Shown here in pieces: positions 1 to 64,000 of a stretch of 64,000 nt of DNA. The position numbers and the translations under genes are program-made. The DNA is from a virus. The notes beneath the pieces are model-generated. The model made no database searches and was not told the origin of the DNA. It was given only the letters and a program-made list of their open reading frames with translations. Position 1 is the stretch's first letter. Every line of letters begins with the position of its first letter. The stretch is taken from IMG/VR virus record IMGVR_UViG_3300035698_006566. One strand, 5' to 3'.

Positions 1-7714: not shown

Positions 7715-8586
7715 TGATTAAAGAAGGTGATATTGGACAAGCGAAGAAGGTGTATGAGAAAACAGTGACAGTTCTATCAGACTGGCTATCCAGTCATCCA
7801 GTGTTCAACAACCAGTTGATTATGGGGTTATCTGGGGGTATAGACTCAGCATTGGTTGCAACCTTGGCCTCAGAGGTAGTTACCGCCAACAACCTTCACC
7901 TGTTCTGGATGCCAACGGAATTTAGCACCCCGCTCAGCTTTGCCAGGGCTCAGGCTGTGGCCGAGGCTTTGGGTGTTCAACTACACACGGTAGATCTCCA
8001 ACCGGCCTTGGACGCGGTACGGGGAGCCCTCGGCTTTGATGGTAATGGTAATTTACCCGATCAGAACCTTCAAGCAAGGCTACGCATGGTCACTCTCATG
8101 TACCATGCCAACATGGGTGAGGGGGCTGTGTTGGAAACATCCAATCGCACCGAGTACTTCATGGGGTACTACACAGTGTATGGAGATGGAGCTGGTGCAG
8201 TATCGCCCATCGCCCACTTGTACAAGAGTGAAGTGTATCAGGTGTTGGAGGCAGCAAACAGTATCAGAGCTAGCAAGAATCAAGCGTTACTGCCCATGCA
8301 TGACCTGATGGGGGCCAAGCCAAGTGCTGAGCTGTGTAAGAACCAGGAAGATGAGGATGACCTACCCGCCACCTACGACGTGATGGACCGGATACTAGAG
8401 GCCAGATTTGACGGAGGCTGGAGAGACGGGGCACAAATGAAGAATGAGATCAGGAGATGGCGGAGTGACATTTCCCCAAAGCTGGTGGACGACATACTTA
8501 TCTGGGCTGATAGAGTGAGCTGGAAGAAATCGTTCTGTCCGCCCATCTTGGTAGCGTCTAGACAATCATGTGGGATAGTCAGATAA
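7696..8586 (+). CDS. nadE: NH3-dependent NAD+ synthetase
   Basis: PP-loop SGGIDS; QARLRMVTLMYHAN and other NadE signatures; start (7696 vs 7711) uncertain. Confidence 0.75.
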   Translation: MGVSCMMIKEGDIGQAKKVYEKTVTVLSDWLSSHPVFNNQLIMGLSGGIDSALVATLASEVVTANNLHLFWMPTEFSTPLSFARAQAVAEALGVQLHTVDLQPALDAVRGALGFDGNGNLPDQNLQARLRMVTLMYHANMGEGAVLETSNRTEYFMGYYTVYGDGAGAVSPIAHLYKSEVYQVLEAANSIRASKNQALLPMHDLMGAKPSAELCKNQEDEDDLPATYDVMDRILEARFDGGWRDGAQMKNEIRRWRSDISPKLVDDILIWADRVSWKKSFCPPILVASRQSCGIVR

Positions 8587-8595
8587 TCAGTGCTA

Positions 8596-8679
8596 GCGGA
8601 TGTGGCGGAACTGGTAGACGCACCACTTTGAGGGGGTGGCGGGGTAACAGCCTTGTGGGTTCAAATCCCACCGTTCGCA
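8596..8679 (+). tRNA. tRNA-Leu(GAG)
   Basis: class II; anticodon loop TTGAGGG; 15-nt variable arm; discriminator A. Confidence 0.75.
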
Positions 8680-8696
8680 TAACCAAGGAGTAGTTC

Positions 8697-8924
8697 ATGA
8701 GATGTATTGAGGAAATGTGGAAAGGGCTAAAGCTAATAGCCGACAAATATGACGGGGCGATGACATGTGCAGAGCACGATGAGCTGCATGTAGGGATAGG
8801 GACTAGTGACAGCTATCCCATCATGTGGAACTGGGCTGATGTTCCTGAAGATGTCCGTAAGGCCATGGAAACCTACGGCTGGGCTGAAGAGGATGAAGCT
8901 GGCTGTTGGAGGACATTCACATGA
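8697..8924 (+). CDS. hypothetical protein
   Basis: ORF track 75 aa; GGAG RBS. Confidence 0.4.
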   Translation: MRCIEEMWKGLKLIADKYDGAMTCAEHDELHVGIGTSDSYPIMWNWADVPEDVRKAMETYGWAEEDEAGCWRTFT

Positions 8925-9493
8925 TCTATGTGGGTGTAGGGAGTAGGGAAACCCCACCTGATATCCTCAAGACCATGAAGAAGATCGGTAAGGCACTGGC
9001 TAATTACGGATGGACTCTTAGGAGTGGGGGTGCAAAGGGTGCAGACACCGCATTTGAAGAAGGGTGTGATCTGGCTAAAGGACTTAAGGAGATCTACATA
9101 CCATCTGATGGTTTCAATGGCCGCAGTAAATACGAGGTAGGGGTGAGTGTGCCCGCTGGACCAATGTTAGAATGTGCCTTTGCCTTGGCAGAGGAGCTCC
9201 ACCCAACGTGGGCTAGCTGTAGTGTCTATGCCAAACTACTTCATGCCCGCAATGGATTCCAAGTAATGGGGAAGAACCTGAACACTGGGGCTGACGTAGT
9301 GGTATGTTGGACTATTGATGGTCGCATGGCAGGGGGAACAGGTCAGGCACTTAGGATTGCCCGCAAATGTAAGATACCTACAGTTAATCTAGGCCAGTGT
9401 ACCTATGACGACATGGACTTGACCAAGCTGTTGGCGGCTATAGTGGCAAAAGCACACAGAGATGTAGAAGGAGGTTCCAATGGCACTCGCTAA
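8921..9493 (+). CDS. SLOG/DprA-like Rossmann-fold protein
   Basis: GSRETP...SGGAKGADTAFEEG resembles DprA/Smf-LOG family; track ORF begins at an upstream TTG (8906); ATG at 8921 has a GGAGGAC RBS. Confidence 0.4.
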   Translation: MIYVGVGSRETPPDILKTMKKIGKALANYGWTLRSGGAKGADTAFEEGCDLAKGLKEIYIPSDGFNGRSKYEVGVSVPAGPMLECAFALAEELHPTWASCSVYAKLLHARNGFQVMGKNLNTGADVVVCWTIDGRMAGGTGQALRIARKCKIPTVNLGQCTYDDMDLTKLLAAIVAKAHRDVEGGSNGTR

Positions 9494-10004
9494 GTCAGAC
9501 AACTTAGTAATATATGTAATGGTGGGCGTACCAGCCAGTGGCAAGTCTACTTGGGCTAAGGACAAGATGACAGATGCCCTGCTTAAACCAATGGCATACC
9601 TGGAGAGTGATGCCGTCAGGTTTATGCTAACCGGGGGTCATCCTACATGGGCACCTCAAGAGCATCGTATGCTGTTTGACACCATGAACGCCATGGCCCG
9701 TAATCTGGTCATTAACGGGTTTAGTCTCATCTACGATTCAACAGGGAATACCCGCAGGGCCAGAGAGGATGTATTGAAGCTGGGCAAATGGGTTGGTGCC
9801 CGTATGATAGGTGTTGTGATGAACACCCCTATCAGCACCTGCCTGACCAGAGACAAAGACTCCAACAGGCTATCTAACGGTAGGTCAGTTGGTGAGGACG
9901 TTATCAACAAATCAGCGGCTAAGTTTGAGACGCCCACCGCAGATGAAGGGTTTGATGAGATACTCATACTCAACACCGGTACAGGCATGGGGGCTGTAGA
10001 ATGA
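9480..10004 (+). CDS. polynucleotide 5'-kinase (Pnk-like, kinase domain only)
   Basis: Walker A GVPASGKST; downstream D-T-N / R...G..IGVVMNTP...CL.R pattern as in the T4 Pnk kinase domain; no phosphatase domain. Confidence 0.6.
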   Translation: MALAKSDNLVIYVMVGVPASGKSTWAKDKMTDALLKPMAYLESDAVRFMLTGGHPTWAPQEHRMLFDTMNAMARNLVINGFSLIYDSTGNTRRAREDVLKLGKWVGARMIGVVMNTPISTCLTRDKDSNRLSNGRSVGEDVINKSAAKFETPTADEGFDEILILNTGTGMGAVE

Positions 10005-10264
10005 TATCAGAAGAATACCCAGCCTACCTCCTAGAAGAGGTTAAGAGTGTTGGGATGGGTTTGGGCATGTTGGCCAACAGCTTCCCGTATGGGGAGTTTA
10101 TGGCTGACTTTGAAAAGCTTATCTTCCGTCCAAGGCATAAGGAGGGTGGAGCCCCGGATAAAGCGGATGAAGGTATATCTGAGCAAGACATGCTGGTGCT
10201 AACATCCCTGGGGTGGGCTATTGAAACAGAAGCTTGTCAACAACAGTGGTACAAGTATGTATAG
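10001..10264 (+). CDS. hypothetical acidic protein
   Basis: ORF track 87 aa, start overlaps previous stop. Confidence 0.35.
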   Translation: MISEEYPAYLLEEVKSVGMGLGMLANSFPYGEFMADFEKLIFRPRHKEGGAPDKADEGISEQDMLVLTSLGWAIETEACQQQWYKYV

Positions 10265-10704
10265 GAGACCATAACGTATCTATAGCGGGTGTCCTCAGAT
10301 ACTTAGGGCTAAAACAAGCTGGGGGCACCCATACCCATATATCCAAGAGACTGATGGAGTTAGAAGTAAACACCTCCCACTTTCTAGGGCAGGGATCTAA
10401 CCGAGGACCTAGGCATGTAGGGGGTTGTAAAAGGAGAGAGTGGGAGGATATATTAGTACTCAGGGATGTAGGTAAGAGGGAAAAGACATACCAGTTGGTA
10501 GGGGCACTGACTGAGTATGGTAGAAAGTACAAATGCACTGAGTGTGGCAACGTAGGTGAGTGGAACGACAAAAAGCTAGTGCTGCAAGTAGACCATATAG
10601 ACGGTAATTGGCTAAATGATGCACCTAAGAACTTGCGGTTTTTGTGCCCCAACTGTCACTCACAGTCCCCGGGGTGGTGTGGTAAGAAGAATACGGATAG
10701 GTAG
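10234..10704 (+). CDS. HNH homing endonuclease (paralog 1)
   Basis: C-terminal HNH: KLVLQVDHIDGNWLNDAPKNLRFLCPNCHS; N-terminal domain homologous to ORF 28011..28487; stop codon lies inside the downstream tRNA. Confidence 0.75.
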   Translation: MSTTVVQVCIGDHNVSIAGVLRYLGLKQAGGTHTHISKRLMELEVNTSHFLGQGSNRGPRHVGGCKRREWEDILVLRDVGKREKTYQLVGALTEYGRKYKCTECGNVGEWNDKKLVLQVDHIDGNWLNDAPKNLRFLCPNCHSQSPGWCGKKNTDR

Positions 10705-10768
10705 CCCAACTGGTAGAGGCGTTGCCTTTAGGCGGCAAAGGTTGTGGGTTCGACTCCCATCCTGTCCA
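10695..10768 (+). tRNA. tRNA with anticodon TAG (Leu/CUA-reading) but class-I (short variable loop) architecture
   Basis: acceptor GGATAGG/CCTGTCC; anticodon stem TTGCC/GGCAA, loop TTTAGGC; 5-nt variable loop; T-loop TTCGACT; discriminator A. Confidence 0.45.
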
Positions 10769-10807
10769 TTGAGTAACCACATAACACTAATACATCGGAG
10801 TAACTAT

Positions 10808-11257
10808 ATGCCTGAGTACATACATGACTGCTGTGGATGTACCTTCTTGGAGACATCAAAGGTTAACTATAGCCGTACTGTGGACTGGTACTACTGTTAC
10901 GGTAAAATGTCTGGGGGTACAGTACTTGGTCGATATGGGGATGACCCCCAGGATTACTGGTCAACAGATGTGGATATCATATCCACCAACTTGGATAAAG
11001 CTAAGAACGGTGGGTACTGGGCTAAAGCTATAGAGCTGTACCACAAGCACAACCTAGCAATTGCATTAGATGGAGGAGTCAACATGCCGGTGTACACATC
11101 AAGGGAATTCAGTGATAGAGAAGGGGTGACAGTAGAAGCCCCCAACATGGAAATAGCGGAAGAGAAGCTGGCTGAAGTGTCAGAAGAACATGGCGTTACG
11201 TTCATACTTACCGGGAGGGTAGATCACAATGACAGCAAACCCGACACTAGTAGCTAA
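10808..11257 (+). CDS. hypothetical protein
   Basis: track ORF 10616.. overlaps the tRNA; first ATG after the tRNA (10808) has a GGAG RBS. Confidence 0.5.
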   Translation: MPEYIHDCCGCTFLETSKVNYSRTVDWYYCYGKMSGGTVLGRYGDDPQDYWSTDVDIISTNLDKAKNGGYWAKAIELYHKHNLAIALDGGVNMPVYTSREFSDREGVTVEAPNMEIAEEKLAEVSEEHGVTFILTGRVDHNDSKPDTSS

Positions 11258-11828
11258 GCAGGGACTGACTGATGAGGACGTGGAAAAGATAGAAAAGCTC
11301 CACTTAAAACGTGCCAGACTGTTTGTGAAGATGCTGGAGTATGCCGGTATTAAGGACTGGACCGCCCTGAAGATAAGGGCTTTGGAGCTGGAGGAAATAG
11401 AGTTCAAGCTTCAAGATGCGTGGAAGTTCAAACGTGACTCTCGTCTCCACCGGTTCTGGAACGCTCCTGGTTGTGCATGCCCCCGTCTAGACAATGAAGA
11501 TAGACTGGGTACTGGGTTTGCTATGATGAGTGCTGCCTGCCCTATCCATGGGGGATATGTTGAAGGGGCTGAGAAGGTTGATGTACTGGGTGAGTATACC
11601 CCACCAACGGACCCACCGGTACCAGAGCGGCGTAACTGTATACCATTGCCTATCAAGGTAGAGGTGAACTTCCGTAACCAGGAGTCTGCCAACCACTTCT
11701 TACGCTGGATGGAGGAGTATGGGTGTAACAGCTACTGGAGCTGGATTGAAGGCCAGGATGTACCGGAAGATAATACTGTTGAGTCCTTTGATGTGGTGGA
11801 TGGATTCAACAGGATCAATGCGTTCTAA
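11229..11828 (+). CDS. hypothetical protein
   Basis: ORF track 199 aa. Confidence 0.5.
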   Translation: MTANPTLVAKQGLTDEDVEKIEKLHLKRARLFVKMLEYAGIKDWTALKIRALELEEIEFKLQDAWKFKRDSRLHRFWNAPGCACPRLDNEDRLGTGFAMMSAACPIHGGYVEGAEKVDVLGEYTPPTDPPVPERRNCIPLPIKVEVNFRNQESANHFLRWMEEYGCNSYWSWIEGQDVPEDNTVESFDVVDGFNRINAF

Positions 11829-11837
11829 CTAGTAACC

Positions 11838-11909
11838 GCCGTCGTAACTCAATGGTAGAGACTGTGTTTCGTAATCACAGAGTTAAGGGTTCGATTCCCT
11901 TCGGCGGCT
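11838..11909 (+). tRNA. tRNA-Thr(CGT)
   Basis: cloverleaf with anticodon loop TTCGTAA (U31-U39 mispair); T-loop TTCGATT. Confidence 0.6.
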
Positions 11910-11915
11910 TCATTT

Positions 11916-11988
11916 GCCAGCGTAACTCAGAGGCTAGAGTCCCTGTTTTGTAGTCAGGTGGTCGGGGGTTCGAATCCCTCCGCTGGCC
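11916..11988 (+). tRNA. tRNA-Thr(TGT)
   Basis: acceptor GCCAGCG/CGCTGGC; anticodon loop TTTGTAG; T-loop TTCGAAT. Confidence 0.65.
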
Positions 11989-12013
11989 CTAACAACTAAA
12001 GGTATAATAGGAT

Positions 12014-12217
12014 ATGGGTACAAAAGTGAAATGCTCCATACTGTCATGTGGCAATCATGACGGTAAGAAGTGTATGCTGAAGACAGTGGAACTGAAGATC
12101 CTACGGCTTAGGTGGGGCATCAACTGTAGTGGGTTTAAAATAGACACTGGACGTAGTGTTGCGGATAAGATGAGGTCGAATCTAGGCCCTACACCAGACG
12201 CATTTAAGGAGGACTGA
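12014..12217 (+). CDS. hypothetical small protein
   Basis: ORF track 67 aa. Confidence 0.35.
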   Translation: MGTKVKCSILSCGNHDGKKCMLKTVELKILRLRWGINCSGFKIDTGRSVADKMRSNLGPTPDAFKED

Positions 12218-12220
12218 TAG

Positions 12221-12487
12221 ATGGAGTGGTATGAGTACATGGGGGTATCCCTAGGGGTGTGTGTCATATTGGGTGGGGTTGTTGGAGCGTTAATATGTAG
12301 GCACTACGAGAAGAAGACATGGAACAATGGGGTGTGTGCTGAAACAGGTAATCCTTGGATTAGCTTTGATACAGATAGCCAAGGTGGTAGAGGATACAAG
12401 AGCGAATATGATTCTGGTGAACCGGATACCATATACATCTGGATATCGTACAACGTGGACAAGATTGATGAAAGAAGAGTGGGCTGA
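12221..12487 (+). CDS. membrane protein
   Basis: ORF track; TM GVSLGVCVILGGVVGALIC. Confidence 0.4.
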   Translation: MEWYEYMGVSLGVCVILGGVVGALICRHYEKKTWNNGVCAETGNPWISFDTDSQGGRGYKSEYDSGEPDTIYIWISYNVDKIDERRVG

Positions 12488-12513
12488 TAGGATAAGGATA
12501 TTGGCCGACATAA

Positions 12514-12576
12514 CTCAGTTGGTAGAGTACTACATTGGTAATGTAGAAGTCACGGGTTCAACCCCCGTTGTCGGCT
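12514..12576 (+). tRNA. tRNA-Thr(GGT)
   Basis: acceptor GCCGACA/TGTCGGC; anticodon loop TTGGTAA; T-loop TTCAACC. Confidence 0.75.
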
Positions 12577-12605
12577 CTACATTTAGCTAGAGATAGGAGG
12601 TAGCT

Positions 12606-12911
12606 ATGTCCAGATCATACCGCAAGCCTGCGTATTATCACACTGGCGCTATTCACCCTAAGGCGGGTAAGAGGCTGACCTCTAAAACTATCCGCCATGC
12701 GGTTAGACAACTTCTGCATACAAACCCAAATGAGTTCGACTACGTTCACCCACAAGACAAGCTAAGGGGTAGTGCTGGTAGTCGTGCACCTGATTGGGGG
12801 TGTTCCTTCTTCGGTGATGGGAGAAGGTTGGTCAACACCGGCAAGTTCTGGAAATATCATGGATCGAATGTCGAGAACAAAGAATGGATGGAAAAACTGA
12901 AAAGGAAATGA
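12606..12911 (+). CDS. hypothetical basic protein
   Basis: ORF track 101 aa; GGAGG RBS. Confidence 0.45.
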   Translation: MSRSYRKPAYYHTGAIHPKAGKRLTSKTIRHAVRQLLHTNPNEFDYVHPQDKLRGSAGSRAPDWGCSFFGDGRRLVNTGKFWKYHGSNVENKEWMEKLKRK

Positions 12912-13504
12912 GTATGAAGATCACGTTCGGAAAATTCATTGGGTATGACACAAGTGAAGTACCCGAGTCCTATCTAGTATGGTGCTGTGAGAACCTGATT
13001 GGCGTCCAACACTTCCCATTGATCAAGGAAGCCTGTAGGTTGCTGAAGACTGAGTGGCCTCCGGATAGAATGAAGGACAAGGTAGCAGAGCTGGAGAAGA
13101 ATGAGGAACAATCAAAAACAGGATTTCGGCGCACCCTTAAGAAAGGCACCGAGTTAAGGGTTGTACCAGAGAAGGCAGAGCTACCGGGGGCAGAAGCAAA
13201 GGCAGTAGTAGAGCCTAAGGTTGAATACAAAGGCCCAGCACCACTAACACCCAAAGAAAAGGAGCCCCTAGCCCCTGGGCCTACCCACAAGAAAGTACTG
13301 CCTACCATGCACAACTACGTAGCTAAGTTCCATGAAGGGGCCTGGGCTGTGATGAGTAATGGAAAACGGGTGTTCCCAACCAGCAGTGAGACCCAGGCCA
13401 AGCTAATGGCTGATTTTGCCAACATGATACATACCGAGGCAGTCTTTAATGCAGTGGAAGAAACACTGAAGACCCTCAGGAAAAGACTAGTAACCAATGG
13501 CTAA
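12908..13504 (+). CDS. DUF3820-like protein (KITFGK[FY]xG...VP..YL.W motif)
   Basis: MSMKITFGKFIGYDTSEVPESYLVWC; AAGGAA RBS before ATG 12908. Confidence 0.45.
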   Translation: MSMKITFGKFIGYDTSEVPESYLVWCCENLIGVQHFPLIKEACRLLKTEWPPDRMKDKVAELEKNEEQSKTGFRRTLKKGTELRVVPEKAELPGAEAKAVVEPKVEYKGPAPLTPKEKEPLAPGPTHKKVLPTMHNYVAKFHEGAWAVMSNGKRVFPTSSETQAKLMADFANMIHTEAVFNAVEETLKTLRKRLVTNG

Positions 13505-13748
13505 CATACGGTGGGAAAACAGGAAACATGACTTCTGGTTTTACACCAAAGTCGGCAAGAAGATAAGAGAGGGCTTTACCCAAATAGGGTTAACCTCAAT
13601 GAAAGTAGGTAGATACTTCCTTTATCTAGGTTGGGAAAGATGCACATGGTGTGGCCGTCCCACGGGAATAGATATGATACAATCCGGTAAAGGTATTAGG
13701 TGTGACAACTCATCTCATGATTGCACTAAGGAGCCTAGAGGATGGTAG
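13497..13748 (+). CDS. hypothetical Cys/His-containing protein
   Basis: ORF track 83 aa. Confidence 0.4.
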   Translation: MANIRWENRKHDFWFYTKVGKKIREGFTQIGLTSMKVGRYFLYLGWERCTWCGRPTGIDMIQSGKGIRCDNSSHDCTKEPRGW

Positions 13749-14158
13749 GTGATAACGAAGGCATGGACAACATATTCCGGATACCTATTGGAGACCGATG
13801 GGGGGATGGGCATGGCAAGTATGAGTCGTTCACAGTGAGGTCTAATAAGACTATCAAGGAAGTGAGGGCTATACACAAAAACCATGCGGAAGCCACTGGG
13901 GTAGATATCACTAAGGTGTGTGATAGGTATAGAGATAGCCTTGTGCCGGAGGAGGTGGCAACCCGTCTTGAAAAGCTAGGTATACCTCTTGAACGTATAG
14001 ATGAGGGCCCAGAATCCTCGGTTTATATGGATACGGAGGTGATGGCTGGGCTGTGGATGAGCTTACTAAAGCTTACAGATCCTACCTTTGAGTTCCAGTT
14101 TGTACGGAACGATATGGATACGTTGGACCACCATGTAGGTTACGGATTGTTTGAATAA
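13742..14158 (+). CDS. hypothetical protein
   Basis: ORF track 138 aa. Confidence 0.45.
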   Translation: MVGDNEGMDNIFRIPIGDRWGDGHGKYESFTVRSNKTIKEVRAIHKNHAEATGVDITKVCDRYRDSLVPEEVATRLEKLGIPLERIDEGPESSVYMDTEVMAGLWMSLLKLTDPTFEFQFVRNDMDTLDHHVGYGLFE

Positions 14159-14164
14159 TACCTC

Positions 14165-14240
14165 GCCCCCATAGCTCAGTGGAATTTAGAGCAGTGGCCT
14201 ACGAAGCCATGTGTCGCAGGTTCGAATCCTGCTGGGGGTA
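14165..14240 (+). tRNA. tRNA-Arg(ACG)
   Basis: anticodon loop CTACGAA; T-loop TTCGAAT; discriminator A. Confidence 0.75.
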
Positions 14241-14262
14241 TAACCAACTGAAAAGGAATCGT

Positions 14263-14502
14263 ATGAGATATATAATGGGTGGAGCCATTGGCTTCATCAT
14301 AGGTATGGTTGTGTCTACGTTCATGGCCTTAGCGATGATATCCAACACCAACCAAGTATACTATAACGCACAGGAGCATAGGGCTGAGCAGGTTGTGGTC
14401 TACAACAAGGCAGTAGCCAAGAGGGTCGCAGAGGCCATGGATAAGATGGAAGTGTTGTATCTAGACTGTCACTACGAACTACCATATGAGGAGTCACCAT
14501 GA
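14263..14502 (+). CDS. small membrane protein
   Basis: first ATG after the tRNA with AAAGGAA RBS; TM IMGGAIGFIIGMVVSTFMALAMI. Confidence 0.4.
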   Translation: MRYIMGGAIGFIIGMVVSTFMALAMISNTNQVYYNAQEHRAEQVVVYNKAVAKRVAEAMDKMEVLYLDCHYELPYEESP

Positions 14503-14897
14503 GAACAGAGGTAGAGTTACGCTACGCCCTAACTCGGTTAATAGCATCATACCAAGATAACCCATCTGCCAGACCATTGATAGAGGTCAACATAGCCACC
14601 ATATTATGGGCGTTAGAAGAGCTATGGATCGAATTCTACGTTGATGGAGAAGTCACTATGGTTGAGGTGGACACGCAACATCCAATCAATGCCCCTATCC
14701 CTCCATCAAGGCAAGAGAAGCAATGGTGGAGGATAACTGTTGGTGGCGGATACGGTTCTTTCGACATGTTAGCCACTGAGGCTGAGGCTGAACAAAGGCG
14801 CAAGGATAAGGCTAGGTGGGAACATGCAGCGGCCTATAAGGAGTTACTCACTCCAGAAGAGATAGCACTCAAAGAAGATAAAGGTGGCAGTAACTGA
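14499..14897 (+). CDS. hypothetical protein
   Basis: ORF track 132 aa. Confidence 0.45.
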   Translation: MRTEVELRYALTRLIASYQDNPSARPLIEVNIATILWALEELWIEFYVDGEVTMVEVDTQHPINAPIPPSRQEKQWWRITVGGGYGSFDMLATEAEAEQRRKDKARWEHAAAYKELLTPEEIALKEDKGGSN

Positions 14898-14962
14898 ATC
14901 CTGATGTACAATGAGGTGTGGGGTTACATAATGTAATCCCTAACCCTCAAGGAGTACCGAGA

Positions 14963-17185
14963 ATGAGATACTCACGCTTCCTTTGCTTAGCTATCATCGT
15001 GATGGTTATGCTCTCATCAGTTAATGGAGATACAGGGAACCTACCAATGGTCCACACCGAGTTCCCCTCCGCTCATATTGACTACTACTTCTACTGCCCC
15101 CACCCAGAACAAGTTTACCTGGACAGGGCAAAGTCTTACGCATCAATGGTCACCTATGGTTCACCATATGACTTCAGTCAAATCGGTGACGTACCCCACG
15201 CTGTGACCCTCCATTACCGATTCTTTCAGTATAAGCAATGGATGACAGTACTGGGGGCACTAAGGAGTGATGGCCAACAGGAGTTTGCCGACATTGATGA
15301 GTTCGCCGCTATCAGAGGATATGATGTTGAGGACTTCTATCTACATTGGGCTGAACCTACTCGAATAGTCCGAACTGACCTAGTAGAGGGTTGTGAATTG
15401 ATAGTGGACTATGATGGGGCGGGCACCACAGTCTACCCATGTGATAGTGACTCATACTACGTGCCGGGTGATCGAGCTATATCCTTAGTGTGGGGCGACT
15501 TTTATATGAACTACAACTATGCCTACCAAGGTCTGATCGACTTCATGATAGAGAGAACAGAGGTTGATCTCATTATTACCCCTGACATCCGAGGATACTT
15601 CCAAGATGTGCTCAACGGCCCATTGCTTGATACCTTCTGGGGCATTCAATACGGTGGAGGGCTAGTAGAGTTTGGCGGCGACACCCCAATAGAGATCTGG
15701 AACAGTGGGGAAGACCATGCTCGACTGAAGGATTACCAGACCCAACTAGATGACTCGTTCCCCGGGGTAGTGTTTATGCCTAATAGCGGCAACTACCTAC
15801 ACGAGAAGGTAGTGCAGGTCATGGAAGCTGGGGATGGGACTCACAGTGAGATGCTCAACTACCACAATAGCCCATTTATGGTGGGTGCCTGGGACGTAGC
15901 GGATAGGCTAGCGGCCAGGGGTCAGTACTACACCTACCACACCACCTGGACTGGCCAGGATCCAATAGACAGAGCTGCATCCTACTGGATGGCTTATCAC
16001 CCAGGGTATGTAGCTATCAACTTTGGTGATGCATGTTACCTGACTGAAGATGCCCCAGCTGTACTACGGGCTGACATTGGACAACCAGAAGGTAACCACT
16101 ACCTATTCTCCATGGGTGTCTACGCCCGGGAGTACACTGATAACCACTACGTGTTCTTTGCTACATCGACAACCGTAATTGATTTGGGGGCTGAGTACCA
16201 CAGACTCACTAACCAAGGAGATTGGGATGGCCCATACACTACCTCTCTATACCTAGGACCTGGGGATGGGGCAGTGATAGTGCTGGGTGAACCCATGGGA
16301 GATGACGATGATAACGACACAGCAACAGGGGACGATGACAATGACACAAGTTATGATGATGACACTGGGGATGATGACGATACCGGGGACGATGACGACG
16401 ACGATGATGATGACGATGATGCCACTGGTTCCAGCATTCTGGTCTTTTACCATCACAGTGTAGGGAGTTGTTACATAGATAATGGACTCAGGGCTGTAGT
16501 AGAGGATCATGGATTTGAGTTCTATGAAGAGTACTTCGGGCTAGAGACTAACTGCCCGTGTTCATTACGTAATTGGTTCTATGACCACACAGAGGCCATG
16601 GTGGATACAGTCCTATTAAAATCCTGCTTTCACTGCTCCAACCTATGGGGTCAGGGGGAGGCTGACGCTATAGAAGTATGCTACCAAGATCTACTGGATC
16701 TAGCCTATACCAACGGGGCTGATGTACTATTCATGAGCCCTAGCCCATATGCACGAGAAGAGATGGAGGCGAATGGTTGGAGGGCTAACGCCCAACTTGG
16801 GGCTAACACCTATGATGTATTGGAGGGAACCTTTAACCTGTTGAATGCAAACAGGATACTTAGGGATGAATCCCTACCTTACCTAGACGAAGCGTGGCAA
16901 CAAGCACCATATGAGTCACACCCCAACAACGCTGGGTGTGCTGAAGTAGTCTCTGAGTTTGGTAACTGGCTACCATATGCTATGGGTGACGATGATGACG
17001 ACGATGATGACGACGATGACCTGGCACCCCCAGAGTTCTGTTGCACCCCTGAGCCCGAGGGATGCTACTGGGAAGACAACTGCCAATGGTATGCCCCATG
17101 CCCTGAAGGAACATACCCCCAAGAGGAACTAAATGAGTGCGAACCGGATGTCGGTTGTGGTATGATCTCTTACGGTCAATTCTGA
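14963..17185 (+). CDS. secreted 740-aa protein with poly-Asp tracts and a Cys-rich C-terminus
   Basis: signal peptide MRYSRFLCLAIIVMVMLSSVNG after a GGAG RBS; two runs of 10+ Asp; CxC-rich tail. Confidence 0.6.
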   Translation: MRYSRFLCLAIIVMVMLSSVNGDTGNLPMVHTEFPSAHIDYYFYCPHPEQVYLDRAKSYASMVTYGSPYDFSQIGDVPHAVTLHYRFFQYKQWMTVLGALRSDGQQEFADIDEFAAIRGYDVEDFYLHWAEPTRIVRTDLVEGCELIVDYDGAGTTVYPCDSDSYYVPGDRAISLVWGDFYMNYNYAYQGLIDFMIERTEVDLIITPDIRGYFQDVLNGPLLDTFWGIQYGGGLVEFGGDTPIEIWNSGEDHARLKDYQTQLDDSFPGVVFMPNSGNYLHEKVVQVMEAGDGTHSEMLNYHNSPFMVGAWDVADRLAARGQYYTYHTTWTGQDPIDRAASYWMAYHPGYVAINFGDACYLTEDAPAVLRADIGQPEGNHYLFSMGVYAREYTDNHYVFFATSTTVIDLGAEYHRLTNQGDWDGPYTTSLYLGPGDGAVIVLGEPMGDDDDNDTATGDDDNDTSYDDDTGDDDDTGDDDDDDDDDDDATGSSILVFYHHSVGSCYIDNGLRAVVEDHGFEFYEEYFGLETNCPCSLRNWFYDHTEAMVDTVLLKSCFHCSNLWGQGEADAIEVCYQDLLDLAYTNGADVLFMSPSPYAREEMEANGWRANAQLGANTYDVLEGTFNLLNANRILRDESLPYLDEAWQQAPYESHPNNAGCAEVVSEFGNWLPYAMGDDDDDDDDDDDLAPPEFCCTPEPEGCYWEDNCQWYAPCPEGTYPQEELNECEPDVGCGMISYGQF

Positions 17186-17208
17186 CATAAGGAAACTAAT
17201 AACAACGA

Positions 17209-17280
17209 TTCGGGATAGTTCAGTGGTAGAACATCGCACTGTTAATGCGAGCGTCGCAGGTTCGATCCCTGCTCCCGGAG
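17209..17280 (+). tRNA. tRNA-Asn(GTT)
   Basis: U1-A72, discriminator G, anticodon loop CTGTTAA; genomic CCA follows. Confidence 0.75.
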
Positions 17281-17286
17281 CCAAAT

Positions 17287-17439
17287 ATGGAGGACCACGG
17301 TATGGTACAGAATAACACAAATCTAAACGTCCATACCGTGGCCCAGCTAATAGCCCTTAAGAAGAAATATGAGCGAGCCAAGCAGAGGAGGAAAGATGCC
17401 AAAAAGAAAGCTGACGAAGCCGACAGTGAAGTTGGGTAA
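17287..17439 (+). CDS. small basic protein (50 aa)
   Basis: ATG right after the tRNA; track ORF 17245.. overlaps the tRNA. Confidence 0.3.
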   Translation: MEDHGMVQNNTNLNVHTVAQLIALKKKYERAKQRRKDAKKKADEADSEVG

Positions 17440-17505
17440 ACTCCCCGGCTCACTAAATGTAGGCAAGGATAGTTTGACTGAGAGAACGGCGGAGAAGCTG
17501 ATACA

Positions 17506-17916
17506 ATGGAGAGAGAAATGGATGAAGCGGTCAAGGAAGGTCAGGGAAATGAGAGCCAACCCAAAACTAAAGACAATATGGGGATTGATGCGAGGCACGC
17601 GGCGACGTGGTGGTCAATAAGTGCAATGGGGATGGCTTGCGGTCTAACCCACCCTTATGAATGGCTTATCAACTACGTCAGGTCCTACCTACATATAATT
17701 CCATACCACAAGATCCGAGAGGTGGAGAGACAAGCTAATGAGGCTGCCCTAGCTTTCTTCACTGCTTCCTCATCCTGCCCTGAAGAGACAAAAGAGTGGG
17801 AAGAGGGAGGCATTGACTACATGTACATGGTCATAGATGCGTTCTATGCCGAAGGTTCTAAGAGGGCGGTGGCGAAAAGAGCGGAAAAGAAGAAGGCGGA
17901 AACTGACATAAGATAA
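17506..17916 (+). CDS. hypothetical protein
   Basis: ORF track 136 aa; the overlapping alternative frame 17369..17620 is not resolved. Confidence 0.35.
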   Translation: MEREMDEAVKEGQGNESQPKTKDNMGIDARHAATWWSISAMGMACGLTHPYEWLINYVRSYLHIIPYHKIREVERQANEAALAFFTASSSCPEETKEWEEGGIDYMYMVIDAFYAEGSKRAVAKRAEKKKAETDIR

Positions 17917-17960
17917 TCAACGGTAGAACTAGGTAGAATAACCCACAGTAGGAGAGACCC

Positions 17961-18278
17961 ATGCCGACCATCATGCTCACAGATCCGGCCAAGATAGCGG
18001 ACAAATTCAACAAGGTCAATGAAGAGAAGCGTGTCTATAACTTCGATGACAACTCCACCCTGACCATCAATAACGTTACCGAAATATATGTGCGGAGCGG
18101 TGTCCACTACATCACATCCAAGCAGGCGAATTTCTCAGAGGAAGAGGGAGGGGTACCCCACACCATCGGCTACATCATCTACGTACACCCCCGCTACGCC
18201 ACACACGTCAGATTCATCAAGATGGACTTCGGACCCGGTGGATACTGGAGTGCAGTGCCGGAAGAAGAATGGGAATAG
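17961..18278 (+). CDS. hypothetical protein
   Basis: ORF track 105 aa; GGAGAG RBS. Confidence 0.45.
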   Translation: MPTIMLTDPAKIADKFNKVNEEKRVYNFDDNSTLTINNVTEIYVRSGVHYITSKQANFSEEEGGVPHTIGYIIYVHPRYATHVRFIKMDFGPGGYWSAVPEEEWE

Positions 18279-18526
18279 ATATGGATGACATGGGCCACAA
18301 TGCCACAGAAGAGGAACAGTTTGCGTTGGCGATATCGGCTATCCCAAAGCTGAAAGATGCAGAGCTGTACGACCCAGATGTAGCAAGGATGGTGTTCCAC
18401 ACTCTGAGGAATTTCAGGCTGGACATGGCAAGAGATCCACTAGTCGCAGCATCATTTCTGGTGCAAATAGTACCCAGGGTAGATACTGGGGTATTGTTTG
18501 ATGTCATTGCGCGGTTAACCAAGTAA
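18269..18526 (+). CDS. small protein homologous to the C-terminal domain of structural-module ORF 52903..53628
   Basis: DPLVAASFLVQIVPRVDTGVLFDVIARL versus DPLVAASFVKQIAPRVDTGVVHDVVSRI. Confidence 0.45.
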   Translation: MGIDMDDMGHNATEEEQFALAISAIPKLKDAELYDPDVARMVFHTLRNFRLDMARDPLVAASFLVQIVPRVDTGVLFDVIARLTK

Positions 18527-18558
18527 ACGTGCTAGAATGCATGACCGAGTGGGGTTAT

Positions 18559-18631
18559 GGGGGCTTAGCTCAGATGGAAGAGCGTCTGTTTTGCAAGCAG
18601 AGGGTCACCGGTTCGATCCCGGTAGTCTCCA
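18559..18631 (+). tRNA. tRNA-Ala(TGC)
   Basis: G3-U70 identity pair; anticodon loop TTTGCAA; discriminator A. Confidence 0.8.
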
Positions 18632-18664
18632 CTACACCTCACTCGGTCATGCCAAAGTAATCCA

Positions 18665-18835
18665 ATGAAAACCTATATTTGTAAATGCGGCGGAGAGATA
18701 TCACGCATGATTGACCCTGATGGGGAGATTATGCAATGCCCTCATTGTAAGCGGACCTACCCCATTACTTGGTTAGAAGAGAATGGAGAGTTGGTTGAGG
18801 ACGACGATAAACCGGTTGTGTCTGGGAGGAACTAA
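18665..18835 (+). CDS. Zn-ribbon small protein (56 aa)
   Basis: CKCGGE...CPHCKR pattern; not in ORF track (<60 aa). Confidence 0.4.
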   Translation: MKTYICKCGGEISRMIDPDGEIMQCPHCKRTYPITWLEENGELVEDDDKPVVSGRN

Positions 18836-18902
18836 GGAGGACGATAGAGTAGCGGATTGAGTAACAGATACTGAAACGGATATTACCAAAGGACAATCAA
18901 AG

Positions 18903-19256
18903 ATGCCTGAAATGACGGAAATCACACTACCCGGTGGATTGATAATCAAAGGGACCAAAGAACAACTCGACGAAGCATTGGCTACACTACGCGCCAAGAT
19001 TGATGATGGTGTACACTACCTCAGCGCCTCCAGAGGTGTGTTGAACATTGACGAAATGCACCCCAATCATATCAAGAACGCCATCCTCCGGATCTATCTG
19101 GACTGGCTGGAAGACAAGCGCAACCTGGACTGGCCTGAATTCTTCAATGCCATTGCCATGGGCCCTGACTCCAATACCATGAAAGCCCTGGTCAAGACCT
19201 GTTATGAAAAGACCATGCCCACTGCGGAAGCCGCTGCGGCAGATACTGGTAGCTGA
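18903..19256 (+). CDS. hypothetical protein
   Basis: ORF track 117 aa. Confidence 0.45.
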   Translation: MPEMTEITLPGGLIIKGTKEQLDEALATLRAKIDDGVHYLSASRGVLNIDEMHPNHIKNAILRIYLDWLEDKRNLDWPEFFNAIAMGPDSNTMKALVKTCYEKTMPTAEAAAADTGS

Positions 19257-19258
19257 CC

Positions 19259-20392
19259 ATGCCTGGAGTAGACATAGCGGTATCCTTCGATACTACTGGG
19301 TCAATGTACCCATGCCTCATGGAGGTGAGACGTAAGGTTCAGGAAATGATACCCCAACTATTCGCAGACATCCCTGATCTGCGTATGGCTATCATGGCAC
19401 ATGGGGATTACTGTGATGTGGACAACCCCTACATTACTTCCCATATTGACTTCACCAACAACACAGACCATCTGAGTAAGTTCGTTAACGAAGTGCCCAA
19501 GACCTATGGAGGGGACACCGAAGAATGTTACGAGCTGGTCATCAAGAGGGTCAGGGAAGAGCTGAGCTGGAGAGAGGATGCTGAGACAAAGGTTTTCATA
19601 CTGATTGCCGACTCTATCCCACACTCTCCTGATCAAGCTCTGGTCCAAGGCGGTGTTAAACTAGACTGGGAGACAGAGGCACTTCAAACCCGGGATAAGG
19701 GCATTATGATCTATGGGGTTCAATGCCTCAACTACAGAGGGGCTACCGCCTTCTACAATCGGATCGCTTCCTTATCCAATGGCCTCAAGCTAGACCTGCC
19801 ACACTTCAGTGATGTGGTAGAGACCCTCATGGCTATCTGTTACAAGCAGGCGGGCCCTGAGCAGCTTGATCAGTATGAGCAACAACTGGTTACCACAGGC
19901 CGTATGAACAGGGCACTAGCTAACCTCATGGACTCCTTGACCGGTAGACGCAGGGAAGACAGATCACATGCTGTTGTGTACGAGACCAGAGCGGACACGG
20001 CAGTGATGGATGGTAGGTTCCAAGAGCTACATGTTGATGTGAACAGGCCCATAAAGGAATTCGTGTCCATGACTGGCGCGGAGTTCAAAACAGGCCGGGG
20101 ATTCTACCTGTTCACAAAAGCTGAGACTATTCAGGAAGGCAAGGAAGTCATCCTGGTACACAATGAAACAGGGGACAAGTTCGTGGGGGAAACCGCCCGC
20201 AACATGATTGGGTTACCCTACGGTCAACGAGACAGAATCAGCAAGAAAGACATGGACTACCGTCTGGTGTCTAAAACTGGATCATCCAACTGGACTATCT
20301 ATGTCCAATCCACATCCCACACCCGGAAGCTAATTGGAGGAACCACGTTCCTGTATGAAGTGGATGGCTGGGCAGGAAGGGAAGCTGCATGA
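19259..20392 (+). CDS. von Willebrand factor A (vWA) domain protein
   Basis: MIDAS-like D-x-T-x-S (SFDTTGSM), later GGDTEE and FILIADS. Confidence 0.6.
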   Translation: MPGVDIAVSFDTTGSMYPCLMEVRRKVQEMIPQLFADIPDLRMAIMAHGDYCDVDNPYITSHIDFTNNTDHLSKFVNEVPKTYGGDTEECYELVIKRVREELSWREDAETKVFILIADSIPHSPDQALVQGGVKLDWETEALQTRDKGIMIYGVQCLNYRGATAFYNRIASLSNGLKLDLPHFSDVVETLMAICYKQAGPEQLDQYEQQLVTTGRMNRALANLMDSLTGRRREDRSHAVVYETRADTAVMDGRFQELHVDVNRPIKEFVSMTGAEFKTGRGFYLFTKAETIQEGKEVILVHNETGDKFVGETARNMIGLPYGQRDRISKKDMDYRLVSKTGSSNWTIYVQSTSHTRKLIGGTTFLYEVDGWAGREAA

Positions 20393-20646
20393 AGTTGAAG
20401 GTGATCAGGTATACCCACCATGGGGTAAACGTGGCGGTGCAGAAGAAGCTGATAGGCAAACATCGAGAACATTGCCTATGTTACGGGTGTAGTGAGTACA
20501 CCAACCCTGACCAAGGGGTTGATGATGGGGATGTGGCACGTCTGAGAGAGCTCAACTGTAAACGTGCAGAACTACTGTACGCCATGTCCCGTCAACTAGG
20601 TATGGTGTTCCCGGTATGGGAATGCCCCGAGTTCATGTCACTGTAA
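20389..20646 (+). CDS. hypothetical Cys-containing protein
   Basis: ORF track 85 aa. Confidence 0.4.
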   Translation: MKLKVIRYTHHGVNVAVQKKLIGKHREHCLCYGCSEYTNPDQGVDDGDVARLRELNCKRAELLYAMSRQLGMVFPVWECPEFMSL

Positions 20647-20694
20647 TCAATTACAATTGGGGGTGGATCTTCACCCCATTTCTTTTAGACAAAG

Positions 20695-21114
20695 ATGAGG
20701 ACTATCATGCCTGACAAAAGAGTGTTCTTAGGTGGAACTTGCAACGACTCGAAGTGGAGGGAAGACCTAGTTGAGCCATATCTGAGTATAGACTACTTTA
20801 ACCCGGTGGTAGAGGACTGGACGCCGGAGTGTATGGCCCACGAGATCTATGAGCGGGAGAACTGTGATTGGGTCGTGTACATGCTCACCCCACTGATGGT
20901 TGGGTTCTACTCTATCGCTGAGGTTGTTGATGACTCCAACAAGAGACCGGGTAAGACAGTATTCTGCCTACTACATGAAGACCAGCATTGCAGTTGGACA
21001 CCCAAGCAGCTCAAGTCGTGGAAGGCTGTTATGGATCTGCTGTCCAAGAACGGTGCCTGGGTATTCGATAATGACGTAGACGGTATGTTGAACGTACTCA
21101 ACAACCAGGAATAA
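20695..21114 (+). CDS. hypothetical protein (possible nucleoside 2-deoxyribosyltransferase-like Rossmann fold)
   Basis: RVFLGG...W...L; weak family assignment. Confidence 0.4.
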   Translation: MRTIMPDKRVFLGGTCNDSKWREDLVEPYLSIDYFNPVVEDWTPECMAHEIYERENCDWVVYMLTPLMVGFYSIAEVVDDSNKRPGKTVFCLLHEDQHCSWTPKQLKSWKAVMDLLSKNGAWVFDNDVDGMLNVLNNQE

Positions 21115-21116
21115 CT

Positions 21117-21401
21117 ATGGACAAAACAGCTCTAGAAGAGGTGGCTAACGAGAGAACGCACCAAGATGAGAAATGGGGCGGGCCCAACCATGACGACTAC
21201 CACTCAGCCGCTGATTGGATAACATTCCTAAGTGTATACTTGGGTAAGGCTGCTTGGGGTGCCACCTGGGACGTGACGTTCAAGATGGACCTATCCAAAT
21301 TCAAGGCGAACATGAGGAAAATAGCGGCTCTGGGCGTGGCGGCCATGGAATGGTGTGACAGACAGGAGGCATCCAAAGATGGTGATAAAGAACAGAACTA
21401 A
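21117..21401 (+). CDS. hypothetical protein
   Basis: ORF track 94 aa. Confidence 0.4.
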   Translation: MDKTALEEVANERTHQDEKWGGPNHDDYHSAADWITFLSVYLGKAAWGATWDVTFKMDLSKFKANMRKIAALGVAAMEWCDRQEASKDGDKEQN

Positions 21402-21912
21402 GAGACTATCCATCTACCGTGGGTTACCTGGGTCTGGCAAGTCAACAAAGGCTAGGGAGTCAGGTGCCATCATAGTAGAGCCCCAGGACCAGTGGGCCTG
21501 TCAGGAAGGGGACTACGCATTAGACCTGACATATGGTGAGTGGGACATGACCATGGCTAAGTCATACCGACTCGTTGACTTCTTAATGAGGGAAGGGTAT
21601 GACATAGCTGTAGCAGAAGTCTTACCCAAGTTAGAGGATGTTGACCCTTACCTACTACTAGCCCACATTCATGGATACAATGTAGACGTGGTTGATCTGC
21701 ACTGTGAGTCCTTGGATATAAACGAGAGTAGGTCAACCCATGATGTCCCACTATGGAGACTACAAGTGTTCCAGGAAGCTTGGGAAGACTGGGATGGGAC
21801 ACACTATAAATATAGCAAGATCAGTTTTGAGAAAGCGGGTGAACTATACGACGCACTACTGGAGGGCCTAATCAATGTACGAGATCCAATTCTATGTAAA
21901 TCCAGAGGCTAA
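21379..21912 (+). CDS. P-loop NTPase (AAA_33 / kinase-like)
   Basis: Walker A GLPGSGKST; ATG 21379 preceded by GGAGG. Confidence 0.5.
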   Translation: MVIKNRTKRLSIYRGLPGSGKSTKARESGAIIVEPQDQWACQEGDYALDLTYGEWDMTMAKSYRLVDFLMREGYDIAVAEVLPKLEDVDPYLLLAHIHGYNVDVVDLHCESLDINESRSTHDVPLWRLQVFQEAWEDWDGTHYKYSKISFEKAGELYDALLEGLINVRDPILCKSRG

Positions 21913-22207
21913 TAAAGACCCAGACTTCGAAAGCTGGTTAGCTCGAAGGCTGTCTTACCTCATTGAGGGCAACCCTACATTTATCAGGACAGATGATATC
22001 GAGGCAAGGCGGTTCAACCTAGGTATGTCCAATGATTGGTGGTTGTACCTCCCGTCGGCGGATATGCCGCGCAACAAGTTCAGATTAGCCTACAGGTATG
22101 GTGGTGGTCACATCGACAAAATGCTGGCACTGAAGACAGTTATCCTGTGGAGGTTGGGCATTGGTCAATTCAACGATCCTGATGTCGAGGGTTCCATCAC
22201 AGAATAG
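21875..22207 (+). CDS. hypothetical protein
   Basis: ORF track 110 aa. Confidence 0.4.
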   Translation: MYEIQFYVNPEANKDPDFESWLARRLSYLIEGNPTFIRTDDIEARRFNLGMSNDWWLYLPSADMPRNKFRLAYRYGGGHIDKMLALKTVILWRLGIGQFNDPDVEGSITE

Positions 22208-22227
22208 ATATGATATACTTCACTGGT

Positions 22228-22310
22228 CGGAGGGTCGGACATTGGCGTGTCAAACAGTCTTGAAAACTGTCCCGGGTTAAACCGGTGTGGGTTCGACTCC
22301 CTCACCCTCC
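22228..22310 (+). tRNA. tRNA-Ser(TGA)
   Basis: class II; anticodon stem ACAGT/ACTGT, loop CTTGAAA; long variable hairpin; U73; genomic CCA follows. Confidence 0.7.
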
Positions 22311-22353
22311 TCCAACCAATCAAACAATCCCATTTACATACAGAGGAAGACCT

Positions 22354-22890
22354 ATGTCAGAGCACAGAGTTCAGATTAATGCGGAAGATGTGGAAAGAGT
22401 AGAAAGAAGAATCCTTGATGGGTACGACACCCCGGATGAAGTTGAAGTAGACTTTGATCAAGTGATCAAGTCAGTAGCCTCCTTTACGGTTAAGGGCACT
22501 GGGCTACTCGCCACCTCCGCCTTCATGTCTCATGTAGATTACCACAGCCTACAGATCCAAAAGGCTTTGGGGGCGACCGGCCAAGCAGATATCGGGTTGG
22601 GGATGGTGTCTCTACTCGGTGGAGACCCTTCAATGGCGGTACTCAAAGCCACTGCCGGTCTGGTTAAGGAAACTGCCGAGGGCAATGAATACATCAACGT
22701 TGCCATCACCGAGAATAAGGAAGGTGACAAAGTAAAGTGTGTCGTCACTTTCGAGGCTGACTATGAAAAGGACCAAGAGTTCATGGATGACCGTCTGGTT
22801 GATGAAGCCAGGGATGCCAAGGTGTTCCTGACCAACATCCACGCAGATGTTCTTGAGAAAATGGCCGCAGCCGGGGAGTTAGATGGATGA
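22354..22890 (+). CDS. hypothetical protein
   Basis: first ATG after the tRNA (MSEHRVQ...); track ORF 22285.. overlaps the tRNA. Confidence 0.5.
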   Translation: MSEHRVQINAEDVERVERRILDGYDTPDEVEVDFDQVIKSVASFTVKGTGLLATSAFMSHVDYHSLQIQKALGATGQADIGLGMVSLLGGDPSMAVLKATAGLVKETAEGNEYINVAITENKEGDKVKCVVTFEADYEKDQEFMDDRLVDEARDAKVFLTNIHADVLEKMAAAGELDG

Positions 22891-23150
22891 AGATAGATAA
22901 GGGTGGGGTGGTCGTAGAAAGTAGGGATGAAGCCGACCAAATCATGTACGACCTGGAGCACCTGAGTAAAAAGGGTCTATGGCCGGGGACCGACCATGTA
23001 GAAATACCACGGTGGGCTTTATTGATCCATAGGGATATGTTTGATGCTGCCTTGTCCGCAGGACCTGCCTCCGGCCATGTTAGAGAGGCTGCCCTTTGGG
23101 GTGTGGCTAAATATGCCATGGACCATATAGGCGAGCATGTCCACGGGTAA
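22887..23150 (+). CDS. hypothetical protein
   Basis: ORF track 87 aa. Confidence 0.4.
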   Translation: MKIDKGGVVVESRDEADQIMYDLEHLSKKGLWPGTDHVEIPRWALLIHRDMFDAALSAGPASGHVREAALWGVAKYAMDHIGEHVHG

Positions 23151-23487
23151 GTCTTTGGTTATGGTCCTGAAGTATAGTGTTTCTCGTAACACCTTCAGGG
23201 CCTGGACCAACTTGACTAAAGAGGAACTGACTAATCTAGTGGTCAGGTGGGTAGCCTCCCAGACAGATGGGCCCGACTATTCAGAACCCAATAAACAAGA
23301 AGAATACACTATCAAGCTAGCGTTTGAAGGAGATGAGATCGACGACTACTTCTTCAAGACAGACTGTGGCAACATGGGCCTACGTGATGGGTTGCTAACC
23401 AAGTTTGTTAAAGAGCTAAGTGAGAACAATGTGGAATTCACAGAAGAGGTGCTAGACGATGCCGACAGAACTGAGGGGAACATTTGA
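23137..23487 (+). CDS. hypothetical protein
   Basis: ORF track 116 aa. Confidence 0.4.
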   Translation: MSTGKSLVMVLKYSVSRNTFRAWTNLTKEELTNLVVRWVASQTDGPDYSEPNKQEEYTIKLAFEGDEIDDYFFKTDCGNMGLRDGLLTKFVKELSENNVEFTEEVLDDADRTEGNI

Positions 23488-23887
23488 CAAAGAGGGTAAC
23501 CTTGAAGATTACGAGGAATTACCGGAAGGGAGTGAGATGAAGGGACAACCGATATTATGTGTAGACTGGGATGGAACCCTAGTTGAGTATGATAACTGGG
23601 AGAGTGATGGTAATCGTATCCGGGAGTTTAAGCCTGGGGCGGTGGAGTCACTCAAGGCATTATCCCGTAAATTCGATATCTGGATCTTCAGTACTAGGTT
23701 CAACCCGATCAAGGGACGTACCGATTATGTCCGTAAAATCAAGGGTATGATACGTGAGGCTCTGGAAAACGAAGGAATACTGGTAGGTGGCCTAACCCAT
23801 GAAAAAGGTCCGGCACAGTGGTTCATAGATGACAGGGCCATCGAATTCAAGGATAATTGGAGAGAGATAACCAAAAGGCTGATGTAA
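23459..23887 (+). CDS. HAD-superfamily phosphatase (Pnk-phosphatase-like)
   Basis: motif I ILCVDWDGTL (DxDGT). Confidence 0.55.
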   Translation: MPTELRGTFDKEGNLEDYEELPEGSEMKGQPILCVDWDGTLVEYDNWESDGNRIREFKPGAVESLKALSRKFDIWIFSTRFNPIKGRTDYVRKIKGMIREALENEGILVGGLTHEKGPAQWFIDDRAIEFKDNWREITKRLM

Positions 23888-23987
23888 AATGTTTGCAATC
23901 CCACTCGCATTATTGGTAGTATCCCTTACAGCGGTTATGTTCCTAATGTCAGTGGGGTTGCGGATTTACGCAGAGATAAAGAATTGA

Positions 23988-24059
23988 TCGGGGATAGCTC
24001 AATGGAGGAGCAACAGGCTTTGAACCTGTCGGTTGTGGGTTCGAATCCCACTCCCCGAT
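23988..24059 (+). tRNA. tRNA-Gln(TTG)
   Basis: U1-A72; anticodon loop CTTTGAA; T-loop TTCGAAT. Confidence 0.7.
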
Positions 24060-24083
24060 TAACCAACTACTGAAGGAGGAGAC

Positions 24084-24257
24084 GTGAGTTCCCCAGTTAT
24101 AACCGAGGAGTGTATTGCGTGTGGCGTCTGTCAGGATGAATGCCCGGAAGGTGCTATCTGGTACGACGAGAGTAAAGAGATATTTGTCATTGAGTCCGAG
24201 AGGTGTAAGGGCCACGAAGTCTGCAAAGAAGTGTGCCCAGTTTATGCCATAAGATAG
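24084..24257 (+). CDS. bacterial-type 4Fe-4S ferredoxin (57 aa, GTG start)
   Basis: CIACGVCQDECP (CxxCxxCxxxCP) plus CKGHEVCKEVCP; GGAGGAG RBS 5 nt upstream; absent from ORF track (short). Confidence 0.55.
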   Translation: MSSPVITEECIACGVCQDECPEGAIWYDESKEIFVIESERCKGHEVCKEVCPVYAIR

Positions 24258-24275
24258 ACAATACTACTAAGTTAT

Positions 24276-32540: not shown

Positions 32541-32553
32541 CCCCTTCTTTTTT
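32529..32553 (+). terminator. rho-independent terminator (GAAGGGGG-ATAA-CCCCTTC-T6)
   Basis: hairpin plus TTTTTT then AGTTA. Confidence 0.55.
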
Positions 32554-32555
32554 AG

Positions 32556-33266
32556 TTACAGAGCGGCCATGATGTTGCCTGCTATGTCTCCAGCCGCACC
32601 CTTCATAAGTGGGATTGGGTTGGATGCTACAGGCAGAATGCGTTCGTACTGGATACCTACAGATTCTTGCACAATGGTTCCGTTGGCGTCAGTAGCGATG
32701 GTGTGAGCCGGAATGAAGCAGTCTTCCAGATAGATCGCACCATACGTTTCTTCATCCGTATCCTTGAAGTACAACATGATACCGGTTGGCTGTGAAAACA
32801 GGTCTGACGCCAAGTTCAGATACATGTTCTCGTAGCCTGGGTTGATCTTGACATCGTGAACGGGCACAAATGATGTCTCAATCAATGGGGCAATAGTGGG
32901 GTAAATCTGGTCCCTGTAGTATGCCATCAGCGTCTTGAGAATAGACGGCCCATGGTATAGAACCCTGTTCATACCCAGTTGTCCCGTGGTGCGTCCATGG
33001 ATTGAGAAGGATCGTTCAGACCCAATCTCAAACACCCGGTTGAACGCTTTGGTTTGGCTCAAGTTCCAGTCCTGCACCAACCCTAGTGGGTAGGCAATAT
33101 CAGACATCTTAGCATCACCCAAGTTTGTCTGGCCCACAACTGAGAGTCGTGGAGGACCGGAAGCGATCATCGTGTACTTACCACTGATGTACTTCGCTGC
33201 ACCGGGCTCAGCCACCTCAGGCTGTACATGCCTCTCATAAGGATTCCAGTCGTTAAATCTAGCCAT
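32556..33266 (-). CDS. putative tail tube protein
   Basis: 236 aa, immediately downstream of the sheath-like gene on the same strand. Confidence 0.3.
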   Translation of the reverse strand: MARFNDWNPYERHVQPEVAEPGAAKYISGKYTMIASGPPRLSVVGQTNLGDAKMSDIAYPLGLVQDWNLSQTKAFNRVFEIGSERSFSIHGRTTGQLGMNRVLYHGPSILKTLMAYYRDQIYPTIAPLIETSFVPVHDVKINPGYENMYLNLASDLFSQPTGIMLYFKDTDEETYGAIYLEDCFIPAHTIATDANGTIVQESVGIQYERILPVASNPIPLMKGAAGDIAGNIMAAL

Positions 33267-33287
33267 GTTCCGGCTCCTCCATCTCTC

Positions 33288-36200
33288 TTAGATGTAGATT
33301 GTGATGTCGATGTAGTTGCATGGGTAAAGAGGCTCTACGTCCACGTCTACTTCCAGTGTATCAGGTGCGTCCTCAGACTGCCTGATCTCTGTTAGTACCG
33401 CGTGCTTCACCACTTGATCCTGGACCATCTTATCCAGAACACCCGTTATCGCCGCACTCACACCGTCAATGAATATTTCCGTAATATTGGATGTCCCAAT
33501 GTAACTCTTGAGGCTTACCCTGAGAGTTTTGGACACGAAATCCACGGCCTTGGTGATGGATAGCTCTCTAGTTTCAATAGAGGCGACATTCGTTGACAGT
33601 TGATGGAACGAAGTCAGTGGGGCTCCATCCCCTTCCTGAGTTATCGAGTACACACCACCGGCAGACATGACTTCCAGTTGTGATTCCTTGAACAGCTCAT
33701 TGGAACCTTGGACACCGGAGAATCCTACCATTGGGTAGTTTGTAAAGCCTTGAGCAGGTAGTTGCTGTCCTACCATGCCGCAGACTGCTGCCGCTGCGTA
33801 GTATCCAGGAAGAACTTCCTCAATCCCACTTCCTCCAGCACTGGATACGAAGTCTTCTGGGAAGATGTAGAAGAATCTCTTGGATCCGTACACTTGAGCT
33901 GCACCTTGTACTGTGAGGGCGATCCTGTCCAGATCAAGTCTTGCAGGGCTACTGCCCGGTACAGTAAGTGCGGCACCTCTAACCTTCAGAGACCAGTCAG
34001 CGTTTAGTACGACTGCATCGAATGTGTCAATGTCGTAGAAGCTATCGGCATTATCCTCATCAGCGAACTGAGTATTGAATACAGCCAAGCTTCCATTGAC
34101 AGCTTGCAGGTTGTAACGCTTGAGTGTCCCAGCTTCTTCAAACTCTAGGTAGACTCCATCATCGACAGACAGATCCTCGGTTGGGTCAACGCCCAGTGCA
34201 ATGAGTCCCGCAGATGGATCCTCGTCCAAGTTAATCTGGTTGTCAGTGCCGGTGCTGTTAGCACTCAGGCCACTGGAAGCTACTTCTGAGTTCTCCTTGG
34301 TTGGGAACACCGCGTTAACAAATGCGATACGCTCACCCTTCAGTTCTGGCTCACTCATCGCTTCAACGTGGGCCTTCAGAGCTTGATGTACCTCGACCGT
34401 GTGGGTCAGAGGGGTCATGGCGTACACTTCCTTACCTTCCAGGAAGTCCAATGCTCTTGCATACGCTGCCACAGTACCTTCTGTTTGAGCAGCACTCACG
34501 TCGTCAACGCCTAGTCCGGACACTTGGCTTACCGGCGAGTTCAACATGGCCATGTAAATACCCAGGGCCAATGGGTTGTCGCTGTTGATAGGACCAAGCA
34601 CAGATTCCAGTGTTTGCACATCGTCGAAGATAAGCAGGTCTGGCCTTTCTGCGGCTAGAGCTGATACATCCAACCTGAGACCCCTGTATTGGATGTAGGC
34701 AGGTGCCGTTACCCAAGTAGGTAGTCCACGGATGGTGTTATAGATAATGTTCGGGCCAAAGTTAGCCCCGTAGAACGCTGTGTCTACATAGAAGTTCGGG
34801 TTAGGTCTGCCAACCCCAGTGTCCATGTAAGAGCCGGATCCTGCGTACCCAAATGCTAGGCATAATGCCCACAGATCGGTACCACCAGCCCATGCCATCA
34901 TGGATGGCCAGCCCTTGGACCATGAAGTGAAGGTCAGAACCTCAGAACTGTAGGAAGCAATGGTGTACCCGAAGTGCTCGTTAATCACGGACACTACATC
35001 CCCAACGTTACCGCCGTCCAGAATGACCTCAAACTTACGAGGGAACCAGTCCATCATGAGCTGCATGGTCTTGCCAACCAACTCAACGCCTACAGCGGCT
35101 TTGTAGTTAGTTTCTGGGTCATCATAAGGAGCTACCTCTGATGGGTAGGTGAATGTGTCTGAATCTATACCGGCTGCCTCAGGGGCATCCCAGGCGGAAC
35201 CACCGGTAAATGGGGTCTCACCTTGGTATACAGACAGAGCAGCTCCGGCACCGGCGTCTACTGTGCGTAGAACTACCGCTTCCAACACATCGTTGTATTC
35301 GATAACAACCATGCGGTTACCATTTGAATCAGACAGATCCTCAGCATGGTAGGTGTTGACCTCATCCCAAAAGTCAGCGACCGTTAGATACGATGTTGAG
35401 GGTACCGCATCGTGAGTACCGATGGTAAGGGTCAACCTTACAGGCTCTGCCGGATCTGGCGCATGGAAGTCGTTGACAAACAGCTCAAGCTCATTTAGTT
35501 GCAATTGATCTTGCGACAACGTTGTCAGGGTAGTCACGTCCATGAGCACTGCGGGCAGTGCCACCTTAGGATCTTGTCCTACTGCTGTGTCATCTTCGTA
35601 CCCGTCTAGACCAAGTGCTTCCAGCCCGGTTCCACCAACGATGGCTACACCATTGTCTTCACCGGAGTCAGCAGCATACACGATCAACTTATCGGCGTTA
35701 CTACCGAATGCTAGGTCATCAAACCCAGCGGTATCTGAACCGAGCAGAGAGATCATCTCTGCCATGTTTGTCACTTCACCTGTGAAGGTGTAGGTCACTG
35801 CGTCTTCCCATTCACTATCTACCTTGGCTTGCAGAGTAACTGTAAGTCCACCCGCCGCCAATGGGAAAGTGATATCTTCACTTACAAACTGTGCAGTGAA
35901 CGCTGGGGAAACGTACCCTGGGTAATCTACAGAAGCTGCCTCGTTAGAGTCGTCTGTGGTGTAGAAGTCCAAGTCTGCCGCTTCGCCGTACCATTTGGTG
36001 GGGGCAAACGGAGTTGTATGGTACAGGGTGTTAACCTCAGACGGGTTGTACACCTTGGTAGTTGCGTTTCCATCGTCATCATATGTACTGAGTATTGGGT
36101 CCACAGTTCCGAGCTTAGCCCTACGGCCAGTGGCATCGAATTTCATGATCTCAGCATCATTGAGCTGAGCACCAAGTACAAACAACTTGTCCCCAACTTC

Positions 36201-37277
36201 AAAGATCTCGTCCCCAGTTAGGGAGTCGGCCTGGAAGTTGAAGAAGTCATCATACATTTCGGAACCGGACATCTCATTCCACACCGCGTCTCCAGTGGAG
36301 TCGGTGGTCCAGGTACTTCCATTGTATGTGGTGTTGCCGACAATGAACTCAAGTTCGTCATCAGTGTAGTACATGTACATAGGCACGTTAGTACCCGTGT
36401 CAAACTCTAGGTCATCGGAGTCAATGGCGGTGCCATCAAGGATGAAGGACATTCCCTTAATTTCTAACCATGGGGTCAGTAGGTCGCCATCATTGTCATC
36501 ATACCCGCAAAGGCCAGCGCCAGTGACGCGGACTTCGTATGATTCTACGTCTTCCTCGTCCGTAATCTGGCCAAGTCCCAGTACACTATTGGCACTACCC
36601 CCAGCTCTAACAGTAACGCTGGACAGGGCACCTTGTGTTCTGGACTTAAGGAGTACGTGTTCTTCACCTGTAGTGGGGTGAATATATACTTCTGCGACCT
36701 CTACACCGTAGGTTTCGTTGATCTCGTCAACTACTTCCTCTGCGGTCCAGTCAGTGTCTTTGGCATCAAACTGGATGATAACATCAGATGTGGTGTCCAC
36801 CCTTGATGCATTGTCTAGCTGGATAACCAGGGTCTTGTCATGGAGATCGTAGAATCCGGATCCTTCCGGTGATTCAGGCCCATCGGAATAACCAGAGAGC
36901 AGACCAACCTTGGTGGTCGTATTTCTGTGGAAGTGAACACCAAACAGTCTTGCCTTACCCGGGTCCCTGTCTAAAGGAACAAGCTCTTGGTTTTGAAGCA
37001 AGAAAGCTCTGATTTCCTCTTGGAGAGCACTGATGTTTACTTCATCAATGTTTCCTCTTGGGGATGGGAATGATGATTGGTCAACCATCAGTGGAGCTTG
37101 CTTATAAGTCTCCGCTAAAGCATCACTGTTTACTGCTCCTGTTGCATCAGTAGCCTCGACGATTTCATACGCCGGTCCCACGATGCAAGGCATCAATGTA
37201 GGGGTCAGGATAGTAGGGGAATTCGAGCGAATTGTCTGCCTTACAGTAACCCCTGGTCTTGACAATGAAGTTGCCAT
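33288..37277 (-). CDS. giant tail-sheath-like protein (1329 aa)
   Basis: C-terminal ...VASIETRELSITKAVDFV...DTLEVDVDVEPLYPCNYIDITIYI resembles the conserved sheath C-terminal domain. Confidence 0.45.
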   Translation of the reverse strand: MATSLSRPGVTVRQTIRSNSPTILTPTLMPCIVGPAYEIVEATDATGAVNSDALAETYKQAPLMVDQSSFPSPRGNIDEVNISALQEEIRAFLLQNQELVPLDRDPGKARLFGVHFHRNTTTKVGLLSGYSDGPESPEGSGFYDLHDKTLVIQLDNASRVDTTSDVIIQFDAKDTDWTAEEVVDEINETYGVEVAEVYIHPTTGEEHVLLKSRTQGALSSVTVRAGGSANSVLGLGQITDEEDVESYEVRVTGAGLCGYDDNDGDLLTPWLEIKGMSFILDGTAIDSDDLEFDTGTNVPMYMYYTDDELEFIVGNTTYNGSTWTTDSTGDAVWNEMSGSEMYDDFFNFQADSLTGDEIFEVGDKLFVLGAQLNDAEIMKFDATGRRAKLGTVDPILSTYDDDGNATTKVYNPSEVNTLYHTTPFAPTKWYGEAADLDFYTTDDSNEAASVDYPGYVSPAFTAQFVSEDITFPLAAGGLTVTLQAKVDSEWEDAVTYTFTGEVTNMAEMISLLGSDTAGFDDLAFGSNADKLIVYAADSGEDNGVAIVGGTGLEALGLDGYEDDTAVGQDPKVALPAVLMDVTTLTTLSQDQLQLNELELFVNDFHAPDPAEPVRLTLTIGTHDAVPSTSYLTVADFWDEVNTYHAEDLSDSNGNRMVVIEYNDVLEAVVLRTVDAGAGAALSVYQGETPFTGGSAWDAPEAAGIDSDTFTYPSEVAPYDDPETNYKAAVGVELVGKTMQLMMDWFPRKFEVILDGGNVGDVVSVINEHFGYTIASYSSEVLTFTSWSKGWPSMMAWAGGTDLWALCLAFGYAGSGSYMDTGVGRPNPNFYVDTAFYGANFGPNIIYNTIRGLPTWVTAPAYIQYRGLRLDVSALAAERPDLLIFDDVQTLESVLGPINSDNPLALGIYMAMLNSPVSQVSGLGVDDVSAAQTEGTVAAYARALDFLEGKEVYAMTPLTHTVEVHQALKAHVEAMSEPELKGERIAFVNAVFPTKENSEVASSGLSANSTGTDNQINLDEDPSAGLIALGVDPTEDLSVDDGVYLEFEEAGTLKRYNLQAVNGSLAVFNTQFADEDNADSFYDIDTFDAVVLNADWSLKVRGAALTVPGSSPARLDLDRIALTVQGAAQVYGSKRFFYIFPEDFVSSAGGSGIEEVLPGYYAAAAVCGMVGQQLPAQGFTNYPMVGFSGVQGSNELFKESQLEVMSAGGVYSITQEGDGAPLTSFHQLSTNVASIETRELSITKAVDFVSKTLRVSLKSYIGTSNITEIFIDGVSAAITGVLDKMVQDQVVKHAVLTEIRQSEDAPDTLEVDVDVEPLYPCNYIDITIYI

Positions 37278-37294
37278 ACTTTGTGTCCTCCGCG

Positions 37295-37954
37295 TTAGTC
37301 CTTGCCTGCTTGGGTGGTTTGTGTAATCTCCCCACCTACTTGGGCGTGGGCCTTAATAGCTTTCAGTGTATGGTAGCCGACCTTCTCTGCTTTCCACAAG
37401 TGCTGGATGACAAATGGTGATTGCACTACGACATCAGTTATTTCATCAGCACCGTCACCACTTACTATTTCCCCTGGGTCTGTGGGTGATCCTAGTACCA
37501 TCTCTTCTCCTACTCTATGCATACCCTTTTTCTGTAATGGCCTTTTGTACATACGTGTACTGAGGTATACAATGGATCCTATCCTACTCGCTTCATCCGG
37601 TGTAGAAGATAAGCAGTGTATGATAGCAGCACATGAACTCAGATCTGAATGCACTCTGCTACCAGTTTTGAAATTGGTATGGACCATGTTATCAAGAGAT
37701 AAGTTGGCAAATTGAGCAGGAGTTCTTTGAACAATTATTGCCCTGCCTTTATCAACAACATCCATGGCCTTAACCGGTGAAGCCCCAGTGATTATTATCT
37801 CTGAGGTCTCAGCATTATCATTCCACCTACCAAACCCTTCGGTACAATGGCTAAACAACCACTTATAGAAAGATATCAAGTTGTTGGTAGCTATCTTAAA
37901 TGGGTCATACCTCCAGTCGGGTAGGTATGGGCTATCTGTGACTTTAGCTGCCAC
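37295..37954 (-). CDS. hypothetical structural-module protein
   Basis: ORF track 219 aa. Confidence 0.45.
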   Translation of the reverse strand: MAAKVTDSPYLPDWRYDPFKIATNNLISFYKWLFSHCTEGFGRWNDNAETSEIIITGASPVKAMDVVDKGRAIIVQRTPAQFANLSLDNMVHTNFKTGSRVHSDLSSCAAIIHCLSSTPDEASRIGSIVYLSTRMYKRPLQKKGMHRVGEEMVLGSPTDPGEIVSGDGADEITDVVVQSPFVIQHLWKAEKVGYHTLKAIKAHAQVGGEITQTTQAGKD

Positions 37955-38333
37955 TTAGTTTGTCTTTCTCTTTAGATATGGAATCGCTATACACTTTGTC
38001 TCTTTCAGCAGAGTGTAGAGCTGTTGCTGCCCCACCTAGCCCACCAGCCAGCATTGGAATAAGCTTCAAGTACTTGGCTTTGGAAGACCTAGGCATACTG
38101 TACATGACATCATCAAGCCTCTTAGAACTCTCTCGTAGGGCCCCAAGGCCTTTTCTAGCTAACCAACCAGTTCCATACCCAGCACCAGCCCCTACGCCTG
38201 TGGCAGCTAGTACCTTGGGTAACGCCTTAAGTCGGCCTCTGTTCTCTGCCTTCCTATCTTCAGGAGACATAGAATCCTCGGCAATCTTGATTAGCTCTTG
38301 CTCCCGCAAGAATGATTGTGCGATAGGTTCCAT
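37944..38333 (-). CDS. hypothetical Gly-rich protein
   Basis: ORF track 129 aa. Confidence 0.4.
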   Translation of the reverse strand: MEPIAQSFLREQELIKIAEDSMSPEDRKAENRGRLKALPKVLAATGVGAGAGYGTGWLARKGLGALRESSKRLDDVMYSMPRSSKAKYLKLIPMLAGGLGGAATALHSAERDKVYSDSISKEKDKLSGS

Positions 38334-39202
38334 TAACTACTCCCAAATGCTCTAAATATAGAATCCCTGGATGGCCAGTTCGGTTCTAGTTGCTGTGGAT
38401 TAGTGTATTCCCTTTCCGGTGAAGGATCAAAGGATAATACGTCTACATGTACAGGTAGTTTATAAGTTATGTGGGTGGAGGGCAATAGTCCCATAGATAG
38501 TTCTTGATGAACATTGGCCCTCAACCTCTCTGTGCCCGTGACGCCCTTAACTTTCCACCTCTTGTTATCCGCCTCTATGATTATATCATTGGGCTTAACT
38601 GTGGGGAATGATGGCATACGGGCTGTGGCTAGTACCGCTTGTACTTTCTTAATAACGGTATCCACGTCCTTCTTTAAGTTAGGATCTATCTGTATTAGTA
38701 TCTCTAGCGGCTTTAGGTAACCACCGACCCACCCAGTGTCAAAGCATGTCTTACACTTCGATACAGTCCTGGTTTCGCTAATAGGGTCTACGCAATGACA
38801 CCGTTGTCCAAATGTCTTAGCTGGGTACATTATAGCCTTGCGGCCATTGTGCTCTTTGAATGTAATGTACTCAACCCGCCGCATCTCAATAGCATCGAGT
38901 GGTGCCTCAGCCTCACGGGAAGCAGGGTCTGACAGTACTTCCGTGGTAGTAGACCTTTGGATGGTCTTGATAACGTAGTGGTACTGTCTCCACTTGTTAT
39001 GTGCCTTTACCGAAGTGTCTCTGAAATGGTATCCATCAACTATAGGCCCAGCTATGGCATCCCAAGGACCCCCAACGGATTCAGAACGGAGAACATAGAA
39101 CTCGTAATCCCGCACATCGTCTGTAGTGGGGGCTATTTCCCAGAACAGATCTAAGTAGTCGGTATCGAACGACACCACTTTTATGTTGCGGACACTTAAC
39201 AC
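38333..39202 (-). CDS. hypothetical structural protein
   Basis: ORF track 289 aa; start overlaps upstream stop. Confidence 0.5.
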   Translation of the reverse strand: MLSVRNIKVVSFDTDYLDLFWEIAPTTDDVRDYEFYVLRSESVGGPWDAIAGPIVDGYHFRDTSVKAHNKWRQYHYVIKTIQRSTTTEVLSDPASREAEAPLDAIEMRRVEYITFKEHNGRKAIMYPAKTFGQRCHCVDPISETRTVSKCKTCFDTGWVGGYLKPLEILIQIDPNLKKDVDTVIKKVQAVLATARMPSFPTVKPNDIIIEADNKRWKVKGVTGTERLRANVHQELSMGLLPSTHITYKLPVHVDVLSFDPSPEREYTNPQQLEPNWPSRDSIFRAFGSS

Positions 39203-39465
39203 TACACCCTCAGTGCCTTGTTAGTTTGGAACTTAGCTTGTGGTGTGGCCATGGTCTTGCCACCTTTAAGCTTGAAAGCGCCTCTAGCTATATCATTGCC
39301 CATTGATTTACGTACCATCCCCGCTAGTCCTGCGGGCTTAGATGCTGTAGCCCCTAAAGACGTTTTGATAGCGTGCCTAGAGGGAGACATGAACTTGGGT
39401 AACATCCTACCCGCACTTGCGATATTGGCTAGTGCCACCTTTTGAATACTGCTTAGCTTAACCAT
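39202..39465 (-). CDS. MIKLSSL-family small basic protein
   Basis: internal ATG gives MVKLSSIQKVALANIA; AAGGGGC RBS; overlaps upstream stop by 8 nt (ATGGTTAA). Confidence 0.55.
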   Translation of the reverse strand: MVKLSSIQKVALANIASAGRMLPKFMSPSRHAIKTSLGATASKPAGLAGMVRKSMGNDIARGAFKLKGGKTMATPQAKFQTNKALRV

Positions 39466-39754
39466 TGGTAAGCCCCTTAATTCTGTCACGGAACTTCTTG
39501 CCTTTACCCTTCTTGGGGGTGAAGTTGTTCCGCATTCTTTTGCCTATTGAAGTGGCTTTCCTACTTAGTGTCCCGGGTAGGGTATGAACGGTCTCCCCTA
39601 ACCCAGCCATCTTCTGTTGTGCTGCCTGAGTCTTCCCTGCCAAGCTCCTTTGAACTGTGTGCAGAAATTCAGCTTCGGTGCAGGCCCTCTCCATAGTCTT
39701 AGACATGGCAGTAGGGTCTCCCGCTATTTTATGTAATGAACTGAGCTTTACCAC
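39458..39754 (-). CDS. MIKLSSL-family small basic protein
   Basis: MVKLSSLHKIAGDP...; overlaps upstream stop. Confidence 0.55.
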   Translation of the reverse strand: MVKLSSLHKIAGDPTAMSKTMERACTEAEFLHTVQRSLAGKTQAAQQKMAGLGETVHTLPGTLSRKATSIGKRMRNNFTPKKGKGKKFRDRIKGLTNG

Positions 39755-40437
39755 TTGCCCCCCTTGTCACGCATCGCGTTGGCAAACCCGCCTTTAGGGG
39801 ATCCACCCGGAGCTCCGTGCATTACGGCGGCCCCAGCATTACGTAGTTGGTTAAACAGCCCTGGGTTATTACCTTGACCCATCACTGTGTTCTTACCTGT
39901 GTTCCACAGATTACCAACTTCCCTAACAGAGTCGGATGTTAGTCGTTTCAGCCCAAAAGCTCTACCCGCTGCGTTCCTAGTTAACGGATTGAACAGCCCC
40001 TTTATGCCGTGCTCCTGTACCTGCTTACCCGCGTAACCTATTATACCGGGTAGATCTTGTGCAAACCTACCGTACTGCTCAACCGTGCCTTTAGCATTCA
40101 TAGCTAGGTTCTCAGTTCTACCTGCTACGTTGGTGGCCGTACCCAAGTTGGCTCCAATCCCTCTACCCATCTGGTGAAGGCCCTTGTTCTTAGCAGTTCT
40201 GGACAGCAATCTCTCTCTGGTCTTCAACCCACTCATTAGGTCAGGGGCCCTGAGCCAGTTCATAGCTCTAGACACACCTTTGGAGGAGGTCATACCAGTA
40301 GGGTCATGAGCTAGCACTCCAGAGTAAATATCTGTTGCTCTCCTGGCTTTGTCTCCGCCAGCTCCGAGTAGTTTCATAGCCCCACGTTCCAGCCAAGCTC
40401 GGTTAGCAGCTTTCTCTAGTGAGCTCATCTTAATCAT
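39748..40437 (-). CDS. MIKLSSL-family protein
   Basis: start MIKMSSLEKAANRAW at internal ATG; GGAGGTGG RBS; ATGATTAA overlap with the stop of ORF 40430..41779. Confidence 0.55.
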   Translation of the reverse strand: MIKMSSLEKAANRAWLERGAMKLLGAGGDKARRATDIYSGVLAHDPTGMTSSKGVSRAMNWLRAPDLMSGLKTRERLLSRTAKNKGLHQMGRGIGANLGTATNVAGRTENLAMNAKGTVEQYGRFAQDLPGIIGYAGKQVQEHGIKGLFNPLTRNAAGRAFGLKRLTSDSVREVGNLWNTGKNTVMGQGNNPGLFNQLRNAGAAVMHGAPGGSPKGGFANAMRDKGGKW

Positions 40438-41779
40438 GTCCACCTCCTGTATGCACTCTGCCACGACCGCCTGTGTAAGTACCGGTTGGGTTTGTAATCT
40501 TAGGTCTTGGTGCCGGTTTGCCAGCTAACTCTTCATACACTTTGATGCGGTCTCCCGCCTCACTGTTCTGCTTAGCAGAAGTCCTACTCCAGTTACGGAG
40601 TTCAGGATTTTCATCATAGAACTTAACTGAACCCCTACCCCTTGAGAACTCATCCTGGGTAGCAGTTAGCCCTGGTTTAACTTCCCTAACCAAAGCCATG
40701 TGCTCACCTTTCGGCTGTATCCCCTCCGCCTTCATATCCTTGATCTTCTTGAGCTGCAACGCTCTATCTTCTGCAATCCAAGGAGGCTCTACACCGTGTT
40801 TAGGAGCAGGCTTAGGGAAGTCGCCTTTCCTACTAGCCCAGTACTCAGGTTTACCCGTAGCCTTGTTAACCCTGGCCACGTCAACCTTTCCAACCGGCCT
40901 GGAGTATTTCTCACTCTTATAAGCCCCGGGGTATGAGCTTTCCAAGTCTTTTGCTTGTCTCTCTAAGAACTTAGCTCTACCTGGGTCAGAAGACTCAGCG
41001 GCACGCCTCATCCTATTAACAGTCTGCTTAGCTTCAACAGGGGCCATGCCCTTGATAGCCTTTAGGTCAGCAGTGCTGGGGCGTCCTCCCATTAACCTAC
41101 TTAGGAATCCTAGTCGTGACCCGGGCTGCTCATTACTTTTCAAAGACTTTAGTGCACTCATGTAGAAGTGCGGCTCTGTCCTACTAATAGGATCTCTGCC
41201 CCTACTCTTCTTAAGTACCTCTTTACCCAACGCCGCAGACAGTAAAATGGCAGTACCGGCAGCACCAGCAAACCCTATCTTCTTGTCTTTACGGTCTTGC
41301 TTCTGTAACTTACGGTATCCTTGACCCTCAGCATTGACTCTCTGCTTGAACTCAGAGGCTCGTCCTAATGCCTTAGCCTTCATTTTACGTATAAGCCTGA
41401 TTGGGGCTGAGACTTTAGCTGCATACTTTGCCAAAGCTTCCTCATCTCTAGTAGCTCTGTGAGCAGCATACAAGATACCATCATCACTGCCCGCTTTAAC
41501 CAGTCTAGCCACTTGGGTTCCTGCGAGGAACGCGGGGACGGAGGCCAGCATTGCCGTGCCCACCGGATGCTCCGTAGCCTCCTCCGCGCCCTCATGGATC
41601 TTTTGGGTTAGTCCTTCACCGAACTTCCCTTTACGGGAATCGGCTAGGTTACCAGTAACCCGTCCCCCAATGGATCGGCCCTCGTCTCCCCTGGGTTTAC
41701 TAAGCTGGTACTCCCCTAATGCGGCAGCAACAGCTATTCCAACCGGGATGGCAATTCGTTTATCTAGTTTAGGTACCAC
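40430..41779 (-). CDS. basic low-complexity protein (internal virion/ejection-protein-like)
   Basis: 449 aa rich in K/R/G/A; structural module. Confidence 0.5.
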   Translation of the reverse strand: MVPKLDKRIAIPVGIAVAAALGEYQLSKPRGDEGRSIGGRVTGNLADSRKGKFGEGLTQKIHEGAEEATEHPVGTAMLASVPAFLAGTQVARLVKAGSDDGILYAAHRATRDEEALAKYAAKVSAPIRLIRKMKAKALGRASEFKQRVNAEGQGYRKLQKQDRKDKKIGFAGAAGTAILLSAALGKEVLKKSRGRDPISRTEPHFYMSALKSLKSNEQPGSRLGFLSRLMGGRPSTADLKAIKGMAPVEAKQTVNRMRRAAESSDPGRAKFLERQAKDLESSYPGAYKSEKYSRPVGKVDVARVNKATGKPEYWASRKGDFPKPAPKHGVEPPWIAEDRALQLKKIKDMKAEGIQPKGEHMALVREVKPGLTATQDEFSRGRGSVKFYDENPELRNWSRTSAKQNSEAGDRIKVYEELAGKPAPRPKITNPTGTYTGGRGRVHTGGGHD

Positions 41780-41790
41780 AGATCTTTATC

Positions 41791-42714
41791 CTATGTTGCC
41801 GATAGCCCTACGTGTGGAATCTGGTCAACCGCCCCACCTTCCCACACAAAGTCACCTATGGTAGCAGTATGAGTAGAAGCAGACGGATCATCTGGATCAT
41901 CAGAGTTGTAAACAGCGAAAACATGGAATGTACCCTCGGTCCAATCATTGTCAGGTACGTAGAAGGTAACGGGGTCGCCCACATTACCTTCCACCTCCGT
42001 GTCGGGTTCACCTAGGGTACCGAAAGGTCCATCTTGAGTCATAATGTAGACAGTATCATCGGCAGACCCTACCGCATCACCAACACTAGCCTCACAAGTT
42101 ATCGTATGATACGGGGCACCCCATGGAGGCACTGTGGTCCAGTCCTCTGCATCAGGTTGCATATCAGCCAATAGAAAAGCCATGGGCATAATGAGCAGCC
42201 CTGCATAGTCAGCCTTCTTAGCTATACCGGCTTCTGACTCGGGGTTGATAAATGCCAAGCGCATACCCGCTGTCCACCAAGCTTTTACCTGGGGCACTGT
42301 TATATCCATAGCCTCCGGGTTCATAAGAACTGGGGATATCATTTCCACAATCTCAGCGGCGGTAGGGAGGTCCCCCAGTACATCTGGGTAATACCCTAGT
42401 GCAACGCCTCCTAAGTATAGGCTATGCATGACACGGTACGACTGTGGGTTAACTATAAAGGTTACATTCCACATACCATTGGCAGAGTCATACACAGGCC
42501 CCTGCATAGCAAACCCTGCGTCCCAATCCACCTCATACCCAATTTTATCGTTGGTCAGCCCACTGTCTACTATCTCATCGTACATAGCCAACGCCGTGTC
42601 CTCATTGAACAGATTGGTGAACGAGGACATGGTGGTGCCGATATTATTGATAGTAAGGAAGTCCACTACGTTAGCCAACTTCTTACTACTGTATGTGTGC
42701 CATTTACGAATCAT
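41791..42714 (-). CDS. structural protein, tandem paralog 2
   Basis: homologous to ORF 42718..43659 (GPVYDSANGMWNVTFIVNPQSYRVM vs GPVYDPANGNWTITYQVNPYSYRVM). Confidence 0.5.
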   Translation of the reverse strand: MIRKWHTYSSKKLANVVDFLTINNIGTTMSSFTNLFNEDTALAMYDEIVDSGLTNDKIGYEVDWDAGFAMQGPVYDSANGMWNVTFIVNPQSYRVMHSLYLGGVALGYYPDVLGDLPTAAEIVEMISPVLMNPEAMDITVPQVKAWWTAGMRLAFINPESEAGIAKKADYAGLLIMPMAFLLADMQPDAEDWTTVPPWGAPYHTITCEASVGDAVGSADDTVYIMTQDGPFGTLGEPDTEVEGNVGDPVTFYVPDNDWTEGTFHVFAVYNSDDPDDPSASTHTATIGDFVWEGGAVDQIPHVGLSAT

Positions 42715-42717
42715 ATC

Positions 42718-43659
42718 TTATCCTCCCATCGCTGTGATGGTTAGCTCTTCCAGGTCCTCTACCCCTTTTTCATCCAGCCAATACGGATTGTCCGGGCCTA
42801 CACCCATGGCATCGGGGGTATCCAACAAAAAGTCCTCTGGATCCTCGTAGTATACGGCTACTAGATGTACCTGAGCTCCATCGCCCCCTTCACCGTTGAC
42901 GAATACCCTATACACCCCACTCTCAGGGATCTCCGTCCATAAGGCGTACCCATCAAAATCACCCTCAAGGTCCAGAGGGGATGCATCAAAGGTCTTTTGA
43001 CCAACAATGGCTATAATGCCCCCATTAAGATCTTCAGGGAAGTCTACAAGGGTTACATCGAACACCCAGTCGTACTCACCATCTGCCTCAAGCCACTCCC
43101 CACCTTCCGAATCAGCACTTAGTGTGGTAGATGCAAATGGAATATCCATATCACCCAGTGACTCACCGTATCTATCTATCCACTCTAGTGATCCAGGGGA
43201 TGGGAAAGCTGACTGTAGTCCTTTGGTCCAGATTTGTTTTAGGTTCTCATCATTATCCCCATTTAACATAAAGGGTAAGAACGCCGTCCTTAAATCCTCG
43301 TATGAGTCAGCGTCATCCCCGATAGAGTCCATGTAACCTAGGTCCACCGCAGCAGTATAAACCGCGAACATGACCCGGTAGCTGTATGGATTTACCTGAT
43401 AGGTTATTGTCCAATTACCATTAGCCGGATCATATACAGGACCGCCCAATACTATCCCAGCACCGTAGTCGATAGTGTAGGCCCCGCCTAGTAACGGTTC
43501 CTCTAGTTCCTCACTTATATCGTCCAGGGTTTCAGCAGGGTCAGACCCATCTACCATGTAAGCTAACTTGCTGGTGTCCGTATCGAGGCCATTGTAGGTC
43601 ATGAAAGCTACCACGTCATTGATGTTGGTAGCAGAGTAAGCTCTCCATAGATTAAGCAT
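42718..43659 (-). CDS. structural protein, tandem paralog 1
   Basis: see paralog 2. Confidence 0.5.
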   Translation of the reverse strand: MLNLWRAYSATNINDVVAFMTYNGLDTDTSKLAYMVDGSDPAETLDDISEELEEPLLGGAYTIDYGAGIVLGGPVYDPANGNWTITYQVNPYSYRVMFAVYTAAVDLGYMDSIGDDADSYEDLRTAFLPFMLNGDNDENLKQIWTKGLQSAFPSPGSLEWIDRYGESLGDMDIPFASTTLSADSEGGEWLEADGEYDWVFDVTLVDFPEDLNGGIIAIVGQKTFDASPLDLEGDFDGYALWTEIPESGVYRVFVNGEGGDGAQVHLVAVYYEDPEDFLLDTPDAMGVGPDNPYWLDEKGVEDLEELTITAMGG

Positions 43660-44131
43660 CGACTACTCCCCAGATAGATCCATTAACCCAAGAGTACTCA
43701 GAATGGGCTCCTGCCCCCCAAGCACCTTCCAGGTTTCTGGCTATCTTCCAAGCCTTCTTCTTTTCTTCGTAAGACTGCTTGAACAATTGTAACCAATTCA
43801 TGATGATAGGAGTTTTGTCACTTACCGCTAGGTTCGTGCCCCCATCCGAGAATGTAAGGTGATTACGGGTTTGTAGAAGTCCTACGGACTCAAGAACAGT
43901 TATGACAGTGCCACGTAACAGTAAGCTACGGGGTAACTTGTCTACGGTTAAACGAGAAAAAGGCGGAGTGCTATTGAAGTCATCCGCCGCGTCCATAACC
44001 GCAAAAAAGATCATACGGTCGTTGGTCTCTTCACCATCTATTAGTCGGTTCAGTTCTGGGTAATCCCGTAAGTACCCCCGAACCGTAGCGATGAAATCGT
44101 TGATCCACGGGCTTGCATTTGGCACCGACAT
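43652..44131 (-). CDS. hypothetical protein
   Basis: ORF track 159 aa. Confidence 0.45.
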   Translation of the reverse strand: MSVPNASPWINDFIATVRGYLRDYPELNRLIDGEETNDRMIFFAVMDAADDFNSTPPFSRLTVDKLPRSLLLRGTVITVLESVGLLQTRNHLTFSDGGTNLAVSDKTPIIMNWLQLFKQSYEEKKKAWKIARNLEGAWGAGAHSEYSWVNGSIWGVVDA

Positions 44132-44141
44132 TCATGTCCCC

Positions 44142-44423
44142 TTAGTCCAATAGAGGAATGGCCGGACCTACGCTGGGAGTTTCGGACATGGTTCCGCGCC
44201 GACCCCTGCGAGGGCCCCTTGCCATTTCTATAGCTGGTTTGCCTAGCTTAAGAGCACCTATGGCCATGAGCCGCTTAACCCGTGGGTCAGTCAACTCATC
44301 CATACTGAATTCAGCACTCTTACCTTGTGGGATAACCCTTCCACGCACCTTAATAGGGGTGGAGGGAACCCTAGCGTCTTTCAGTTCATCAGTTGGGATG
44401 TGAGTATGATTATACAGCTTCAT
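44142..44423 (-). CDS. hypothetical basic protein
   Basis: ORF track 93 aa. Confidence 0.4.
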   Translation of the reverse strand: MKLYNHTHIPTDELKDARVPSTPIKVRGRVIPQGKSAEFSMDELTDPRVKRLMAIGALKLGKPAIEMARGPRRGRRGTMSETPSVGPAIPLLD

Positions 44424-45072
44424 CGCTCAGCCTCTCCTTAACCATCTTCAACATGGCTGACTTGGATAGGCGACCACTAACGTCGTATCTGTTTGACATG
44501 TACGCTTTCAGGTCAGAATATGACAAAGCCTCAGCCTCTTCATACGTCCAGGTCAGTTCTTCCTTACCAAGGTCCTCTTCACTATCATCGTCAGATTCTG
44601 GGATAGATAGCTCCACCGGGAAATCTCCAGGGGGGTCAGGCTCAGTCATGGGAAGCTCTTCAACTTCCGGTTCAACTTCCGGTTCAACTTCCGGTTCAAC
44701 TTCCGGTTCTTCTACCACCGCATCAGGGCCGTCAGGGAACAATGGAGCATCATCGTCTTCTTCCACTAGGTCTACCCCAGTGTTGAGGATATACTCAGGT
44801 TCCTTGAGCTTAAGCTCAGGCGGTGCGAACTTTTCTAAATCTACATTCGCTTTGGTGTCAGCATCTACCACTGTACACATGTCATTACGCCATGCCTTTA
44901 CAATGGAACGGTAGCCACGTCTTAGGTCTTCTTCACTGACTAAAGACTGCTTACCAGGGTAAATCTTTCGGCCTGCTAAAAGAAGAACACGCCCCAGCTT
45001 ACGGGCGTTAGAGTTCAGCTTCCTGCGGGTACGGTGTGCTAAGTCCCTCCGGACATTTCTTACTATATACAT
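44410..45072 (-). CDS. acidic protein with (PEVE)4 repeat
   Basis: ORF track 220 aa. Confidence 0.45.
   Translation of the reverse strand: MYIVRNVRRDLAHRTRRKLNSNARKLGRVLLLAGRKIYPGKQSLVSEEDLRRGYRSIVKAWRNDMCTVVDADTKANVDLEKFAPPELKLKEPEYILNTGVDLVEEDDDAPLFPDGPDAVVEEPEVEPEVEPEVEPEVEELPMTEPDPPGDFPVELSIPESDDDSEEDLGKEELTWTYEEAEALSYSDLKAYMSNRYDVSGRLSKSAMLKMVKERLSDEAV
44659..44710. repeat. 12-bp tandem repeat TTCAACTTCCGG x4 (encodes PEVE x4 on the minus strand)
   Basis: four perfect 12-mers read directly. Confidence 0.8.
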
Positions 45073-45153
45073 TGGGCAGTCGCCTTTCTGAAATGATAAG
45101 GATAGGTGAGGCCCCTAAGGACCCCACCACACCCGATCCGCGTGTCAGAGCGG

Positions 45154-46302
45154 TTAGTACTGAACCACACTTGGGAAGTGAAGATTCTGCTCGACCCTGT
45201 TGTTTTCTGCACCGAGATCTTCTTCTGCTACCGGACGCATTCCTGCGGCTGAGGTTGCATTGTCTTCCTGACCTGGGGTTACGGAGCCACCGTATAGTTC
45301 CAACTTGCCGATTGCGGCGATGTTGACGATGCCCATACCAATAACTTCCCATGCCTGGAATTGGATTCTGTTCACGATCTTGTCAATGTAGAATTTCACA
45401 TCGTTAAGAACGAAGAACTTACCCAGGAAGTCTGGATCGGTGAAGACGTATACGTTACCACGACGGAGAATGTCGGTCTTGATGGTTCTGACGATCTTGC
45501 GACCCAACAGAGTGTTGTGTGCGTAACCGTCTACCAAGGTTTCCGATTCTGCCGGGGAACCCATGTCATCAATGGTCCAGGTGAGGATTTCGTTGTAGTC
45601 AGGCTCGGTGATCAGGAACTGTTCAGCCTTCATACGGTTACCGTCCAACAGATTGAACAGCTTCACGAAGTCTTCACGCTGTACTGGATGGAGTGTGTAG
45701 TCATCCAAACCAGCAGTCATGGCACCAGCACCCTTACATACAGCTACTTCGCCTACGGTACCAGCGTTCACGTTAGTGAAGTTGAAACCGACTCCGGGAT
45801 ACAGCTCTGCTTGGCGCGCTTGGATACTTGACTCTACGTAGAGGAGACCCTGCCTGTCTTCGATTTCCTGGATGTCCTTGATCACGTTTTGTTCGATGAT
45901 CTTGGTTACAGGAGATTCCCAGGCAAGCAGTTCTTCTTCTACTTGCTCGTACATTTCAGAGCTGACACGGAGGAATGAAATCTCCGCTCTCAGACCTTCA
46001 ATGAAGTGAGCCTTGGGCAACCCACGGAAGTCGATGATCATGGCCTTTGATTTCGGCTCAAGGTCAACGATTTTCACGAGGTTGTTGTGGTTTACGGAAC
46101 GCTGGCAGTCTGCCCTGGTCACTGACTCAGGTGGAACTACCTTGCGAATGAAACTGACTTCACGGAGGCGGTCACGAATATATGACCCACCGAATGCGGA
46201 CAGCTTCTCTTTGCCTTCATGTGTCTCAAGTCTCTGTGAAAACAGGTCGTTGAGTGCTTGGTTATTTACATTATCTCTCATGATCTTTTCCTCTCCTTCC
46301 AA
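45154..46302 (-). CDS. putative major capsid protein
   Basis: 382 aa, downstream of scaffold-like coiled-coil genes; position and size typical for an MCP; no diagnostic motif seen. Confidence 0.45.
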   Translation of the reverse strand: MEGEEKIMRDNVNNQALNDLFSQRLETHEGKEKLSAFGGSYIRDRLREVSFIRKVVPPESVTRADCQRSVNHNNLVKIVDLEPKSKAMIIDFRGLPKAHFIEGLRAEISFLRVSSEMYEQVEEELLAWESPVTKIIEQNVIKDIQEIEDRQGLLYVESSIQARQAELYPGVGFNFTNVNAGTVGEVAVCKGAGAMTAGLDDYTLHPVQREDFVKLFNLLDGNRMKAEQFLITEPDYNEILTWTIDDMGSPAESETLVDGYAHNTLLGRKIVRTIKTDILRRGNVYVFTDPDFLGKFFVLNDVKFYIDKIVNRIQFQAWEVIGMGIVNIAAIGKLELYGGSVTPGQEDNATSAAGMRPVAEEDLGAENNRVEQNLHFPSVVQY

Positions 46303-46305
46303 GGA

Positions 46306-46794
46306 TTAGCCTTCGTGGATGAATTGAACCCAGTCAGCATATCTGCCAGACGCCCACAACCTTACCACGTAGCCTACGATGTAATGACCGGCCTCTGCGA
46401 GACCAAGGCCACGTCTGACGATTCCGCCATCATCGAAGTCTTGTACTGAAAGTGGGTCACCAACTGAGAGTCCATCCGGACTATTCACGAGGTTGGTTCT
46501 TGCCTCGTAAGCTCCCAGGAAGAGTAGCGGCAAGCCGCCGATCACCTGTGTGCTGTACGCTCCCGATTGAATGTATACCGGGAAGGACGGAACCGTAGCT
46601 GCGTCCTCTTCATCTGCCTCTCCATCCCCGCCACGGCCTACAGTATAATTGTAGTTGTCCGCGAACTGGAGCCACTCGCCGTCTACGATGGGACGAGAGG
46701 ACATCGGATTCAGGTACTCAGACTCCGAAGAGTCAACAGTAAAGGTCTGAACCCAGATGGTATTAAATGGTGATAGAAGTTCGAAGTGTTGCAT
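46306..46794 (-). CDS. hypothetical head-module protein
   Basis: ORF track 162 aa. Confidence 0.4.
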   Translation of the reverse strand: MQHFELLSPFNTIWVQTFTVDSSESEYLNPMSSRPIVDGEWLQFADNYNYTVGRGGDGEADEEDAATVPSFPVYIQSGAYSTQVIGGLPLLFLGAYEARTNLVNSPDGLSVGDPLSVQDFDDGGIVRRGLGLAEAGHYIVGYVVRLWASGRYADWVQFIHEG

Positions 46795-46806
46795 AGTGTT
46801 TTCCCC

Positions 46807-47163
46807 TTATCCTTCCAGGATTGCTTCGATGAATGCTTGTTCTGCTTGACCTGTGTTGACTCCGTTACCGTCATCACCACCAGCCACCTTGGCCAGACCT
46901 ACTTGGTTAGCGGACAGATCCACTGCCTGTTCCACCACATCCAAATCTTCCCGGCCCATGAACGTAGCGATCTTCTCATCGAATGACAAGTCCGGTAGAA
47001 TGTTTTTGTCTTCCATTACCTTCGCAAGCTTGACAACTCTGTCTTGCTTTTCGAAAGTAGCTACCTTGTCCCTTAACACCCCATTCTCGGAAGAAAGGGC
47101 TCGTAGGGATTCAGCGGCTCTCTTGAAGATGTTTTGAGCTTCGCTCTGTTTAATGAGTCCCAT
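46807..47163 (-). CDS. scaffold-like coiled-coil protein
   Basis: 118 aa helical, acidic. Confidence 0.4.
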   Translation of the reverse strand: MGLIKQSEAQNIFKRAAESLRALSSENGVLRDKVATFEKQDRVVKLAKVMEDKNILPDLSFDEKIATFMGREDLDVVEQAVDLSANQVGLAKVAGGDDGNGVNTGQAEQAFIEAILEG

Positions 47164-47174
47164 AGTTACCTTCC

Positions 47175-48437
47175 TTACGCCATTTGGGGCGCTGTTGGTT
47201 CACCACCCTCTTGCTCGGGAGGAGCGTTTCGCTCACCACAAGAAGAACATACACCGTCCGACTTGGCTACCTCACCACCACACTTTTCGCATGGGTAGGT
47301 ACCTTCGACATCAGATGCCTGCTTTTCTGCCAGTTTGCTTTGGACAAAGCCTGCTAGCTTAGTCTTTTGCTCCTCGGTTCCGTGTTGGAGGATTGCCTCT
47401 GCCAAAGTCCCTACTTCCACACCTAGCTGACTCGAAATCTTCACACCTGCTTTTGAGGTGTTCTCGAAGGCGGCTTGGAGCACGTCGTCGGTACTAGTGG
47501 TCAAGGCTGGTTCACTGAGAACCTCTTTCATCAGCGTCTTTTGGGGTGCTTTAGCCTCACCCTTGGTGTAATTGATAACCTTCTCCAGGCTACCAGTTAC
47601 CAAGGACTTTTTGGCACCATCAACCCCAGTCGGCTGAGTTCTCTTCTCTTTCTTACCTTCTTCTTCCGAAGCTGTCGCGGAGTACCCAAGCTCTTCCTTG
47701 TGAAGGGAGTCGTCTAGGGTAGCTGATTCCGCTACTTTACCCATCAGGTAGTTACGGAGAGCTGCGGCCTTTTCCTCACCATCGTCCATTTTCTCAATGA
47801 TGTTGAGGTCAGGCTTCTTCTCTACCTTAGCTACTTCGGGGGCTTCAACAGAAGCGGTTTCTCCATCCTCAGCACTCTTGTTAAGGTTCATGATGGTTTC
47901 CGCCATCTTCTTAACAAATGCAATCTTGGCTGAAGTAGGTGTCTTCACAAAGGGAGCATCAGCCTGGGTCATCCAGTAAGCTTCTCCCTTTCCCTGTGGT
48001 TTATGCCTAGTATTTTCCATAAGAGTCGCAGATGGTGTCTCCGGATCCTTCTGCTTACCGGCAGTCTCCTTCGGTAGCTGCGCGTTAGCACTAGCTGTGA
48101 AGTTCAACAAACCTTCTTTGGGAGGGTCAGTTGTATAGTTATTGGTTAGCGCGGTATCACCTTCTCCAGGGCCCGCAATTGCCTCATCGACCGCCGCACT
48201 CTTGATGCTACCCAGAGCTAGCTTTTCAGCCAACTTCTCGTGCTGAGACCTGTCATCGACTATGTATCCTAGGTGGTCCCCAAGATAATCGACGGCCTGA
48301 GCCAGCTTGTCCACTTCACTTACTTCAATAAGAGTGGGGTCTGCTGACGGCGGCGTCTCCTGTACTGTGCTTGCGGTCTTGACCCTATCCTTGGCTTCCG
48401 CCATGGTGCGTTGGATCAAGTCGGAAAGCTGTGCCAT
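47175..48437 (-). CDS. scaffold-like acidic protein with C-terminal Zn-ribbon
   Basis: 420 aa, E/K/A-rich; CEKCGG...CSSCG. Confidence 0.45.
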   Translation of the reverse strand: MAQLSDLIQRTMAEAKDRVKTASTVQETPPSADPTLIEVSEVDKLAQAVDYLGDHLGYIVDDRSQHEKLAEKLALGSIKSAAVDEAIAGPGEGDTALTNNYTTDPPKEGLLNFTASANAQLPKETAGKQKDPETPSATLMENTRHKPQGKGEAYWMTQADAPFVKTPTSAKIAFVKKMAETIMNLNKSAEDGETASVEAPEVAKVEKKPDLNIIEKMDDGEEKAAALRNYLMGKVAESATLDDSLHKEELGYSATASEEEGKKEKRTQPTGVDGAKKSLVTGSLEKVINYTKGEAKAPQKTLMKEVLSEPALTTSTDDVLQAAFENTSKAGVKISSQLGVEVGTLAEAILQHGTEEQKTKLAGFVQSKLAEKQASDVEGTYPCEKCGGEVAKSDGVCSSCGERNAPPEQEGGEPTAPQMA

Positions 48438-48447
48438 GTCCGTCTCC

Positions 48448-48858
48448 TTAAACCGTAGTTAGTGGCGTTTGCTTAGCAATGCCAGTTGTGGACTTGATAG
48501 AAACACCGGGTAAGCCTGTAACCTTGGGTGGTGCCCCTACAGCAGCTCCAATACCCTTGAAAGGGGTGGACTTTAAGCCCTTCCCTATGCTCTTCATGGG
48601 TTGAAGCAATCCTGCTTGTTTTAGTACATCACCGACAACCTCTGAGGCAGTCTTCTTGTACTCTTTACGTGGCTCGGTGTACTTTTTCCGTGCAGCCTTA
48701 CGGCCTTCGGCGGTACCAAACCCTTTAGGTGTCTTACCGGTCTTGTGAGCCTGAAGTGTAGCCAAGGCAAAAGCAACCTGCTTTCCCTCTTTTTCGCCGT
48801 ACTTACCCTTGGTACTCTCGGCGATTCTTTCGGCTCTATCTTTTATCCACTTAGGCAT
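48448..48858 (-). CDS. basic protein
   Basis: ORF track 136 aa, K-rich. Confidence 0.4.
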   Translation of the reverse strand: MPKWIKDRAERIAESTKGKYGEKEGKQVAFALATLQAHKTGKTPKGFGTAEGRKAARKKYTEPRKEYKKTASEVVGDVLKQAGLLQPMKSIGKGLKSTPFKGIGAAVGAPPKVTGLPGVSIKSTTGIAKQTPLTTV

Positions 48859-48883
48859 TGTTAGCTATTACCTTAACCCCACG

Positions 48884-50068
48884 TTATTGAGTTGTATCTA
48901 CCAGACCGCCATTTACCAGCATTTCCATGGCCCGTTGGTTAACAGCCTGTTCTAAAGCCTGTTCCTGTGGGTCTGCTGCTTGCATTTGCTGCATTTGCTG
49001 CGGCTGTTGCTGCATCATTTGAGGTTGCTGTACTTGCTGTTGCTGCTGTTGCCACTGCTGTGGATCCGCTGCAAACTGCTGGGTCTGTTCTACACTAGGA
49101 GCGTAGCCACCTTCGTATCCGCCCTGTTCGTAGCCACTGCCATCATCAGCATAACCGCCAGTTTCGAGACCTGGGTCCATACCCATACCGTCGTTGGCGT
49201 GCTTACGGAGATAGAATGCTAGCTTGTTGACGAATGCGCCTTCTTTGGTTTCAGGAGGGCCTGCTGGAGGTGCTGCTCCTGGGGGTGGCCCCATTGGAGG
49301 TGCTCCTGGAGGCGGTCCACCCGGTGCTGCTTCTCCACCGCCAGCTACTTGCTCAATTGCCATTTCTGCGGCTTGAGCTGCGGCTTGCTGTGCTTGTTCC
49401 GGTGGTCCACCTTGCTGAATCACTGCCACTGCTGCTGTTGCTGCGGCTTGAGCTGCTACTTGAATAGGATCTGGTTCACCTCCGCCCATTTCTGGTGGGG
49501 GACCTTCTGGTGGGGCTCCTGGAGGAGGTGCCATTGGGGGTGCTCCTGGGGGGGGTGCTCCACCTCCTACACCTGCTGCGGCAGCATCTTCCATACCTTC
49601 AGCGGTTTTGTACAGATACATAGCGCGGTCTGCGGCCAGCTTGTCTAGCTGGTTACCTTCTGCTACTTGTGAACCGATGACATTTCCGGGATCTTGACTC
49701 AGCGCGGCTTGCTTCATCAGACTGATATTTTCACGTTCTTGCTCACATGCATGAGCGGCGATCTTGCCAAGGCGGTCATAAAGGACTGCGGCTTCCTTAG
49801 CCTCTTCCCCTTCTACCTCTGTCTTGGTCTTCTTTTCAGGAACTGCTGCTACTTCTGCTGCCGGTGCTTCTTCTGCCTCGGCTTCAGCAACAAGCTCTTC
49901 TGCGATCTTTGCGATCTCAACATCACTTAGGCCGGTGATATCCATGCCTACTGATGCCATTCCGTCCGCGATAGCGTTAGCAGTATCTACAGCAGCTTGC
50001 TTCTCAAGCTCATCAGTAGTCTTACCAGTGCCATAGATGTCGGACAGGTACTTAGTGATAGGGTCCAT
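48884..50068 (-). CDS. Pro/Gln/Ala-rich low-complexity protein with an internal duplicated PPPGAPP segment
   Basis: GAPPPGAPPMAPPPGAPPEGPPPE ... GGPPPGAPPMGPPPGAAPPAGPPE; C-terminal poly-Q. Confidence 0.45.
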   Translation of the reverse strand: MDPITKYLSDIYGTGKTTDELEKQAAVDTANAIADGMASVGMDITGLSDVEIAKIAEELVAEAEAEEAPAAEVAAVPEKKTKTEVEGEEAKEAAVLYDRLGKIAAHACEQERENISLMKQAALSQDPGNVIGSQVAEGNQLDKLAADRAMYLYKTAEGMEDAAAAGVGGGAPPPGAPPMAPPPGAPPEGPPPEMGGGEPDPIQVAAQAAATAAVAVIQQGGPPEQAQQAAAQAAEMAIEQVAGGGEAAPGGPPPGAPPMGPPPGAAPPAGPPETKEGAFVNKLAFYLRKHANDGMGMDPGLETGGYADDGSGYEQGGYEGGYAPSVEQTQQFAADPQQWQQQQQQVQQPQMMQQQPQQMQQMQAADPQEQALEQAVNQRAMEMLVNGGLVDTTQ

Positions 50069-50107
50069 CGTGTTTTACCTCCACGGATTTAATTGCGGGA
50101 CTACGTT

Positions 50108-50512
50108 TTAGCCCTGTTGTGCTTGTTTGACAGCCAGATTAGCTTGTAGCTCTCTGAGTCCGTCTAGGCCGCCCATCTTTTCCAGATGATTAGCCAATTC
50201 GCCTGATGACACACCCAACTCTTCTGCGTGGGCAATCAGTCTACCTAGTTGATCGAATTCAGCCGCCTTCTCTAGGAATGGCTGAGACAACTGCGCCTCG
50301 TTCTGAGATGAGATGACTTCGTGAGCGATCTTATCTAAATCCGCTTCACTCATTCGTGCAGGGTCAACACCCTGTTGCACCATCAGCTCTAGGACGCCTG
50401 TTGCCGCTTCTTCAGCAGCAGTCTTCTCAATACGAGAAGTTGTGCCGTAAAGTCTGGCCAGATCTTGGTCCATTTTAGGTTCTCCTTTAGGTTCCGTTAT
50501 CCGGTTGGCCAC
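50108..50512 (-). CDS. hypothetical acidic helical protein
   Basis: ORF track 134 aa. Confidence 0.4.
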   Translation of the reverse strand: MANRITEPKGEPKMDQDLARLYGTTSRIEKTAAEEAATGVLELMVQQGVDPARMSEADLDKIAHEVISSQNEAQLSQPFLEKAAEFDQLGRLIAHAEELGVSSGELANHLEKMGGLDGLRELQANLAVKQAQQG

Positions 50513-50550
50513 AGGGTCTGTGAGAAAGCTGATGTTCCTCTCCTGTTTTA

Positions 50551-51147
50551 CTAACCACCATAGTACATCATCTGCGGGTCAACTGCCATAGCTTGTTGTT
50601 GTCTATTTTTTGCTGAATGCATTAATAGTGCTCCTGCACCCGTTACTCCTGCACCCGCTCCAACAACCTTACCGGCTGATGACCATCTCCTATACGCCTC
50701 TGGGTCTAACTTGCGAGCCCCTTCAAGACCCCCATGTTGATACCCCTTTAACAACTTCTGGTACTCAGCCCCCATAGTCTTTCGTCCACCCCCACTAAGT
50801 ACTGAACCTAATTGGCCCAGCCCTGTTTCTGTAGTGGTACCTTGTGACTTAGCTAATATACGCTCTGCGTGCTCCCTAGGCAAGGAAGCTAATGCTTTAC
50901 TTTTCAACCCAGGTATAGCTGCCTGAACCTTAGGTGCCACAGCTTGGTATGCTTTAGTTAATGGCTTCTTCATCATCTTCATACCCAATGCGGTCTGTAT
51001 AGCATACCCAGGTAGTTGGCCACCACCATTAATTCCCCTATATAGTCCCTTGGCCCCACTTCGTGCCAACCCAAACCCAATACCGGCTTGGATACCGCCC
51101 ATTATGGGCCCAGCTACTTTTTGTACACTGCTTAACTTTACAGTCAT
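50551..51147 (-). CDS. MIKLSSL-family Gly-rich protein
   Basis: MTVKLSSVQKVAGP...; ATGA overlap with the stop of ORF 51144..52901. Confidence 0.55.
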   Translation of the reverse strand: MTVKLSSVQKVAGPIMGGIQAGIGFGLARSGAKGLYRGINGGGQLPGYAIQTALGMKMMKKPLTKAYQAVAPKVQAAIPGLKSKALASLPREHAERILAKSQGTTTETGLGQLGSVLSGGGRKTMGAEYQKLLKGYQHGGLEGARKLDPEAYRRWSSAGKVVGAGAGVTGAGALLMHSAKNRQQQAMAVDPQMMYYGG

Positions 51148-52901
51148 CTTACAGCCTTTGCTATTGTCGCTACAGGAAGAGCCATGGCTCCAACCGTGGT
51201 ACCTGGGTAACTAGCTATAAAATCACCTACCATACCCAAGTCTTTCCCTTCGTAGTCTCTTTTGTGACTCAAGTGGCTGGACAGAACATATGTTGCCGCC
51301 ACCGCCCCAATCGCTATTGGGATAACTCCTCCTAGAAGACCAGAGTGCTTGATGAACTGATCATCCAGCCCACCGCCGTACATAGCCTCCAGAATATTAG
51401 GGTCTTTATGTGCGGCCTCTTCTAGGTCTCCCCACTCCTGAGCCAGCTTAACCCTGTACCCATTGTACATGGAGGAGAGCTTGTCTAGTTCTGGAACACC
51501 ACCTACCTCAGTACGCCCGCCGGGCTTAGATACTGAGATGCGTATAGATACTATCCTACTTTCTAACGGTTTTTCAAACGCAGACCGTTCAGATACTAGA
51601 GAACTAAGTATGCGCTTTATGTACTCACCCACCCCAGGCGCGCGGCCCGTCATACCAGGGGCCTCCGTCACTCCATGTGGGCTACCTTTGAACACAGCAC
51701 CAGCCCTATCCATGTCATCAGCCATACCCTTGCGCCCATTACATACTAAAGCTATGCGTTGGAACTCATGAGGCTTGAGAACTATACCCCTAGAGGCTGT
51801 CTCTCCCAGAGCACCTGGAAGGCCAAGACGTGATAGTTGGTCTAAATTAGAGGATCCTATATCGGGCTCAGCTTCTGCTAATGCCTTAACAGTGTCCATG
51901 GTCTGCTTACGAATGTTAGTTGGGATCTCTTTGACGATCTCACTCAGCTTGCTCATACGGACAGCTTTAGCCATCTTGGTATGGAATGTGGGCACCACGT
52001 AAGAAGCAGTCTTATCAATACCAGTCTCGCTATCCGCGCGAGAGTAGCTATATTCTCCCAGATCGGCAGAACTCATGGGGTAACAACCCTTGCAATCCTC
52101 AGGCGGTCTGGTACAACTCACACATTGAGCGTTAGCCACCTTCATCATAACCTTGGCTATCTTATCCGCCCCAATAAACACAGGGCAAGAGATATCAAAG
52201 AACTTGGGGTGAAGGTTAAGGACATACACTTGACGCCCATCCGGCATGATCTTGTTCATGCTGTGCAACACCTCAGGGTCATAGTCAGCCCTGGTAATAG
52301 CTAACCCAGGTATAGGAGTCTTCTTATGCTCGGCCAGTATCTCTTTAGGGTCACGGTTTAGGTACTCCCGCCAATTGGGGCACCTAATCACGTTGATATC
52401 AAATGGAACCTTACACCCCATAGACACATCAACGGGTTCCCCATTATCTATCCGTTGCATATCTCCGCCCATCCCACGTTCATCTGCCTTCGCACGGTCT
52501 ATCTCTAATAGAAGCTCGATGCGGTACATAGCTGGGTTAGCTGCGGCGGCCAGGATACTACCATACCCCTGCTTGGGGTCCTTGTTCCTATGATGCCCAA
52601 ATACTGTGGCGGTATTGAATGTGTGGAAACCCCAACCGGGTCCAGTATAGAGAAGTGACTGCCACGGGAAGTAATCCCCGTTTCGGTTAGCTCCATAGAA
52701 CTCTCCAGCTCCCAACGCAATAACCAACACCCTTAACATCTTAGGGTTAGGTACTAACTTGTCTATTGCGGCTTGTATCTCAGGGAGTACGGAAGGGGAG
52801 GCGTGTTTTAACATACCTCGGCCTCCATAGTTTTGAATGGGATAAACTAACTGATTACCCCTTTCATCAACACCCTTAAACTGGCAGAGTTTAGTAATCA
52901 C
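51144..52901 (-). CDS. hypothetical head-morphogenesis protein (portal or prohead-protease candidate)
   Basis: 585 aa between the terminase and capsid genes; no firm motif. Confidence 0.35.
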   Translation of the reverse strand: MITKLCQFKGVDERGNQLVYPIQNYGGRGMLKHASPSVLPEIQAAIDKLVPNPKMLRVLVIALGAGEFYGANRNGDYFPWQSLLYTGPGWGFHTFNTATVFGHHRNKDPKQGYGSILAAAANPAMYRIELLLEIDRAKADERGMGGDMQRIDNGEPVDVSMGCKVPFDINVIRCPNWREYLNRDPKEILAEHKKTPIPGLAITRADYDPEVLHSMNKIMPDGRQVYVLNLHPKFFDISCPVFIGADKIAKVMMKVANAQCVSCTRPPEDCKGCYPMSSADLGEYSYSRADSETGIDKTASYVVPTFHTKMAKAVRMSKLSEIVKEIPTNIRKQTMDTVKALAEAEPDIGSSNLDQLSRLGLPGALGETASRGIVLKPHEFQRIALVCNGRKGMADDMDRAGAVFKGSPHGVTEAPGMTGRAPGVGEYIKRILSSLVSERSAFEKPLESRIVSIRISVSKPGGRTEVGGVPELDKLSSMYNGYRVKLAQEWGDLEEAAHKDPNILEAMYGGGLDDQFIKHSGLLGGVIPIAIGAVAATYVLSSHLSHKRDYEGKDLGMVGDFIASYPGTTVGAMALPVATIAKAVR

Positions 52902-52902
52902 G

Positions 52903-53628
52903 TTATAGACCTAGCAGTGCCCTTTCTTGGTCGGCTACATCAGGTTCGTATCTACCACTCAAACTAGAGATGTCCTTGACAGTACCTGGAGTGAGTGCTT
53001 TGAGTGCGGCACGGCCAGCGTTTGGCTTATCTTTGCGGGCACCCACGATACGGCTAACCACATCGTGCACAACCCCAGTATCAACACGGGGCGCAATCTG
53101 CTTAACAAAAGATGCCGCTACCAGCGGGTCTGATGCAAAGTCTGGGTTGAACTTCATGAGTGTGTCAAAGGTCTGCTTAACCCTCTTTTGGTCAATAGCC
53201 TCTGGGTCACCGAGCTCAGGCATAGTGTCCATCATGTTTTGGTAGTACTTCTCTTTCTTCAGACCATGAACAATGTCACCACTATTTGCGGCAACTTCGG
53301 ATGCTCCTTCAATAGCAGCTACTGCCGCCATAATTGGGAGAATCTGCTTGGTCCTGTAACCAAACACCTTACCGGCATGTTGGGACTCAACAGGGTCAGG
53401 ATTGGTAACCCCAACCTTGGGTGGCCCCTTTCTAAACATCTTGGACATAATGCCCGGACGTTTCTTTGGGGCCCTCTTTAATAGGTCCATAACTCCGGCA
53501 TGTTTGGACAAGGCATGCTGCCTGTTATCCTCATTCATAGCCGAAGCTTCCATGGTGTGCGCCAGCTTCAACAACTGGGAACTGTCCATGTTATCTAATG
53601 CACCTTTGAATTCGTTTAATACGCTCAT
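52903..53628 (-). CDS. hypothetical protein; C-terminal domain duplicated in ORF 18269..18526
   Basis: ORF track 241 aa. Confidence 0.45.
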   Translation of the reverse strand: MSVLNEFKGALDNMDSSQLLKLAHTMEASAMNEDNRQHALSKHAGVMDLLKRAPKKRPGIMSKMFRKGPPKVGVTNPDPVESQHAGKVFGYRTKQILPIMAAVAAIEGASEVAANSGDIVHGLKKEKYYQNMMDTMPELGDPEAIDQKRVKQTFDTLMKFNPDFASDPLVAASFVKQIAPRVDTGVVHDVVSRIVGARKDKPNAGRAALKALTPGTVKDISSLSGRYEPDVADQERALLGL

Positions 53629-54572
53629 GAAAGCATCTCCTTCCTGACCTTTGTAGCATTCTCGGTAGCTACATCCCTAAATGCTTCCATATCCTGTAGG
53701 GCGGAAGCCATCTTGATGAATGTACGGAACTCTACCACGAGTGGGTGGTCAGTGTCTGGGATTCTATGAGCAGCGGTCTTGGCAAGCCCTGGTATGATAT
53801 CAGCAGTAGATACCGCACCTTCTTTTACCAACCTGTCTGAGAACGCGGAGATGACATCTTTTACATCATCTGGATTGTGTGAGTAGGACAGCGCATCCAC
53901 TACCTCACCCAATGCGTACCCTGATAGGCAAGCTTGCTTGAGCTGCTTATACAGTGCGTCGGCAGATACATCAAACCCTGTGCGGAGTCCTGCTACCTTA
54001 GACCTAGCATGTGCAGCTATGTCCTCCAGTTGCATTCTCAAGTCATTGAGGTCATCAATAGGGTTAGCGTGCTGGTTTACTTCAGCCACAGCATCTTCGA
54101 ATGAAGCTGTTTTCCAAATGCGCTCCCGCACCTGAACTCCACTAGTGTCCTCTACCCCAAAGGCTCTGGCTAGTTCAGCGTCAGCCCTGGCCACCTTGAT
54201 CTCTTTGCCCGGCTCTACATTGAAGTAGTGGTTCATAGCTGGGGAATCGGAGGCGGGCTCGGTAGAGCCTAGAGTTGAGATTACTGAATCTGAATTTGCC
54301 AAGGGGTACTCAATAGATTGGCTAGCTTGCTTCCTGTTCTGGAATAGGCTGGCGTGGGTTTGGTTGTTGGCGCTCTCACAAACTCTGCGGACATGCTCGG
54401 CTGTGAGGTCCTTATCCGCTTCTTTGATGAGACGGCTAACCGCTGTGGTCAGTGTCTCTTTGCCACCACCCTGGATATACGCGGCAGATGCCCGTTTCCC
54501 TAGGAATTCCAAGGTCTCTCTATCAATAGAAGGCGGCGAAGTCTCAATTAGTACTTCTGCTAGTTTATTCAT
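53625..54572 (-). CDS. hypothetical protein
   Basis: ORF track 315 aa. Confidence 0.45.
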   Translation of the reverse strand: MNKLAEVLIETSPPSIDRETLEFLGKRASAAYIQGGGKETLTTAVSRLIKEADKDLTAEHVRRVCESANNQTHASLFQNRKQASQSIEYPLANSDSVISTLGSTEPASDSPAMNHYFNVEPGKEIKVARADAELARAFGVEDTSGVQVRERIWKTASFEDAVAEVNQHANPIDDLNDLRMQLEDIAAHARSKVAGLRTGFDVSADALYKQLKQACLSGYALGEVVDALSYSHNPDDVKDVISAFSDRLVKEGAVSTADIIPGLAKTAAHRIPDTDHPLVVEFRTFIKMASALQDMEAFRDVATENATKVRKEMLS

Positions 54573-54648
54573 TGTAATCCTCTCCGGAATGGCCTACCCA
54601 AATGGTCGCAAATACTGGATATATAAGTCAATATGAATCCCCCACTTT

Positions 54649-55314
54649 ATGATGTCAGTATGCTATCATACGGGCATGAACACGTTAACAAAGGCAGAAG
54701 CAGCTAGTCTTATAGGCATTTCACCTAGACAGGTTGACCGATTGATATCAGAGGGGTTGCTAACCAAATACTCACGGCAAAACCGAGTGTACCTGGACGC
54801 TGTGGAGGTTTCTGAGTTCAAAACCATTCGTGAGGATGCCTCTGCGTTAGTTTCTAGAAAAACGATAATCAACCTGAGCACAAGAGTAACACATTTAGAG
54901 CGCCAAGTGGAGCTACTCAAAAAGTTAGCAGGGGCTGAGAGTGGGGCAGCTAGGTTTGATCTAGTCACGGGCCCCAACTTTATAGCAGCGTGCACCCACC
55001 TTATGAAGAACCCTGTATCTAGTACGGATGTAACCGAGTGGGTGAATAGGCTGGCCCCATTTACAGATACAACATTTATGGATCTGGAGGAGTTGACTCC
55101 TGGTAACCCCGGATTGGTGTGGAACGCCGTGTTACAGGTGGTTAACAAGTTAATAGATATTTGCAAAGACTCAGAAGAATTAGCGCACTTATTGCCTCCA
55201 GTGGAGGGGTGTAGACTAAAAGTACAAAGATCTGTGTATGAAAGAAGCAAACTACACTTCCCCCAGGCCCCCAAGTCCAATCTATCCTCCTTGCTAAAGA
55301 GCTCCCCTAAGTAA
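54649..55314 (+). CDS. HTH (MerR/excisionase-like) DNA-binding protein
   Basis: LTKAEAASLIGISPRQVDRLISEGLL. Confidence 0.45.
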   Translation: MMSVCYHTGMNTLTKAEAASLIGISPRQVDRLISEGLLTKYSRQNRVYLDAVEVSEFKTIREDASALVSRKTIINLSTRVTHLERQVELLKKLAGAESGAARFDLVTGPNFIAACTHLMKNPVSSTDVTEWVNRLAPFTDTTFMDLEELTPGNPGLVWNAVLQVVNKLIDICKDSEELAHLLPPVEGCRLKVQRSVYERSKLHFPQAPKSNLSSLLKSSPK

Positions 55315-55327
55315 TTCTGTTATAAGA

Positions 55328-55600
55328 GTGTTGAGGAAGAGGTTGATATATTCAAGTGTTCCACCTGGAGAAAGCTACATGGGCTTGTTTGCATCGAGAG
55401 AAGACCAAGACAGAGGTAAGGTAAGGCGGTTCGTGGGTCGCGTCACGGGCTATATGAGAGAAGTCCGCCCAACCACCCGGTTAAAGGGAGGTCTAGGAGC
55501 GGTAGCGGTGGCATCAGTAACCATGTTTGCAGAGCGGAAATGGTTCTCCAAGAACCGTGCATTAGGTCAACGGCCTTGGAATAACCCGTACAGACGGTAA
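55328..55600 (+). CDS. hypothetical basic protein
   Basis: ORF track 90 aa. Confidence 0.35.
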   Translation: MLRKRLIYSSVPPGESYMGLFASREDQDRGKVRRFVGRVTGYMREVRPTTRLKGGLGAVAVASVTMFAERKWFSKNRALGQRPWNNPYRR

Positions 55601-55611
55601 TTACATTGAGG

Positions 55612-55640
55612 AGGGGGGACAGGGCCACCCCCCTTTCTCT
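55612..55640 (+). terminator. GC-rich hairpin terminator (GGGGGG-ACAGGGCCA-CCCCCC-TTTCTCTT)
   Basis: between convergent genes. Confidence 0.4.
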
Positions 55641-57427
55641 TAGCTACGTCTCTCCCCTTTGTTCTGGGTAGCAAACACATCCGGCCTATGATACAGGATA
55701 CTAGATACTGTGAAACAATAGAGTATTGAGTGAAAACTATCATCAGGGCAATCGGGCAAGTGATTGTACTCACTAGTCCTGCTCTTCTCATTGTACTCAC
55801 TGAAAATGTTCAGCATATCCATGGCGAACGGTTCTTGGAACTCTTCCCACTTAGGGAACCGAAATACGTCACCTCTCTTGATGGCCTGGAATATATCGGT
55901 CATTACCTCATTACGGTTAACCATCCATCTGCCCAAACCTGGATCCATCTTGAACTTGGATGCCACATTGGTGTACTGCATCTTGTGAATGCGCTGAACT
56001 CCGTATAAACGGCTAAGGTCATCGTTCTGCCAGAAGCCGCCACCATAGTCACACCCCACCAACCTAACGTTCCAGGCGGATAGTAACCTCTTGATCTTCT
56101 CTATCTGAACTTGCGGTTCAGCATCCGGACCATCAAACCTATGGATGTAGAAAATGGTGAAACGGCCCTCTAAGTATGCACCCAAGGTCATTACCGTGTA
56201 AGATCTTTCAGCAGTACCCCAGTCGATCCCGGCAAACACATCCTTCCCCCTCAACTTCCTCATGATCTTTACCTGGAAGTCTTTACCCATGGAGATACGA
56301 GGGTCACAGTTCTGAGCCACATCCTCCCTGGTCAGAGGGCGCGCACCCGAGTCATAACTAAGCCCCAATACCTCATTGTGAAACTGAGACTGTGGGTATG
56401 TAATGAACTTGGTCCAGATCTCTTCCCATTTCAACCATGGCACGATGAGCTGGGGGATACGGTAGCCTTTGAATGGATCGGGCACTGTCTTACCTCCAAT
56501 ACGGGGACTAGGGTTCATAGAAGCCCAACAAGCGTCGGGATGGTCTGGTATCAAGGGGGCTCCACATCTATCACAGATGAGCCCATCCGGAGAGATATTG
56601 TTCATCCCCAATATATTCCAGTAACGTCCAGCCCCGCCTTTTATCTTAGATCCACAATGATCACAAGGTACAACCCACTCATTCTGAGTAGACATATTGG
56701 TCCAGTAATACTCGATAGTATTGTCCAGAGTCTTGGGGGTACCGGAGTACGAGAAGATCTTGAAGTCGGAGTGGGAGGCACATTCCTCGATAACAGGGAT
56801 GTTGTCGGTTAGAATGTCCTGGACCTCATCAATCATAACCATGTCGGTGGCAATGCCACGAACACGGTCAGCGTTCAGGAATGCGTACTTAAGCATGATC
56901 TTGGATTTGTTTACAAACTGCTTTTCGTAGATGTTGTCTCGAATACCCTTCTCGGTAACCCATGTCTGGAGGTACTCCGACATATCAATAGGGTCTTTGA
57001 TCCTATCCCTGGAGAACCTCTTAGTCTGGGTATTGGTCGGGGATACAAACAACACGTTGAAACCACTGATCATTGCGGCGTAGGTAATAGCGAGATTGCC
57101 TAACCTAGTGCTCTTCTCAGTTTGGCGCGCGCACTTAGACAACACCCTCTTTGATGACTCATCATAGATCTGTGGTAGATACAGACGGCCAGCAAATGAG
57201 AATGGGACCATCTTGTTGTTCTTCTTGTCCGGGAGCCTGAAGGCAAACCGGGTAAAGTCTGAAGGGGTCACCGCTATTCGGTCCTCTACAGGTATCTCCA
57301 CATACTCCTCAGGTTCCTTGGTCTTATTGGACGACGTGTATATCTGGGGGGTCTGAGCCTCTTGGTGTTCAGCCCAAAAACTACCCGCCGGAGGGGTGCC
57401 ATTAGAAGGAAGATCTTTGACTGCCAT
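55640..57427 (-). CDS. terL: terminase large subunit
   Basis: ARQTEKST (RQxGK[ST]-like Walker A with E in place of G), ADRVRG...VMIDEVQD Walker B, SGTPKT motif III; matches T4 gp17 ATPase motifs. Confidence 0.7.
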   Translation of the reverse strand: MAVKDLPSNGTPPAGSFWAEHQEAQTPQIYTSSNKTKEPEEYVEIPVEDRIAVTPSDFTRFAFRLPDKKNNKMVPFSFAGRLYLPQIYDESSKRVLSKCARQTEKSTRLGNLAITYAAMISGFNVLFVSPTNTQTKRFSRDRIKDPIDMSEYLQTWVTEKGIRDNIYEKQFVNKSKIMLKYAFLNADRVRGIATDMVMIDEVQDILTDNIPVIEECASHSDFKIFSYSGTPKTLDNTIEYYWTNMSTQNEWVVPCDHCGSKIKGGAGRYWNILGMNNISPDGLICDRCGAPLIPDHPDACWASMNPSPRIGGKTVPDPFKGYRIPQLIVPWLKWEEIWTKFITYPQSQFHNEVLGLSYDSGARPLTREDVAQNCDPRISMGKDFQVKIMRKLRGKDVFAGIDWGTAERSYTVMTLGAYLEGRFTIFYIHRFDGPDAEPQVQIEKIKRLLSAWNVRLVGCDYGGGFWQNDDLSRLYGVQRIHKMQYTNVASKFKMDPGLGRWMVNRNEVMTDIFQAIKRGDVFRFPKWEEFQEPFAMDMLNIFSEYNEKSRTSEYNHLPDCPDDSFHSILYCFTVSSILYHRPDVFATQNKGERRS

Positions 57428-57523
57428 AACTTACACGGCCTCCTGAGTCAGATTGTGATGGCATTATTATATCACACTAGTTTTTACGCCATAAGTCCTC
57501 TAATCGAATTAGGGGAGTTAGAA

Positions 57524-57721
57524 ATGTCATTCAAGTGCTACCTGAGATACGAATCAGAGGATAGTCTGGTAGACTGTGAGGGTTGCCCGTCCTTAAACCA
57601 GTGTTCTGAAATGGCTATGCAGTCTCAACACATGCAGTCAATAGCGAGGGAAGATGAACGACCAGAGCCTAGAGTGGATCACCTTGATGATGGAGAGTTT
57701 GCGGAGGGGGACTGGGGATAA
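57524..57721 (+). CDS. small Cys-containing protein (65 aa)
   Basis: ATG after GGGGAG; CEGCP...C. Confidence 0.3.
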   Translation: MSFKCYLRYESEDSLVDCEGCPSLNQCSEMAMQSQHMQSIAREDERPEPRVDHLDDGEFAEGDWG

Positions 57722-57968
57722 ACTACCCTACTATGTCTACAACCAGACAGACCCCCTTACCAAGGTGGTGGCGATAGTTGATGTTGCCAATTACAACAAG
57801 CAGCAAAAGTACTCGATCCAGTCTATAATACATGGCTTCGCTGAGGCTAACGAATGTGTGGCCTTCTCTATTAAGTTCCCTAAGGTCAGGGTTAGGAGAG
57901 GGATAACAATCGAATTGAAACTAAAACGGAGAGTGAACTTTAGTAACCAGTCACCGTTTGAGGAGTGA
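57654..57968 (+). CDS. hypothetical protein (start uncertain)
   Basis: ORF track 104 aa; overlaps previous ORF in another frame. Confidence 0.3.
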   Translation: MNDQSLEWITLMMESLRRGTGDKLPYYVYNQTDPLTKVVAIVDVANYNKQQKYSIQSIIHGFAEANECVAFSIKFPKVRVRRGITIELKLKRRVNFSNQSPFEE

Positions 57969-58663
57969 GAATGGACAGATTCAGAATCAAAGGGTCATCC
58001 GCCCTACCGCAAGACGCAACCCAAATGTGGTTCTCATCAGACCTGCACCTAGGCCATGGGAACATCATCCAGTACTGTCAGAGGGTAAACCCGCATAAGC
58101 GGGGGTTAGTTGGGCCCCCGGAGGATAGGTTATTCCAGTCCCCCGATGAGATGGACAGAGAGTTGATAGATACCTGGAACTCATGGGTTGGAGAGGAGGA
58201 CCTCGTATTCCACTTAGGTGACTTCACTATGAAGGGTATCTTAGCGGCATTGGACTACCTAGACAAGCTAAACGGCAGGTGGGTATTCCTGAGTGGCAAT
58301 CATGACTACTGGATGAGAGAGATGCGTAGCAATAAGGTGGTGGCACACGACGCTACAGAGAAGGTACTGCTCATCCGAGATTACCTGGAGTTAAAGGTGT
58401 TTGACGAAGAGATGGGGGAGGGCCACTGGCAGAAGCTAGTCATGTTCCATTACCCCATAGCTTCCTGGAATAGTAAGTTCAAGGGATCCTGGCACCTCTA
58501 CGGTCATGAACACGGCACCCGGGACCCCTGGACTACCACGGCTATGGATGTGGGGGTTGATACTAATGAGTACAAACCCTACTCGTACCTGGACATAAAG
58601 ACTGCGTTTACCCGCCAACACATAGAGGTTAAGGATAGCTCCTTACTTCCGAGGGAGTGGTAA
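57965..58663 (+). CDS. calcineurin-like metallophosphoesterase
   Basis: SDLHLGH, HLGDF, GNHD, GHEH motifs. Confidence 0.7.
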   Translation: MRMDRFRIKGSSALPQDATQMWFSSDLHLGHGNIIQYCQRVNPHKRGLVGPPEDRLFQSPDEMDRELIDTWNSWVGEEDLVFHLGDFTMKGILAALDYLDKLNGRWVFLSGNHDYWMREMRSNKVVAHDATEKVLLIRDYLELKVFDEEMGEGHWQKLVMFHYPIASWNSKFKGSWHLYGHEHGTRDPWTTTAMDVGVDTNEYKPYSYLDIKTAFTRQHIEVKDSSLLPREW

Positions 58664-58664
58664 C

Positions 58665-59789
58665 ATGGGAGCCAACAACCCAGAGTGGGAGATCCCGTTG
58701 GGGACCCATGTCAAATTACTAAAGGTATCTGAAGATGCCTCCAGAGAGAACAACTACAGCTTCCCACCCGGATCTATCGGAGAGGTCAAGGGCCGCGTTA
58801 ACGGGCAACAAGGTGAGTTCTACCAAGTAGAGATGAGCAGTGGGCTTACTGTAGATGTACTCAAGGAAGACCTACAGATAGCTAAGTTAGAAGGTATATT
58901 ACCCGCCCCTAAGCATGACTGGGATCTGTACAGTAATAGGGTGGTACTAGAGTATGAGTCTGGGTCTGCCTCCCAGGGACTTAAGATGGAGGGGTCGGAC
59001 ACTGACATCAGAGGAGTGTTTACTGCACCACCTGAAGACTTCTGGACGTTGGGAGGGGCTATAACCCAGCCTATATCAATGATGGATGGGGACAAGGACA
59101 TAGCGTTCTACGAGTTACTCCACTCTATCAAGTTACTGCTAAAGAACAACCCGCAGCTACTTGAGATGCTATGGATCCCCGACAGGGTGGTTGTCCGCAA
59201 AACTTGGGTGTGGGAAAGGATAGAGAACATACGGGAAAGCTTCCTGTCCAAACGTATCTTTGCCTCTTGTGGTGGGTATGCTATTGATCAGATGAAGCGG
59301 CTAGTCCGGGATATCAACGCTGGGGGTGAGGGTCAGCAGAGGTGGGTGTTAAGAACCCCTGACTCCATTAGCAAGAGGACTGGGGTACATATCAATGTAC
59401 AAGGAGCCAAGCCTGAAGACATCGACGAGATGGTGAGAGAGGGTATCATAAATATAAGGTGGAAGCACATGACCCACCTGTTCAGACTACTCTTCACCGG
59501 TCACCACGCTGTCAAAACAGGCGAGTTCCAAATAGACATGACGGAGATACCCTGCCCCCTCCCAGGATTCTCTCACGAAGCGGCCTCAGAGTTCTTGCTC
59601 AGGATCAAAAGAGGAGAGCATTCCCTAACGTATCTGTTGGGACATGTACCGTCTATCACTAACATGATGAACACGGCGTATGAGACAACGGAGTTACCTG
59701 ATCAGCCAGATCTAGAGGTGGTTAGTAAGGAGTACTTCGGTATCAGGCAGGATCAATACTATATGAATAACAGCACGTTATGCTTGTAG
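58665..59789 (+). CDS. Pol-beta-superfamily nucleotidyltransferase domain protein
   Basis: GSASQGLKMEGSDTDIRGVF (GS-x9-SDxD) signature. Confidence 0.5.
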   Translation: MGANNPEWEIPLGTHVKLLKVSEDASRENNYSFPPGSIGEVKGRVNGQQGEFYQVEMSSGLTVDVLKEDLQIAKLEGILPAPKHDWDLYSNRVVLEYESGSASQGLKMEGSDTDIRGVFTAPPEDFWTLGGAITQPISMMDGDKDIAFYELLHSIKLLLKNNPQLLEMLWIPDRVVVRKTWVWERIENIRESFLSKRIFASCGGYAIDQMKRLVRDINAGGEGQQRWVLRTPDSISKRTGVHINVQGAKPEDIDEMVREGIINIRWKHMTHLFRLLFTGHHAVKTGEFQIDMTEIPCPLPGFSHEAASEFLLRIKRGEHSLTYLLGHVPSITNMMNTAYETTELPDQPDLEVVSKEYFGIRQDQYYMNNSTLCL

Positions 59790-60400
59790 CTGGTGTCGAT
59801 GAGGTGGGCCTAGGTTGTTTAGCCGGGCCCTTGGTTACTTGTGCCGTGATCGCCAGTGGAGCTGGCAGCGACGCTATGAGGCTAGAACGGGATATCAGGG
59901 ACTCTAAGAGGGTCAGCCCGGGTAACCGAGTTAAGGTAGTACCCCGTATCCTAGAGCTGGCCCTCAGCGTAGGGGTGGGGTTTGTATCACCTCTCACCAT
60001 AGACAGGGAAGGGGTTAGTAGAGCGTGGGATATGGCTATGATGTTGGCTATCAAGTCTCTGGACGTCACCCCAGACATGATACAAGTAGATGGGGACCGG
60101 AAGATCAAGGGGTGGTTGGGCAACCAAGTCACCATAATTAAAGGAGACACAAAGGTTCCGAAGATAAGTGCGGCATCTATCGTGGCTAAGACCCTGAGGG
60201 ATAACCTGATGGAGAAGCTACATATTACGTACCCTGGGTATGGGTGGGATACCAACAAAGGGTACGGTACCCAGTTTCACAGGGATATGATTGCAAAGTT
60301 GGGGCCTACGCCATTTCACAGAGGTTCCTACCGCATGGGCGGGAACCAAGATGAGTTGGTTCGGGTCATCAACGAGTTACGGGAAGAGTTATTCTCGTAA
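59780..60400 (+). CDS. rnhB: ribonuclease HII
   Basis: AGVDEVGLGCLAGPLV...DSKRVS...ASIVAKTLRD...YPGYGWDTNKGYGT..H signatures. Confidence 0.85.
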   Translation: MLVAGVDEVGLGCLAGPLVTCAVIASGAGSDAMRLERDIRDSKRVSPGNRVKVVPRILELALSVGVGFVSPLTIDREGVSRAWDMAMMLAIKSLDVTPDMIQVDGDRKIKGWLGNQVTIIKGDTKVPKISAASIVAKTLRDNLMEKLHITYPGYGWDTNKGYGTQFHRDMIAKLGPTPFHRGSYRMGGNQDELVRVINELREELFS

Positions 60401-60402
60401 AT

Positions 60403-60425
60403 GAAGGGGGCAACCCCTTCTTTTT
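60403..60425 (+). terminator. rho-independent terminator (GAAGGGGG-CAA-CCCCTTC-T5)
   Basis: hairpin plus TTTTT then AGCTA. Confidence 0.55.
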
Positions 60426-61056
60426 AGCTAGTAAACCCTAAAGACCTAGCGGGCCTACCCTTCAGTTTGCGGGCAAGCATCTGCTCTATTGGTAGTTTAC
60501 CTTCCCTACGCATCTGATCAGTTACAGGGGTCCCAGACTTACCTGATATATCCTTGGCCGCCCTAGCCAATACGTCTTTATTCAGCTTAGCCTGTGGGAT
60601 CTTTAACACCTTGTTCAGCTTACCTTTGGCAATGCCGTACCCTAAAGCAGCCTCCGTCATGAGTGGGGAGGGTATTAAGGGGATCAATGATGCTTCTGGA
60701 GAGGACTTAGCCACATTAACCATCTGTCCTCTACTCCATCTCAGAGCTTTCTCAATCCATTTCTGCCTAGGTTTTCCTAACTGCTGTAAAGCACCACTTA
60801 CAACCTTCTTACCCACGTCATGAACTAGGCCTTCATACATTCCTTTGGTCACTGTATTGGCTAAGGCATCCCTAGTTTTAGATCGGATAGAGGTCTCCAT
60901 GCCTTTCAGCTCCCCAGAGCTTCGTACCTTCTGGATCAACTTCGGCGTCACCTGACCCCGGAACTTAACAGGAGTAGATCCTATACGGGCCAGTCTGGCC
61001 AGCAAAGCCTCCTTGATCAAGTCAGACTCTTGGAGAAATGTACTTTCTACCGTCAT
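60424..61056 (-). CDS. hypothetical basic protein
   Basis: ORF track 210 aa. Confidence 0.45.
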   Translation of the reverse strand: MTVESTFLQESDLIKEALLARLARIGSTPVKFRGQVTPKLIQKVRSSGELKGMETSIRSKTRDALANTVTKGMYEGLVHDVGKKVVSGALQQLGKPRQKWIEKALRWSRGQMVNVAKSSPEASLIPLIPSPLMTEAALGYGIAKGKLNKVLKIPQAKLNKDVLARAAKDISGKSGTPVTDQMRREGKLPIEQMLARKLKGRPARSLGFTS

Positions 61057-61061
61057 GGTCG

Positions 61062-61556
61062 TTACCTACCTTTACGCATCAGAATCTTTGCAGCGTCCTT
61101 GAGACCTTTAGACTTGTATAGTGCGTCACCCACTCGTCCACCGACAGCCCTAGTACCTTTGGCCTTGGCCATAGCTTTATCATGCATTTTCAACCCTTTA
61201 CGTGCTCCTAGGTATCCGCCCGCACCAAACCCTATATTTGCACCGAAGTTAGCCCCCTGATGTGCACTGGAGATGTTCTTAGGTCCGGTTTCTCCACCTA
61301 TGACCATACCTGCTAGGGAGCCTACTCTCTCACCGGTACCAGCTCCAAGCATGCCCATACCTATTACACGTCCAGCTTGACCTTTAGCTGTCTTTAGCTC
61401 TTTGGCCCTTTGCCCAATGACATGCTTCTTGGCCTTACCTCCGCCATAAAAAGCAGCCCCTCCAGCGGCAGCCCCACTCCCGGCTACGGCAACATTCTTC
61501 TTCTTCTTCTTCTTGTCCCCTTCAGCCGCTTTTAATAGTGTGCTAGCTTTAATCAT
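61062..61556 (-). CDS. MIKLSSL-family Gly-rich protein, tandem paralog B
   Basis: MIKASTLLKAAEGD...; C-terminus GTRAVGGRVGDALYKSKGLKDAAKILMRKGR nearly identical to the upstream paralog. Confidence 0.55.
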   Translation of the reverse strand: MIKASTLLKAAEGDKKKKKKNVAVAGSGAAAGGAAFYGGGKAKKHVIGQRAKELKTAKGQAGRVIGMGMLGAGTGERVGSLAGMVIGGETGPKNISSAHQGANFGANIGFGAGGYLGARKGLKMHDKAMAKAKGTRAVGGRVGDALYKSKGLKDAAKILMRKGR

Positions 61557-61558
61557 GA

Positions 61559-64000: not shown

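Follow-up and report, generated by a model that had tools for sequence, protein, structure and literature searches.

The window, a stretch of 64,000 nucleotides that was analysed as a whole, belongs to a phage known from metagenome contigs only. The locus encodes a large terminase and a tail sheath, and its major capsid protein (MCP) matches phrog_2522 and shows 22-25% identity to those of Salmonella phage Arash and Bacillus phage G. Soil, sediment and water have yielded hundreds of contigs of the clade, which includes Salmonella phage Arash as a cultured outlier. By MCP, the nearest relatives in IMG/VR and the JGI metagenomes reach a best identity of 60%, and a megablast search of 14 kb against cultured phages returned no match.

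A common N-terminus on eight reading frames

Eight open reading frames in the window start with almost the same residues (Table 1). The pattern [IV]K[LMA]S[STN][LIV]x[KE][VAI] has exactly eight matches, and no others, in the six-frame translation of the window, and every one of them begins at residues 2-4 of a minus-strand ORF; 100 mononucleotide shuffles gave a mean of 0.01 matches and a maximum of one. All were found on the minus strand with the coordinates and N-termini that had been predicted. The consensus of the leader, M-(x0-2)-[IV]-K-[LMA]-S-[STN]-[LIV]-x-K-[VIA]-[AS], spans 11-13 residues, with K-x-[AS] at residues 9-15 in 8/8 members. The positions that directly follow the tag hold G, E, N or L and vary more than at copies of the motif elsewhere, where S/A/E are favoured.

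Table 1. Tagged genes and head-module features, in window coordinates. An en dash within a sequence marks the end of the leader.
Feature	Coordinates	Strand	Description	pI
32-aa ORF	89..187	-	tagged, MIKLSNLREALAKHA–G...; doubtful gene	
m126	191..571	-	tagged, MIKLSTLSKVS–LNR...	10.8
p129	37944..38333	-	conserved small virion-module protein; other N-terminal leader ending K-phi-A (MEPIAQSFLREQELIKIA–EDS)	
m87	39202..39465	-	tagged, MVKLSSIQKVA–LAN...	12.0
m98	39458..39754	-	tagged, GTG start, M/VVKLSSLHKIA–GDP...	10.9
m229	39748..40437	-	tagged, MIKMSSLEKAA–NRA...	11.0
p449	40430..41779	-	untagged basic ORFan, first in the coupled chain of three tagged genes	10.1
MCP	45154..46302	-	major capsid protein	
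p118	46807..47163	-	small acidic protein, conserved in relatives, scaffold-like composition; two phi-x-K-phi-A	
p420	47175..48437	-	acidic core/scaffold-like protein; clade-wide ...T-x-x-AG-VKISS... block (VKISS 47430-47444)	
p394	48884..50068	-	acidic Pro/Gln-rich head-module protein; five phi-x-K-phi-A	
p134	50108..50512	-	acidic head-module protein; three phi-x-K-phi-A (IEKTAA, LDKIAH, LEKAAE)	
m198	50551..51147	-	tagged, MTVKLSSVQKVA–GPI..., Gly/Ala-rich	10.3
p585	51144..52901	-	prohead maturation protease, 585 aa	
p210	60424..61056	-	basic, adjoins m164; leader resembles that of p129 (MTVESTFLQESDLIKEA–LL)	
m164	61062..61556	-	tagged, MIKASTLLKAA–EGD...	10.7
m145	61559..61996	-	tagged, MGQVKLSSLYKVA–ESE...	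11.0

The tagged proteins had been described as basic and Gly/Ala-rich. All are basic: pI values range from 10.3 to 12.0, net charges from +4 (the 32-aa ORF) to +25, and G+A content from 19 to 38% in the seven longer members. They had also been called a family, a description that we do not retain. Once the first 14 residues are removed, a relationship can be detected only between the tandem paralogs m164 and m145 (88% identity over 33 C-terminal residues), and we therefore speak of a shared tag and not of a usual protein family. Searches of PHROGs and Pfam with the eight members and p449 gave no matches, and no homologs of the tagged proteins were found in 80 related IMG/VR loci. A search of 5.8e9 proteins with m229 returned only m229 itself, and a profile of the m164/m145 pair run against 1.84e9 representatives returned only m145 itself (P0122, 145 aa). 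Relatives carry no gene at the position corresponding to m198. The 32-aa ORF has no gene call on the three public contigs carrying that stretch, and may be a remnant or a truncated duplicate.

Three of the tagged genes are chained to p449 through overlaps. The start of m229 overlaps the p449 stop by 8 nt (ATGATTAA, 40437/40430), the start of m98 overlaps the m229 stop by 7 nt (GTGGTAA, with a GTG start, 39754/39748) and that of m87 overlaps the m98 stop by 8 nt (ATGGTTAA, 39465/39458). The original prediction of three chained 8-nt ATG[AG]TTAA overlaps thus holds at the outer two junctions and fails at the middle one, and the ATGA overlap of 50551..51147 with its upstream gene was confirmed at 51147/51144, where the upstream stop is that of the prohead protease. 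The shared N-terminus could be a by-product of gene origin or expression in which the peptide has no function, arising either through repeated recombination capture of one gene start (the ribosome-binding site and the first ~11 codons) or through the start/stop overlap constraint. Codons 1-3 (ATG/GTG RTW AAR) of three members do double as the TAA stop of the upstream gene, and the tandem paralogs m164 and m145 would also fit such an origin. However, the overlap limits no codons beyond these, in 3/8 genes, the regions 5' of the tagged genes are dissimilar to one another, and the peptide matches motifs that are conserved in unrelated proteins of distant phages. The DNA of the tag has also diverged at synonymous positions while the peptide was retained, the members varying between TCC, TCT, AGC, AGT and TCA for Ser and between CTG, CTA, CTC and TTA for Leu; the earlier claim that selection acts on the peptide and not on the DNA therefore stands, and we consider a by-product highly unlikely.

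Six of the eight members sit within the head/neck block, where translational coupling links them to head genes, the protease among them, in agreement with the predicted placement in a structural module; 89..187 and 191..571 fall outside it, isolated on the minus strand at the distal end of a gene/tRNA region that runs on the plus strand. The second of these, m126, is a solitary gene that has a TATAAT and an AAGGAG of its own. These two outlying genes, one with a promoter-like sequence of its own, would suit a tag that targets another place (the host membrane, the nucleoid or a host chaperone or protease) or that sets the order of ejection, instead of serving packaging, as would the weakly hydrophobic, glycine-zipper-like stretches in the Gly/Ala-rich tagged proteins. 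We find such a role distinctly unlikely, given the location and coupling of the other six, the lack of a transmembrane-grade hydrophobic segment in any tagged member (maximum KD19 1.28) and the fact that both halves of the tag are common to head-assembly proteins only.

Related motifs in the core protein, the protease and the head module

The counterpart of the first half of the tag is the VKISS block of p420. AG-VKISS is the best-conserved stretch of this protein among 58 relatives, in which the block runs on into AARALLxKLAEE; in two of them, L070 and L076, it reads TKLSSVQKVAAA, to be compared with VKLSSVQKVAG in the m198 tag. A profile made from the relatives' contiguous p420 12-mers alone gave its two highest ranks in the six-frame window to two of the tags, with scores of 6-7 bits that are low in absolute terms. 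A spliced pseudo-motif (VKISS plus LxKLA) placed four tags at the top, and we discount this result because the splice was designed after the tags had been seen, relying on the contiguous profile. Relatives encode, upstream of the MCP, a protein whose N-terminus, MSTVQKVNFEP, also resembles the tag. We judge this a coincidence, since the sequence lacks conservation in the window and is apparently part of the fold.

Directly upstream of m198 lies p585, whose serine protease domain has the assemblin fold and invariant His and Ser residues. A disordered N-terminal region of ~35 aa precedes the assemblin/gp21-fold domain (~40-257), which a disordered linker joins to a C-terminal domain that is helical. 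The protein carries three K-x-A islands, at residues 32-34 (MLKHAS), 297-299 (IDKTAS) and 518-520 (FIKHSG), the conserved K-T-A-S islands near ~297 and ~518 lying in disordered regions. Across 57 protease homologs the islands are 93-98% conserved within otherwise hypervariable, low-pLDDT linkers; one precedes the protease domain, one follows it and one lies ~65 aa short of the C-terminus. In Salmonella phage Arash, p585 has a clear homolog in gp222 (E 2e-75). The R- and M-sites of herpesviruses read YLQA-T and VQA-S (PMC4498786), and by analogy the layout of the p585 islands is that of these sites, with cleavage presumed to occur there as well. The tag is like the protease N-terminus only in the subfamily that starts MIK[LV]SxF, and a profile of broad-family protease N-termini did not rank the tags high.

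The enzyme that removes the leader might instead come from the host. In Staphylococcus phage 80alpha the capsid and scaffold proteins bear a ribosomal L27-type leader, MLKLNLQFFA, which is cut at its end by host Prp, and the tags show a superficial N-terminal likeness to it (M-[IL]-K-L-[NS]-x-[LQ]); many of the protease homologs, moreover, start MIKQ[LV]Q[FY]FG. The hallmark F-[FH]-A of a Prp site is nevertheless absent from all eight leaders, which end K-[VIA]-[AS] with no aromatic pair. K-phi-A also occurs at many internal positions, and the phage encodes its own assemblin-fold protease, all of which makes a host enzyme extremely improbable.

The second half of the tag, phi-x-K-phi-A, is enriched 6-8x in head-module proteins. 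In the form [LIVMF]xK[VITLA]A it was observed 25 times in those of the window, where 4.3 copies were expected (z=10); the remaining window proteins together hold 5, with 4.2 expected. The motif was defined on the window after its data had been seen and then tested on the relatives, where 455 copies upstream of the MCP compare with 56 expected, counts that are inflated by common ancestry. Control motifs gave 0.83x (reversed), 0.96x (Arg for Lys) and 1.3x (Gly for Ala). Each acidic core protein holds 2-7 copies, and in the relatives the motifs of proteins encoded downstream of the MCP are skewed to the first 50 residues (40% vs 17% expected). The N-arm of the MCP in relatives carries QKLSS...EKIAE-YGG; the window MCP has no canonical phi-x-K-phi-A motif, and its N-arm is conserved and not propeptide-like. 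The specificity of the motif for the clade's head-assembly proteins and for the linkers around the protease domain supports a propeptide reading of the tag.

An alternative is that the tag and phi-x-K-phi-A are docking motifs which bind the capsid interior or the core and are never cleaved, so that the loaded proteins keep their N-terminus, on the model of encapsulin cargo-loading peptides or the coat-binding helices of scaffolds. Enrichment only in head-assembly proteins, in disordered regions, suits binding as well as cleavage, and the match of the tag's first half to the conserved p420 block also fits. That Arg cannot stand in for Lys suggests specific recognition. On the other hand, the three conserved sites at the p585 protease domain and C-terminal tail are in the positions of herpesvirus pUL26 autoprocessing, several copies per acidic core protein are what scaffold degradation predicts, and a small residue (Ala) followed by S/A/E suits an assemblin-type pocket (PMC4498786). 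Uncleaved docking is, in our view, unlikely.

N-terminal copies of the tag were found in none of the 80 related IMG/VR loci that were scanned for it. A DNA-pattern scan of IMG/VR gave 8 loci, all chance-like single matches from two unrelated sequences, with a pattern so insensitive that it catches ~1 in 8 real tags because it requires 14 fixed bases. The structural proteins of Salmonella phage Arash have no common N-terminal tag, and the paper on its virion proteome, with its supplement, contains no peptide-level data and no protease analysis.

A candidate capsid-targeting leader

We favour, with moderate confidence, the view that the tag is a T4-like capsid-targeting leader on eight basic proteins that is removed by the prohead protease p585. 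Packaging, cleavage and its exact position, and the role of the cargo are what we infer from the sequence. The original prediction had been a capsid-targeting propeptide recognised by a prohead protease, and it gains partial support from the gp21/assemblin-fold protease next to m198, from the enrichment of the tag-end motif in the clade's head-assembly proteins and from a tag start that copies the p420 block. The parallel it drew with T4 and phiKZ breaks down at the cleavage logo, as the Glu-type logo does not apply to these leaders.

In the mechanism we propose, the leader would be portable and would bring eight lineage-specific proteins, highly basic and unrelated, into the prohead core during assembly, where the phage's own p585 would then cut it off. 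As a docking element, its first half, VK[IL]SS, would mimic the p420 block and, more loosely, the protease N-terminus of some relatives. The clade's protease site would be the second half, phi-x-K-phi-A with G/E/S/A after it, probably cut behind the Ala in the manner of the herpesvirus assemblins, which are related in structure. The mature basic proteins may remain associated with the DNA, as internal or ejection proteins, and it is possible that they contribute to charge neutralisation, anti-defence or early functions.

It is possible, and we put this forward only tentatively as a whole, that a mostly uncultured clade of 120-200 kb myoviruses uses a Lys-x-Ala assemblin-like protease laid out in herpesvirus style, with an N-propeptide, the protease, a release site, a scaffold-like domain and a maturation site. 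In one lineage, the elements recognised in the protease propeptide, in the core protein and in the N-arm of the capsid would have been distilled into a minimal 11-residue cargo-loading leader, which would then have reached at least eight basic proteins that evolve fast. If so, this phage would offer a packaging tag from outside the T4 group that is natural, defined by its sequence and open to engineering, and a candidate 11-mer with which foreign proteins could be loaded into capsids. With the leader and the probable protease motif readable from sequence, the packaged proteome and maturation cleavages could be predicted for hundreds of uncultured large phages, and the tagged ORFans would be good candidates for injected anti-defence proteins. 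To our knowledge, experiments have demonstrated capsid-targeting leaders in very few phages (T4 and P1), and no rules for the loading of internal or ejection proteins are known from others.

Comparison with known systems

The closest parallel is the capsid-targeting sequence (CTS) of T4, whose mechanism is already known; new here are the sequence variant and the candidate Ala-type protease motif of an uncultured clade. The T4 internal proteins IPI, IPII and IPIII are diverse, with only the CTS conserved (PMC3012670; PMC9026906; Mullaney & Black 1996). The CTS has two parts, residues 4 and 7 for targeting and residues 8 and 10 for processing, and the gp21 N-terminus, which contains a cleavage-logo site, has been proposed to be CTS-like (PMC9026906). 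Both systems place an N-terminal leader of ~10 residues on small, basic, diverse and poorly conserved proteins, with targeting residues, here proposed ones, first and the protease site, here a candidate, last, and both have a gp21-fold prohead protease whose N-terminus resembles the leader and cargo genes that are scattered and lineage-specific. In contrast to T4, the eight leaders have no similarity to MKTYQEFIAE and no conserved Glu, and so the leader would be an analogue of the T4 CTS and not a homologue. The cut would fall after Ala in phi-x-K-phi-A, whereas in T4 it falls after Glu in L/I-x-E. This phage is also not T4-like, and it carries eight tagged genes in 64 kb.

In phiKZ, 201phi2-1 and SPN3US the inner-body and ejection proteins are processed by a gp175-type protease (PMC9026906, PMC5694885). 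That group likewise has a large set of internal and ejection proteins, and many of its head proteins have N-terminal propeptides and redundant protease sites. Its sites are S/A/G-x-E, cut after Glu, its propeptides are long, with no stereotyped 11-mer, and its genomes are unrelated to this phage. For P1 DarB, an N-terminal signal of >9 and <=30 residues suffices to send a reporter into the capsid (PMC9024508). The leader proposed here would likewise be an N-terminal packaging signal. DarB, an anti-restriction protein, is however a single cargo and has no shared tag; its signal has no known consensus, nor has it been linked to a protease site.

Encapsulin cargo-loading peptides are short, are common to unrelated cargo and dock inside an HK97-fold shell. 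They are usually C-terminal and uncleaved with a GSL-type consensus, and encapsulins come without terminase, portal or tail; the large terminase and tail sheath genes of the locus rule out an encapsulin nanocompartment operon. The proposed arrangement of the protease finds its nearest match in herpesvirus pUL26, with assemblin, R-site, scaffold and M-site (PMC4498786). Unlike pUL26, p585 belongs to a bacterial virus and has an additional candidate site at the N-terminus, and its motif, at which cleavage is presumed, requires Lys two residues before Ala. It would represent a bacterial-virus case of an Ala-type, herpesvirus-like protease site architecture, and as such would bear on the common ancestry of maturation in tailed phages and herpesviruses.

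A common leader on eight dissimilar proteins

The six-frame translation of the window revealed exactly eight matches to the tag pattern [IV]K[LMA]S[STN][LIV]x[KE][VAI], all located at residue 2-4 of minus-strand ORFs, against a mean of 0.01 in 100 shuffles, and a loosened pattern added none. The eight ORFs with a common N-terminus that had originally been predicted were confirmed, with their starts. Selection acts on the peptide and not the DNA, as had also been proposed, because the codons for the conserved Ser (TCC/TCT/AGC/AGT/TCA) and Leu (CTG/CTA/CTC/TTA) differ among the tags and the DNA upstream of the tagged ORFs is dissimilar. The basic, Gly/Ala-rich character of the proteins was borne out, with pI values of 10.3-12.0 and net charges of +13 to +25 in the seven longer proteins and +4 in the 32-aa ORF, which has no gene call on public contigs. 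They had been called a family, and of this the common tag stands while a common fold does not. With the first 14 residues removed only m164 and m145 are related, through 33 C-terminal residues at 88% identity, and the feature that unites the eight is the tag.

Features of the window
Feature	Coordinates	Strand	Remark
32-aa ORF	89-187	minus	tagged
m126	191-571	minus	tagged
17 tRNA genes	6715-29091	plus	Ser x2, Leu x2, Thr x3, Arg, Asn, Ala, Gln, Asp, Val, Trp, Phe, Ile-tat, Met
1329-aa protein	33288-37277	minus	only last ~200 residues match tail sheath families
p129	37944-38333	minus	possible second leader class
m87	39202-39465	minus	tagged
m98	39458-39754	minus	tagged
m229	39748-40437	minus	tagged
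p449	40430-41779		untagged
307-aa protein	41791-42714	minus	acidic
313-aa protein (p313)	42718-43659	minus	acidic
Major capsid protein (MCP)	45154-46302	minus	phrog_2522
Protein directly upstream of MCP	46306-46794		begins MQHFELLSPF
p420	47175-48437		acidic; C-terminal segment 47175-47300
m198	50551-51147	minus	tagged
p585	51144-52901		prohead protease
Large terminase (TerL)	55640-57427	minus	virion module
Phosphoesterase, nucleotidyltransferase (phrog_388), phrog_19422 protein	57965-60400	plus	
p210	60424-61056	minus	possible second leader class
m164	61062-61556	minus	tagged
m145	61559-61996	minus	tagged

The phage is novel and myovirus-like, and the minus-strand block at ~30-64 kb forms its virion module. 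Its MCP has 257 relatives in IMG/VR and 318 in JGI metagenomes, at no more than 60% identity and on contigs as long as 195 kb; by MCP, the cultured phages closest to it are Salmonella phage Arash (25%), three Vibrio phages and Bacillus phage G. Synteny across 80 IMG/VR loci defined a conserved backbone of TerL, p315, p241, p585, p420, p118, p162, MCP, p159, p289, p129 and p219. Plus-strand genes split the block between the terminase and the tagged genes at 60-62 kb, and the tRNA genes are scattered among plus-strand genes. The tail sheath protein is unusually long, its large N-terminal part having no assignment.

The 32-aa ORF and m126 had been placed in the structural block, and in fact stand alone on the minus strand amid plus-strand genes and tRNAs. 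The 8-nt ATGRTTAA overlaps reported for the three chained genes hold except at the middle one, where the overlap is 7 nt, GTGGTAA, and the start codon is GTG. That tagged genes are translationally coupled to p449 and the protease gene is consistent with their being made together with head proteins; a tag that arose as a side effect of how the genes originated or overlap is one of the lesser alternatives. Among 5.8e9 proteins m229 matched only its own sequence, a profile of m164 and m145 matched only m145 among 1.84e9 representatives, and the four tagged proteins of the head/neck block, the basic 449-aa p449, p313 and p136 had no counterparts in the 80 IMG/VR loci. The tagged genes are therefore insertions specific to this lineage, placed in variable slots within a module that is itself conserved. 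No sister genome bearing the tags was found in these loci or in a DNA-pattern scan of IMG/VR of low sensitivity; the tag scan took in the 80 IMG/VR loci but not the 80 JGI metagenome loci, and the phage is known from short metagenome contigs only. Just upstream of p449 and the tagged-gene chain sit the tandem paralogous 307- and 313-aa proteins, with similar N-termini and a weak Ig-like match, of which only the latter was searched in related loci. The two may be head decoration or fibre proteins restricted to this lineage.

The prohead protease and the K-phi-A motif

The protein p585, encoded beside a tagged gene, is the prohead protease. Sequence methods gave no identification; AlphaFold, from an alignment of 57 homologs, gave a confident core at residues ~40-257 (pLDDT >90) between two segments of low confidence, 1-35 and 258-332; a helical C-terminal domain comes after the second. 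Within hypervariable low-confidence regions the family retains three K-x-A islands, 93-98% conserved: FEKTAG at ~residue 32, immediately ahead of the catalytic domain, xEKTAS at ~residue 297, within the linker that follows this domain, and MFxKTAS ~65 residues from the C-terminus. Some homologs reach 800-2000 aa (P0016, P0051, P0100, P0112, P0114, P0121; loci L008, L030, L069 and others), with inteins (Hint/LAGLIDADG Pfam matches) or an inorganic pyrophosphatase domain (PF18823) inserted or appended.

In seven of the eight tags the second half reads phi-x-K-[VIA]-A/S (phi, hydrophobic) at residues 7-11; the eighth carries LAKHA instead, at residues 11-15, with K-H-A as in the protease's own first site, MLKHAS. 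The motif [LIVMF]xK[VITLA]A, defined on the window after looking at the data and then tested on relatives, was counted 25 times in the window's head-module proteins, where shuffles within each protein predict 4.3 (z about 10), and 5 times in all its other proteins, where 4.2 are expected. Counts in relatives, which are not phylogenetically independent, were 455, where 56 are expected, for proteins encoded up to 7.5 kb upstream of MCP and 121 against 41 downstream, where the motifs favour the first 50 residues (40% against 17%). The enrichment is directional and specific, with observed/expected ratios of 8.3x for the forward motif, 0.83x reversed, 0.96x with Arg and 1.4x with Glu for Lys, and 1.3x with Gly and 3.2x with Ser for Ala. 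Its logo is [ED]-x-[LFM]-E-K-[LVTI]-A-[SAE]-A. Each acidic scaffold-like protein has 2-7 copies of the motif; this holds for the window, for relatives and for gp220-gp225 and gp242 of Arash. The cultured Arash (OQ632216.1; L172-L174) has the protease as gp222, and its head-module proteins are densely set with phi-E-K-[TVA]-A-[SA] (for example IEKTASAR, MEKAASTT, LEKAAAVN x3); its published description mentions neither protease nor processing.

The motif is distributed as one would expect of a prohead-protease site, at which cutting would free the protease domain, dismantle the core and trim leaders; cleavage here is our inference. The main alternative, in which the motifs dock but stay uncut, seems to us unlikely, and cutting of the leader by a host Prp-like protease is a lesser one. 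Two further proteins of the virion module, p129 and p210, share a leader unlike the tag, F-[LV]-x-E-x-[ED]-L-I-K-[IE]-A (MEPIAQSFLREQELIKIA... and MTVESTFLQESDLIKEA...), whose end is likewise K-phi-A (residues 15-19). A K-phi-A is kept at a similar position in homologs of p129 (for example L075 MISYEAFHEEVVKIA and L004 ...SFAKLAG). The leader of p129 and p210 may form a second class.

The first half of the tag in prohead components

The acidic, 420-aa p420, encoded upstream of MCP, carries ...FENTSKAG-VKISSQ..., and EPALSxxxDxxLxxAFDxTxxAG-VKISS is its best-conserved stretch in 58 non-redundant relatives, where AARALLxKLAEE follows 0-12 residues later, or after a longer gap in a few. The block reads TKLSSVQKVAAA in L070 and L076, against VKLSSVQKVAG in the m198 tag. 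A profile built from the relatives' contiguous 12-mers alone ranked two tags first and second among all six-frame window positions, above the window's own p420 block, at low absolute scores of 6-7 bits. Upstream of MCP, K[LIVM]S[ST] is also enriched (54 against 11 expected), the MCP N-arm in many relatives reads ...QKLSSAEGKEKIAEYGG, and protease N-termini in one subfamily read MIK[LV]SxF...FEKVAS; a broad protease-family profile did not single out the tags. The two elements thus recur, in one and the same order, in several conserved prohead components, so that the tag looks like a condensed form of these. A non-capsid destination for the tagged proteins is a further lesser alternative.

In related loci (for example L004 9454-9978) the protein directly upstream of MCP starts with MST[VI]QK[VI]NFEP, which resembles SS[VI]QKVA of the tag, probably by coincidence; the window ortholog begins differently. 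At its C-terminus the window's p420 has a segment like a zinc ribbon, CxxC...CxxC (YPCEKCGGEVAKSDGVCSSCGE; Pfam Zn_ribbon_3, a weak match). In most relatives the tail is Pro/Glu/Ala-rich instead, and in L071 it is Cys-rich as in the window.

Comparison with known systems

If the phage works as T4 does, the leader would bring the basic proteins as cargo to the core or shell of the prohead, docking them through its first half; the protease would then remove the leader at K-phi-A, and the mature basic proteins would remain with the DNA. We lean modestly towards this explanation. Herpesvirus assemblins, which are structurally related, cut after a small residue followed by Ser/Ala, and pUL26 has R- and M-sites (PMC4498786); the putative K-phi-A cut before Ser/Ala agrees with their specificity, and the site layout of the p585 family parallels that of pUL26. 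There are two by-products, a candidate protease logo, Lys-x-Ala, and, for a large clade of uncultured phages, a site architecture resembling that of herpesviruses; one cultured member allows both to be tested.

In T4 the first 10 residues of IPIII suffice for packaging, residues 4 and 7 of the CTS serve targeting and 8 and 10 processing, and the gp21 N-terminus has a cleavage-logo site and a proposed CTS-like role (PMC9026906). The T4 internal proteins are described as diverse defence proteins with the CTS alone in common (PMC3012670). Membership of the tag in the T4 CTS family by sequence is ruled out, as it has neither similarity to MKTYQEFIAE nor Glu at the cleavage position. On every feature testable here it would nevertheless work like the T4 CTS, and it is probably best described as a new sequence version of this already known mechanism.
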